Source of the DNA: Ruditapes philippinarum
Lineage: Eukaryota
Direction of reading: 5' to 3'
Length of the DNA: 64,000 nt
NCBI RefSeq assembly: GCF_026571515.1
Contig: NW_026859203.1
Location: 124,001 to 188,000, forward strand
Position numbers and translations under genes: made by a program. Under the pieces are notes generated by a model, which was given only the letters and a program-made list of their open reading frames with translations, was not told where the DNA came from and made no database searches. Below, one piece after another: positions 1-64,000 of the stretch. Position 1 is the stretch's first letter, and each line of letters starts with the position of its first letter.

Positions 1-699
1 ACTGCTGCAAAATGTCACCAGAATTTGGAAATAATAATTGTAACATTATCCACGCTGTTGTATTAGCAGGTTTTAAAGTTGATAATAGTTACATGTTTTC
101 TCTGAATCCCGGAAGTTTTACATATATACATGTATAATATAAATACTTTTATACTTTAATATATAGGATATGTATTCTCCAAATTAAGTTTTTTAATTGT
201 TTTTTAAGATACTCTTTAAAACAGAGGCTACTATATTGATGAATGATAAAGGAGGCTCGGTCATGCTCCTCTATCGTTGACTTAAGGATGCTACAAAATA
301 GTTCTGATTTCAATTAGTCTAAGTAGGTTTCTGCAACATGTATATATTAAATCGACACGCGTAAAAAGTATATCAATAGTTTAAGAAGAGAATTAACATT
401 CCCAATTCAATGGACATTTTTGAATCGTTTGGCAGAAAATGAGAAAAGTTACTATTATAAATATACCATGTTACTAACGAAGTAGGTAATATTTGTGGAT
501 AGTAAATGCCCACCACTAACTCATTAGAACAAGTTTTAAAATTTCATGATAATAATACTTATCTGGGTTCGTGCTTTTTTAAAGTTTATCAGAAAAGTTA
601 AAAGAATTTAAAAGTGCATGCATTAGAAGTTGTGTTTAAAGTTGTGTTTGAGACTCAGATGTTTCTGTACAATAATCGCACAAGTAACTTCAATGTCTA

Positions 700-1475
700 T
701 ATTTAGGAAAGTACATCTATACATCTGTTGAAGTCTTCATATCTAGGAAAATACATCTACTGTATCTTTATAACTAGGAAAGTACAACTAATGTAGCCAA
801 CATTTACTGCAGTCTTCATACCTAGGAATGTACATTTGCTGCAGTCTTTATACCTAGGAAAGTACAGTTACTGCAGACTTCATACCTAGAAAAGTACATT
901 TACTGTAGTCTTATACCTAAAATACAGTTACTGTAGTCTTCATACCTAGGAAACATTTACTGTTGTCTTCATACCTTGGAAAATACAGTTACTGTAGTCT
1001 TCATACCTAGGAAACATTTACTGTTGTCTTCATACCTAGGAAACATTTACAGTAGTCTTTATACCTTGAAACGGACAGTTACTTTATTCTTCAAACCTAG
1101 GAAGGTACATAAATGTACTGAAGTCTTCATACCTAGGAAACATTTACTATAGTATTCATACCTAGGAAACATTTTACTGTTGTCTTCATACCTGGGAAAG
1201 TACAGTTACTTTAGTCTTCGTACCTTGGAACGTACATAAATTTACTGAAGTCTTCATACCTAGGAAACCTTTACTGTATTTTTCATACCTGTAAAAGTAC
1301 AGTTACTGTAGTCTTCATACCTTGGAACGTACAGTTACTTTATTCTACATACCTAGGAAAGTATATAAATTTACTGTAGTTTTCATACCTAGAAAACATT
1401 AATTTACTGTAGTCTCATACCTAGGAAATTACATTAATTGTAGTCTTTTTATCTAGAAATGTACATTTACTATAA
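700..1475. repeat. Minisatellite, ~30-35 bp degenerate unit (TTACTGTAGTCTTCATACCTAGGAAAGTACA)
   Basis: About 20 consecutive imperfect copies visible directly. Confidence 0.9.
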
Positions 1476-1559
1476 TAAGTTATCATGAAAATGTAAACTG
1501 CATTTCAAGTATTCAAGTTTCATGTCATATCAAATAGCCATGAATCATTAACTATTATG

Positions 1560-1742
1560 AAACCCAAAGGTATTAGCCTATGCCACCTGTACTTAGCCAG
1601 TCCAGTCTGCACATCCGTGTAGTCTGACCAGGCTCGATACTGTACACTGACCAACTTCAAATTTCCATCTTGATGTCCCTAAAACTGATAATGGATAGCT
1701 CCAAAAATGGAAGCTATACAAGTCCATTAAGAAATTCAGCAT
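1560..1742. mobile_element. Degenerate short non-autonomous interspersed repeat (MITE-like)
   Basis: Core GCCAGTCCAGTCTGCACATCCGTGTAGTCTGACCAGGCTC resembles the core of the MITEs at 13871/15563/21952. A reversed degenerate relative lies at ~11930-12025. Confidence 0.55.
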
Positions 1743-3544
1743 AATGACTAATTCATCTATTTTCTTTAGCATATTTATTTTATGACACCATTTTTTGCTT
1801 GCCTGTTAATGTTATTGGATTGGGACAAATAAAGTTAATTTATTATTTTGTTATTATTTTGTAAAGTTAACTAATTTCTGGCTTTCTCATTATCAATTTG
1901 AAGAATCATTACACATGGAGACGAAACAATAATATCGCGACAAGATGGGTCTTAATACCCCAACCCCTCTGCCTCCCCTCCCCCTTTCTCCACCTTCCTG
2001 TGTCTCAAACACTAGGTTACATAAAGCAGGGTCTTTCAAATAGAATGGTCTTGAGTCTGAATCTAAGATTAGGTAATTTACCGACCGTGATCTGGCATAG
2101 TACATCACCATTCAAAAATCAAATTGTAAGATAATGTTTTGTTAAATCGATAAAAATATTACTGATTTGTTTGCTTAATCGATGTTAAATCCCATTTTTA
2201 GTATTCTTAAAATGCATGTTATTCTTTCTCATTAGCAAATATAAATCTCTTACAATACTTATAACTAATTTATTGTCGCTTTTACAACATGCGGGGTTTT
2301 GGTCATTTTTGAGCGTAAAAATATACGCTTAACCACACGTGCTACCAGTGCAGACCAAAATTAGTCTGCACTTTAGTGACGTCTCATCATTGGACGTTCC
2401 TAAAATGATGATTTAAGATATGTAGTAGGGTAAGTATAAGAAATGTGTAATGATTTTGATCATCATCGGCAGCTTTTTTTATGAGGATAAATATCGTTAG
2501 TAGGTAAAAACATGTATAATGAACATCCAACTGGTAATCGTGTATATATAATTATACATTGGTCATATAAACTTTAAAGTACCCTTTTGTTTCTAGATAG
2601 TTTTAAATAGAATTTCATGATATTTTTGAAGTAATTAATTCCAAATCTTAAGTTAAAGAAGATGTGTATCCAATTAAATGAGTTAAATATTCATTTCCGT
2701 GAAGAAAAAAGGAAGTCTTAATTATGATGACTCTCCCCACTTTCAATTAGTCAAAATTTCCAAAAATAAAAAATGTAAAAAAAAAATAACAAGAAAACAA
2801 CATGATAGCATGCTACGGATTGAGGAAGAATATAACATTGTGACAACATTTAACAAACAATAGAGACAATGAAATAACAGCACTTGACCTTTACAAAATG
2901 AGGATTAAGTAATTTTCCTCGTTTAACAATATGTTTCTAGTCCCCCCGACCACGAAATGTTAATCACACTGCACCAAATTCATCTTCATAACACATTCAT
3001 GTATATAATTTAACATACATTACGTTGTTACTTACCAGTTATTTTAGTATATAAACCTATTGAAACAAACGGAAGGTTCCGGATTTAAAATCTAGCACTC
3101 CTGCTTAACATTCAAAGAAATTAATTGTTAGCCAATTGTTAGCCAATTAAATCTGAGTACACGTTTCCGCATCTTTGTATGCTTATCATTATTTATGTTA
3201 ATTTTTTTGTTCAGAGTATAAGTTTTTTAAAAATAAATTTAAATTCCTAACCGAACCATGCCACGTTGTAAACATGCATGTCCCTTTGTAATGAAACTTA
3301 TATTACCAGAAAATGGTTAGTTCTACCATGAAATCTGCCGTTTTGTAGGTAATACGATTTACTTACAGTATTTGATTCTTGGACAAAGTGGTGCTGTTCA
3401 AGCCAGTTCTGGTGACATATAAGTAGGATAAAAACACTAAAAGACAGTGTAAGACAACAGTAGGGTAAAAACACTCGTGGTGGTGGTAGTTTTTACTCCG
3501 GTTTTCCAAAGCACAGTTCAGCCACCGCATTGTTCCTGGGCAGG

Positions 3545-4612
3545 AAAGACAGAAACATAAAAGACAACAGTAGTGTTTAAACACTGAAAGACAGTAACAT
3601 ATAAGACAATATAAGGGTTAAAACACTGAAAGACAGTGACATAGACAGTGACATTTAAGACAACAGTAGGCTTATAACACTGAAAGACAGTGACATAGAC
3701 AGTGACATATAAGACAACAGTAGTGTTTAAACACTGAAAGACATTGACATATAAGATAACAGTAGGGTTAAACACTGAAAGACAGTAACATATAAGACAA
3801 TATAAGGGTTAAAACACTGAAAGACAGTGACATAGACAGTGACATATTAGACAACAGTAGGCTTATAACACTGAAAGACAGTGACATAGTGACAAACAAG
3901 TCAACAGTCGGGCTAAAACACTGAACGACAGTGACATATAAGACACCAGTAGGCTTAAAACACAGAAAAACAGTGACATATAAGACAGCAGAAGAGTTAA
4001 ACACTGAACTACAATGACATATAAGACAACAGAAGAGTTAAACACTGAAATACAGTGACATATAAGACAACAGAAGAGTTAAACACTGGAAGACAGTGGC
4101 ATATAAGACACCAGTATGCTTAAAACACTGAAATACAGTGACATATAAGACAACAGAGGAGTTAAACACTAGAATACAGTGACATATAAGACAACAGAAG
4201 AGTTAAACACTGATAGACGGTGACATATAAGACAACAGTTGGTTAAACACTGGAGGACAGTGACATATAAGTCAACAGTTGGGTTAAACACTGGAAGACA
4301 GTGGCATATAAGACAACAGTAGGGTTAAACACTGAAAGACAGTGACATATAAGACAACAGCAGGGACAGTGACATATAAGACAAGAGTAGGCTTAAAACA
4401 CTGAAATACAGTGACAAGACAACAGTACGGTTAAACACTGGTAGACGGTGACATATAAGACAACAGTTGGTTAAACACTGGAAGACAGTGACATATAAGA
4501 CAACAGTAGGGTTAAAACCATGGAAGACAGTGACATATAGGACAACAGTAGGGTGTAAACACTGAAAGACAGTGACATATAAGACAAAAGTGGGTTTCAA
4601 ACACTGAAAGAG
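3545..4612. repeat. Minisatellite, ~41-42 bp unit (AAACACTGAAAGACAGTGACATATAAGACAACAGTAGGGTT)
   Basis: About 25 tandem copies; source of the repetitive minus-strand ORFs. Confidence 0.95.
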
Positions 4613-5074
4613 AGATACGGAACCATGCAGTCTAGTTTGTCTTAAACACGTATATTACATGTAATTTATATAACATATTTCAATGAGCAACTTTGTTACA
4701 ACTTTTCCGAAAAAAATTTTTTATCATTTGTGAATGGCAATGATCTGAGTGATTTATACAGAACTAATCAACGGTGTCCATTGATTTATTTCACTTATTT
4801 GGCTAGTATTAAACATTGTAGTTCGTTTGGATATATATCATACCGATAATTATTATTCCATTGACGCATTACTATCCACATCTTCTGTTGTTGCTGTTGT
4901 TGTTGCTGTTGTAATAGGATGTTTCCTCGTAGCTTGTCTGCTCGCATGCATATTTAAAGATTATATTGTTTATAATGTATGCTATATAAAGATACTTATG
5001 TGATTATACATGTTATCAAGACAGCATACTACATGTTCATCTCGAATGCCTCTTGACGTTTAAAAATAACGTTG

Positions 5075-5246
5075 NNNNNNNNNNNNNNNNNNNNNNNNNN
5101 NNNNNNNNNNNNNNNNNNNNNNNNNNNNNNNNNNNNNNNNNNNNNNNNNNNNNNNNNNNNNNNNNNNNNNNNNNNNNNNNNNNNNNNNNNNNNNNNNNNN
5201 NNNNNNNNNNNNNNNNNNNNNNNNNNNNNNNNNNNNNNNNNNNNNN
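5075..5246. other. Assembly gap (172 N)
   Basis: Run of N characters. Confidence 0.99.
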
Positions 5247-5469
5247 ATAAATTATCATTAAATATGAAATGACGCGAAATAATAACCTTTTATCATAGAA
5301 GAACAGCTGAGTAAAGAGGTACTTCGATTAAACAGGTTAAAATATCTATTTTAAAAAACCTGTTAGTCGCTGAAATAATAGAATCAAGTCTTTGGATAAG
5401 ACGGTAGATCATAGCAACGTTTAGTTCTGTTGTCTGTTTACAATAAGAGACGAGATGGTCTTTAAACCG

Positions 5470-5955
5470 GGTCCATCAATGTCTGGTCGTCTGCTGGGTC
5501 CATCAATGTCTTGTCGTCTGCTGGGTTCATCATTGTTTGATCGTCTGCTGGGTCCATCAGTGTTTGATCGTCTGCTGGGTCCATCAATGTCTGGTCGTCT
5601 ACTAGGTCCATCAGTGTTTGATCGTCTGCTGGGTCCATCAATGTCTGGTCGTCTGCTGGGTCCATCAATGTTTGGTCGTCTGCTGGGTCCATCAATGTCT
5701 GGTCGTCTGCTGGGTCCATCAGTGTTTGATCGTCTGCTGGGTCCATCAGTGTTTGATCGTCTGCTGGTTCCATCAATGTCTGGTCGTCTGCTGGGTCCAT
5801 CAGTGTTTGATCGTCTGCTGGGTCCATCAATGTCTGGTCGTCTGCTGTGTCCATCAATGTCTGGTCGTCTGCTGGGTCCATCAATGTCTGGTCGTAGGCT
5901 GGGTCCAACAATGTCTTGTCGTCTGCCAGGTTCATCAGTGTTTGATCGTCTGCCG
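5470..5955. repeat. Minisatellite, 27-bp unit (GGTCCATCAATGTCTGGTCGTCTGCTG / GGTCCATCAGTGTTTGATCGTCTGCTG)
   Basis: About 18 tandem copies of two interleaved variants; unit length is a multiple of 3, giving spurious ORFs on both strands. Confidence 0.95.
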
Positions 5956-7689
5956 AGCGTGGATGATACACAAATAGTGTAATAATCTTGTTCTGGTTCT
6001 CGAACAATAATAAAACAGCCTATAATAAAGACTTGTGATACTTTTGTTGTAATACCTGAGATAAAAGTAAAAGTTATAACACATTATACCTGTATAATAT
6101 TGATTTCTTTGTGATGAAGTCTGTCGCTTTACCTTACGTTTGAACATAGTCAAAAATTGATTGCCCCCTCGGCAGAGTACGGGAGGTGACAGCTGCTTGT
6201 ACTATCTACGGTGTGCCAGGTTGCTTTCCCAATTTTCATTGTTAAACCTTCAAATATTGATAAAGTACGTTTATTAAAGCGAGAAATGTTCTGTTTTTGA
6301 TAGCTTGCTTTAAAATATTGATATTGATCTTATTATACAGTGACGGTAAACCGTCCTTTAGTTAAATTTGGAAATGTTTCCCTTATACTTTAACTGACTA
6401 TTCTACTCTCGTAAAACATTTTTTATATGACATAACATGTTCATTAATATTTGGGCTTAATTTTTATGATTTAAAACAAAAACTTAAAATTTGTTAAACC
6501 ACTTACTTAGCAACGACATTTTTGTTGTACTCTCGGGAAATTAATTCACTACACTTTACAATTATATGATAAAGGTGATAAAAAAACAACAACAACAACA
6601 ACAAAAACAAAAAAAAAACAAACAAAAAAAACAAACTAGTAGGGTTAGATAAAATAATGTAAATGTAAGACAATAGGGAACATCTGGAGATAGAATTGAG
6701 AGAGGATGAGCGAGATTGCTACACGTAGTTAATAACGCATCTCTGGGGCATTCTTAATTTGGAGAAATTACTTGTTATAATGACACATTTTGTATGAATT
6801 TACATTACGGTATAAAACTATAATATAATATTGATTTTTGCGTATATGCATTAAAAAGTAACATATGGAATGTTTTATACTTCACAAAATAAGCTGTTCA
6901 AAATATTGACACACGTTTTTGAACTGCAGGTGAGTATAATTTTCTGTGTGTTTTTTTTTCCTTCAGGACATCACGAAAATTATATGAAAGTATTAAAGCT
7001 TTATTATAATACATAACTCCCTAAACTTATAACTGCAAGGACCCACTTATGAACCATTTGTTGTTTACTTTTAAAGTATGCGTACATTTTACGCACGTTA
7101 TTAAAATATAAATACATGTCCATCTTACTTATTATATACAATTAACTCTTCACTAATACTTTAAAGTATGGATTAAAATATGGGTATACTATACGTAAAA
7201 TTATCTCTAAAGGTACAAGACATTTAACTCTTAAGATATATGCATTATGTATACTAAACTCTATATGTAAAACACATTTAACTCATTAAGTATGCACACA
7301 TTTAACTCATAAAGTTTATGCTCATTTTACTCATACACTACTAAACTTTCTAATACACGTAACTCTTAAAGTATGCTTGTACTAAAGTTTTAAAGTATGT
7401 GCTAACTTTTAAATTCTTAACTTGACAAGGGAGGGTAAAGACGTAAAATAATGTTCAATTTAATTTTATAACCTTTAATATCCAATCTCTTGAAACTTTT
7501 ATAATGTTACTGTACTCATTAGAATGTATATTTGACGAAGTGCACACATGACTAACTTTACAATGACTACAACTTCCAAAATGGTTCGAAATGGAATTGA
7601 ATCTAATCTTGTACTTAATTGACATATGCCGAGACAACATGTCAGAAACCGGCAATAAGTAACACACATAAACTGTTAATTTACTAATT

Positions 7690-8040
7690 ACATGCGTTAA
7701 CGTTTAACGTACACGTAACATAGATTAATTTAACACGTGTAAAATTGAAATTAACGTATACGTAACTTGCATACTAGTAAATGATTAACGTTTACGTCAT
7801 TTGCATAAAGTCTTAACGTATATGTAACATGCATAAAATATTAACGTTTACGTAACATGCATAAAATCTTAACGTATACGTGAAATGCACAAAATCTTAA
7901 CGTATACGTAACATGCATAAAATCTTAACGTATACGTGAAATGCATAAAATCTTAACGTTACGTAACTTGCGTAATGTCGTAACGTATAGGTAACATGCG
8001 TAGAGTCATAGCATATAGGTAACTTGCGTAAAGTGTTCAT
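7690..8040. repeat. Minisatellite, ~28 bp unit (TAACGTATACGTAACATGCATAAAATCT)
   Basis: About 11 degenerate tandem copies containing the palindrome ACGTATACGT. Confidence 0.85.
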
Positions 8041-8133
8041 GTATATAGTCTTATTCTAAAATATGTTTTATAAGTTTTACTAAGATAAGTAGTATTTATG
8101 TTTTACTAAGATAAGTACTATTTATGTTTTCAG

Positions 8134-11100
8134 GAGAGCATGTCGAGCATCAACAGTGAAATGAGCACAGAAACCAGCTCATCTCCTCTTCGTGAGGGAA
8201 CCAGTCCAAAGCCAGAATCGAAAACAGGTACATGAACGTTTAAAAAAATTGAAATTGTAAAATAAATACCACATGGCTTTTTAAACCTTATAATCATTAC
8301 ATTGTGGACGTCACATTCGATATTGAGAAACTTTATAAATTTTTATATCACTCGTTTTTGTGTTGATAGATAAATAGTGATTGTACTGAAAAGATTTAAA
8401 ATGTAGTAAAAACGTTGAAGATTTAAGGATCAGATACGTATATACAATGTATAATATTTTTTTTACAAAATAGGATGCAGAAAACGATTACTTTCTTTAA
8501 CAATGTTAAGCGCAACAGTCACTTGACGTAACGTTGTCAGAGTGTAAGGTTTCGCAGATACGTGGTTGACATATAAATCTAAATTCAAACTTAGCATATA
8601 TTTCCTCAGTAAGCGCCTGTCACTGATTTTTGGGGGAATTTTCTAAGGATTTGGAAGATTTGTGGAGAGACACTGAGATCTGGCGAATATTGATTCATCA
8701 GAATTTGCTCTCTTATTCCCAGCAACTGGTTCAACAAGGGGGTTTTGGTAAATACATAATTCATGTTTTCTAGCGGTCTTCGTCTTTTCTTGGAGACATA
8801 AGCCAGCCGTGGGAAATGTTCCCAGAATCATATCACTCATACGCAACAGGCGAAAAATAGCACAAATATGTCTTAAGCAATGCTAGCTCGTCTATGAAAA
8901 TAAGATTCGTTTCATTTAAAATGCAGGAACATGTCTCTCCTATTTACAACATTTTCTTTTTTCTGTGGTTGAGAAGACATTTTATACGAGAACTTTGTGT
9001 TTGTTGAGATTCTTTCCTTCTAAGCACAGTTTAAGCTCCTTAAGGTGTTTAAAATGTGACTTATAAAAAATGGAATAAGCGTGTATGGTAGTGATAAATG
9101 TAACTTCTGCTAACAGACTATTCTATTTCACAAATATTTTGTTGCTTGAAGTGTGCTCTATTTCCCGCTAAGACTTTTCATTACATTGCCAAATTTAGAA
9201 TTTCCCGGAACGTTTAAGAGCCTAAGATTTATTTTAAAGCCACTTGTCTCGATGCGATAACGCCAATTTCTTAAAGCTAAAATCAATGGGCCACCTAAAA
9301 TCTGTCTCTCTTCATGTCACATTATGACGCAGCTTTTATGATTCGGGAAAATATCAGCAGGTAAATGAATTGAGAACCTCCCAGATTTATGAAAAGGAGG
9401 AATAAAAATCAATGTCACCCTTTGAGAACAGTCAATAAAGACAGTTCTTATCGGCTTTTACCATGACCCGCGCTTCGTATCAAATGGAAGCTTTAAAATT
9501 TCTGACAGTGCCTTAAGCAGGGAGTGCTCGTAACGGCACCTGTTGCTATGGCGACATTTTTGGAGATTTTTCTTTTCTTGTGACTAAGAGCGTGGTAACA
9601 AATTAAGTTTCTAAGTTATGAAGACTGGTGTATTCATAGCAGCGAATGTTACATAGTCAATAACAATAACTCTTTTTCAAGACATGAAAACATTCAATAC
9701 GATAATTATAATGGAACATTAACAGTCATATTGCATTTTGCTTAGTAATGCCGTCATGCCCTCCTTTCAAATAAACTTGTTTTCAAAAAGCAAACATACT
9801 CAATATTTTATTCTATATTTAAGTGTTTCCAGGTGTTTATTTATTAATTTGAGCAAGAATGAAACATATAAAATAAGCAGCTTTAATTGAATATGTTAAC
9901 TTGTTGTTATATGGTAAAGGTGTATAGCAGTTAAAGGTAAAATAATGTGTTTTACGGACAGATCGATATATCGCCTAGTCTCGAGTCACGTCTTTTATCT
10001 GTCAGCGAATTCTGCCTTTTATCAAACAACAATCTGGAGACAATTTTGTGGAAAGTTGGTTTCTTATTGATTGCTTTTTTTATTGTTCCTCGCGCACCTG
10101 GATGTCGCGAGAGCGTTCTTCTTGATTTTAGCGACTATATAGGATCGTGCTTATTTGTAGGTTTTTACATATTTTAAAAGATTTTACCAATAAATGGTGC
10201 AATTTGTGAATTTTTTTCCCAATGGATGCGAAGACCCATTAAGAACAAAGTAAAATGAGTTGGTAAATGTAATATTGTGATTGCTGAAGATGTGCTTTTT
10301 CTTTCTTCCACGAAATTGACAACAATTGAAGCATATTTATCATACATTATTGTTTGAACCTTTTGTCTGCTAATGTTCCATGAGAGACTAAATTGACCCA
10401 TTCTATTTTTCCTTGTACATTTTTTTTGCCATGCTGTGCAGTCATATTTATTTATATATAGGCTTTGAATGAACTATCGATCATTTCTAAATATTTTCAA
10501 TTTCTATCTTACTTCAGACGTTACTCCTGTGAAAGAAAATGGTACGTCAAGCCCTGTCCCTAAATCAGTAACGCCCGTCCCTGCAGGAGATGACTTTTTC
10601 CCATTAAACATGAGTAATACACCAAACTCATTATCACCTGTATCACGTGACGAGAGCAAAGGTCACCCGGAGAGAAAACGGAAGTACAGTGATGATGACA
10701 GCTTAGAGGTATGTTGTCACCAGTTCTTTGACATGTACCTCAAATATTCACTGCCTTTACCAAGTTCAGTTTTATTTTCATTATCATTTTCCAAGTTCTT
10801 TTACCATTTTTTTCAAACTTTGCAAAGCGCGTTTCTTTATTTATCATTCAATTAAAAGATTGACCAAATTAAAAACAGACAAATAATAAAAATGTAATTG
10901 CTAGAAGTTTTAAAATATATAAAGATATAAGAATACTACAGATTCTTTTATTGCTGGTAATATAAACGTTGTTATATGTTACAGACCTCGTCTAAGGCTA
11001 GTGAATCTGGCACCCTAGATGATTCTATCGTGAAAGATGACGATGATGACAACGATGATGATGATGAAGACAAGGTTCCACCAGGATCTAACATTGACCC

Positions 11101-13410
11101 GGAGAGACTTAAATCTTTTAATGTAAGTTACTAGTACAATATGAACTAAACCCAACATTAACCGCTATAGAGTTACAAGTTCTAGAAAAATGCATATTAT
11201 AGTGTGCTTCGGATATTCGTACGTGTGTTACTTACTTTACTTACTATGGAGATGAAAATTTATGTCAACTTTCCATTTACGATAAAACAAATTAAATAAA
11301 CGTGATCTAAAAATGTTTCAACATAAGTTGTTTAACATTTTAGCTAAAAAACTGTTTCTAATAAAAATGCATTTGCATAATTCTGCGAACTTTCAGCACA
11401 ACCTTGGTATAAATAATGTTTGAATTTATCGCTAAGTATCGGTGCATGTTTTTTTCTACAGGATTTATTCTCCCGATACACATGTATCTGGTACGGTGAA
11501 GCGGTCAATTAGTAAAGTATAACTATTGATATCATACCAGAAAGTCCAGCTTTGAACATATTCCTTTTATCTTTTAACATTTCAATTTTCAGATGTTTTG
11601 TCGTTTGTTTGTTGATGAAAACTTGGACAGAATGGTTCCGATTTCTAAACAGCCGAAGGACAAAGTACAAGCTATTCTCGACGCATGTGATAGACAGTTT
11701 CCGGAATTTCACGAAAGGGCACGAAAAAGAATACGGACATATCTGAAGTCTTGCCGTCGAATGAGGAGATCGAAGGAAAATGGCTGGGAACCAGTATGTA
11801 TTTTTCTGATTATATCTGATGGTGGTACTTAACCCATATCTTTCATCCAATGGACTTCGATTTTTCTGAACTATCCAACTCTAATTTTGTGGTTTCAACA
11901 TGAAAATTGTATGTTAGTCAACCAACCTTATTGAACCCGGTCAGATTGTACGGGTGTGCAGGCTGGCCTGGCTTTAGACATTGTATGAGACAAAGGATAT
12001 ACACCTTCGAGTAAGCAGGTTAATGGTTTAAGTTTTATTTGAAATATTAGAGCTATTTCTACAACGTTTAAATATTTTATGCACACATTCTTTCAATTTT
12101 GTAATCAAATTATTGTTGTTTTCCTTTTCGTTTCAAGTTGCGACCAACGCCGCCACATTTGACGTCTGCGGCAGCAGAGAGCTATCTTGCCCAGGCATGC
12201 GAGAACGAGAGTATCAATGCCAAGAGAATGAGGATGGGGCTTGAGCCCTTACCAGTGAGTTTTATTCCATGCACTGTGCCGGAACTCTTAAAGTCTTCTC
12301 AAACCAATTAAAATCATAAAACTCATTACAATTCATAATGATGTTTTCTTTAAAATCATTAAAAAATACTGTTTACAAGCCTATTCTTTTATACTTTTAT
12401 AAAGATACCTTATATAGAGAGTTAGAAACAAACATAATATAATTGATATTTAATGTGATATAAAATAGTTTCCTGACACACATGTAACAGATATTCACCA
12501 CGTTTTACAGGCGAGTGCTATGCCTATCACACACCATCCACCCGCTGTTGTATCCACACTGTCTACACCACAGAAGACCAACTCAGCGCAACCCTCACCT
12601 CCCCCGCCCTCACGCTCAGAAAATAAAGACAGTGGAAAGGATCAAACTCGTGAAAATAGCCAATCGTTGCTAACCTCGACTGCGGCCACGCTTAGTCATG
12701 ACCGCCACACTCCTGTCACTGTATCCACGGCAGACTTCATCCGCCATCCTCCTCCGCCAACAGCGTTTAGGCCACCTCCAGAATTCCCGCCATTTTTTGC
12801 TAACGGAAATGGATTATTCCGTCCTGGTTTCCCGGGTTATCAACATCCGGCTCATCACCATCCACCTGTATTACACAGCCCTATTCAAGCAACAAGTCTG
12901 CAAAACGGTGAGCGTACGTGAATATTATAACAATTTATTTAAAATTACTCTGTCGAAAATTATATGAGTTTTATGATAATGTAAATTATGATAAGATGAT
13001 AGTTTGTGTCTATACTAATTATACAAAATAATAATGGTTCACTATTTATTAAATAAATCAAAGTATACGTTACACACTGGCCAATTTTCTAGGCTCACTG
13101 AAATTACAAATAAAATTGCAACATCGTTTAAAGGGAGACAACTTAAATAACTTGTACAAACCTGTTTTATTTACAGAGACATATTTATGACTTAAACTAG
13201 ATCTACACTCTTCATGATTAATATCATTTTATTTTCTACTCTTCCATAGGTCCAACAGATCTGAGCATGAAAAAATCCTCGTCGAAAAATCAACTTAGTT
13301 CAAGTGAAATAACAACAATAAAACAACTAATTTCCGGGTACAGAGAATCTGCAGCGTTCTTGTACAGGTCGGCAGACGAACTAGAACAACTGTTACTTCA
13401 ACAGAACTAG
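8134..13410 (+). CDS. NOL4: Nucleolar protein 4 / NOL4L-like, 3' part (7 exons; 5' end uncertain)
   Basis: Exons 8134-8227, 10518-10708, 10985-11122, 11593-11793, 12138-12254, 12511-12907, 13250-13410; all GT-AG and phase-compatible (1299 nt). NOL4 family motifs: [31 protein letters not shown]...[57 protein letters not shown]. Confidence 0.93.
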
Positions 13411-13870
13411 TTTATAAAACATTGTCGGTCCCGTGCATGTGATTATCATATGACAATAGTTTAACGTGCAGGCCAAACAACAAAAGAAAGCGCAAACTTG
13501 ACCTGTAAGCTTGAGAATGGATGGTTCTACAAAATGGCTTAAATTCAAGTTGAAATTTTACATACCATGTGCAATATTATTTGATAACTATCTAGTCTAT
13601 TTTAAGTTGTTGTGTAAAGATTCGAATGAAAATGCCAGGTGACATTTAGGGATGCACATGTACTTAATTATTCTTATGTTCAAGGAACAATGGTGATGTT
13701 ATCATTTCTGTGTGGTTTGCATCATCAAGATTCATAAATTCGATCGACGATGTTCAGAATTCTAAGATAGATATATAAGTTATATAGGTGTGTATCTTCT
13801 GCTACACAGCCTGTACGGTTGAAACTTGTTAAAAAATTATACTGGTGCCTTGATGAAATAATATCAAGAT

Positions 13871-14093
13871 TTGAGCCACGCCATGACAAAACCAACAGAG
13901 TGCGTTTGCGACCAGCATGGATCCAGACAAGCCTGCGCATCCACGCAGTCTGATCAGGATCCATGTTGTTCGCTTACAAACCCTATTACAAGTTGAGAAA
14001 CTGATAGCGAACAGCATGGATCCTGATCAGACTGCTGGTCTGGATCCATGCTGGTCGCAAACGCATTATGTTGGTTTTGTCATGACGCGGCAT
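13871..14093. mobile_element. MITE, copy 1 of 3 (long terminal inverted repeats)
   Basis: TIR TTGAGCC.CG.CATGACAAAACCAACA...TGTTGGTTTTGTCATGACGCGG; internally self-complementary (GCATGGATCC/GGATCCATGC). Confidence 0.85.
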
Positions 14094-15562
14094 ATTTGTT
14101 TTTCTCCTTCACTGATAGGAAATTACAAGGGTATCTCCTGTAATTTATTTTAAAATTGTTGTAAATCTATTTAGAATACATCCCAAGTTTTTATTGTGAT
14201 CATATATTAATATTTAAGCTCAGTTATAGTAGATAAATGTATATTAGCGCTATTTTTTCACACCATTCCAATGAAACAAGGTTGTGCAATTCTATATTTT
14301 ATATTTAATAAATAAACAGTGAAAGTCAGATTTTAGCTAGTATTAGTGACCAAATGAAAAGGTATAAGCAAAATAACATTGTGTTTTGCTGCAAAACGAG
14401 AAGTTCCTTTACCTTTAAGAATAGGTAACATTATATTCTATATACATGTATAACAAGCCTCTTTGGCTTTATTACAAACAGTTTTTGGCTGAATTGTCTG
14501 CTTTCATTAAAGCTGAAAGAACATGCTACTAGCTTTCTTATTTAGTTAATGATAAAAATGTTGTAAATCCCTTTTGATGAATCAACCTTTGTGCTAACTT
14601 TTATCAAACAATTTTTTTGTTCGTTTTAAAAACATATTTTTGCATCGATGTAAATTTATCTTGATATAAGATATTGATAGCATATTTTATATTTGTATAT
14701 ATATTGACTATATATTTGTTCATAAAATGATATTTTTATTGTAAGTGCATGTTAATGCATATATAAGTTATTTGTATTGTTACACATGCTTGCCTTCACT
14801 GTGTTCTAATATATAAATTAATATATGGAACAGTTTACCTATATTTTATATAGAGATAACGGGGAAACTTGATCAATCAACTTAGTATATCATAATTAAC
14901 ATGTATATATGTGTGATCACGAGCGACCCGTGAATATATAATTATAACTATGTATACTTGAATATAATGTGAGTATATGTTTACATTAGGTATTTACATA
15001 TTATCAAACATTGTTAGTTCACCAATTCATCAGTTACAAGCACGCTTTCCACTGTAGTGCTAGGTGTTTTTAAAGTCAAGAAATGTATTTTTCAAATCCA
15101 CAATTGAAAAATATTGATTAGTAAGAACAGCTGTTTCAGTCGCGAAACACACAATGTAAACTATATACTTTAACAGGCTATTATACATGTATGAATAGCC
15201 GTAATTTTACAGTGACCTATCAAATCACAAAATAAATAGATCAGGTTTTTAAGATTACTTCTATTTATTGTTATGATTAAGTGAAGAATTATTTAAACTT
15301 CTTGTCCCGACCTAGCCTATTTACCAGTATAATTTAAACTGTGTTATATCATTATATATTATACACCATATTTGCAAACAGCATATATGTGATGACACAA
15401 AGTTTTTATAGTAAAGTTTTAATTTGTTTGTTTTTATATAACTGTCTCATGAAGCGTCTTTGCTCAGGTCACATCAGATGTACATATACATGCTATCTCT
15501 AGCATCATTATTTATATGTTGTTATATGTGTATTTTATTTATATATTGTGCTAATTTAAAAA

Positions 15563-15771
15563 TTGAGCCGCGTCACGACAAAACCAACATGGGTTTGCGA
15601 CCCGCGCAGTCTGATCAGGATCCATGCTGTTTGCTTACCAACTCTATTACAAGTGGAGAAACTGACAGTGAACAGCATGGGGTCCTGATCAGACTGCGCG
15701 GATGCGCAGGCTGGTCTGGGTCTATGCTGGTCGCAAACACACTATGTTGGTTTTGTCGTGACGCGGCTCAA
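15563..15771. mobile_element. MITE, copy 2 of 3
   Basis: Perfect TIR TTGAGCCGCGTCACGACAAAACCAACAT / ATGTTGGTTTTGTCGTGACGCGGCTCAA. Confidence 0.9.
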
Positions 15772-16491
15772 ATGTTTTACAGATTTCTAGTCACGATGAA
15801 CATGTTCACATGGAGATCATAACTTGAGGTTTTATGCCTTTAAAGTTTTCATGAGCAGGTTCCATAGACAGTTTTGAGTCAGTTTATTATTTAGGTCAAA
15901 TGTGTTATTATATTTTTTACTTTTTGAGCAAGTGTCGGCAAGTGATTTTCTTCAAGTGCACTATTAGTTCGTTATTTTTAGTTTTAAGTCGAAAATTCAT
16001 GAAAACTACTAGTACATAATGTATATGGTAGTATATATTCGTCATGCAAATGAATTTTTTTATCATACATTTGACATTGTTAAACCAGTTGAATATTTTG
16101 ATGAATAAAAATTGGCATCTAATGGCAACATAATTAGAACATGTAAATGAGGGAAGCACTGGAAATAATGACTAAACATATTCTATTTTGACTGATAAAA
16201 TAGGCAGCGTAACTGTTCTAGTCATTTGAACAAATATTATAATTATATAAGTCTACTATAAATCACTAGATTTGTTTTGCTAACAATGAACTTTGTTAAT
16301 CGTTCATCTGATTTTCATGTTTATAGTTTACATTAAATTATTTTTAAATAAACAAATTACAAATGTTTAGAATAATTTACATTATACACGCTAAGGGCAG
16401 GTAATTTTGGTTTTGCAAGCAGAATTATTCTGCTTGGGAAGAGTGATGTATTTAAACTGAGGATTTATCGTTTGATGACCTCCCATCTGCC

Positions 16492-16648
16492 GTATTTAGA
16501 ATAAGGACCTCACATTTGGGGTATTTAGAATAAGGACCTCACATTTGGGGTATTTAGAATAAGGACCTCACATTTGGGGTACAATGTATTTAAAATAAGG
16601 ACCTCACATTTGGGGTATAATGTATTTAAAATAATGACTTCATATTTG
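16492..16648. repeat. Short tandem repeat, ~29-36 bp unit (GTATTTAGAATAAGGACCTCACATTTGGG)
   Basis: Four clear copies plus one degenerate copy. Confidence 0.9.
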
Positions 16649-16977
16649 CACATTTTGCTTGTTATTCTCTACAGAAATGCTTTTTTTCAATGATTTTGAT
16701 TCATAGACAGTGTAAATGTTTGAGGTTTTATTCTTTATTTCATAGATATTGGGGATACATGATGTCTATTTTCTTGATATATTTCATTATATGAAATAAA
16801 GTGTTTTATATGAATATCGTGTTTTCATTTTTTTGTCTAGTGATGAACATTACGAACATTAAGTGTATTAAATTGCTTAAGAACATAATTGACTACAAGA
16901 ACAGTGGATGCAGGAGTGACAGCTGTGAAGGCCTGTTGTTAGGATTTTTAAAATAAATGGATAAAAATAAAACAATA

Positions 16978-17340
16978 CATAGAGGATATTCAAGTTTCTT
17001 TTCTATTAATACAATCGAGTGGTATGAAATATGGAAATTTTCATATCACAAGATGAAAATAAACCCTGTATGCATAGAAAAGAACTTGAATTTTCTGTTT
17101 ACTATATCGTACTTTTTCTCTTACTTGACCTTACAATTCTTAAGAATTCTCCTTTAGTTTTGTGTATTGGCTGAATTAAGAAGAAAGAAGTCCGGCAAGA
17201 CATCAGTGAAAATACGGAAAACATGTTTCACTGCCGTGAAAAATAATTTTTTACAGTGAAAATACGGAAAATGAAAATACTTATTTTATCTTATGAATGC
17301 TTCTCAATATTTCATTTATTGGTATAAAATAAATAGGTTT
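16978..17340. mobile_element. Non-autonomous element with terminal palindrome
   Basis: Inverted repeat 16981-17012 vs 17067-17098, followed by repeated GTGAAAATACGGAAAA motifs; right boundary approximate. Confidence 0.5.
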
Positions 17341-17800
17341 ATGGTTTATTCTTGCCGTTACTAGTTCAATCTGAACTGACATCAGTTAACACAATAAACA
17401 ATTTTGTCTATGGACGAAGTTAAAAGACTGGTACTAATAAGGCGTTGTTCTAATGACATTTCATACAACTCAACAGTGATAAATCGAATGTCGAGCTGAA
17501 TGTTTAATGTCGATCTCTGTGCAAACTTCATGGACTTTTTTAATAAGATATTTTAGCGTATTAAATATTAAATATTTTGAAGGCATTTAATAACTAGTAC
17601 ACTGTGCTATATTTATTATCATAAAGAAAATAACAATACAAGTGATAACGGTGTATATGTATACATCACTGTACCATCAACTCATCGATGTGACAGATGG
17701 TATATGTTTATATATTCTCTTAATGTATATACATGTATATACATACATTGTAGCTTAATATTACATCGGATACAACATAACAAATAATTGTAGAACAAGC

Positions 17801-20800
17801 ATGGATAATATAAACATGGATAACACAAAGGAAACTAATGGGAACCGGAAGTCAATTTCTGAAAAGGTCCGGACAATTTTACTCAACAATCTTCTTATAT
17901 TCCTTTTGATTCTGTCATTAATTCTGGGTATCGGACTTGGTACGGCTCTTCGGACAGTTCAACCACCACTCAAATCTCGGGATATCGGGTATCTACGATT
18001 TCCGGGTGATTTACTCATGAACATGTTATCATTTCTGATTGTTCCACTTATAATCTCCAGTCTCATTTCCGGTCTTTCATCGCTGGATACGCGTGCTTCC
18101 GGTAAGATAGGTCTTCGCGCCATAATATATTATTTAACAACAACATTGGCTGCGGTTATACTGGGTATTGTTTTGTCTGTGACCATACAGCCAGGGTCAC
18201 GTGGTGGAGATCCGGATGACATTATACAAGGTGATGGGGACCGAGTCGTCAATACTGTAGATACGTTCCTAGATCTCATCAGGTAGGTGTAATAGGTATA
18301 ATATGCACTGCGGTATACCGTACCCCGGATATTGCTCGATATAATGAGGACTTTCATCCCATTTCGCGACTTTGAACGAGGAAGGAAGGTAAGTTCAGTG
18401 ACGATATTTAGTCATTTTGAATTGGTTTGATATAAATTTTATAGAAAAACAAATACTTCGATAATTTCTCTAGTTACTGAAACCCCAAAAATGTTGAGAA
18501 ATAGCTTTGAAATGTAATTAGGAGGTAAAATTCGTCTCTTTGCTCACGTGATAAATGAGCTTGGATCAGTCAAATTTGATGTTTTTCTGCATATACTTCC
18601 TTAAAAGAAAAACTTGAATCGAGTGAAATGTGTTAATGATGATAATGTTTATGTTGTAAATGTTCAATCAACAATAGACCCTCAGATGACAGTGCATTTT
18701 GAGAATAAATACACATGTCAGTGTACCGAGTATTGCGTTGGAGTTGCCCGCCGGTGTCACGAGTATTGCCTTTAGTGTAACGAGTATTGGTTGTCAATAT
18801 CGAGTAAACACAGAGTATTTACCACATTTAATCTTAAATATATCTTATATTGTGTATACTTATTTACACTTTATGTGCAGAATAGGCAGGGTTCGGAGGT
18901 ACTGGAAACATCTGCGAATAATTTTTCATTCCTGTTCATGAAAAATCTCAGTCGAACGAACTCAGCAATTTTCTGTGTTTACAAAGTTCTCGTTGCTATC
19001 GAAGGAACAACCTTTCCAGAATTTGTTAATAATTATTGCATATCTTACTTTAAATAGTAAAAAAATGCATCCAAAGTGCATTAATGCTGCCTCAAGATTG
19101 TCAATAGTAGACGGTATTGAGCAAGTGTGTCACGGTTCAGAACTGTTCACTAATTCCCGGGACCCTCGGAATACCGTACCGCGGCTCTACCGACTGAGCT
19201 ATCCCGCCGCATACACATCATCACCCCGAAATAGTGAACAGTTCTGAACTTTCGGTCATTTTTCACCTGCACTTTAGCAACGGCAGACCGTCTGCACGTG
19301 AAAATTGTTACGTCATTAACAATGAGTTACCGTATGACTGTCGAGCGGGTACAGCTCAAAAACCGAATAATGGATTTTAATAAGATTATGATTAAAGGCA
19401 GCAGATGCAATAAAAAGGTTATGTTCTTTATAACCTTTCACCTCATAAAGGCGTGTTTTGAAGGCTTCACACCACACCCCTTTTGAGGCCTCAAATAGTG
19501 TAAAACATGCACTATTTAGGCCCCAAACACCGGTTTTGTCGTTTGAAAAATGTTGTTTAAAAGAGTGATCATATTTTCGGCGCAACCCCCATTAAAGAGG
19601 TACACCAAGGGGTTGCCACAAAGGGGATGTGCCCCCTTCTGTTTGAAGGGGGGCAGTAGCCCCTCTAATCGCCGAGAAGATTTGGGACTTGTGGGGGGGA
19701 GTAAAATGGCCTCAGGTCGATTTAAAGATGCCGTGTAATCAACGCCGAAAAGCCTTAGACTTTATCTCAATCAATTGAGAAGTTGCTGCACATTGAAATC
19801 AGTTTTTATGGGAAAAAAAAACAACGCAAAAAAGAGATTTCTGGCAATTTTGAGACGTCCTCCCGTTGCCATGGTAACTGGAAATTTAAAATTGAGCATG
19901 CTATTCCACAGGCCATGGTCCAGCCAACATTTGTGCCCATTTTGATCAGTATTGAAGCATTTTATTTTTGTTTCAAAGCAGATTGAACTTGTAACAGGAG
20001 GCTTAACTCGTGGGGCGTCCGTGGCCGAGTGGTTAAGGTCGTTGACTTCAAACCACTAGCCCCTCACCGCTGTGGGTTCGAATCCCGACAGGGACTTTGG
20101 ATTCTTTCATGTGAGGAAGCTATCCAGCTAGCTTACGGAACGTCGGTGGTTCTACTCAGGTGCCCGTTTGTGCCTGAAATAATGCACGAAAGGGCACCTG
20201 AGGTCTTCCGCCACCAGTAAAGCTGGAACGTCGCGATATGACCTTTACTGTGTCGATGTGACGTAAGGACCCAAACAAACAAACAAACTAATCAATGAAA
20301 AAAGCCATTTTTCGCAATATGCTCATGCAGTAAAAGGTTAAGACGATACCGGCATTTTTGGACGGCATAAGCCCGCGGGCCAATATTTTTCTACCTGTGT
20401 CAATATGTTTCTTAAGGCAAACTTGTCCTGTAAACACCTATTATTAATGTCATCTAAATATGTTTTTTATTCTTCTTCTTTTCAGAAACACATTTTCTTG
20501 AGACATGTACTTAAAGATTTTGTCGTCAATTTTGATGGTTCTACCCTGCTTCCGACCCTGCTTCCGACCCTGTACACACTTTATTTCATCCAATGTGTGA
20601 TTTTCAATCAAATGGGAAATTAAATCTCTGATTTGCCCGTAAAAAAAGAACAGTAATAACACTGAAAATGCATTGTTGAATCTGAAATATTTTAATAAAT
20701 ATCACATAAACAGTACATTATCAGCAAAATAAAATGGAATCGATAAACAGACGTATAAATAGGCAAAAATATCGATTTTCCATACTAATGTGCTCATTCT

Positions 20801-23800
20801 GTTTTGCAATACACTGTACACTTAAGTTGGGATATTTTGCAATACTCTGTACACTTAAAATCAATACTCGGTACACTTTCTTCTATCTTTTTTGGCCTGT
20901 ATCTTTTTGTACTTTCACACTTTTTGCCTGAAATTTGAACACAGCATACTTGGATTGTGAATAAAAAAATTGCTCGATTCAATTTTTTTTATATTGGTAA
21001 TATTATAATTTCTAACGATTCTACAGTATCGCGGTCAGTATTTTCTAGTGAGCAGCGGATCGTTTAGGGGTAGTTTAATCAATTTTACAAATACCTGTAA
21101 TACCTTTATGTCTTTTAGAGCTACAAAAATACCTCTAGATATATAAAACCAGTTTAGATAGATGAAATGGCCATTAGTTTGGAAAATATCGTTACTGAAC
21201 TAACCTTCGTTCCCCGTTCAAAGTCGCGAAATGGTATGAAAGTCCTCATAATATCGAGCAATATCCGGGGTACGGTATACCGCAGTGATATGATGCCATT
21301 AAAAATTATTTTTTATAATTGCTAGCACGTCTTAATTAATAAAGAATTAACTAATTCTGTGTAAATGATAGTTTTAAATGATTTCAAACTTCATTAGATT
21401 TATTAAATAGACGTTAATCCATAAATCTAAAATATAGTGTTTTTTATTTCGTTTCTGATTTCCCCATAAAAATGTCCGGCGGGATATGAATTTTTATAGT
21501 ATTTTCTGTAAAATTGTCGTTATGTGTTACCTCAATTGAAAACGATTAGCGTCAGGCGACTTTCTTACTCCACAAACAACATGTATTTGAATTGAACTGA
21601 TATTATAAAGTTTTTCAAAAATCATGTGATGCGAATATTGTTATGTTGTGTATGCAATTTGATATGACAGTTTCTTGAAATTCTGAGTTTTGTTTAATTA
21701 AACGCGTTTGATACCAAGAATTAAAATGACACTTTAAACATTACCATTCAAAGTTGTTATGTTCTGTTCATTAATACGAATTTATATTTTTATCTATGTC
21801 CTGAGAACATTTTTATGATAGATATAACAACTACATGTATTTTTATTCGTTTAATTTTGTTCCTTACATTATTCAGGCAATGTTTTCCAGATAACATCGT
21901 AGAAATGTGTTTTAAAAAGGTAAATATAACGAACAATCCGTAAAATTAAAATTAAGCCGTGTCACGACAAAACAAACAAAATGGGTTTGCGACCAGCATG
22001 GATCCAGACGAGCCTGCGCATCCGCGCAGTCTGATCAGGATCCATGCTGTTCGCTATCAGTTTCTCTACTTGTTATAGGGTTTGTAAGCGAACAACATGG
22101 ATCCTGATCAGACTGCCCATCCGCGCAGTCTGATCAGGATCCATGCTGGTCGCAAACCCATTATGTTGGTTTTGTTGTGACGCGGCTCAAATGCTCTTTG
22201 TGATATCAAAATTAAAATGCCCTTACTGCCCTAAAATGACTAATATAAAATTAACTAATAATCAATTTAACTCCTTTTTCACGCAGTCTGTTCTCAAACA
22301 TTATAAAATGCATAATATAATTGTCATATAAGCATGTATATTTAGAACTTACTTTTTTACAGACTCTAACAGAGCAAGTCTTGAAAAATGATACAACTGG
22401 GAAGACGGTTGATGACGTCAACACAACAACCGTATCCATGGTGACGACAAATAATCCCGACGGGACAGTCACCCCAGACAATGGCATAATGGTTGGTAAG
22501 TATTTCTAAAAGTCATCAACGTTTAGTTTTTAAATTACTTTGATTTGTTTTTCTTATATTGAATTGAAAAAAGAAGAAACCATGTAAATTCCAAGAAAAA
22601 AATTAACACACAAAACTGTTTTCCTAAATCGTTTAATAATTTTTATACAATTATCTAATAAAAAGACTGCACTAAAGGAATTTAACTTATAAAAAAGATC
22701 GTATTTTGATTGTCTTCACAGAGCCTGTGAAAGTATATGAGCCAATGTTGGTGAAACAAGATGGTATAAACGTGCTAGGTATGGTTGTGTTCTCAGTATT
22801 TCTCGGTGTGATCCTCGGTAAGATGGGACCTCGTGGGAAACCTCTTATTGACCTGTTTGATTGTATCTGTGAGTCCACCATGATCCTTGTCAAACTTGTT
22901 ATATGGTAGGTATAAGATGATTTCAGCGGACACACTATGACCTTTGTCATGCTTGTTACATTGATCTATATATCATTTTGGTCCTAGACTTTTACCTTAG
23001 TTGTGGTTAGGTAGGTAGTTGATTATAGTCAACATATATCTCAGGTATTTTAAAATGTGTTGCTATGAGTGTCGAGTTTAATACATAATACATTTGTAAC
23101 ATGAATAGATGTATGATATGTGTTTTCACATTGTCATAGCAATAATTTCCAGAACAATATATTGCAGGTATTCTCCTATAGGGATTATGTGTCTAATAGC
23201 AGCCAAGGTTGTGGAAATAGACGATCTGGGAAAAACATTTGAACAACTTGCATTCTATTTTCTCACCGTGATGCTGGGTCTATTTCTGCACGGGTTTCTC
23301 ACGTTACCTCTCTTATATTTCGTTATTGTCAGGAAGAATCCGTTCTTATATTTGTATGGCGTCTTAGAGGCTATTGTGACAGCTCTTGCTACTGCATCCA
23401 GGTAATACTTGTCATTGATTTCTACATTGTTGTAAAGATTTGATGGAAAGTTTAGGCAAGTGTAGTACAGCAAAAGATAACTACATGTGCTATTATATCA
23501 CATATAGTTCGTCAAATATTGATATCAAATATTGACTGTGTCTGTTAACACATAAATTGTATTTTTTTTATAAATTCTGACCTTTTTGAAGAAAAAACAA
23601 CAACACATTTCAAGCAAGTTTTAATAAAGGCCTTGTAACAAGTTGTCCTTTATTTAAGTTCTGCCACAATGCCTGTAACAATGAGATGTTTAGAGGATAG
23701 GAACGGTGTTGACAGCAGAGTTGTTAAGTTTGTTATCCCGGTAGGGGCGACAATCAATATGGATGGTACAGCACTGTATGAAGCAGTTGCCGTTCTTTTT

Positions 23801-24811
23801 ATTGGACAAATGCGAGGTTTCGATATGGATATAGGACGCATCATCACAATAAGGTAATGTGCATGTATACTTGAGTTTTTTGAAAACCGTTCGATACAGT
23901 AAACTTGCTGCCAACCTTCACCGATATTATCAAGCTGTACTTAATATACCAATAATAAAGTCTGAAAATTTTTCGAAAATAAGGCAATTTTTAAGAAAAT
24001 TTGTTTTAACTGCTCCTTATCGATTCTTGAATTTTTAAACAAATTCCTGGGAAGGAATTCGGGAAAATATAAGGCCCTGTTAACAATGATTGTGAATTAT
24101 CTGTCAAATAAAAGCAAATTTTAAAATGCAAGGGCAGATAACTCGAGGTTCCGCGTAATATGTTTCTGTTATTAATCTGTATTCTAGGATTCAATTGTTT
24201 AAATATATTTTTCATCTTGTTTTTATTGTCTGATAATTCTGTTGATTCGTTATAGTGTGACAGCTACAGCGGCTGCTATCGGTGCAGCGGGCGTTCCACA
24301 AGCCGGCCTTGTTACCATGGTAATTGTATTGTCTGCTGTCGGGTTTCCAACTGAAGATGTCGCTCTTATATTAGCAGTTGACTGGTTGTTGTAAGTCAGC
24401 TACAGTACTGTGTGTCATTTAGTATTTGAGTATCTGGAAAACGCGAATCATAAATAATTTCATTTTATCGTCAGATGTTCATACTCGCATTTTGCGTTCA
24501 TCATCTGATTTTCAACTTTATACCCCTAGACCAAATACTGAACAATTTCGTAAGTCTTTTGTTTATTCTGGATCTTGTATTTGGAATGGCCTTCCTGATT
24601 ATATTAAGTCTGCTACATCTGTTAACCATTTTAAAACCTTATACTTGAGGTTTTATCACACATTGATGTATACAAATTGATAATCTCCTGTATGTTTTTA
24701 CATTTATGTATTTTAATAGTTTGAATATGTTAAATTTATATTGTTCCTTGTTGAGGGCCTCATGGAAGATTGATATGTTTGTTCAAATGAGTTCTCTCGT
24801 TAAATAAAGTC

Positions 24812-24862
<51 letters not shown>

Positions 24863-25492
24863 TATTATTATTATTATTATTATAACTATGTTAATTGATA
24901 CGCTTGATTCCTGTAGGATCAATAAGCATTGGTGCAAGACAATGTTTTCCCCCTTTTTTACTTGGATTGTTTAACCCTGGTAATTTCCCTGTTTTCTCAA
25001 TATTCAATTGAAACATTGAATATTTGTTCACTTTCAATATTGGTATAAATGTCTAAAGGGCAGACAGCATAAGATACAGTATGATAAGTACTAGAAGTTC
25101 CTTTTTTATATATTTTCCCTGATATTCTTAAAAGTTCTTAAAAGCCATGTAAGACATTTATATACTTTCAAGGGTAGCTAGTTTTGCAGATGATTATAGC
25201 CACTTTTCTACTTTGCTTTCCTTCTTTGACACGTTCTATGATATATTTCAGGGATCGTTTTAGGACGGCCATTAATGTTCTAGGTGATGCATTTGGTGCC
25301 GGTATCGTACATCATCTATCACGTGACGAACTCCAGAAACTCGACAACTACTCAAAGTCAGAAGCCTCAAATACGGTGCCGGGGAGCACTAGATCTACAG
25401 AAAATAATGCATTATTAAATGACAACACACGGTATAAAAACTACAGTGGAACTGACAACGACGGTTACATAGAAAAGGAAGAGGAAACTTGA
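17801..25492 (+). CDS. SLC1A: Excitatory amino acid transporter (SLC1/EAAT family), complete, ~548 aa
   Basis: Exons 17801-18282, 21877-21919, 22363-22495, 22722-22905, 23168-23401, 23659-23853, 24256-24390, 25252-25492 (1647 nt, GT-AG, in frame). Motifs FPGDLLM, TASSSATMP (HP1), [13 protein letters not shown] (TM7), [10 protein letters not shown] (HP2), [18 protein letters not shown] (TM8; the Arg indicates an acidic amino acid substrate rather than ASCT type). Confidence 0.96.
18306..21287. mobile_element. Non-autonomous DNA transposon, 104-bp TIRs, 5-bp TSD (Transib/RAG-like signature)
   Basis: TIRs 18306-18409 and 21184-21287 (first 37 bp perfect, 6 mismatches overall); ends CACTGCG...CGCAGTG; ATATG duplicated at 18301-18305 and 21288-21292; no transposase ORF. 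Superfamily is inferred. Confidence 0.9.
20012..20288 (+). mobile_element. tRNA-derived SINE nested in the DNA transposon
   Basis: A box TGGCCGAGTGG, B box GGTTCGAATCC, ~190-nt tRNA-unrelated body, (CAAA)n tail. Confidence 0.9.
21952..22190. mobile_element. MITE, copy 3 of 3 (EAAT intron 2)
   Basis: Same TIR and internal GGATCC-containing inverted repeats as 13871 and 15563. Confidence 0.88.
24430..24883 (+). mobile_element. 5'-truncated LINE 3' end (CR1/L2-like) with (TTA)n tail
   Basis: ORF remnant [40 protein letters not shown] is typical of the post-RT C-terminus; followed by 3'UTR, AATAAA at ~24803 and a (TTA)n run 24812-24883. Confidence 0.8.
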
Positions 25493-27311
25493 AATTATAT
25501 CAAATGTGTACATTGATACTGATATTATATTGTTAATGGGGTAATGCCATATAGATGTACTCTGTTTATAAGGAAAGGCATGACGTGAGGCTTGTATGAC
25601 CGTCAACATAAACCCAAAGGGTAGGCCCGGTGACCTCACATGCCTCTTAATTCCTTTGTTAAACATTTATATTGTACATTATGCTATTTTACACTCATCC
25701 GATTTCCGGTTGCGTGTGTGTCCATGCGTAGTGTGCATGTTTAAGAAGTATATTCATTACGAGGCATGATGGAATTTCAAAATACATTGTTGTTACAAAT
25801 GACCATGATAACCACCATAAGTAGATAATGTGTCGGGTGCAGGGCCGGGTCAAAGGAGAAAATTTTACTTACATCTTATTTTCATAATCTATTACATTGT
25901 TTACATAACACGATTATATTTGATCCAAAGTCAATGATAGCATTGCACGAAAATACCATATCAAAAGTTCAAAAGATAACACTAATGTTTGACAACCTGA
26001 AGTCCATTTTCTTAGGTTACGTTCTATGGACACCTGACTAGTTATCTTAAATAATGCTTCAACTTTATAATTATATTTTGTTAATTCAGCCTATCACTAA
26101 TACTAACTTTAGCATTTTGCTGTGTATAAACTACTGTATAGCGATTAAGTGTTAAAATAAAAAACCAACAAATATTATGTATGATATTATAAAATCAGTT
26201 GTCAGTTGATATATTCATAATAACTTTGATATATATTTTTGCGATTTGATTTGATTAAAAACATATGATAATAGAGGGCTAATGCTTCTTTGTTCGTGCA
26301 TTTAAATATGTAGAAGCACGCGCTTATAGCGATATTCTTACATAAATGTATACCTCTAAATCGGTAATTCATTGTTTTGTTGTCTGTGTTTCGTATAAAG
26401 AAAAATGGTTTCCAATTGAGGACTGCTCCCATTCTGACTAAAGTTCAGATCTACTTATTTATTTTATGTAGATCTGATGACGAACGTATATGTTTCGCCT
26501 TCTTTATTAAAAAGCTATTTTTAGCCATGCAATCAAACCGGTTTTTACATAGGCATTAGAAGAAGTATCAAAATACCGTTATCCGTGGAAGTTAAACAAA
26601 TTGTTGATTTTTGTTAGAAAAAAAAATGTTTGAAGTAATTTTTAACAAATTAACTTGAAATAATAGAGTCAATTTTTAATGGGCAAGATTGTTTTGCCAG
26701 TTTACCTGTCGGCTATATGGACAACGCCATGTTTGTTCTCGAAATCGTGAAAATTACCTACTCAGTATTGGTTTTCCCAGGGTTAAAATTAGAAACCACA
26801 TCGCTTTCAAAATTATGAAAGCTCGCCGATGATTGGCTGTGTGAAAGGTCACCAGAAATGATTTCGTATTTGGTCACGGTCAGATCTAAAAGCGGAGCGT
26901 TATTTAGAGCTGAACTTTAATCAGATTGCAATTCTACGATAGTAAAACTACCGGGTTTGTCATAAAGCTCTTTTTTATATTGCGCCCTTAGTCAATCATG
27001 TTTAAAACGTGCAACACGTGAATCAATTTATACCTTCGAGAGCAGTTTTAAAACTGTCCCTTGTAATTCTTCTAAGAATGGATACGCATAGTTTGTATTG
27101 TATTTTATTTAAAATTTTATATTTATGTATATGTATAGATGAGACTATAATAAAAAATAAACTGAAGGCTTTACATTGTCCATCACCGGAGTATACATGT
27201 TTTTCAATCACAGACGTTTATTCAATCATTGTGAAAAGAGATACATTGTCAATAATAGGAACATATATTAATTTAACCAATGTAAGAATGCATACGGTCA
27301 ATTGAATTACA

Positions 27312-27485
27312 TTCATTCAATGTTAGAAATATCAATGGTCAATCTTTGGAGTATATTCAATCAATGATAGAAATATCCATGGTCATTCTTTGGAGTCTAT
27401 TCAGTCAATGATATAAGTATCAATGGATAATCTTTGGAGTGTAATCCACCAAATATAGAAATATCCATGGTCAATCTTTGGAGTG
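27312..27485. repeat. Tandem repeat, ~43 bp unit (TAGAAATATCCATGGTCAATCTTTGGAGT...)
   Basis: About 4 imperfect copies. Confidence 0.8.
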
Positions 27486-27504
27486 CATCATTTCAAAATT
27501 TTAA

Positions 27505-27865
27505 TAGTTTCATGCAAATGATTAAAAACAAACATCATTTAGTAGTTTAAACGTTCTGGACTTTTTATATATATTGCCTTAATGTGTGACCTTGACCTTG
27601 AGTGTAGCGATCTCATTATTGTTCTCTGAACATTGTCTTATATTAGTGATCATTTGTGCCAAGGTATTTAAAAATATTTCATTACTTTAAAAGTTATGAA
27701 GCGGACACGAAATGATGACTTTTTTACAATTGACCAAGAGTGCCTTGACCTTCGGGGTAGCGACCTGGTTGTTGCGCCTTGCACATCGCCTCATAATGGT
27801 GATTATTTATTTAAAAAAAAACTTTTCATTAGTTAAGTTATGGAGTTGACATGGAGCGGACACTG
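27505..27865. mobile_element. Degenerate HINE/Helentron-type repeat fragment
   Basis: Two ~160-bp units with TGACCTTGACCTT and AAGTTATGGAGCGGACAC-like motifs. Confidence 0.55.
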
Positions 27866-28782
27866 TCCGTAATGAGTCACAGAGTGAGCTAATGTTTACA
27901 AGTGCTACACTATAGGCGCGTCAAAGAATATGACTCTTTTTAGCTTTAAATCTTCCTTATTTTAAATATGTGCTAAATAGAATGTTTTATATTCGTGTAG
28001 ATTCAATACTAAATTTATTGAACTCATTGAATACGTGCCTCTGGCGAGCATAATATGATTTTATTCCACTCGATCTATAAATGTAGTATTAAATCTACAC
28101 TCATTTAATATCTTCTATGTAGATCTAATTGCACAACGAATAATATATACAACGCATGTATGCAGTGAGATTAACGAATCCAGGGTTACACACCTCCTCT
28201 ATTGTTTGTGATAGGTCTATATTTTTCGGATAGACCTGTTTAAACAAAAGTAAGTCCGTTATGAGGTCTATCTTTTGCACGTGCGCAGGTCTGTTCTAGT
28301 CAGAAAGACCTGGTCATGAAATGCACGTGAAAAAATAGACCTGCCTATGCGCAGACAAAGAAAACATGAAATGCAACAGAAATTAAAACCCTTTTAACTA
28401 AGCAATTATTCCAGCATCCCTATATTAAATCTGTCAATAAAAATAATGGATAGCATATCAAAGTTAGGACACATTTAACATTTATTTCATCGCGTCATTT
28501 TTTAAAGTAATAGTAATTCTGTCATTAAGTTCATAAAATAACAAAGTGGACGCTTTAAGTTCATATCTATAAAACTATATAGCAAAAAATCACAGCATTC
28601 TCATTACGATTTTAAAATATAAATGAAGTTATAAGTGATTTAGTTTAAAACATTTTATGATGAACGATCATATTTTATTCTAGAACACTTTATATTCTGC
28701 TATAAAAAATATAGTTTCGGTTCATGTATCTCACACTTGCCAACAATATACATGTACATATGTAGGTATTTCGTGGTCTGCT

Positions 28783-29168
28783 GGGTATCCACACATTGCT
28801 CTTCGGACAGTTGCCACCTCGGAAGTTTGCCCCCTTTTATGCAATGGCAGTCTCTGCCCCCTCATATCTTTGGAAGGGTGGACATTTGCCCCCCCCCCCC
28901 CCGCTGTTTTAAAAAATATTTTATTGTTGAATTGTTTGCTACCATAATTCATCGCCTATTGTCGAAATTTCGATGTGCTGAAATACACAAAAACTCTCGC
29001 GCAAATTTGTGAAAGTCAAACTAGCATCCATAAATAAATAAAACTAATTGTTTCCATTGGCATACATAAAATCTGTACATGAGATGACAAGTGACAAGTC
29101 ACAACGGCAAAAAAAAGGGGGGCATACGTCCGGGAGGCAATTGTCCGAGGGCAAATGTCCTAGAATCT
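28783..29168. mobile_element. MITE-like element with degenerate TIRs, in a copy-A-specific segment
   Basis: CATTGCTCTTCGGACAGTTGCC...TTTGCCCCCTTT is inverted relative to AAAGGGGGGCATACGTCCGGGAGGCAATTGTCCGAGGGCAAATG; absent from copy B. Confidence 0.6.
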
Positions 29169-29415
29169 GCATTGTCTGATACGAAATACTATCAACATAA
29201 TTATTCATTCTTTAACATACCTTCTATAACAGATCTATTCACTTTATAAATGACAAATTGCACATTTAGCTTTTTTTTTTTTTTAATTTTAAAGGGGAAA
29301 GCAAAGTATATATTGTATGTAAAAAGCTTACCTGTATATGCGTTGTGTTAAAAATAATATTTGTGCATTTCATCAAATGCTTCAGAACCCAATATAGTTT
29401 AAACGGTGTGTAAGT

Positions 29416-29570
29416 TGGATATCGGCCTCGTACATCGATCTTTCTGTTTAGGAAAGACCTGGTCACGAATTTCATGAAACACCTCGAGCGCTACGCGCTC
29501 TCGGTGTCACATGAAATTCGTGACCAGGTCTTTCCTAAACAGACAGACCTCGTACTCGGTCGATATCCTA
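29416..29570. repeat. ~155-bp near-perfect palindrome
   Basis: Arms TCTGTTTAGGAAAGACCTGGTCACGAATTTCATG / CATGAAATTCGTGACCAGGTCTTTCCTAAACAGA around a GAGCGCTACGCGCTC centre. Confidence 0.92.
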
Positions 29571-29766
29571 TACATATATTGACATACAGTACTAATAACT
29601 ACACAAAAATTAATCTTTGTTTGGCCTTTACATTTATACCCGCCTGTACACAAAAACTTGAAATATTGATTTGACGATTACAAATATTTACTACTACAAT
29701 TTAAGAAGCATATACATGCATTTATATGTCTTATAGTAATAACGTTGTCTGCACGACATTTAAATC

Positions 29767-32045
29767 ATGTGGAATATAACAATATGTGTTATAGGATTTT
29801 ACATGATAGTATTTTGCTATACTAGTGACATACCATCTGTAAACACGAAGTTGGGTACTATCAATGGATTAAGAAAGGCAATAGAATTTTTAGGGAACGA
29901 GTATAGCGTTGATAGTTATTTAGGCATTCCGTATGCCGAACCACCTGTCAACGAAAGACGCTTCAAAAAGCCAGAAGCACGTGGACCGTTCCAGAAACCA
30001 TTCGAGGCAAAGGACTTTGGTGCTGCTTGCTTGCAGTTTAGTTGGTTTGAAGAAATAACAGATTCGTCAGAAGATTGTTTATTTTTAAATGTATACATAC
30101 CAGGTTTGAAATCTGACCAAGAGAGTGGACATGCGGTAATGATTTTCATACATGGTGGTGGATTTACACTTGGCACAGGCAACACTTATATCGGGGAGAC
30201 GTTAGCTGCCGTAGGAAACGTTATAGTTGTTACCATCAACTATAGGCTCGGATTATTTGGCTTTCTCGACATTGACGATGAAAACGGTAAAGGAAATTAT
30301 GGACTTTGGGATCAACATCTTGCCATTAAATGGGTTCATGAAAATATAGCTTCTTTTGGGGGAGACAATACACGTGTCACACTCTTTGGCGAGTCTGCTG
30401 GTTCCACGTCTGTTGTTTTACAATCGTTATATCCAGGAAACAAAGGATTGTTCCGAGCTGCTATCGCTGAAAGTGGCGGCATAACGATGCCATTTACAGT
30501 ACCGTATAACCATATCACCCCAGCAACATACTTTGCTAAGAACATGACCTGTAACACGGAGAACAAGTTAGAAATGTTACAATGTCTACAGCAAGCGCCG
30601 GCAGATCGAGTATTTAAAGTTATTGTTGATACAATTACAGAGGACTTCAGCGGTGGGTCGGTCAAGGTCACGTTGAACCCAAGTGTTGATGGCGAGTTTA
30701 TAAAGAGACGTCCGATTGATCTATATCAAGAAGCAAGAACTGAAATGCTGGAAGAAGTAGAATTTTTCAGGTCAATTATTTTCATGAATGGAATAAACGC
30801 TGCTGAAGGTGCAGTGTTTACTATCATGCACGCAAACCCGCTAGATCTAGACAGTTTTAAAGTTACACGGGAAGAGATGAACAATGTTGTGATGCCGGCA
30901 GCTGCTGCATTAGCTTTTAGTTTTAACCGAACAGTAACAGACGCACTCAAACAATTGCTTTTATTTGAATACACAGACTGGACAAACCCTGATGACCCTA
31001 ATACAATACGAGACCAATTAATTCGCTTCTACAGTGATGTATTTTTCAATGTTCCAGCAATGGAATTAAGTCAACTTCACGTGAATGGAACGAACGCGGG
31101 AAGTTACATGTATAATTTCCGTGCACGCGTTAAAGGACACATTTATCCTACTCCAAGCTGGGCCAAGCAATCAAATCATGGGGATGAGCTTGGTCCTGTG
31201 TTCGGTTATAACTTCCGGTACAACAAGATACTTGGTATATCAACATACAAACCGACAAGGGAAGAACAGAAGCTGTCGTTGAAGATCATGACGTACTGGT
31301 CAAACTTTGCTAAAACCGGGTATTTATAATTTTCTTTTTGCACTGTAACACTTTAATGTCAGATAAAGAAGACAAGATTATAAAAAACTTGATCTCCCAG
31401 CTTGAGTTGATTTTGTCATGTTATACAAGGACTGTAGCATAGTTCAACAAAGCTGATATAAAAACATGATATTGTTTAGATATAAATATTACTTCAGAAA
31501 AATGACGTTTAACAAATATATCGACTTTAAGTAATGAATGTAATATTCATTTCTTGAAGTGCGTCAGAAAATTAACTCATAGAAAAGTAATGCAGAGATC
31601 AAAGGCCAAGACATATTTCTTGTGCTATAAACACCGTTAAACCGCTAGGGACATCTTTAGTAAATAAAATGTTCAACTTCTGTAATTTCATCCTAGCTGG
31701 TAATAAAGTGAACGATGTATAAGATTTACACACTTTATTTTTCATGAAGGTGTAATCATGTATTTAGAAGTAATGAGGTATATGATTTTATATTACAGAA
31801 ACCCAAATGAACCCATGATTGTTCCTGCTGGCAATGTATGGCCTATCTATACACCAGAATCTCAAGAATATCTGACAGTAGACTTTGAGGAAGATTCCGT
31901 CCAGAACTTCATGTATGTACGTGAGCTGGAGTTTTGGCGGAGAACATTGCCCACATTTTTCGATGCTGTTGACCAGAAATCTAGGTTCTCGTCTACTGTA
32001 TCATCTGAGACAGGATACTGCGAGAAAGACGGACCTTGTAATTGA
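29767..32045 (+). CDS. Secreted type-B carboxylesterase (carboxyl/cholinesterase family), copy A, intact, ~599 aa
   Basis: Exons 29767-31319 and 31799-32045 (1800 nt). Signal peptide, LGIPYAEPP, SEDCLFLN, HGGGF oxyanion hole, GESAG nucleophile, GINAAEG acid, SNHGDEL histidine, YWSNFAKTGNPN. Confidence 0.95.
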
Positions 32046-32332
32046 TAGAACCGAAATTTCTTTATTTCATTATTTGGAATGTATTATTTTAATTATGTGT
32101 ACTGTCTTAGCAATATGACAGTCACATACATGTTTTTGAAAATTAGTCTTTTTTCAGGGTTATTAAAGATCTGCATGTACGTTTATTCTAAATAAAATCT
32201 ATATTTAAAACACACAGATTCTAGTGCGTTAATTGAAGTTTGCTTCAAATATTTATAAGCTATTCGCATTACAATAATCTTACTATATTAAAATCTCCGG
32301 AGTCTTGTTGTTTATTGAAAAAGAACGGTAAC

Positions 32333-33912
32333 TTTTTTATGCCCCCGGGCATATAGTAATTGAACCGTCCGTCCGTCTGTCCGTCCGGTCCGTTTGTCTG
32401 TCCGTCTGTCCGTACGAGGTTAACCTAGAACGGTAAGTTGGATTTTTCATAAGTTCTACCTGTACCAATGGCTTCTAAGTTTAAAAACTTACTTATCAAC
32501 ACAAAGTATATGATCTGGGCAAGTTACATAACTCTGGCTTTCATATTTACCAAGTTATTGCCCTTTTCAGCACTTAGAAAATGAATAATGGTTAACCTAA
32601 AACGGCAAGTTGGAAATATCTTAAGTTCTATCTATACTAATGGCTTTATAATTTCCACACTTACTTATCAATACAAAGTGCATGATATTGCCAAGTTATA
32701 TAACTGTGTCATCCATATTTCCCAGTTATTTATCTTTTTTCACTTTGAAAATAGGGCCTTGTCTGGTTAACCTATTTCGGCAAGTTGGATTTATCTTAAA
32801 ATTTCTCCTAACTGTTAATTTCTTTAATGATATCTTTCATATTTAGTAGGTGGATACCTTTGATGGTCCTCTAATTTTTTGTGGAGTAAGCGGTCTCTAG
32901 GTCGCTGGTTTAAAAAATAAATATAAACATTCTTGCTCATACAGCCTTTATTTTTTTGTTGATGTCTAAGTTTAATACAAACATGCCAAGGGAGGTCCTC
33001 CTTTTTTGGGTGTAGTTAGGGGTCATTTGGGTCAAGGTCAATGGTACCAATGTCAAGGTCACCAATGTTAAAAATAGATTTTTACAGGTGTATTGACCTT
33101 ATTCTATAGACAGATGTTATTTATAATTGATAGAAACATAAACTTTGATGGAGGTAGTGGTCAGTTGGGTCAAGGTCACCAGTGCTAAAAATAGATTTTT
33201 ACACTTTTGCTCATACAGCCTTTATTAAGTGACAGATATATTTTATATTTGGTAGGAAGATAACTTGCATGGTATTCATCCTTTTGTTTGGGGTAGGGAT
33301 CAGTGGGTCAAGGTCACTTGTGCTAAAAATAGATTTTTACACTTTTGCCCATACAGCTTTTATTTATTGACAGATGTATTTTATATTTGGTAGGAAGATA
33401 ACTTGCATGGTATTCTTCCTTTGGATGGAGTAAGGGGTCAGTTGGGTCAAGGTCACCAGTGCTAAAAATAGATTTTTACACTTTTGCCCATACAGCCTTT
33501 ATTTATTGACAGATGTATTTATATTTGGTAGGAAGATAACTTACATGGTATTCTTCTTTTGGATAGAGTTAGGGGTCAGTTTGGTCAAGGTCACATGTGC
33601 TTAAAATAGATGTTTACACTTTTGCCCTTACAGCCTTTATTTATTGACAGATGTATTTCATATTTGGTAGGAAGATAACTTGCATGAAGTTGAATATTTT
33701 TCAACTTCACAAGTCAGAGCAATGACTTGGCAACTTATATTTTTCACAATTACAAAATGCCATGACTTTGTCAAGCTATATAACTTATGTTTACAATATT
33801 TTGGCAATTTTTCTGTCCATAACTGAGTGAATGGGTAAACATTTTTTGAAATATTGCTACTGACATGAATCTGAGCCGGGGGCATTTGTGTTTAACAAAC
33901 ACGTTCTTGTTT
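32333..33912 (+). mobile_element. HINE (Helentron-associated) non-autonomous element with internal ~138-bp tandem array
   Basis: Starts TTTTATGCCCCCGG, then (GTCC)n microsatellite, ~5 tandem units containing GGGTCAAGGTCAC (33020-33690), subterminal inverse CCGGGGGCAT, 3' hairpin GTGTTTAACAAACAC, T-rich ends; absent from copy B. Confidence 0.85.
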
Positions 33913-34320
33913 CTAAGATTATCTCAACCACCGTTGAGCTTAAATTAGCACATGTCTTCTTTAGTATGCTAACATGTATTATATAATCGTAGTTGTTGCG
34001 TTACAAGTGTCTATCTGTGTAAACTAGTGACTTTATCACAGTATTCAACACTAGATAGCATTCACCAAATATCACAAAGAGCAAGTTGATTTATTACATT
34101 CAACACGAAAACACAAACAATTGAAGGACGAAACATCTGGAAAGGTTAAATATGTCTCTCAGAAGCTTTATTGATTCTTATTTTTCAAACATTAGGAAAG
34201 CCAGACATTTTCTTTTAGGTACAGAATACAGATCTGCAATTTCAAATATACGACAAGAACAAAAACTTGTCAACAATTTATTTAAGTACTTAAAGCTCTC
34301 TTGATATACTCATTCGTTAA

Positions 34321-34832
34321 TCAAGCGTCTGGTGTGTCAAGATCAACGGATTCATGTGGTGTTTTGCAGCGGTAAACAGCAGCAATTAAGAACAGCATAG
34401 AAATGACGCCAAAATATCCTCCATATACTGTAAACTGAAATATAAAGTATACACGATATATGACCATGCTTGTGCTCTAAATAACCAACTTTTTATAATA
34501 TGAAATTAGGTGCTCCCTATGGCGCGGAAAGCTCTTATGATTTATGATTTAAACATAAAATGTTTAGTGTACATGATAACCAGATCTATCATGCAATTCG
34601 TTAATAAGTAAATGCATGTATTTTGTAACGAATAAATTTGTGGTGTTCAACCTATCATCGGAAGAGGGACCACTGACATGCGTCGGCGTTTGGAAAATCA
34701 TGGGTATATTTCATTTGACACTTGCTCTATTGTAAGATTTTTCCATTCACCTGTGAGAAACGCCTCTGACGGTCGCATCTCTTTTACAAATCCAAAACTA
34801 CATAATAACGCCGTTAACAGCTTCCAGTTCAT
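34321..34832 (-). pseudogene. SLC19-family transporter remnant, copy A
   Basis: Only the first ~135 nt of exon 1 (34699-34832, with a further 12-nt deletion) and the last exon (34321-34434) remain; the rest of exon 1 and exons 2-3 present in copy B are missing. Confidence 0.92.
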
Positions 34833-35343
34833 TGTTTTGTTCTAATACATTAGAATCTAAAATAATTGTAATATACACAACTCGCCTATCTAAACATTAA
34901 CCTTTCCTCAGTGCACATTGCTTGAAGTTTAAGCTTTTAACAATACCAAACGAGCGACTTTCACCAATAAAACTTTTTATTTTATTTATTTTATTTAGAT
35001 AAGAAACAGTAGCAATCGTTTATCTGATGAACCTGTGCGTAGCCTTTTAAATCAAAGCACTGACAGTACTGTGAATCAGCGAAGAAATATAGATACGAAA
35101 TAATTAGATGGTGGGAAAGGTTTGCAAGAAAAATCTTTTTCAAAGAAAGGCGAATTTGTATGGGAGAAAAGGTAAAACAAAGAACGAATATTATGTTCAT
35201 GAATATTTTGGTCATTATGCATACATGTATATGCGTTCCAGAAAAGTTTGTCCCATTATAGATATGGACCTCTACGAAATTGCATTGCGCATGTCTATTA
35301 GCTCAAGGTTTAGAGATATATGCGCATCTTCCTGCTATATACC

Positions 35344-35516
35344 TGTCGGGAATTGCGCTCATATGCATGTGCCGTTAAATGACGCCAACGTATGCGTGAC
35401 GTTAGAGTACGTCACTTCCTATGTTTTGTAGTATAGCGTTAGTAGTTTTGAATAGACGTATAAACCAGACACAACGTGTTGTACATTATTATCGTAGTAT
35501 AATACCCTATCCGACA
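35344..35516 (+). repeat. 5' LTR of Bel/Pao element
   Basis: TG...CA ends; identical to 40967-41139. Confidence 0.97.
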
Positions 35517-35517
35517 T

Positions 35518-35530
35518 TGGTGCCGTGACT
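35518..35530 (+). promoter_or_regulatory. Primer-binding site complementary to tRNA-His 3' end
   Basis: TGGTGCCGTGACT one base after the LTR is the complement of the eukaryotic tRNA-His end ...AGUCACGGCACCA. Confidence 0.85.
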
Positions 35531-35535
35531 AAAAC

Positions 35536-38500
35536 ATGAAGATAGATAAATTGCGATCAGTCAGAGAGGGACAGCGAAGATGTATCGAAATAAAGCTTGA
35601 ACGGATTGAACGAGCGAAAGATAACTCATCAATGATAGAATTTAACGCAATTCTTGAAGCCATAATCAGTGGAGCAGAGACAATTAATTCCTTAAACGAA
35701 AAGATTATAGAACTGACGGAAGTAACGGATATCGAGGAGGAAATAATAAGCAGTGAAGAATATGGATTGACGCTGGAAATAAAGGTGAGAGAACTTCAAG
35801 CCTATAGCAAAGCAACTAACCCGCAAATCCAGATGGAGGACAGAAGTGGTTCTTCAATCGAAAATAATAACGTGAATAATGGTAACAGTTCTTTGCAAAA
35901 TGTGAGTACATTTCATTCAAATACGTCGCTTTATCAGAGACTGCCGAATTTATCGCTACCTGTATTTAGTGGTGACATTCTCGAATGGCAAAGTTTTTGG
36001 GATGCTTTTGATTCCTCTGTTCATCAAAACCCGAATCTTACAGAAGTACAAAAATTTAATTATTTGAAGACGCAACTAGAAGGCAGTGCGGCTCAAGTTA
36101 TTCAAGGATTTGCACTTACGCATGCAAATTACATTCAAGCAGTCGATTTACTGAAGGAGAGGTTCGGACAGAGTCATAAAATCATTCATGCGTATATACA
36201 GGCGTTACTAAACCTGCCAGCCCCAAGCAATACTCTACACAGTATGAGAAACTATTACGACAAATTAGAAGCTTATATTCGCGGATTGGAATCGCTAGGT
36301 CAGTGTCAAAATACGTACGGAACTCTTTTAGTACCAGTCATTATAGACAAACTTCCGGCAGAAATTCGCAAGAGTTTAGCACGAGAAAATGGCAGCGATA
36401 AGTGGTCATTAGAAAGTTTACGAAAAGCGTTATATCGTGAACTGAATATCATGGAGGCCGGACAGACTACAGATGATTTAGCTGGTTATAGAACTACAGC
36501 GTCGTTTTTCACGGGCGCTAGACGGAAACCGGAAGCCGGAAGTCACGTGATACACAGACGGATGCACAAAACGCTTATTGATCAGAGAAAGTGTATTTAC
36601 TGCAATCACCATGCTAACGATTGCACAAAGTTAATTGATGTGAGGGTTAAAAAGGACATAATAAGAAAGAAGCATTTATGTTTTAATTGTTTGAAAAATC
36701 ACCAAGTAATTAACTGCCGATCACACTTCAGATGCTTGAAATGTAAAAGAAAACACCATACTAGTATATGTGAAAATTGTCCAGATTCAAGGCCGAAAAT
36801 AAATACTTGCCCGACAAACCTACCTTCAACCGGAAGTGATACCTCCACTCAAATACAGGCAACAGTTTTACACTCAAGATCCGAAACCCGACCAGACGTT
36901 TTATTAAAAACAGCTGTCGCTCAAGTATGTTCTGAGACACAGTTCGCGCAGGCAAACATTCTTTTTGATGAAGGGGCACAGCGATCCTTTATTTCTGAAA
37001 AACTAGCCAAAAGATTAAAGGTTCAGCCACGTGGAAGCAGTGCCATTAGTTTGGCAGCATTTGGAGATTCATCGCAGAAACTACGACATTTAGACACTAC
37101 GACCATATATCTACTGACCGATGCAGGTGACAATTTACCCCTGGAAGTTATGATCGTCCCCACAATCGCCGTCCCACTACGTCACATTCCCCAGTCCGTG
37201 ACGTCGTTACCCCACCTAAGAAAATTAAAATTAGCACATCCAGTCATAAATGAAGACAGTTTTGAAATATCGTTATTGATCGGAGCTGACCAGTACTGGA
37301 ATATCGTAGGAAACGAGACGATTCGAGGAGATGGTCCTACAGCAGTTAGTTCTAGTATTGGATACTTACTGTCTGGTCCGGTTCAAGCGCATGGACCAAG
37401 GAATCAGAGTTATTTAGTTATGAATGTAATGAGTACAGATATTGACAGATTTTGGAAACTTGAGTCCCTAGGAATAAACCCCGCAGAAGACGATTATACT
37501 GACACATTAGAGATATACAAACAAAACTGTGTAAAGTTTACAGACGGTAAATATGAAGCCAAACTCCCATGGAAAGAGGATCACGACACTCTCCCGACAA
37601 ATTACGACGTGACAAAAAGAAGAACAGAATCTTTGATTAAACGCCTCCGCCGAGACCCAAGTATCTTACAGAAATACGCAGAGATAATACAAGAACAAGA
37701 ACAACGAGGTTTCATAGAAAAGGTTGACGAGAACGAGGAAATATCGACCCAAGTGCATTATATACCCCATCATGCAGTCAAGAAAGATTCAACTACGACT
37801 CCAATTCGATTGTGTATGACTGCAGTTGCCGTGAATCAGCTAATAAACCTAGTTTGAACGACTGCCTTGATTCTACCCCACCCATAATGAATGACTTATC
37901 ACACATAATGGTTCGGTTTAGACTTGAGAAATATGCAATCTCAACTGACATAGAAAAGGCTTTTCTCAATGTACGATTACATAAAGATGACAGAGACGTA
38001 ACCAGATTCCTTTGGTTGAGCAACCCGGATAATGCTGACAGCCCGCTAACAACATATAGATTTAAATCAGTCCTATTTGGTGCCACATGCTCACCGTTTA
38101 TACTCAGCGCTACATTACTCAAACATCTAGACATGAACGCTACCAGCTGGGTCAGTAAAATCTTGAAGCGAGACCTATACGTAGACAACATATTATCAAG
38201 TTTTCGCACAGAAGAGGAAGTTTTAAGGTATTTCCGAGATACAAGAGACCTAATGTTACAAGGAGGCTTTAACTTGAGGTCATGGGCATCTAATAATCGC
38301 CGGCTGCAAGCAACCGCTACAGAAGAAGGTGTTCTTGACAACAATAAGGTAACGAAAGTGTTAGGCATGTTATGGTATACAGAAACAGACGAGATATCAT
38401 ACCCAGATAGAGACATTCCTATTTTTGATAATGTGACTAAACGAGCTATTTTACAGTACACATCGAGAGTATATGACCCACTTGGCTTACTTAGTCCGAT

Positions 38501-40742
38501 ATTGATACGTGCAAAAATTTTGCTACAAGAATTGTGGAAAGAGAAGTTGCCATGGGATACAATTTTACCTGATAATATCCAGCAAAAATGGCGCCAACTT
38601 GCACGTGATATCAACACTGTACAAAATACAAGATTCTCCAGACATATATTTTGTTCATCGGTAGCAGACGACAAATGCTTAACAACAGAAGACACAGTAC
38701 TACATGTTTTTGTTGATTCCAGTATCCAAGCTTATGGTGCAGTAGCATACTTGTGCAGAAAACATGAATCAAAACTCATTTTTGCAAAATCACGCGTTGC
38801 ACCGTTGAAGAAACTCAGTTTACCCAAGTTGGAGCTTATGGCTGCAGTAATAGGCGCTCGTATAGCAAATCATCTACAACAAGCTATGGAAGTACAGGAA
38901 ATTATATTTTGGTCAGACAGCCAAATCGTACTACATTGGTTGAACACAACAAAAACCATGAAGAGATTCATACAGAATAGAGTAAATGAAATCCGAGAAC
39001 TAACATTGAACCGGAAGTGGAAATACTGTCCTACCCAACAAAATCCAGCTGATCTTATTACGCGAGGCATAACAGCAATCCAGTACAAAGACAACAAATT
39101 ATGGATGAATGGTCCAAACTGGTTAAACTCTCCGAACCAGTGGCCACTTTGGGAAAAGTTAGAGGCTATTACCATGACGACCGTATCTAATGAGACCATA
39201 GAAACCGAAGAACCACCTTTGGATAATAACGATATATCCAACACACCTGAAGATGGCTTACACAATGTCATAAATATTTATAGATACAGCAGTTATAAAA
39301 AGGTAGTTAGAATTACAGCATTTGTAATGAGATTTATACACAATTGTATGATACAACGTGAATCAAGAACAACGGGCCCAATCACCGTACAAGAACTATT
39401 TAAAGCTAAAATGAAGCTGATTCAACATTGCCAGTATAATACTTACAAAGAAGTGATAAACAATTTGAAATCTGGTAAATCACGACTTCCATTGGTACGA
39501 CAGTTACGACTTTACCTAGACCAAGATGGTTATATCAGATGTGGTGGTAGAATACACAATGCACCTATAGATGAAAATACAAAATTCCCTATTTTACTGC
39601 CAGCCAAACATCCTCTGACACGACTAATCATACTTGATGCACATGAAAAACAACTTCATTCCGGAATTAGTGCTACTATATGCCACATACGACAGACATT
39701 TTGGATTCCTGTGATACGACAATGTGTAAAATCACAACTCAGAAAATGTACGACTTGTCGTAAAGTAAATTCTAAACCCTACATTGTACCAGATCCACCA
39801 CCGTTACCAGCATTCAGAGTTGAAAGCTCACCACCATTCACAGTTACAGGTTTAGATTTCAGTGGAGCACTTTATGTCCGAGAAGAAACCGGTAGGGAGT
39901 CAAAGGCTTATGTATGCTTGTTTACATGCGCATCCACCCGAGCTGTACACATAGAACTCGTGCATGACCTTTCAGAAGACACATTTATGCAAGCATTTCG
40001 GCGATTTGTTAGCAGACGGTCACTGCCTAGACTCATAATATCTGACAACGCAACGACATTCCAAGCAGCATCGAACACTTTAAAGTCCTTGTTAGAATCA
40101 CAAACATTGAAGGAACAGCTTGGCTTTAAAGGAACTGAGTGGCGATTTATACCAAAACGGGCCCCGTGGTTTGGTGGATGGTGGGAGAGAATGATTGGAC
40201 TTGTTAAGACAGCTTTAAAGAAAGTACTTGGTCGATCATTCGTTACGTTCGTAGTTCTGCAGACGATACTTACCGAGATTGAAGCCATTCTCAACGACCG
40301 ACCACTTACTTACGTAACGTCAGATACGTTAGATCCAGAACCGCTTACTCCTTCACACTTACTCCATGGTCGGAGGTTAACAGAATTACCTGACAACATC
40401 GACACACAGAAGGTAATATGTACCAGTAGTTCCATAACAAAACGATTTCGAGTTCAGCGTGTGTTAGTTAACAAATTTTGGAAAAAATGGAAATTTGATT
40501 ATCTGACTTCATTACGTGAACGACATACAAAGAGTGGTCATAACGAGCAGACGATACGCGTTGGTGACGTAGTACAGGTGCACGAGGAATGTCCTAGAAT
40601 ACGTTGGAAACTTGCCGTGGTAGACGAATTGATGCCCGGTCGCGATGGATTGATCAGAGCAGCAAAGATTCGTACCGGAAGTGATCATACAACAAGACCC
40701 ATTGCTAAACTTTATCCGTTAGAGATAAATGAGAAAGAGTAA
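35536..40742 (+). CDS. Bel/Pao gag-pol polyprotein, split by one 1-nt deletion near 37810
   Basis: DUF1759-like gag (LPVFSGDILEWQSFWDAF), three Cys/His knuckles, protease LFDEGAQRSF, RT (YIPHH, DIEKAF, LFGATCSP, YVDN), RNase H/Pao A17 (HVFVDSS..AYG, LPKLEL, WSDSQ, NPADL), integrase H2C2 and DDE (LDFSG, SDNA, WWERM). Confidence 0.95.
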
Positions 40743-40966
40743 ATCGATAAACATTATAGGCAGTCAAATTGATAAAATTTCATTAATATCGCGAACATAG
40801 ACTATAAACTTTTATGAGATATATTGATTATGAGTGAGAGAGACATTTGCGTTATTTTAAAACAATGACTTTTATTTAAATGTATTTTAGAAAAGAGTTA
40901 TTTATAAGATTTGATGAAATTAACTGATATTAATTTTAAAAATTTATCATTTTGCGGCCCCCAGAA

Positions 40967-41139
40967 TGTCGGGAATTGCGCTCATATGCATGTGCCGTTA
41001 AATGACGCCAACGTATGCGTGACGTTAGAGTACGTCACTTCCTATGTTTTGTAGTATAGCGTTAGTAGTTTTGAATAGACGTATAAACCAGACACAACGT
41101 GTTGTACATTATTATCGTAGTATAATACCCTATCCGACA
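40967..41139 (+). repeat. 3' LTR of Bel/Pao element
   Basis: Identical to the 5' LTR; followed by TSD ATACC. Confidence 0.97.
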
Positions 41140-42169
41140 ATACCACTCATACTAGCCATTTGCTATCAACACTCAACATCTTGGCAGTAAAACATATCTA
41201 TAAAATAAAGAGTCAAATATAAAATGTTGATACGTGGATGAAATATCTGCCCAATTAATCACTTGTCTTTGGTGAAGTGAACATCATTCATTATTCTTGC
41301 ATAAAAACCGCGCAGTAACATTACATTAACGGGGAAGAAAACATATACTTTAAACGAATAAAATCACGACAGCCTGTGTCGTTGTTACACGTGTTTTAAT
41401 ATATGTGACACAGGGCGCCTTGTTAATTAGCTGGAATAAGGAGTTACCGAAACAGGCGTATACTTTTTATACAAGAACAACGCTAATCACATTTTTTTCA
41501 TGCATTAACATCTGCAGAAGCCCTTGGACTCATAAAATCTCCCACTCTGCGGCCTCGAACTTTGCGTGCGTCCTCGTGTTTTTGCAGATGTTAATGCACG
41601 AAAAACGTGCATTAACCCTCAATTATTATTATCAAAGTATAAAAAGGCGGAAAGTTGCGGTAGGGGACATAATCAGGTTTATTTTACATGATGTGGCTGA
41701 ATAATATTGTGATATTATGTCTCAGTGTAAGTCAAAATATGATTTTTAATTTAGTTAAATATGATTATTTAAACAAAGAAATTTGTTACCAACAATAACT
41801 GTATTGAGAATAGCAGATGATGTATGTCTTCATGTAATAGAGTTACGCACTTGAATCACCCTTTAAATTAGTCTCAATATTTCGACTGCAAGACAGACCG
41901 ATTTTATAATCTGATATTTCATAGATGTCTGTCGAAGGGCGACCATCTTCTATATAATAAAAAGCCCTAAAGTGCACAATTCGTTGAGCTACCTTTAAAT
42001 CTGTCCTGGTTAGCTGGGTTCGGATTAAGTTTATTAAATGAGACAAACATGCGTTAATACACTGATTATGTATCTTAAGACTTGAGCAGCAATGCTATGT
42101 CAATAGCTGCAAGTCTTGTAGATTTACTATTGTTACGTGAAATTTGATCATTTAAACGTATTGTCTATA

Positions 42170-42343
42170 ATGGCCAATCAGAATTAGTCAAACGGGAAAC
42201 ACGTTTTATTTTTTCTTACGCAGATATAACTTTGCATTGTGCATTTATCAGTAACGTTTAATTAAAGTATGGTGGTTTCTCGTAGTTCTCTTGATTCAAA
42301 TTAGTCTAAAAAGTCCGGATTTAACATCCGTTATAACGTAAGT
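42170..42343 (+). promoter_or_regulatory. Candidate promoter and non-coding first exon of ODC-like copy A
   Basis: GGCCAATCAG CCAAT box at 42174 and donor GTAAGT at 42338, both retained in copy B (56468, 56628); a TTTATAG acceptor lies just upstream of the ATG in both copies. Confidence 0.4.
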
Positions 42344-42614
42344 AGTGATAACAAAGTTAATATAAATACGTAAAATTTTGTCATTACTTAAAATGTAATT
42401 TATCGGGCATATTCATATAGAGCTAAGTGAATATATGTCAAAACGAAAGTAAAAAAATGTCAGGTATAGATAAACATGAAGCATAATTGACATACAGTTA
42501 GTAGTTTTGTCATTGATATATCAGATAAATAAACTATATTTTGAGGTAATTTTATTTGTTGAGTACAGCTGTCAAAAGTGAACTGGACGAGGCGCAAGCT
42601 GAGTCTAATATGGG

Positions 42615-43425
42615 TCTATGTCATGTTTTATATAGTGGTAGTTTTATGTCATGTCTTATATAGTGGCTGTTTTATGTCATATCTTATAAAATGTAAGTTC
42701 TATAATGTCATGTTATAAAATGACCGTTCTAAGTCATGTTTTACATAGTGACAGTTCTATGTTATGTTTTATGTAGTGACAGTTCTTTGTCATGTCTTAT
42801 ATAGTGGCTGTTTTATGTCATGTCTTATAAAGTCGCAGTTTTATGTCATGTCTTATAAAGTGATAGTTTTATGTAATGTCTTATACAGTGACAGTTCTAT
42901 GTCATTTCTAATACAGTGACATTTCTTTGTCATGTTTTATATAGTGACTGATAGTTCTATGTCAAGTCTTATACAGTCGCTGTTTTATGTCTTGTCTTAT
43001 ATAGTGACTGTTTTATGTTATGTCTTATATAGTCGCAGTTTTATGTCATGTCTTATATAGTGACTGTTTTATGTCACGTGTTATATAATGGCAGTTTTGT
43101 GTCAAGTCTTATATAGTCGCAGTTTATGTCATGTTTTATGTTGTGGCAGTTTTATGTTCTGTCTTATATAGTGATTAACAGTTCTATGCCATGTCTTATA
43201 TAGTGACAGTTCTATGTCATGTCTAATATAGTGGCAGTTTTATGTTATGTCTTATATAGTGACTGTGTTATATCATATATTATATAATGGCTGTTTTATG
43301 TTATGTCTAATATAGGTGCAGGTTTATGTCATATCTTATATAATGGCTGATTTATGCCATGTCTTATATAGTTGTAGTTTTATGTCATGCTTTATATAGT
43401 GGCTGTTTTATGTCATGTCTTATAT
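42615..43425. repeat. Minisatellite, ~28 bp unit (TAGTGACAGTTTTATGTCATGTCTTATA), copy A
   Basis: About 28 degenerate tandem units; paralogous array at 56915-57650. Confidence 0.92.
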
Positions 43426-43515
43426 ATGATGGTATAGTGTTTGTATTATGACATGTCGTTTGAAAGTATTTTCGCGGATATTTTATATTTATAGTTTAAG
43501 AAAGAACTTGTAAGA

Positions 43516-46500
43516 ATGCAAGCCAGTATTGGAGGCGAGATCGTGACATTACATACAAACAGTTCAAGCACTGCTGACCTTGTAAACGAGCAAGTTCACA
43601 TTTCCAGGAAGGAGGTGATGTTGTTATATAATTATATAATATTTATTTTAAAGAATGCATACATCTTTAGAAGGAACATTGATCTATATTTCTGCATTTG
43701 ATACCCAACTGGCTTGTAATAAAGTAAGCGAGCTAAGATAATGTTGTACTAGGACACTACGTTAGAGGCACCATACTGATATCTTAAGTATTTTTTCCCT
43801 TTAAGGATATTGTATTTCAATCTTTCTTGGAGAAAAAAAACACTTATACTGTCAGTTCGGTATTCAGTATACTTAGTAGGTATCTTTAAAATATGCAGTC
43901 TACTTTATTAGAAATAATAACTGGAAGTTAGTTTTTAAATTGTCTATAAATTGTCTCTAAATATCAGAAAAGTGTTATCTGCTCTTAAGAATAATATATT
44001 GTTGTGTTACAGGAGAGCGAGAGACATTTTTGTTTATGTAATCTTGGAGATATAATTCACAAGTATCAACAAATGACGACACTAATACCGAGAGTTAAAC
44101 CTTTTTATGGTATGATTATAATGCATTTTACCCTCATTATCACATTTGTTTAGAAGAATTTGTTGGTAAGTCTAAGGCCACGCATTCATTCCGCATAACC
44201 ACCCACATTTCATAATTATTATAGTGAAACAGTTTGGTCAACAATATTCAAAATCACTTATCATGAATAAGTTAGACTTTGTCCACAAAGCTTTCTCGTT
44301 TGAACTGTCGGCTGGTATTTTTAAATATAAATACATATACAATAGTTTCTTGTTCTAGTAACATATAAAGTGATGAATGTTTTTGTTGTTGTTTTGTTTT
44401 AGCTGTAAAGTGCAATGAAGAATTACCAGTACTAAAGGTCCTCGCTGATCTGGGGGCATCATTTGACTGTGCTAGTAAGGTAACTCACGATCCATGCTGG
44501 ATTATCCTTGTGTATTTTAGGTTATCTTGGAATGCAAAATAATCAGACTTTTGTTTTTCAACAGAATCTAAATATTCACTTAAAAAACAAAGCTAATTGA
44601 TGAAAACTGCTCTACTTACAGCACAGGAGAACGACCCAATATACCTTATAGTTTCCAAAATGTCACACTTAATAGAACACAAGCTTAATTAATTGCTATA
44701 TGTACATTTTATAAGTAGGCTATATTTAACCCAACAATTTATTTCTCTTTTTCATTTCTAAAACATTTTTAATTCAGCACGAGATAGAAAAGGTTCTCAA
44801 TATTGGCGTAACACCAGCACGTGTCATATACGCACAGCCATGCAAGCAACCTTCAATGCTGAAGTTCGCGGAAACAGAAAGGTGTGGACAAGATGACGTT
44901 TGACAACGTGGAGGAACTGTATAAAGTTAAGAAGATATTTCCAACAGCTAGGTGGGGTTTAATACTTTTCATCATATGTCATTCATATATTTTGCCTAAA
45001 TTTGATGTCAGTCTATAATATATTTTATTTAGGACAGTCGCACTAATGATGATATATTTTCATGTTTACAGATTAGTTTTGAGAATAATGATAGACAGTG
45101 AGTATAAGGGGAACCAAGATTTCAGCAGTAAGTACGGGTGTCATCCATTGGACGTTCCCACAGTTCTCGAGACCGCAAAAGAACTAAACCTTAACGTCGT
45201 CGGTGTAAGGTAAAATGCGTCATATGTAGACTTGAAAGTATTGTTATATTATGTTATATTATGTTATATTTTCGATCCTTGAAGATCGTTCAGCACGACA
45301 TTATTGTTGTGCTTGTGGTATTTTTAGTTTCAACTTTTCGGCATTTTCTAGTTGGGTGGTTCCAATATTCCTACTTGAATAATGTTGAATCACCCTTAGG
45401 ATATGTTGCCTGCTTTTTAAATTTGTCTTTTGACGTCTTATCTGTGATACGCAGGCTTCATAACCTCTGATCCCCTTTCAAAATTCCATTTTATTTAGTT
45501 CCGCCCATTGTTTTCTCGTTTAGGGCACACGCTTTTTATTACTTGGGGACCATACGCCGCTTTTCATGGAATGGCACGTAAGTGTCACATTGAAGGTTCC
45601 ATGATAACCGCCGTATGAACACATCTGCGGATGTTTCTAAATTCAAAATTTTACTATTTCACGTTTAAATGTTGAATTCTACGTAAGCCGGTGCTAGGGG
45701 GCGTGGACGGTTACTTGCACTTTCCAGTACCGTCCATGAACAGGCTCAATCAAACCGAGCCTGCAACCTTTTCAATTTTGCAGTGTTGGGCTTTCTTTAG
45801 GGATTCTGTATTTTTCTATTTTATCAATATGCTTAAATAAACATGAACAAGATAGAGTTGAAAGTATGTGTGTGAAATTTTAACAAACGTCATAAAATTT
45901 GAAGGATTATTCAAGTGTAGGCCTACTGTCAACACTTGCCGATGGTAGTTAAACAATAAATCAAATACAGCAGAATTTAAACAAGTGAAGAAAAGCTACT
46001 AAGACTCGTGTATTTCCACATTTACTGAAGAATGAACATTATCTTTCAGTTTTCACGTTGGTAGCAACTGTTATGACTCTAGGGCATTTTCAGCAGCCAT
46101 ACAGCAATCAAGGCAGGTATTTGATACCGGGGCTGGTCTTGGCTTCAATATGACACTGCTTGACATAGGAGGTGGTTTCCCAGGTCAACTTGATACTGGT
46201 AGCACATTTCAGCAGGTACGAATTTAACGTGCATCTTGAGATGTCAAATATCAACATCATTATTTTTATGCAACATTTTATATGATTTAAATCAAGGGGT
46301 GCGGTGGCCTAGTGGTTAAAGTGTATGCCTCTCAACCCCTATTCAGGTCACGACCATGTTACTTTATATGACACCACAACTGGTTGGTTTCTGGAAGTGA
46401 ACAGATTAATAGAAGTTGCAAGAACTTGTTTCGCAATCGATCTCAAATAAACATGTTTAAACCAAACCATATAAATCTTCACTTTATATAAGAAATACGG

Positions 46501-48209
46501 GGACATAAAGCGTTTAATGTATTATTTGTTTTGTTTTTAAATCAGATAGCTGATGTTGTAAACTCCAGCTTAGATACACACTTTCCATATAAGGAAGGTT
46601 TGGAGGTTATAGCCGAGCCGGGACGCTACATGGTCGCATCCGCTTTTACTATTGGCGTCAACATCATAGCAAAACGTATTGTGCCGCATAGACCAAACAA
46701 ACAAGATAAAGGTATGTTGTAAATTGTAACACTGTCATATATCTGCAGACAAATCGTGAACGTAGCTTCTGAAAATTTAATCTTTGTCATACATTCAGCA
46801 GTGTTAAACAAATATAAATAAAAGGGCTTATCAAATACTTAAAAATGCTAGCTGGTAAGTTGATTTTGAAAAAAAGCAGGTGAATAGCATGACATTGTTG
46901 TAAGATCCAAAATTAAACTTCACAAAGTTTGATGTGCAATATTGTATGATTGATATCAATTCTAGTTTATATAATGCAGGGACTGGCATAAACAGAAATG
47001 ATCCGACTGTAAAGTCTATAATGTACTATGTGAATGACGGAGTTTACGGGTCATTCCTGGGTAAACTTGCAGATTACAGAAAATATGAGGCAAAATCTTT
47101 AAAGGTAGGAATAACATTATAACTGTCTGTACTGTCATGTTGAGCAAGATTAACAGAATTTCAGTTCTACCCAAGCCGACATTAACTTAATACTCGAGCC
47201 GTACTGACCAGTTTTCCACAGTAAACTGCAAATTCATATTAAGCAAATAACCAATAAAAATAAGTAGTGTCGGGCATTCGAACTCCCTACTCTGAAGTTC
47301 TTAAACCTTATATACGCTCGGACTACTAAGGTAAGATGACGGACTAAGCAACCCTTCTCTTTCCAAACAACACTGATACAGTGACTGTAGACTTACAAGT
47401 TAACAAGACATTGTCTATCACTGGCCAAGGACAAGAACTTAGAAAATGCTGTATGCTACTAATGGTTTTATTTCGTTTTCAGCTTAAATAAACATATTCA
47501 TAACTTTATATTAAGAATAAACAGAACATGATAAAGAGGTATGTCTGTTATACTAAGTTTTAGACAGTGTTATACTATGTTGTAGACTGAGGTAGCTGCT
47601 GTCATGTATGAAAGTAGTATCTGGGGACCTTCATGTGACAGTGTTGACTGTATTGTAGACTCTACATTATTACCAGCACATGATGTTGGAGAATGGCTGT
47701 ATTTCCCCGACATGGGCGCATACACCTTGTCATCACACACAAACTTCAATGGAATGGAAGAGCCTAAACTAATCTATTACTGTCAAACAGACATTTGGTA
47801 TTTACTCTACAAAAATATATATCCCCCTGTTTAGTTATATTATATAAGTGCTCATTTAAAAAAAAATTGTTCGAAATGAAGTAAAAATCATTTCCAGTTT
47901 TACATTTAAACTTGTTTCACATTCCGAAAGTAAGACAACAATTAAGGACACATATCTTATCTCTGGTGTAAATTCTAGCACATACAGTCAGACGTGAATT
48001 AAGTGACCGCATGTACATATATGTCTGTCAATATAGAATCAGTTATTATGCCATTAGCTTTAATACTATCAATGAACTAAAACCGCATGAGTGTAAACAT
48101 TTTTTAATTTTTTTTTAAAAGTGAGTAATGCTTTGAATGTATATATTTCAGGAATCAGTTATACAGTGAGAAGTCTTGCCAGTATAATGGACCAAATAAT
48201 ACAACATAA
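43516..48209 (+). CDS. ODC-like: Ornithine decarboxylase-like PLP enzyme, copy A (one +1 indel in exon 4)
   Basis: Exons 43516-43614, 44013-44109, 44403-44479, 44778-44951, 45072-45209, 46050-46215, 46546-46711, 46980-47104, 47586-47797, 48152-48209. Motifs PFYAVKCN (PLP lysine), [50 protein letters not shown]. Extra A at ~44873 (GCGGAAACAG vs GCGGAACAG in copy B). Last exon less certain. Confidence 0.88.
45245..45818. other. ~575-bp segment in ODC copy A intron 5, absent from copy B
   Basis: Copy B reads GAAAGTATTG|TTTTATCAATATGC contiguously at ~59440; the segment starts with (TTATATTATG)3. Confidence 0.75.
46295..46470 (+). mobile_element. Degenerate tRNA-derived SINE (also at 59935-60132)
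   Basis: A box GGTGGCCTAGTGG; the copy B version retains a B box GGGTTCGACCC; (AAACC) tail. Confidence 0.65.
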
Positions 48210-48434
48210 GAGTTATATAGTCTCACAAGCATACTTTATGCTGTTGATACATGAGTTAGTCTTGTCTGAAACAATTGCAAGTAACATGTATTTTATTCCA
48301 GTCAGATTGACTTATTTGAAAGCAAGTGTTCCATTTAGTCTGACAAATTGGAATTTCATTATTTTTATGTATATATTGTACATGTCTGATGTACCTTTAA
48401 CACAAAGTAGTATAGGCTTTATTTAACAACATAT

Positions 48435-49460
48435 TGAAACGTACCCGGGGTCTGATAGCCCGGACACACTTCAATATCGACACGTGGGTTCTTCTCAAAC
48501 ACACGTAAATGGAAAAGGGAAAGTTAGGGACACAAGGACTAAAAGATACGGACACCTGAAATAAGATTAACACTACAATTTATTAAATATACATTTCACA
48601 AACAATAAAATTGGTATATAGTATTTTCTGTGGATGGCTCTGGCTTGGGCTCCTCGTCTTAGGTCAGGAATATTCTTCTGTTACGTCTAGAATTATGTAT
48701 GATATAAGATGTAATGTAAGGCTTGACAAATACGGTGTCACGTCTTGCCTGTGGTCAGGTACAAATTTTATGGTAGGAATTGCCATGAAATGCTATAGGG
48801 TTGATGGGGTATCTAAAATGGTAACTACAAAATACAGTGGTGTTCTACCCTGGTATGTGGGTATCACTATAAAATATGAGAATATGGCTATGGAAACTTG
48901 GTCTTCAGTCAGGATCTATCACAAATGGAAAATAATGCCAAACTGCCAAACTAGATGATTTAATATAAAACTTCTATATAAACTATTACTGGCACAAAGT
49001 ATTGTATACCTTTCTGGTGGCTGGAGATACATCCATATTCAATAATGTATAGGTGTGGTCTGGTGGTTATCTACCAAGGTACTGACAATTTTGGCAGATT
49101 CGGGCTGCTATTTATAGTCTCGGACGCTGGGTGGCTAGCTTGCTTGGCAGTATCGTCATCGTCTCCGATGACGTCACTGCCTAGCTCGCGCGGGCAGAAA
49201 TTTAGCCAGTGCCAGCTGCCATGTTTAAATTGGCAGCGTGTGGCTAATTGATCATTAAAACGGCTACAACGTAGAAAATAAGTTATTTTAAGTAATATAA
49301 CCATCGTAAATATTAAAAGGATGAAGTTATCTATGCATGCAGTGTATGTATTGATGATTAAAAGTCGATGTCATGAAGTAGAGTTAATTACTTCAGTACT
49401 TGAGTAGTTTCCGGATACGGGTTTATTTTCGGACGTAAAATGATGGGCTTGATCGTTACA
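48435..49460 (-). mobile_element. Solo LTR (1026 bp), probably Gypsy-type
   Basis: TGAAAC...GTTACA ends, 4-bp TSD ATAT (48431-48434 / 49461-49464), minus-strand AATAAA at 48579-48584; empty site in copy B at ~62167. Confidence 0.85.
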
Positions 49461-49464
49461 ATAT

Positions 49465-49930
49465 AATGGGAGAATAGGAAGCAATTTTTATAATTATCAC
49501 ATAACTTTAAACTTAATATACTTCTGTATTTCTTGACAGCACTGATAATTAACTCGTAGTAAATAAAGTTTTATTTTAATACTTGATCTTGCTTGCAATT
49601 CATTCCATTCGAGGAAAGTACCATTCACATTCATAATAACTTTGATAAACCCTTATACTTTTATCATACCATGTTTTTATGAAAATAGGTTTTCTATCCA
49701 TCAAAATATATTGGTTATAGAACAGGGGCATTTCTTACATTTCCATAGAAATAATCGGTATTTTTTCTAAAAATTCTTCATAAGCACCTAAAACATCTTT
49801 CCAAAATGAATTTTTCAAAATATTATATATATATTCTTTATATAACTTTCGACAATTAAACAGCTTCTTAATATCTAAAAAGTTATCTAAAATAGTGTAA
49901 CATTTATCACATTCAGATGATACAATTCTT
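49465..49930 (-). mobile_element. Duplicated fragment of the L1/Tx1-like LINE, cut at the duplication junction
   Basis: Matches 62171-62640 and stops abruptly at 49930. Confidence 0.8.
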
Positions 49931-50388
49931 TAAATCTTCCTTATTTTAAATATGTGTGTCACAGGGTGAGAAATTTTTTTAAACCGTAACATGTGCTATA
50001 TAGAATGTTATTTATTCGTGTAGATTCAATACTAAATTTATTGAACTCATTGAATACGTGCCTCTGGCGAGCATAATATGATTTTATTCCACTTGATCTA
50101 TAAATGTAGTATTAAATCTACACTCATTTGACATCTTCTATGTAGATCTAATTGCACAACGAATAATATATACAACGCATGTATGCCATGAAGATTAACG
50201 TGTGCAGGTATATATTGACATACTATCACTACACAAATATTTATCTTTGTTTGGCCTGTACATTTATACCCGCCTGTACACACAAACTTGAAATATTGAT
50301 TTGACGATTACCAATTTTTACTACTACACTTTAAGAAGCATATACATGCATACATTGTAAGTAATAACGTATCTGCGACATTTAAAAC

Positions 50389-52646
50389 ATGTGGAATATA
50401 TCAATATGTGTTGTAGGATTTTACATGATAGTATTTTGCTATACTAGTGACATACCATCTGTAAACACGAAGTTTGGTACTATCAATGGATTAAGAAAGA
50501 CGAGAGAATTTTTAGGGACCGAGTATAGTGTTGATAGTTATTTAGGCATTCCGTATGCCAAACCACCTGTCAATGAAAGACGCTTCAAAAAGCCAGAACC
50601 ACGTGGACCGTTCCAGAAACCATTCGAGGCAAAGGACTTTGGTGCTGCTTGTTTGCAGTTTAGTTGGTTTGAAGAAATAACAGATTCGTCAGAAGATTGT
50701 TTATTTTTAAATATATACACACCAGGTTTGAAATCTGACCAAGAGAGTGGACATGCAGTAATGATTTTTATACATGGTGGTGGATTCACACTTGGCACAG
50801 GCAACACTTACATCGGGGAGACGTTAGCTGCCGTAGGGAACGTTATTGTTGTTACCATCAACTATAGGCTCGGATTATTCGGCTTTCTCGACACTGACGA
50901 TGAAAATGGCAAAGGAAATTATGGACTTTGGGGATCAACATCTTGCCATTAAATGGGTTCATGAAAATATAGCTTCTTTTGGGGAGACAATACACGTGTC
51001 ACACACTCTTTGGCGAGTCTGCTGGTTCCACGTCTGTTGTTTTACAATCGTTATATCCAGGAAACAAAGGATTGGTTCCGAGCTGCTATCGCAGAGAGTG
51101 GCGGCATAACGATGCCATTTACAGTACCGTATAACCATATCACCCCAGCAACATACTTTGCTAGGAACATGACCTGTAACACGGAGAACAAGTTAGAAAT
51201 GTTACAATGTCTACAGCAAGCGCCTGCAGAACGAGTACTTAAAGTTATTGTTGATACAATCACAGAGGACTTCAGCGGTGGGTCGGTCAAGGTCACGTTG
51301 AATCCAAGTGTTGATGGCGAGTTTATTAAGAGACGTCCGATTGATCTATATCAAGAAGCAAGAACTGAAGTGCTGGAAGAAGTAGAATTTTTCAGGTCAA
51401 TTATTTTCATGAATGGAATAAACGCTGCTGAAGGTGCAGTGTTTACTATCATGCACGCAAAACCCGCTAGATGTAGACAGCTTTAAAGTTACACGGGAAG
51501 AGATGAACAATGTTGTGATGCCGGCAGCTGCTGCGTTAGCCTTTTAGTTTTAATCGAACAGTAACAGGTGCCACTCAAACAATTACTTTTATTTGAATAC
51601 ACAGACTGGACAAACCCTGATGACCCTAATACAATACGAGACCAATTAATTCGCTTCTACAGTGACGTATTTTTCAAATGTTCCAGCAATGGAATTAAGT
51701 CAACTTCACGTGAATGGAACGAACGCGGGAAGTTACATGTATAACTTCCGTGCACGCGTTAAAGGACACATTTATCCTACTCCAAGCTGGGTCAAGCAAT
51801 CAAATCATGGGGATGAGCTTGGTCCTGTGTTCGGTTACAACTTCCGGTACAACAAGATACTTGGTATATCAACATACAAACCGACAATGGAAGAACAGCA
51901 GCTGTCGTTGAAGATCATGACGTATTGGTCAAACTTTGCTAAAACCGGGTATTTATGATTTATTTTTGCACTTTAACACTTTGATATCAGATAAAGAAGG
52001 TAAGATTAATTATAAACATGATATCCCAGCTGGAGTTGATTTTGCAAATGTTATGGAAGGACTGTAGCATAGTTCAACACAGCTGATATAAAAACATGAT
52101 ATTGTTTAGATATCAATATTACTAAAAAAATTGACGTTTAACAAATATATTGACTGTAAGTAATGAATGAAATATTCAGTACTTAAAGTGCGTCAGAAAA
52201 GACATAAAAAGACATATTTCTTGTGCTATAAACACTTTTAAACCGCTAAGAACATCTTTAGTAAATAAAATGTTCAACTTCTGTAATTTCATCCTCGCTG
52301 GTAATAAAGTGAACGATGTATAAAATTAACACACTTTATTATTCATGAAGGTGTAATCATGTATTTAGAAGTAATGAGGTATATGATTTTATATTACAGA
52401 AACCCAAATGAACCCATGATTGTTCCTGCTGGCAATGTATGGCCTATCTATACACCAGAATCTCAAGAATATCTGACAGTAGACTTTGAGGAAGATTCCG
52501 TCCAGAACTTCATGTATGTACGTGAGCTGGAGTTTTGGCGGAGAACATTGCCCACATTTTTCGATGCTGTTGACCAGAAATCTAGGTTCTCGTCTACTGT
52601 ATCATCTGAGACAGGATACTGCGAGAAAGACGGACCTTGTAATTGA
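50389..52646 (+). pseudogene. Carboxylesterase copy B, frameshifted as assembled (pseudogene or sequencing error)
   Basis: Exons 50389-51948 and 52400-52646, highly similar to copy A; about 8 indels of 1-2 nt between 50930 and 51680, all in or creating homopolymer or dinucleotide runs; codons for the catalytic motifs remain. Confidence 0.75.
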
Positions 52647-53006
52647 TAGAACCGAAATTTCTTTATTTCATTATTCGGAATGTATTATTTTAATTATGTG
52701 TACTGTCTTAGCAATATGACAGTCACATACATGTTTTGGAAAGTTAATTAGTCTTTTCTTCAGGGTAATTTCAGATCTGAATGCAAGTTTATTCTAAATA
52801 AAATGTATATTTAAAACACAATGTAGTTTAAAAATGTCTTTTAGAAGCTTTAATTATTGACTCATATTTTTCAAAAGTTAAAAAGCCAGACATATTATTT
52901 TAGGTACAGAATAAAAATGTGCAATTTAAAATATACGACAAGAACTTGAAACTTGTCAACATTTTATTAAAGTACTTAAAGCTCTCTTGATATACTCATT
53001 CATAAA

Positions 53007-55155
53007 TCAAGCGTCTGGTGTGTCAAGATCAACTGATTCATGTGGTCTATTACAGCGGTAAACAGCAGCAAGTAAGAACAACATAGAAATGACGCCAAAA
53101 TACCCTCCATATACTGTAAACTGAAATATAAAGTATATGTGACTATGCTTGTGCTCTGAATAAGAAAATTTGTTGAACAACTTACAAAACATTTATAGTA
53201 TCACGGGGGAGGAACTGTTTCACGAAGGATGAAGTTCTTATGATAACTCCTTGCTCCTTCGTGTAACAGTTTCTCCTCCGTGAATATGTTACTCGAAAAT
53301 GTTTTCAACACTATTTCAGTCATAAAAATGAAAAAAGAATATTAACATCGATAGAGAATCACAATACACCTTCCATCTTTATCACTTTGGAGTTAGTTGA
53401 AATAAGAAACATGAAGTAAGGTTCACTCACCTGATCAACAACACCTGCTCCAAGCCCTGCTTTGTCTACCACTATAACAGTTAGTATGGACTCAAGAACC
53501 AGAGAAGCGAACATATTACATCCGAATGTTAACCCATACCTCTGTTTAACCAAACTCTGAGCAATTTGTGCCCTGAAAGACGCAGGTGAAGGTCAACATG
53601 TATTAACAAATATAAACAAGTGAATGTAGACCTAATTATTATGTGAGATGTGTATAATGTATTGTGGAAAAATTAACAAGTCATCTTATTTGAACGAATC
53701 ATAGAAAAATATAGTCGAGTTAAGAAGGCATGTACTTACGTTGCTATGGTAACGACTGTAACATAGGATGTGCGGAAGAGCACGTACATTGCATAAGCTA
53801 CCCAGATACTACTTGTGTGTGCCATTACAACAAGGAAGGCTGCATTTCCGGCACATACCAAACCCATAAACAACTCGGCCCGTCTTGACCAGTTGACTGG
53901 TACAAACCCAACAGTCAGGACAGTAATACTGCCTGAAAATAAGCAATATGCTTAGACGGTCGTAACAATTGACTGTTCTCATACTCAATTGCATTTTGGA
54001 GTTGGATTTATATTTACTCTTTCTTATCTATTAAAATATGAACATAATTATCAAAAAGGAAATGGATGTTCACAATAGTATTATGGCTTACTAATAATAC
54101 GTGTACAAGTACTAAAGTTTGGTTAGGAACTATAAGAACTTTGTCTTAATTCTATGTGATGACGGTAGATCATATATGTAAAAGTTACCAAGTAGTGTCG
54201 ATGCGGCTTCAACGGCCCCATTGTAAACATCTTGCTCTTCTCCCGGACTATCTTTGACTGATATAACTGCCCACAGATTCTGGACATAATTCAGAACTTG
54301 GAAGTTTCCACAGGATGCTATAGCCCACCACACAGACCACACTAATACAACCCTGTTCCTGTATACATCTCTTAGTTCGGACCACATAAAGACAAAGCCA
54401 TTTCTACACCTGTTACCTCCATCGTATACATTCATGGTACTTTTGTCTTTAACATGATCGTCAACACCTTCACTTTTCGTCCCACATTCTTGAATATTGG
54501 GACTTTTTGAAGTTTCAAAATTCGAATTATTTACATTACCATTGTTCTCATTTGGATCTTTAGCATATTTGTATTGTTTTCTATGAAATATTTCTGAATG
54601 TTTTGGCCAAGGCAATAATAACGGTATCACAAACGCGATGCAAACGCTGACAAATGAAAACACGTGAAGATCATAAAAGTCCATAACATGAAAAGAATAT
54701 AAAAACTGAGCCAGAAGAAAAGACAAGAATTTACCAACCAATGTAGCTGCTCGTGTAAAACTGGATATTTTCTTAAAGTGCTCTTTCGGCACTTCTACAT
54801 ACAAATATGAGTAATATGCTACTTCCCCGGCGGTAAATAGTCCATATAAAACTTCCACAAACTTCATAGCGACAACTCCCTGTGCCCAGAGTAAAAGAGC
54901 CCATGTTCCAATCGCAGCAGCACCGTCAATGATCAAAACTGGTTTGTACCGGAGAAAATCAGTGAGTAAGAAGACGGGTACTAGCCATATCAGATATGAA
55001 TATGTCCACCATGGGTATATCTCATTTGACACCTGCTCTATTGTAAGATTTTTCCATTCACCTGTCAGGTATAATGTGAGAAACGCCTCTGACGGTCGCA
55101 TCTCTTTTACAAATCCAAAACTACATAATAACGCCGTTAACAGCTCCCAGTTCAT
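53007..55155 (-). CDS. SLC19A: SLC19-family (thiamine transporter / reduced folate carrier-like) transporter, intact, ~471 aa
   Basis: Minus-strand exons 55155-54189, 53932-53740, 53572-53431, 53120-53007 (1416 nt, GT-AG, in frame). Motifs [80 protein letters not shown]...RYGLTFGCNMF, QFTVYGGYF. Confidence 0.95.
53201..53285. repeat. Small palindromic element in SLC19 intron 3
   Basis: TCACGGGGGAGGAACTGTTTCACGAAGGA is inverted relative to TCCTTCGTGTAACAGTTTCTCCTCCGTGA. Confidence 0.75.
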
Positions 55156-56914
55156 TGTTTTGTTCTAATGCATTAGAATCTAAAATAATTGTAATATACA
55201 CAACTCGCCTATCTAAACATTAACCTTTTCCACAGTGCACATTGCTTGCAGTTTAAGCTTTTAACAATACCAAACGAGCGACTTTCACCAATAAAACTTT
55301 TATTTTATTTATTTTATTTAGATAAGAAACAGTAGCAATCGTTTATCTGATGAACCTGTGCGTAGCCTTTTAAATCAAAGCACTGAAAGTACTATGGATC
55401 AGCAAATAATTATAGATACGAAATAATTAAATGGTTGGAATGGTTTGCAGAAAATAATTATTTTAAACAAAGGAAGGCGAATATGTATGGGAGAAAAGGA
55501 AATGCAAAGAATAAGTTTTGTGCATATATGCATTGTCATTATAGATTTGGAACTCTCATTTTCACATGTCTTTTAGCTGTATGTGCGTCTTCTTGCTATA
55601 TACCACTCATAATAGCCATTTGCTATCAACACTCGACATATTGGCAGTAAAACATATTTGTAAAACAAAGAGTCAAATAGAAAAATGTTGATACGTGGAT
55701 GAAATATCTTCCCAATAAAATCAATTGTCTTTGGTTATGTGTACATCATACATTATTCTTGCATAAAAAACTGCGCGTTAACATTACATCAACGGAGAAG
55801 AAAACATAAATAAACGAATATTTTAATCACGAGAACCTGTGTCGTTGTGACACGTGTTTTAATATATGTGACACAGGGCGCCTTGTGAATTAGCTGGAAT
55901 AAGTTACCGAAACAGGCGTAATCACATTTTTTTCATGCATTAACATCTGCAGAAGCCTTTGGACTCATGAAATTCCCCACCCTGCGACCTCGAACTTTGC
56001 GTGCGTCCTCGTGTTTTTGTAGATGTTAATGCACGAAAAACGTGCATTAACCCTCAATTATTATTATTTAAGTATAAAAAGGCCGAAAGTTGCGGTAGGG
56101 GACATAATCAGGTTTATTTTATATGATGTGGCTGAATAATATGGTGATATTATGTCTACTATTATTTTTAATTTAGTTAAATTTGATTATTTAAACAAAG
56201 ACATTTATTACCAAAAATAACTTTATTGAGAAAAGCAAATAATGTATGCCTAAATTTTTAAATGTTATAGAGCTACGCACTTGAATCACCCATATATCCT
56301 GGTTAGCTGGGTTCTGATTAAGTTTATTAAATGGGACAAACATGCGTTAATACAAACATTATGCATCTTAAGACTTTAAAAGTGATAGAAACGCAGGAAT
56401 GCTATGTCAATAGCTGCAAGTCTTGTAGATCTACTATTGTAACGTGAAATTTGATCATTTATAATGGCCAATCAGAATTAGTCAAACGAGAAACACGTTT
56501 TATTTTTTCTTACGCAGATAAAACTTTGCATTGTGCATTTATCAGTAACGTTTAAAGTATGTTGGTTTCTTGTAGTTCTCTTGATTCAAATTAGTCTTAA
56601 AATTCCGGATTTAACATCCGTGTTAACGTAAGTAGTGTTGACAAAGTTAATATAAATACGTAAAATTTTGTCATGACTTAAAATGCAATTTGTCGGGCAT
56701 ATTTATATAGATCTAAGTGAATACATGTCAAAACGAAAGTAGCAAATGTCAGATATAGAGTGTACAGTACGTTCCAAGTTTATGATAAACATGAAGCATA
56801 ATTGATATGCAGTAAGATTTTGTCGTTGATATATCAGATAAATATACTAAATTTTGAGGTCATTTTACTTTGTTGAGTACAGATGGACGAGACGCAAGCT
56901 GAGTCTAATATAGG

Positions 56915-57650
56915 TCTATGTCATGTTTTGTATAGTGGCTGTGTTATATTATGTCTTATATAGTGGTAGTTATGTCATGTCTTGTTTAGTGAGTGTTTTA
57001 TGTCATGTCTAATATAGTGTCAGTTCTATAATGTCATGTTTATAAAATGACAGTTCTATGTCATGTTTTACATAGTGACAGTTCTATGTCATGTTTTATG
57101 TAGTGACAGTTCTTTGTCATGTCTTATATAGTGGCTGTTTCATGTCATTTTTTAAAGTGGAAGTTTTATGTCATGTCTTATATAATGGCTGTTTATGTCA
57201 TGGCTCACACAGTGACAGTTCTAGGTCATGTCTCATATTATGGCTGTTTTATGTCATGTCTTATAAAGTGACAGTTCTTTGTCATGTTTTATAAAGTGAC
57301 AGTTCTATGTCATGCTTATATAGTGAGAGTTATATGTCATGTTTAAAATATAGTGGTTGTGTTATGTTATGTTAGTTATTTAGTGCATGTTTTATGTCAT
57401 GTCTTATACGGTGACAGTTTTATGTCATGTTTTATTATAATGACAGCTCTATGTCATGTTTTACATAGTGACAGTCGATTAGAGTGGCTGTGTTATTTCA
57501 TACCTTATATAGTGGCTGTTTTATGTTGTGTCTTATATAGGTGCAGTTTTATGTCATGTCTTATATAATGGCTGATGTGTGTCATGTTTAATATAGTTAC
57601 AGTTTTATGACATGCTTTATATAGTGGCTGTTTGATGTCATGTCTTATAT
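56915..57650. repeat. Minisatellite, ~28 bp unit, copy B
   Basis: Paralog of the 42615-43425 array with a different unit order. Confidence 0.92.
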
Positions 57651-57712
57651 GTGATGGTATAGGCAAGCCGTTTAAAGTATTTTTGGGGATATTTTATATT
57701 TATAGTATAAGA

Positions 57713-60700
57713 ATGCAAGCCAGTATTGAAGGTGAGATTGTGACATTACATACACACAGTTCAAGCACTGCTGACCTTGTAAACGAGCAAGTTAACATTG
57801 CCAGGAAGGAGGTGATGTTGTTATATAATTATATAATATTAATTTTTAAGATTTATTTTATTTATTTGCTTACATCTATAGACGGAACATTGATCTATAT
57901 TTCTGCCTTTGATACCAGTCTGGCTTATAATGAAGTAAGCGAGCTTAGGTAATGTTGTACTAGCTAGGACACTACGTTAGAGGCACCATACTGATACCGT
58001 AACTATTTTTTCCCTTTAAGGGTATTGTATTTCAACCTTTCTCTGAGAAAAAAAATCACTTATACTGTCAGTTCGATATTCAGTATACTAAGTAGTTATC
58101 TTTCAAATATGCTGTCTACTTTATTAGGTTTAATAACTTAAGTAAATTGTCTATAAATTGTCTCGAAATATCAGAAAATTGTTACGTGCACTTAAGAATA
58201 ATATATTGTTGTATTACAGGAGAGCGAGAAACATTTCTGTTTATGTAATCTTGGAGATATAATTCACAAGTACCAACGATGGACGACACTTTTACCGAGA
58301 GTTAAACCTTTTTATGGTATGATTATAATGAATTTTACCCTCATTAACACATTTGTTTAGAAGAATTCGTTGGTAAGTCTAAGGCCACGCATTCACTTCC
58401 GCATAGCCACCCACATTCCATGTCATACAGTGAAACATTTTGGTCAACAATATACAAAATATCTTATCATGAATAAGTTAGACTTTGTTTCAACGAAGGA
58501 ACACAAGTTTGAAAAGTCGGCTAATGTGTTAAAATATAAATACATATACAATAGTTTCTTGTTCTAGTATCATGTAAAGTGATGAATGTTTGTGTTGTTG
58601 TTTTGTTTTAGCTGTAAAGTGCAATGAAGAATTACCAGTACTGAAGGTCCTCGCTGATCTGGGGGCATCATTTGACTGTGCTTGTAAGGTAACTCACGAT
58701 CCATCCTGGATTATCCTTGTGTATTTTAGGTTATCATGGATTGAAAGCAAAATACATCAGATTTTTGTTTTTCAACATAATCTAAATATCCACTTAAGAA
58801 AACGAAGCAAATTGATGAATACTACTTTACATTCAGCTTAGGAGAACAGCTCAATAAGCCTTGCAGTTTTCAAAATGCCATATCTTTAAAGAATACAAGC
58901 TTAATGTATTACTATATGTACATTGTATTAGCAGAACAACTTTTCTCTTTTTCATTTCTTAAACTATTTTAATTCAGCACGAGATAGAAAAGGTTCTCAA
59001 TATTGGCGTAACACCAGCACGTGTCATATACGCACAGCCATGCAAGCAACCTTCAATGCTGAAGTTCGCGGAACAGAAAGGTGTGGACAAAATGACGTTT
59101 GACAACGTGGAGGAACTGTATAAAGTTAAGAAGATATTTCCAACAGCCAGGTGGGGTTTAATACTTTTCATCATATGTCATTCATATATTAGGCTAAATT
59201 TGAGGTCAGTCTATTATATGTTTTATTTAGGACAGTCGGATTAATGATGATATCTTTTTATATTTACAGATTAGTTTTAAGGATAATGATAGACAGTGAG
59301 TATAAGGGGAATCAAGATTTCAGCAGTAAGTACGGGTGTCATCCATTGGACGTTCCCACTGTTCTCGAGACTGCGAAAGAACTAAACCTTAACGTCGTTG
59401 GTGTTAGGTAAAATGCATCATATATAGACTTGAAAGTATTGTTTTATCAATATGCTTAAATAAACATGAACGAAATAGAGTTGAAAAGTATGTGTGTGAA
59501 ATTTTAACAAAAGTTGTAAAATTTGAAGGATTTTTGATAACATATTCAAGTGTAGGCCGGCCTACTGTCAACACTTAACGGGAGTAGTTAAAAATGTTAA
59601 GCAATAAATCAAATACAGCAGAATTTAAACAAGTGAAGACAAGCTATCAAGTGTCATGCGTTTCAACTTTTACTGAAAAATGAGCATTATCTTTCAGTTT
59701 TCACGTTGGTAGCAACTGTTATGACTCTAGGGCATTTTCAGCAGCCATACAGCAATCAAGGCAGGTATTTGATACCGGGGCTGGTCTTGGCTTCAATATG
59801 ACACTGCTTGACATAGGAGGTGGTTTCCCAGGTCAACTTGATACTGGTACAAAATTTCAACAGGTACGTATTTAACGCGCACCTCGAGATGTCAAATATC
59901 AACCTGATTATAACATTTTATGTATAAGCCAAGAGTAGCGGTGGCCTAGTTATTAAAGTGTATGCCTCTCAACCCAGCGTTCATGGGTTCGACCCTTTAT
60001 CAGGTCAAGACCATGTTACTTTATATGACACCACTACTGGTTGGTTTCTGGAAGTGGGCTCAAAAGTGATTAGTAGAAGTTGCAAGAACTTGTTTCGCAA
60101 TCGATCTTAAATAAATATGTTTAAACCAAACCATATAAATCTTGACTTTATATAAGAAATACTGGAACATAAATTGTTTCCTGCTTTAAATATTTGATAT
60201 ATATTGAGAAAACTACATGCAAATGTATTATTTGTTTTGTTTTTAAATTAGATAGCTGATGTTGTAAACTCCAGCTTAGATACACACTTTCCTTGCAATG
60301 AAGGTTTGGAGATTATAGCCGAGCCGGGACGCTACATGGTCGCATCCGCTTTTACTATTGGCGTCAACATCATAGCAAAACGTATTGTGTCACACAGACC
60401 AAACAAACAAGATAAAGGTATGTTGTAAATTGTAACACTATCATAATAATAAATATTATACATGTATCCGCAGACACATCGTAAAAATTGCTTCTGATAA
60501 TTCAATCTTTGTCACACATTCAGCAATGTTAAACAAATATAAATAAGAGGGCTTGTCAAATACTTAAACGCTAACTGATAAGTTTATTTTGAAAACAAGC
60601 AAGTATTATATAAGAGGTGAATAGCATGTCAGTGTTGTAAGATCCAAAATTAAACTTCACAAAGTTTGTTGTGCAATATTGTATAACTGATATCAATTCT

Positions 60701-61945
60701 ACTTTATATAATGCAGGGACTGGCATAAACAGAAATGACCCGACTGTAAAGTCTATAATGTACTATGTGAATGATGGAGTTTATGGGTCATTCCTAAGTA
60801 AACTTTCAGTGGACAGAAAATATGAGGCGAAATCTTTAAAGGTAGAAACATTATAACTTTCTAAGCGCAAATTAACATCACTTCAGTTTTAGGCCAGCCG
60901 ACATTAACTAATTCTCTACCCATATTGACCAGTTTCCTACTTCAAAAATCTGGAACAGTAGTGGATGGACACAAACTAACATTGGGCAAATATCCAATGA
61001 ATCAAGTAATGCCCGGGATTCGAACTCCCTACTTTAAAGTTCTTGAACCTCATATACACTCTGACTACTAAGGTAAAATGGCGAACTAAGCAACCCTTCT
61101 CTATCCAAACAACACTAATACAGTGACTGTTGACTTACAATGTAACAGGACATTGTCTATCACTGACCAAGGACAAGAACTTAGAAAATAATGCATGCTA
61201 CAAATTGTTTTATTTCGTTTTCAGCTTATATAAAAATATTCATAACTTTATATTAAGAATAAACAGAAAATGATAAAGAGGTATGTCTGTTATACTAAGT
61301 TTTAGACAGTGTTTTACTATGTTGTAGACAGACCAAGATGCTGCCTTGTATGAGAGTAGTGTATGGGGACCTTCATGTGACAGTGTTGACTGTATTGTAG
61401 ACTCTACATTATTACCAGCACATGATGTTGGAGAGTGGCTGTATTTCCCCGACATGGGGGCTTACACATTGTCATCACACACAAAATTCAATGGAATGGA
61501 AGAGCCTAAGCTAATCTATTACTGTCAAACCGACACTTGGTATTTATTCTACAAAATTCTATATCTCCCTGTTTAGTTCTAGTATATAACTGCTAATTTC
61601 TTAAATATTCCTTTCAAAATAAAGTTACTAGTTAAACAATTTCCAGTTTAACATTTCAACTTGTTTCACATTCCGAGACAACAATTAAGAATACATATCT
61701 CTGGTGTAAATTCTAGCACATACAGTCAGACGTGTATTAAGTGACCGCATGTACATATATGTCTGTCAATATAAAATAAGTTATTATGTCATTAGCTTTA
61801 ATACTTTCAATGAACTAATACCACTTGAGTAAAAACATTTTCAAAATTGTTTTAAAGTGGGTAATGCTTTTAATGTATATATTTCAGGAATCGGTTATAC
61901 AGTGAGAAGTCTTACCAGTATAATGGACCAAATAATACAACATAA
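57713..61945 (+). CDS. ODC-like: Ornithine decarboxylase-like PLP enzyme, copy B, intact, ~436 aa
   Basis: Exons 57713-57811, 58220-58316, 58612-58688, 58978-59150, 59270-59407, 59698-59863, 60252-60417, 60717-60841, 61328-61539, 61888-61945 (1311 nt, in frame). Same catalytic motifs as copy A; FDCAC instead of FDCAS. Confidence 0.92.
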
Positions 61946-62170
61946 GAGTTATATAGTCTCACAAGCATACTTTATGCTGTTGAAACATGTGTTAGTCTTG
62001 TCTGAAACAATTGCAAGTAACATGTATTTTATTCCAGTCAGATTGTATTATTTGAAAGCAAATGTTCTATTTAGTCTGACAAGTTGGAATATCATCATTT
62101 TTATGTATATATTGTACATGTCTGATGTACTTTTAACACAAAGTAGTATAGGCTTTATATAATAACATAT

Positions 62171-63780
62171 AATGGGAGAATAGGAAGCAATTTTTATACT
62201 TATCACATATTGACTTTAAACTTAATATACTTCTGTATTTCTTGACAGCACTGATAATTAATTGGTAGAAAGTAAAGTTTATTTTAATACCTGATCTTGC
62301 TTTCAATTCATTCCTTTCAAGGAAAGTACCATTCACATTCATAATAACTTTGATAAACCCTTATACTTTTATCATACCATGTTTTTATGAAAATAGGTTT
62401 TCTATCCATCAAAATATATTGGTTATAGAACAGGGGCATTTCTTACATTTCCATAGAAATAATCGGTATTTTTTCTAAAAATTCTTCATAAGCACCTAAA
62501 ACATCTTTCCAAAATGAATTTTTCAAAATATTATATATATATATTCTTTACATAACTTTCGACAATTAAACAGCTTCTTAATATCTAAAAAGTTATCTAA
62601 AATAGTGTAACATTTATCACATTCAGATGATACAATTCTTCTTAACCATGAAAATGTTTAACTTTTCATGTAAGCACATACATCAATCATTTTAGACCAC
62701 CATTTACATATTCCTTCACCAATACAGAAGATTTAATCTTTGGCGGACCTTGCCACACAAAATCATAAACATATTATTTCTGAGAATTAGGATTTGGAAG
62801 TGACATAAACAATTTAGTTAATAAAGGAAGTACCATTAGTTTTTTTTTCTAAAAAAGTAATGATTTTTGAAGTCTAGTTATATTTTTCAAGATTACAAAA
62901 AGTATTTAGTTGGTGTTTCACCATTATCAATCCATTCTGCTCTAGAGTGTATGAAATTACCTTTAATTTTGTCTTGTCTTATAGTTTCCAATTCTTTTTG
63001 CAAGTTTAATAATCTAATATTTCCAGCACCATTTGTATTTATTTCTAAATCTGTAATCTGTGATATTAAATCATCCTCTCTAGATTTGCTTTTCTTCTTA
63101 AAACTTGCATAAGAAATAGTTTTTCCTCTTATTTCTATTCACAGAGTTTCTAAAAATAACTGGTCATCAATAACAAATGATAGTTCATTATAGCTAAAAT
63201 TTTCAATAGTTTCTATATTACATACAGGTAAACAGTATTGTTTTTTTATTTTTTCAATGTTTTCATTAATAATATTCAAATATTCTTTATCATATAAAAG
63301 AGAGTTATTGAATTACCAGAGACCTTTACCATGAGTAACATTACTAAGATCTAAACTAAGTGTTACAATAGAATGATCTGATCTATAGCTAAGACCTACA
63401 TCACAACTCCTTACCTGAGGTAAAATATCCTCAATAATCAAAAAAAGAAATCTAACCTAGCCTGCTGTGTCGGACTTGTACAACGCCATGTATACTGTCT
63501 AATATCTTTATTACATTCTCTAAACGGGTCAAATAAATGTCAACTATTAATATTTTAAAGAAGTAAATTTCTAGCTTTCTTATTATTATCCATTGATTTA
63601 TAATTGTAATAATCAAGGTTAGTATTTAATACAAGATTGAAGTCACCACAACACATGTAGGAATCATTTTCTATAACATCAATAATTGGGGTATCTTGTG
63701 TGCAATCACAATCCTCTGTAAATCTTTGTTAGAATATTAATTTATAATCAACTTTTATTAAGGATATGTACTGCAAAATT
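62171..63780 (-). mobile_element. Degenerate L1/Tx1-like LINE ORF2 remnant
   Basis: Minus-strand APE endonuclease motifs CGDFNLVLN, YTWR, QARLDFF, SDHSIV, GKGLW*FNNSLL, then EIRGKTISYASFK and SRAEWIDNGETPTKYF, then post-RT LPLLTKLFMSLPNP and FVWQGPPKI; many stops and frameshifts. Confidence 0.85.
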
Positions 63781-64000
63781 ATATGAAAGTCGGTGAGGGC
63801 ATAAGTCGCCCTGGTAGTGTGTGTAAATAAGGGAGGTAAATCCGAGTTGCACCATAGACGTCTGTAATATGGACATGTATAGTCAAAATGTTTTGACATT
63901 CCCCGATATTTTTGTTCTGGCTCAGGGAAGATATATAAAAATTGCGCGCACCTACACAAAATAACATAATATATTAATGTGCAGTGCAATTAGTCGGACT

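What the first reader, a model, noticed from the sequence alone, without database searches (positions are those of the whole stretch)
60794..60814. The two ODC-like paralogs differ sharply in the specificity element
Seen: copy A CTG GGT AAA CTT GCA GAT TAC (LGKLADY) versus copy B CTA AGT AAA CTT TCA GTG GAC (LSKLSVD): four replacements in six codons, while the rest of that exon differs only synonymously. The Asp aligned with ODC D332 becomes Val, with an Asp one position later. These are substitutions, so not the indel artefacts seen elsewhere. Inference: diversification of substrate specificity after duplication.
Basis: partly seen in the sequence, partly recalled or inferred. Interest (0 to 1): 0.7.

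Follow-up and report, generated by a model that had tools for sequence, protein, structure and literature searches.

The report
Clam decarboxylase copy regains lost aspartate
The Manila clam has two 93%-identical neighbouring copies of a relative of the polyamine-making enzyme ornithine decarboxylase: one copy lacks the substrate-gripping aspartate, as its hard-clam counterpart does, and the other has likely regained it, so that copy is predicted to act on lysine or ornithine while the first likely does a different job.

Summary
In detail: copy A (47057) reads LGKLADY and copy B (60794) LSKLSVD, with four replacements in six codons against 29 in 436 (P=5e-4 for this pre-defined helix; 0.05 as a gene-wide scan). 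B's version is spliced in RNA; A's stretch is matched by a short-read DNA contig.

The Mercenaria ortholog reads LSKLSVG, so Val332 is likely ancestral and A likely regained Asp332. A also gained Gly328; solved bacterial lysine/ornithine decarboxylases have this Gly+Asp pair, and 0 of 82 other non-canonical helices do. B's helix matches vertebrate antizyme inhibitor AZIN1 (ASKLSED) at 5 of 7 positions by convergence, yet B keeps the PLP-binding residues that AZIN1 lost. Silent divergence also peaks here, so this is an island of old divergence; local pN/pS is about 1, and positive selection is not proven.

Best reading (0.45): A is a basic-amino-acid decarboxylase again, and B is an altered-substrate enzyme. 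Rivals: B is an antizyme-binding regulator, A is drifting, or A and B are alleles. No activity data exist, and no A-type exon-8 transcript was seen. New variant of a known kind.

The parts
60794..60814 (+). Copy B specificity helix LSKLSVD (ODC 327-333); likely ancestral state, 5 of 7 identical to vertebrate AZIN1 ASKLSED
   Evidence: spliced RNA contig identical over exon 8
47057..47077 (+). Copy A specificity helix LGKLADY; derived Gly328, Ala331, Asp332 and probably Tyr333
   Evidence: DNA contig in run X2
57713..61945 (+). ODC-like gene, copy B: 10 coding exons, 436 aa, intact frame, 19 of 20 key ODC residues (= XP_060602465)
43516..48209 (+). ODC-like gene, copy A: 10 coding exons, 20 of 20 key ODC residues (= XP_060602460, flagged low quality); one extra base in exon 4 near 44872, probably a long-read error
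   Evidence: contigs of runs X2 and X8 lack the extra base but may merge A and B
61331..61363 (+). Second replacement cluster, codons 349-359 ([24 protein letters not shown] at 47589-47621), the linker before the Cys360 loop; changes fall on both branches
61484..61486 (+). Codon 400 (ODC 396, beside Phe397): Lys in B and Mercenaria, Asn in A (47742-47744); A-derived
60842..61017 (+). 5' part of intron 8 (A about 47105-47280): the highest silent divergence in the gene, 36 of 150 columns against 283 of 2529 overall
49928..49935 (.). Head-to-tail junction of the tandem duplication (unit 1 about 27945-49930, unit 2 about 49930-62640), with 3-bp microhomology CTT
54130..55164 (-). SLC19 (folate/thiamine carrier family) exon in unit 2; unit 1 keeps only a remnant of about 150 bp near 34699-34850
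35344..41139 (+). Bel/Pao-type LTR retrotransposon inserted in unit 1, 2.4 kb upstream of copy A's start codon; 173-bp end repeats are identical

Best explanation
Copies A and B are tandem duplicates of a venerid-clam ODC-like gene; B likely keeps the lineage's ancestral non-ODC helix (no Asp332), and A likely regained Asp332 plus Gly328, so A is predicted to decarboxylate basic amino acids (lysine/ornithine) while B is predicted to act on a different, probably neutral, substrate. Shown: the sequences, the clustering, the outgroup state, the retained cofactor and catalytic residues, and the nesting of the clade in venerid/mactrid ODC1. Inferred mechanism: the helix at ODC 327-333 closes the back of the substrate pocket, and Asp332 with Asp361 binds the distal amine. 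With Val332, Lys329 and Lys396 the B pocket has lost that acid. A's two-base change Val to Asp, the Ser to Gly change and the loss of Lys396 restore an acidic, roomier pocket. The block holding these changes is older at silent sites than the rest of the gene, as expected if exchange between the copies homogenises the gene but selection keeps this block apart (inferred; the model is recalled from Teshima and Innan 2008, not read).
For: Polarity: of 13 sites in residues 226-424 that Mercenaria polarises, 7 are A-derived and 6 B-derived; 3 of A's 7 fall in the 6 helix sites where B equals Mercenaria (P=0.0016), none of B's do. Residues 318-347 are 28 of 30 identical between B and Mercenaria against 136 of 197 for the whole half (P=0.001), so A changed a constrained segment. 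A has 20 of 20 and B 19 of 20 of the key residues listed in PMC5518511; AZIN1 has 15. Solved bacterial lysine/ornithine decarboxylases read SGLMFDD (2PLJ) and SGIMYDH (5GJM), i.e. Gly328+Asp332; 0 of 82 other non-canonical helices and 0 of 185 canonical ones have the pair. Outside codons 332-359 pN/pS is 0.18; replacements in the block exceed expectation even at the raised local silent rate (P=0.013 helix, 0.002 block). Role of the helix and of Asp332: PMC7857480, PMC11912471 (passages). Animal ODC paralogs with new substrates exist: Xenopus ODC2 lysine (PMC6738921), mouse Gm853 leucine (PMC6313458).
Against: No enzyme data. Local pN/pS is about 1.0 in the helix and 0.55 in the block, so positive selection is not shown. 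Polarity rests on one ortholog, whose model lacks the N-terminal half; the more distant P0019 supports Val332 only. Asp332 does not fix the substrate: mouse Gm853 keeps it and uses leucine (PMC5518511, PMC6313458). A lacks Tyr331; Y331S cut human ODC kcat from 225 to 40 per minute (PMC4139326). A also has Met for Trp55, which is Trp in all 101 canonical ODCs compared, and one extra base in exon 4. No A-type exon 8 was seen in RNA (4 runs laid; only X15 and one read of X24 cover exon 8). B's substrate is a guess from the pocket residues.
Confidence: 0.45

Rival explanations
1. B and its Mercenaria ortholog are an independently evolved antizyme-inhibitor-like regulator with little activity, and A is a young copy turned back into an enzyme.
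For: B's exon 8 hits AZIN1 best in the PDB (27.8 bits against 21.1 for ODC). It matches ASKLSED at 5 of 7 and Mercenaria at 4 of 7; none of 82 other non-canonical helices exceeds 3. ODC Asn327 and Tyr331 are the two interface residues that AZIN replaces, and Y331S raised antizyme affinity from 508 to 277 nM (PMC6420652, passage); B has Ser331 and Leu327. The tree puts AZIN1 with vertebrate ODC and the clam clade with venerid/mactrid ODC1, so the match is convergent. The clam has an antizyme gene. Loss of Asp332 alone is read as inactivating for a Drosophila paralog (PMC3543441, section 19).
Against: B keeps Asp88, Ala111, Arg154, Arg277 and Tyr389, which AZIN1 lost. Only 3 of 53 AZIN1-derived sites are shared, all in this helix. 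B has Gln125 and Tyr140, not the Lys/Lys of AZIN1 (PMC5329145). Lys329 is older than this lineage (also in P0019 and P0124), Ser328 is common in canonical ODCs (30 of 185), and Asp333 is in B only, so the match is less improbable than 5 of 7 suggests. The comparison was made after seeing the data.
Confidence: 0.2
2. No functional change: A is a redundant copy under relaxed constraint or decaying, and the cluster is an old neutral block (for example, from a divergent haplotype).
For: A has Trp55 to Met and an extra base in exon 4. Its unit lost the SLC19 gene and carries a recent LTR element upstream. No A-type exon-8 transcript was seen. Silent divergence is raised in the same block. Divergent helices are the rule among non-canonical ODC paralogs (86 different ones). 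The gene-wide scan P for 4 in 6 codons is only 0.054.
Against: A is not faster than B in the half that can be polarised (7 against 6); pN/pS outside the block is 0.18. Replacements exceed the local silent rate under that constraint. The two-base change lands on the ODC consensus Asp (2 of 26 two-step destinations from GTG). The extra base is absent from short-read contigs, and the neighbouring esterase shows similar 1-nt breaks despite pN/pS near 0.2.
Confidence: 0.2
3. A and B are two divergent alleles of one locus placed in tandem by the assembler (or captured by a later duplication); the helix is a balanced polymorphism.
For: Contigs from other individuals mix A-type and B-type letters: X18 RNA has an A-type exon-9 start and a B-type rest; X15 RNA has B-type exons 7-9 and an A-type exon 10. 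Divergence is uneven along the unit, 2% at its end and 11% in ODC introns. A search with exon 8 finds only these two copies in the assembly. Single-copy read depth could not be measured.
Against: The junction is a clean head-to-tail join with 3-bp microhomology. Introns differ by 11% and dS is 0.14. SLC19 is deleted in one unit only. All 4 DNA runs laid (4 studies; chosen because they hold B) carry both types somewhere in the gene at similar contig depth. Mosaic contigs can also come from graph bubble popping or from gene conversion.
Confidence: 0.15

Closest known systems
Eukaryotic ornithine decarboxylase (fold III, PF02784+PF00278; human 1D7K/7S3F, T. brucei 1F3T; clam ODC1 XP_060559427)
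   Same: Both domains; Lys69, Asp88, Arg154, His197, Gly235-237, Glu274, Arg277, Cys360, Asp361, Tyr389, Phe397 in A and B; Asp332 in A. 54% identical to clam ODC1.
   Different: Helix NCILYDH replaced by LGKLADY or LSKLSVD; no Tyr331 or His333; no Asp332 in B. A separate paralog clade, not the ODC1 ortholog.
Vertebrate antizyme inhibitor 1 (AZIN1; 3BTN, 4ZGZ)
   Same: Helix ASKLSED against B LSKLSVD, 5 of 7, including Ser331 at the antizyme interface.
   Different: Not orthologous. B keeps the PLP-binding residues that AZIN1 lost and lacks Lys125/Lys140; only 3 of 53 AZIN1-derived sites are shared.
Lysine/ornithine decarboxylases (Vibrio 2PLJ, Selenomonas 5GJM; plant L/ODC; Xenopus ODC2)
   Same: Copy A has Gly328+Asp332 like both solved bacterial enzymes. 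Its aromatic residue at 333 recalls the plant His344Phe switch (PMC3481059, passage; that plant 344 equals ODC 333 is recalled, not checked).
   Different: Only 28% identical to a Vibrio L/ODC, so any likeness is convergent; A lacks the aromatic 331 that those enzymes keep; activity untested.
Mouse leucine decarboxylase Gm853/ODCrp
   Same: An animal ODC paralog that keeps the catalytic residues and uses a neutral amino acid (PMC6313458, PMC5518511); a precedent for B's predicted role.
   Different: It keeps Asp332, whereas B has Val. Its sequence was not compared here.
Recurrently evolved ODC homologs lacking Asp332 (Drosophila Asp332Tyr, Aedes Asp332Arg)
   Same: One key residue lost and the rest kept, as in B (PMC3543441, section 19, citing Ivanov 2010, which was not held).
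   Different: No case of a sister copy regaining the Asp was found in my searches.

Membership tests
Fold-III PLP decarboxylase (ODC/DAPDC family) | Barrel (PF02784) plus sheet (PF00278) domains | tested here: met
   Both copies pass the Pfam cut-offs
Fold-III PLP decarboxylase (ODC/DAPDC family) | Schiff-base Lys69, PLP contacts (Asp88, Arg154, His197, Gly235-237, Glu274, Arg277, Tyr389) and Cys360 | tested here: met
   All present in A and B
Eukaryotic ODC (EC 4.1.1.17) | Asp332 and Asp361 for the distal amine, copy A | tested here: met
Eukaryotic ODC (EC 4.1.1.17) | Asp332, copy B | tested here: not met
   Val in B, in Mercenaria and in P0019
Eukaryotic ODC (EC 4.1.1.17) | Canonical helix N[C/S]xx[Y/F]DH with aromatic 331 | tested here: not met
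   Ala331 in A, Ser331 in B; no Asn327 or His333
Eukaryotic ODC (EC 4.1.1.17) | Orthology to the ODC1 gene | tested here: not met
   Clam ODC1 is P0128 on another contig; A and B lie in a derived clade
Eukaryotic ODC (EC 4.1.1.17) | Ornithine to putrescine activity as a homodimer | not testable with these tools
   needs an assay
Antizyme inhibitor (AZIN1 type) | Loss of PLP-binding residues (Asp88, Ala111, Arg154, Arg277, Tyr389) | tested here: not met
   All kept in A and B; lost in AZIN1 P0213
Antizyme inhibitor (AZIN1 type) | Affinity residues at ODC 327 and 331 (Ala, Ser) | tested here: inconclusive
   B has Leu327 and Ser331; A has Leu327 and Ala331 (PMC6420652)
Antizyme inhibitor (AZIN1 type) | Lys125 and Lys140 in the antizyme-binding element | tested here: not met
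   Gln and Tyr in both copies (PMC5329145)
Antizyme inhibitor (AZIN1 type) | Orthology to vertebrate AZIN1 | tested here: not met
   AZIN1 groups with vertebrate ODC (SH-aLRT 99); the clam clade groups with venerid/mactrid ODC1 (98) (quick tree)
Antizyme inhibitor (AZIN1 type) | Binds antizyme more tightly than ODC and lacks activity | not testable with these tools
   An antizyme gene is in the genome; no whole antizyme protein was held for a complex prediction
Lysine/ornithine decarboxylase (works-like claim for A) | Gly at ODC 328 with Asp at 332 | tested here: met
   2PLJ SGLMFDD, 5GJM SGIMYDH, A LGKLADY
Lysine/ornithine decarboxylase (works-like claim for A) | His replaced by an aromatic residue next to the Asp (plant type) | tested here: inconclusive
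   A has Tyr333; the mapping of plant 344 to ODC 333 is recalled; 5GJM keeps His
Lysine/ornithine decarboxylase (works-like claim for A) | Forms cadaverine and putrescine | not testable with these tools
   needs an assay
Leucine decarboxylase (Gm853 type) | Sequence orthology and leucine activity | not tested
   No Gm853 sequence was identified among the proteins held

The most novel reading that the evidence does not exclude
Venerid clams independently evolved an antizyme-inhibitor-like ODC paralog with the same SKLS helix as vertebrate AZIN1, and in the Manila clam one young tandem copy was switched back into a lysine/ornithine decarboxylase by regaining Asp332 and gaining Gly328: a regulator-to-enzyme reversion caught between two 93%-identical genes and held as an island of divergence against gene conversion.
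Probability: 0.15. Interest if true: 0.8.

Novelty: new variant of a known kind. Interest (0 to 1): 0.5.

Why it matters
ODC paralogs have repeatedly become regulators or changed substrate, but known pairs are too far apart to show which residues did it. Here two 93%-identical proteins differ at four helix positions that are pocket, dimer and antizyme contacts at once, and an outgroup gives the direction. A four-residue swap tests directly whether this helix alone toggles substrate choice or antizyme binding, and whether a lost substrate-binding Asp can be regained. It would also name an enzyme for an unknown biogenic amine in a farmed clam. If both copies behave alike, this is one more divergent ODC paralog of ordinary interest.

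Tried and rejected
Indel or long-read artefact: rejected. Gene conversion from clam ODC1 or paralog C as the source of A's Asp: rejected, the codons and neighbours do not match. Horizontal transfer from, or orthology with, vertebrate AZIN1: rejected. Register shift with Asp333 replacing Asp332 in B: disfavoured, Mercenaria has Gly there; the AlphaFold monomer of B (17-row alignment) had pLDDT under 50 at residues 325-338 and could not test it, so no fold search was run. The variability-weighted null is not used for the helix, because the 101 'canonical' rows were chosen by that very motif. Run X8 has no cover over A's exon 8, but it also has none over most of exons 5 and 6, so the hole says nothing. 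RNA runs X18 and X20 do not cover exon 8; their small shares say nothing about it. Searches for more orthologs gave only Mercenaria and the distant P0019, so no codon-site model could be fitted; no Mercenaria DNA was held. The careful tree did not finish; both trees are quick ones, and the first 50 residues of the Mercenaria model were left out as mis-predicted. No complex prediction was run: dimers would pass by likeness, and no whole clam antizyme was held. Papers not held: Lee 2007, Deng 2010, Ivanov 2010, Bunsupa 2012 and 2016, Wu 2015. PMC4889967 and PMC7671201 added nothing. No supplements were opened.

Full report
What is there. The window holds a head-to-tail duplication (unit 1 about 27945-49930, unit 2 about 49930-62640) of a carboxylesterase, an SLC19 carrier and an ODC-like gene. 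Both ODC-like copies have 10 coding exons with GT-AG introns and match NCBI proteins labelled Ruditapes philippinarum: A = P0005, B = P0126. The junction is clean, with 3-bp microhomology. Unit 1 has lost most of its SLC19 copy and gained a Pao-type LTR element. An exon-9 search finds six ODC-family loci in the genome: the ordinary ODC1 (NCILFDH), A, B, a third paralog 24 kb downstream (TDVIIVP) and two on another contig, each with its own helix.

The observation. It is exact. A and B differ at 29 of 436 residues, with dS 0.14 and dN 0.032. Four replacements in the 7-codon helix have P=4.9e-4 if the helix is named in advance and 0.054 as a 6-codon scan. A second cluster at codons 349-354 makes 10 of 29 in codons 333-359 (scan P=2e-4). 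A spliced RNA contig matches B's exon 8 with no difference (X15). A short-read DNA contig spans A's exon 8 with 3 differences in 317 bases (X2; possibly the assembly's own sample), and A-type intron-8 letters appear as loose ends in another study's run (X4).

Direction. The Mercenaria ortholog reads [19 protein letters not shown] and has Lys at ODC 396. In residues 226-424 it polarises 13 of the differences: 7 on A's branch, 6 on B's. Three of A's seven lie in the helix (Ser to Gly, Ser to Ala, Val to Asp) and one is Lys400Asn beside Phe397; none of B's lies in the helix. B and Mercenaria share 28 of 30 residues around the helix against 136 of 197 overall. So Val332 is likely ancestral, the segment is constrained in this lineage, and A changed it. 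This rests on one close ortholog; three word-based searches and one profile search found no other.

What the helix does. In this fold a 3-10 'specificity helix' closes the back of the pocket and carries the Asp that binds basic substrates (PMC7857480, passages); Asp332 and Asp361 bind the distal amine in ODC (PMC11912471, PMC3543441, passages). The same residues lie at the dimer interface (PMC4139326, passages) and touch antizyme (PMC4595762, passages). Of the 20 key residues listed in PMC5518511 (passage), A has 20, B 19 and AZIN1 15, so both copies are predicted to bind PLP.

Two convergences. First, A's Gly328+Asp332 is the pair in the solved bacterial lysine/ornithine decarboxylases 2PLJ and 5GJM; none of 82 other non-canonical or 185 canonical helices held has it. 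Tyr333 recalls the plant His344Phe switch to lysine (PMC3481059, passage; position mapping recalled). Second, B's helix matches vertebrate AZIN1 at 5 of 7, where 82 controls reach at most 3. Positions 327 and 331 are the ones known to raise antizyme affinity (PMC6420652, passage). The tree shows separate origins, and the likeness is confined to the helix (3 of 53 AZIN1-derived sites). Both comparisons were made after seeing the data, and parts of the AZIN1 match are older or common residues.

Evolutionary signal. Silent divergence also peaks here: 36 of the first 150 columns of intron 8 differ against 283 of 2529 in all introns (intron 3 is second at 16%), and pS is 0.31 in codons 332-359 against 0.12 outside (small counts, P 0.02-0.05). 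Local pN/pS is therefore about 1 in the helix, not above 1. Replacements still exceed what the gene's constraint predicts at that local rate (P=0.013 and 0.002). Contigs from other clams mix A-type and B-type letters. Together this fits exchange between the copies with this block kept apart, but it also fits old alleles, and contig mosaics can be graph artefacts.

Against the reading. No assay exists. No A-type exon 8 was seen in the 4 RNA runs laid, of which only X15 and one X24 read cover that exon. A has Met for a Trp kept in all 101 canonical ODCs compared and an extra base in exon 4, absent from short-read contigs that may merge the copies. A lacks Tyr331, which costs human ODC about 80% of kcat (PMC4139326). 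Mouse Gm853 keeps Asp332 and uses leucine (PMC5518511, PMC6313458, passages), so Asp332 does not guarantee a basic substrate. Single-copy depth was not measured, so allelism is not excluded.

Verdict. Best explanation 0.45; regulator reading for B 0.2; drift 0.2; alleles 0.15. Remodelled helices in ODC paralogs are common: Mytilus, Solemya, Gigantopelta, Dreissena and unionids each have their own. What stands out is the likely regain of Asp332 between near-identical copies and the AZIN1-like ancestral helix. Three literature searches (listings only) showed no paper on these clam paralogs; most subscription journals are not covered. New variant of a known kind; interest 0.5.

Noticed in passing
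window 35344-41139: Full-length-looking Bel/Pao LTR retrotransposon (ORFs 35533-37857 and 37728-40742, overlapping in different frames; identical 173-bp end repeats), so a recent insertion upstream of copy A.
   Followed up: partly
window 34492-34850 against 53171-55164: The SLC19 carrier gene is almost wholly deleted in duplication unit 1 and present in unit 2.
   Followed up: partly
window 29764-32046 and 50386-52646: Duplicated carboxylesterase: unit 1 has an open 521-aa exon, unit 2 has several 1-nt breaks although pN/pS is about 0.2; probably long-read errors.
   Followed up: partly
L010-L011 (G000:C7690 about 203500-209100): Third ODC-like paralog, ortholog of Mercenaria P0054, helix TDVIIVP; the Mercenaria protein has Ser277 and Cys361. 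Its accession is next to that of the A/B ortholog, so the cluster is probably older than the split.
   Followed up: partly
L014-L015 (G000:C3138 about 171000-190000): Two further ODC-like genes tail to tail, with helices VFGHLYK and VDCCLCR and altered Cys360 loops (GFTLAPGD; GFAPFD), so likely non-catalytic or with very different chemistry.
   Followed up: no
proteins, tree: Mytilus, Solemya, Gigantopelta, Dreissena, unionids and venerids each duplicated ODC1 on their own and remodelled the same helix; an undescribed-looking recurrent expansion in molluscs.
   Followed up: partly
window 45158-45830: About 550-bp high-copy repeat inserted in intron 5 of copy A only; very many contigs lay on it.
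   Followed up: no
window 42615-43430 and 56900-57655: A degenerate tandem repeat of about 28 bp lies directly upstream of the start codon in both copies.
   Followed up: no
window 58680-58682 (codon 90): Copy B has Cys at ODC Ser91 (FDCACK), Ser in all 101 canonical ODCs compared and in A; both copies have Gln for Asn112 and Asn for Gly201.
   Followed up: no
L016 (G000:C9800): Exons of the clam antizyme gene (PF02100 match over the cut-off).
   Followed up: partly
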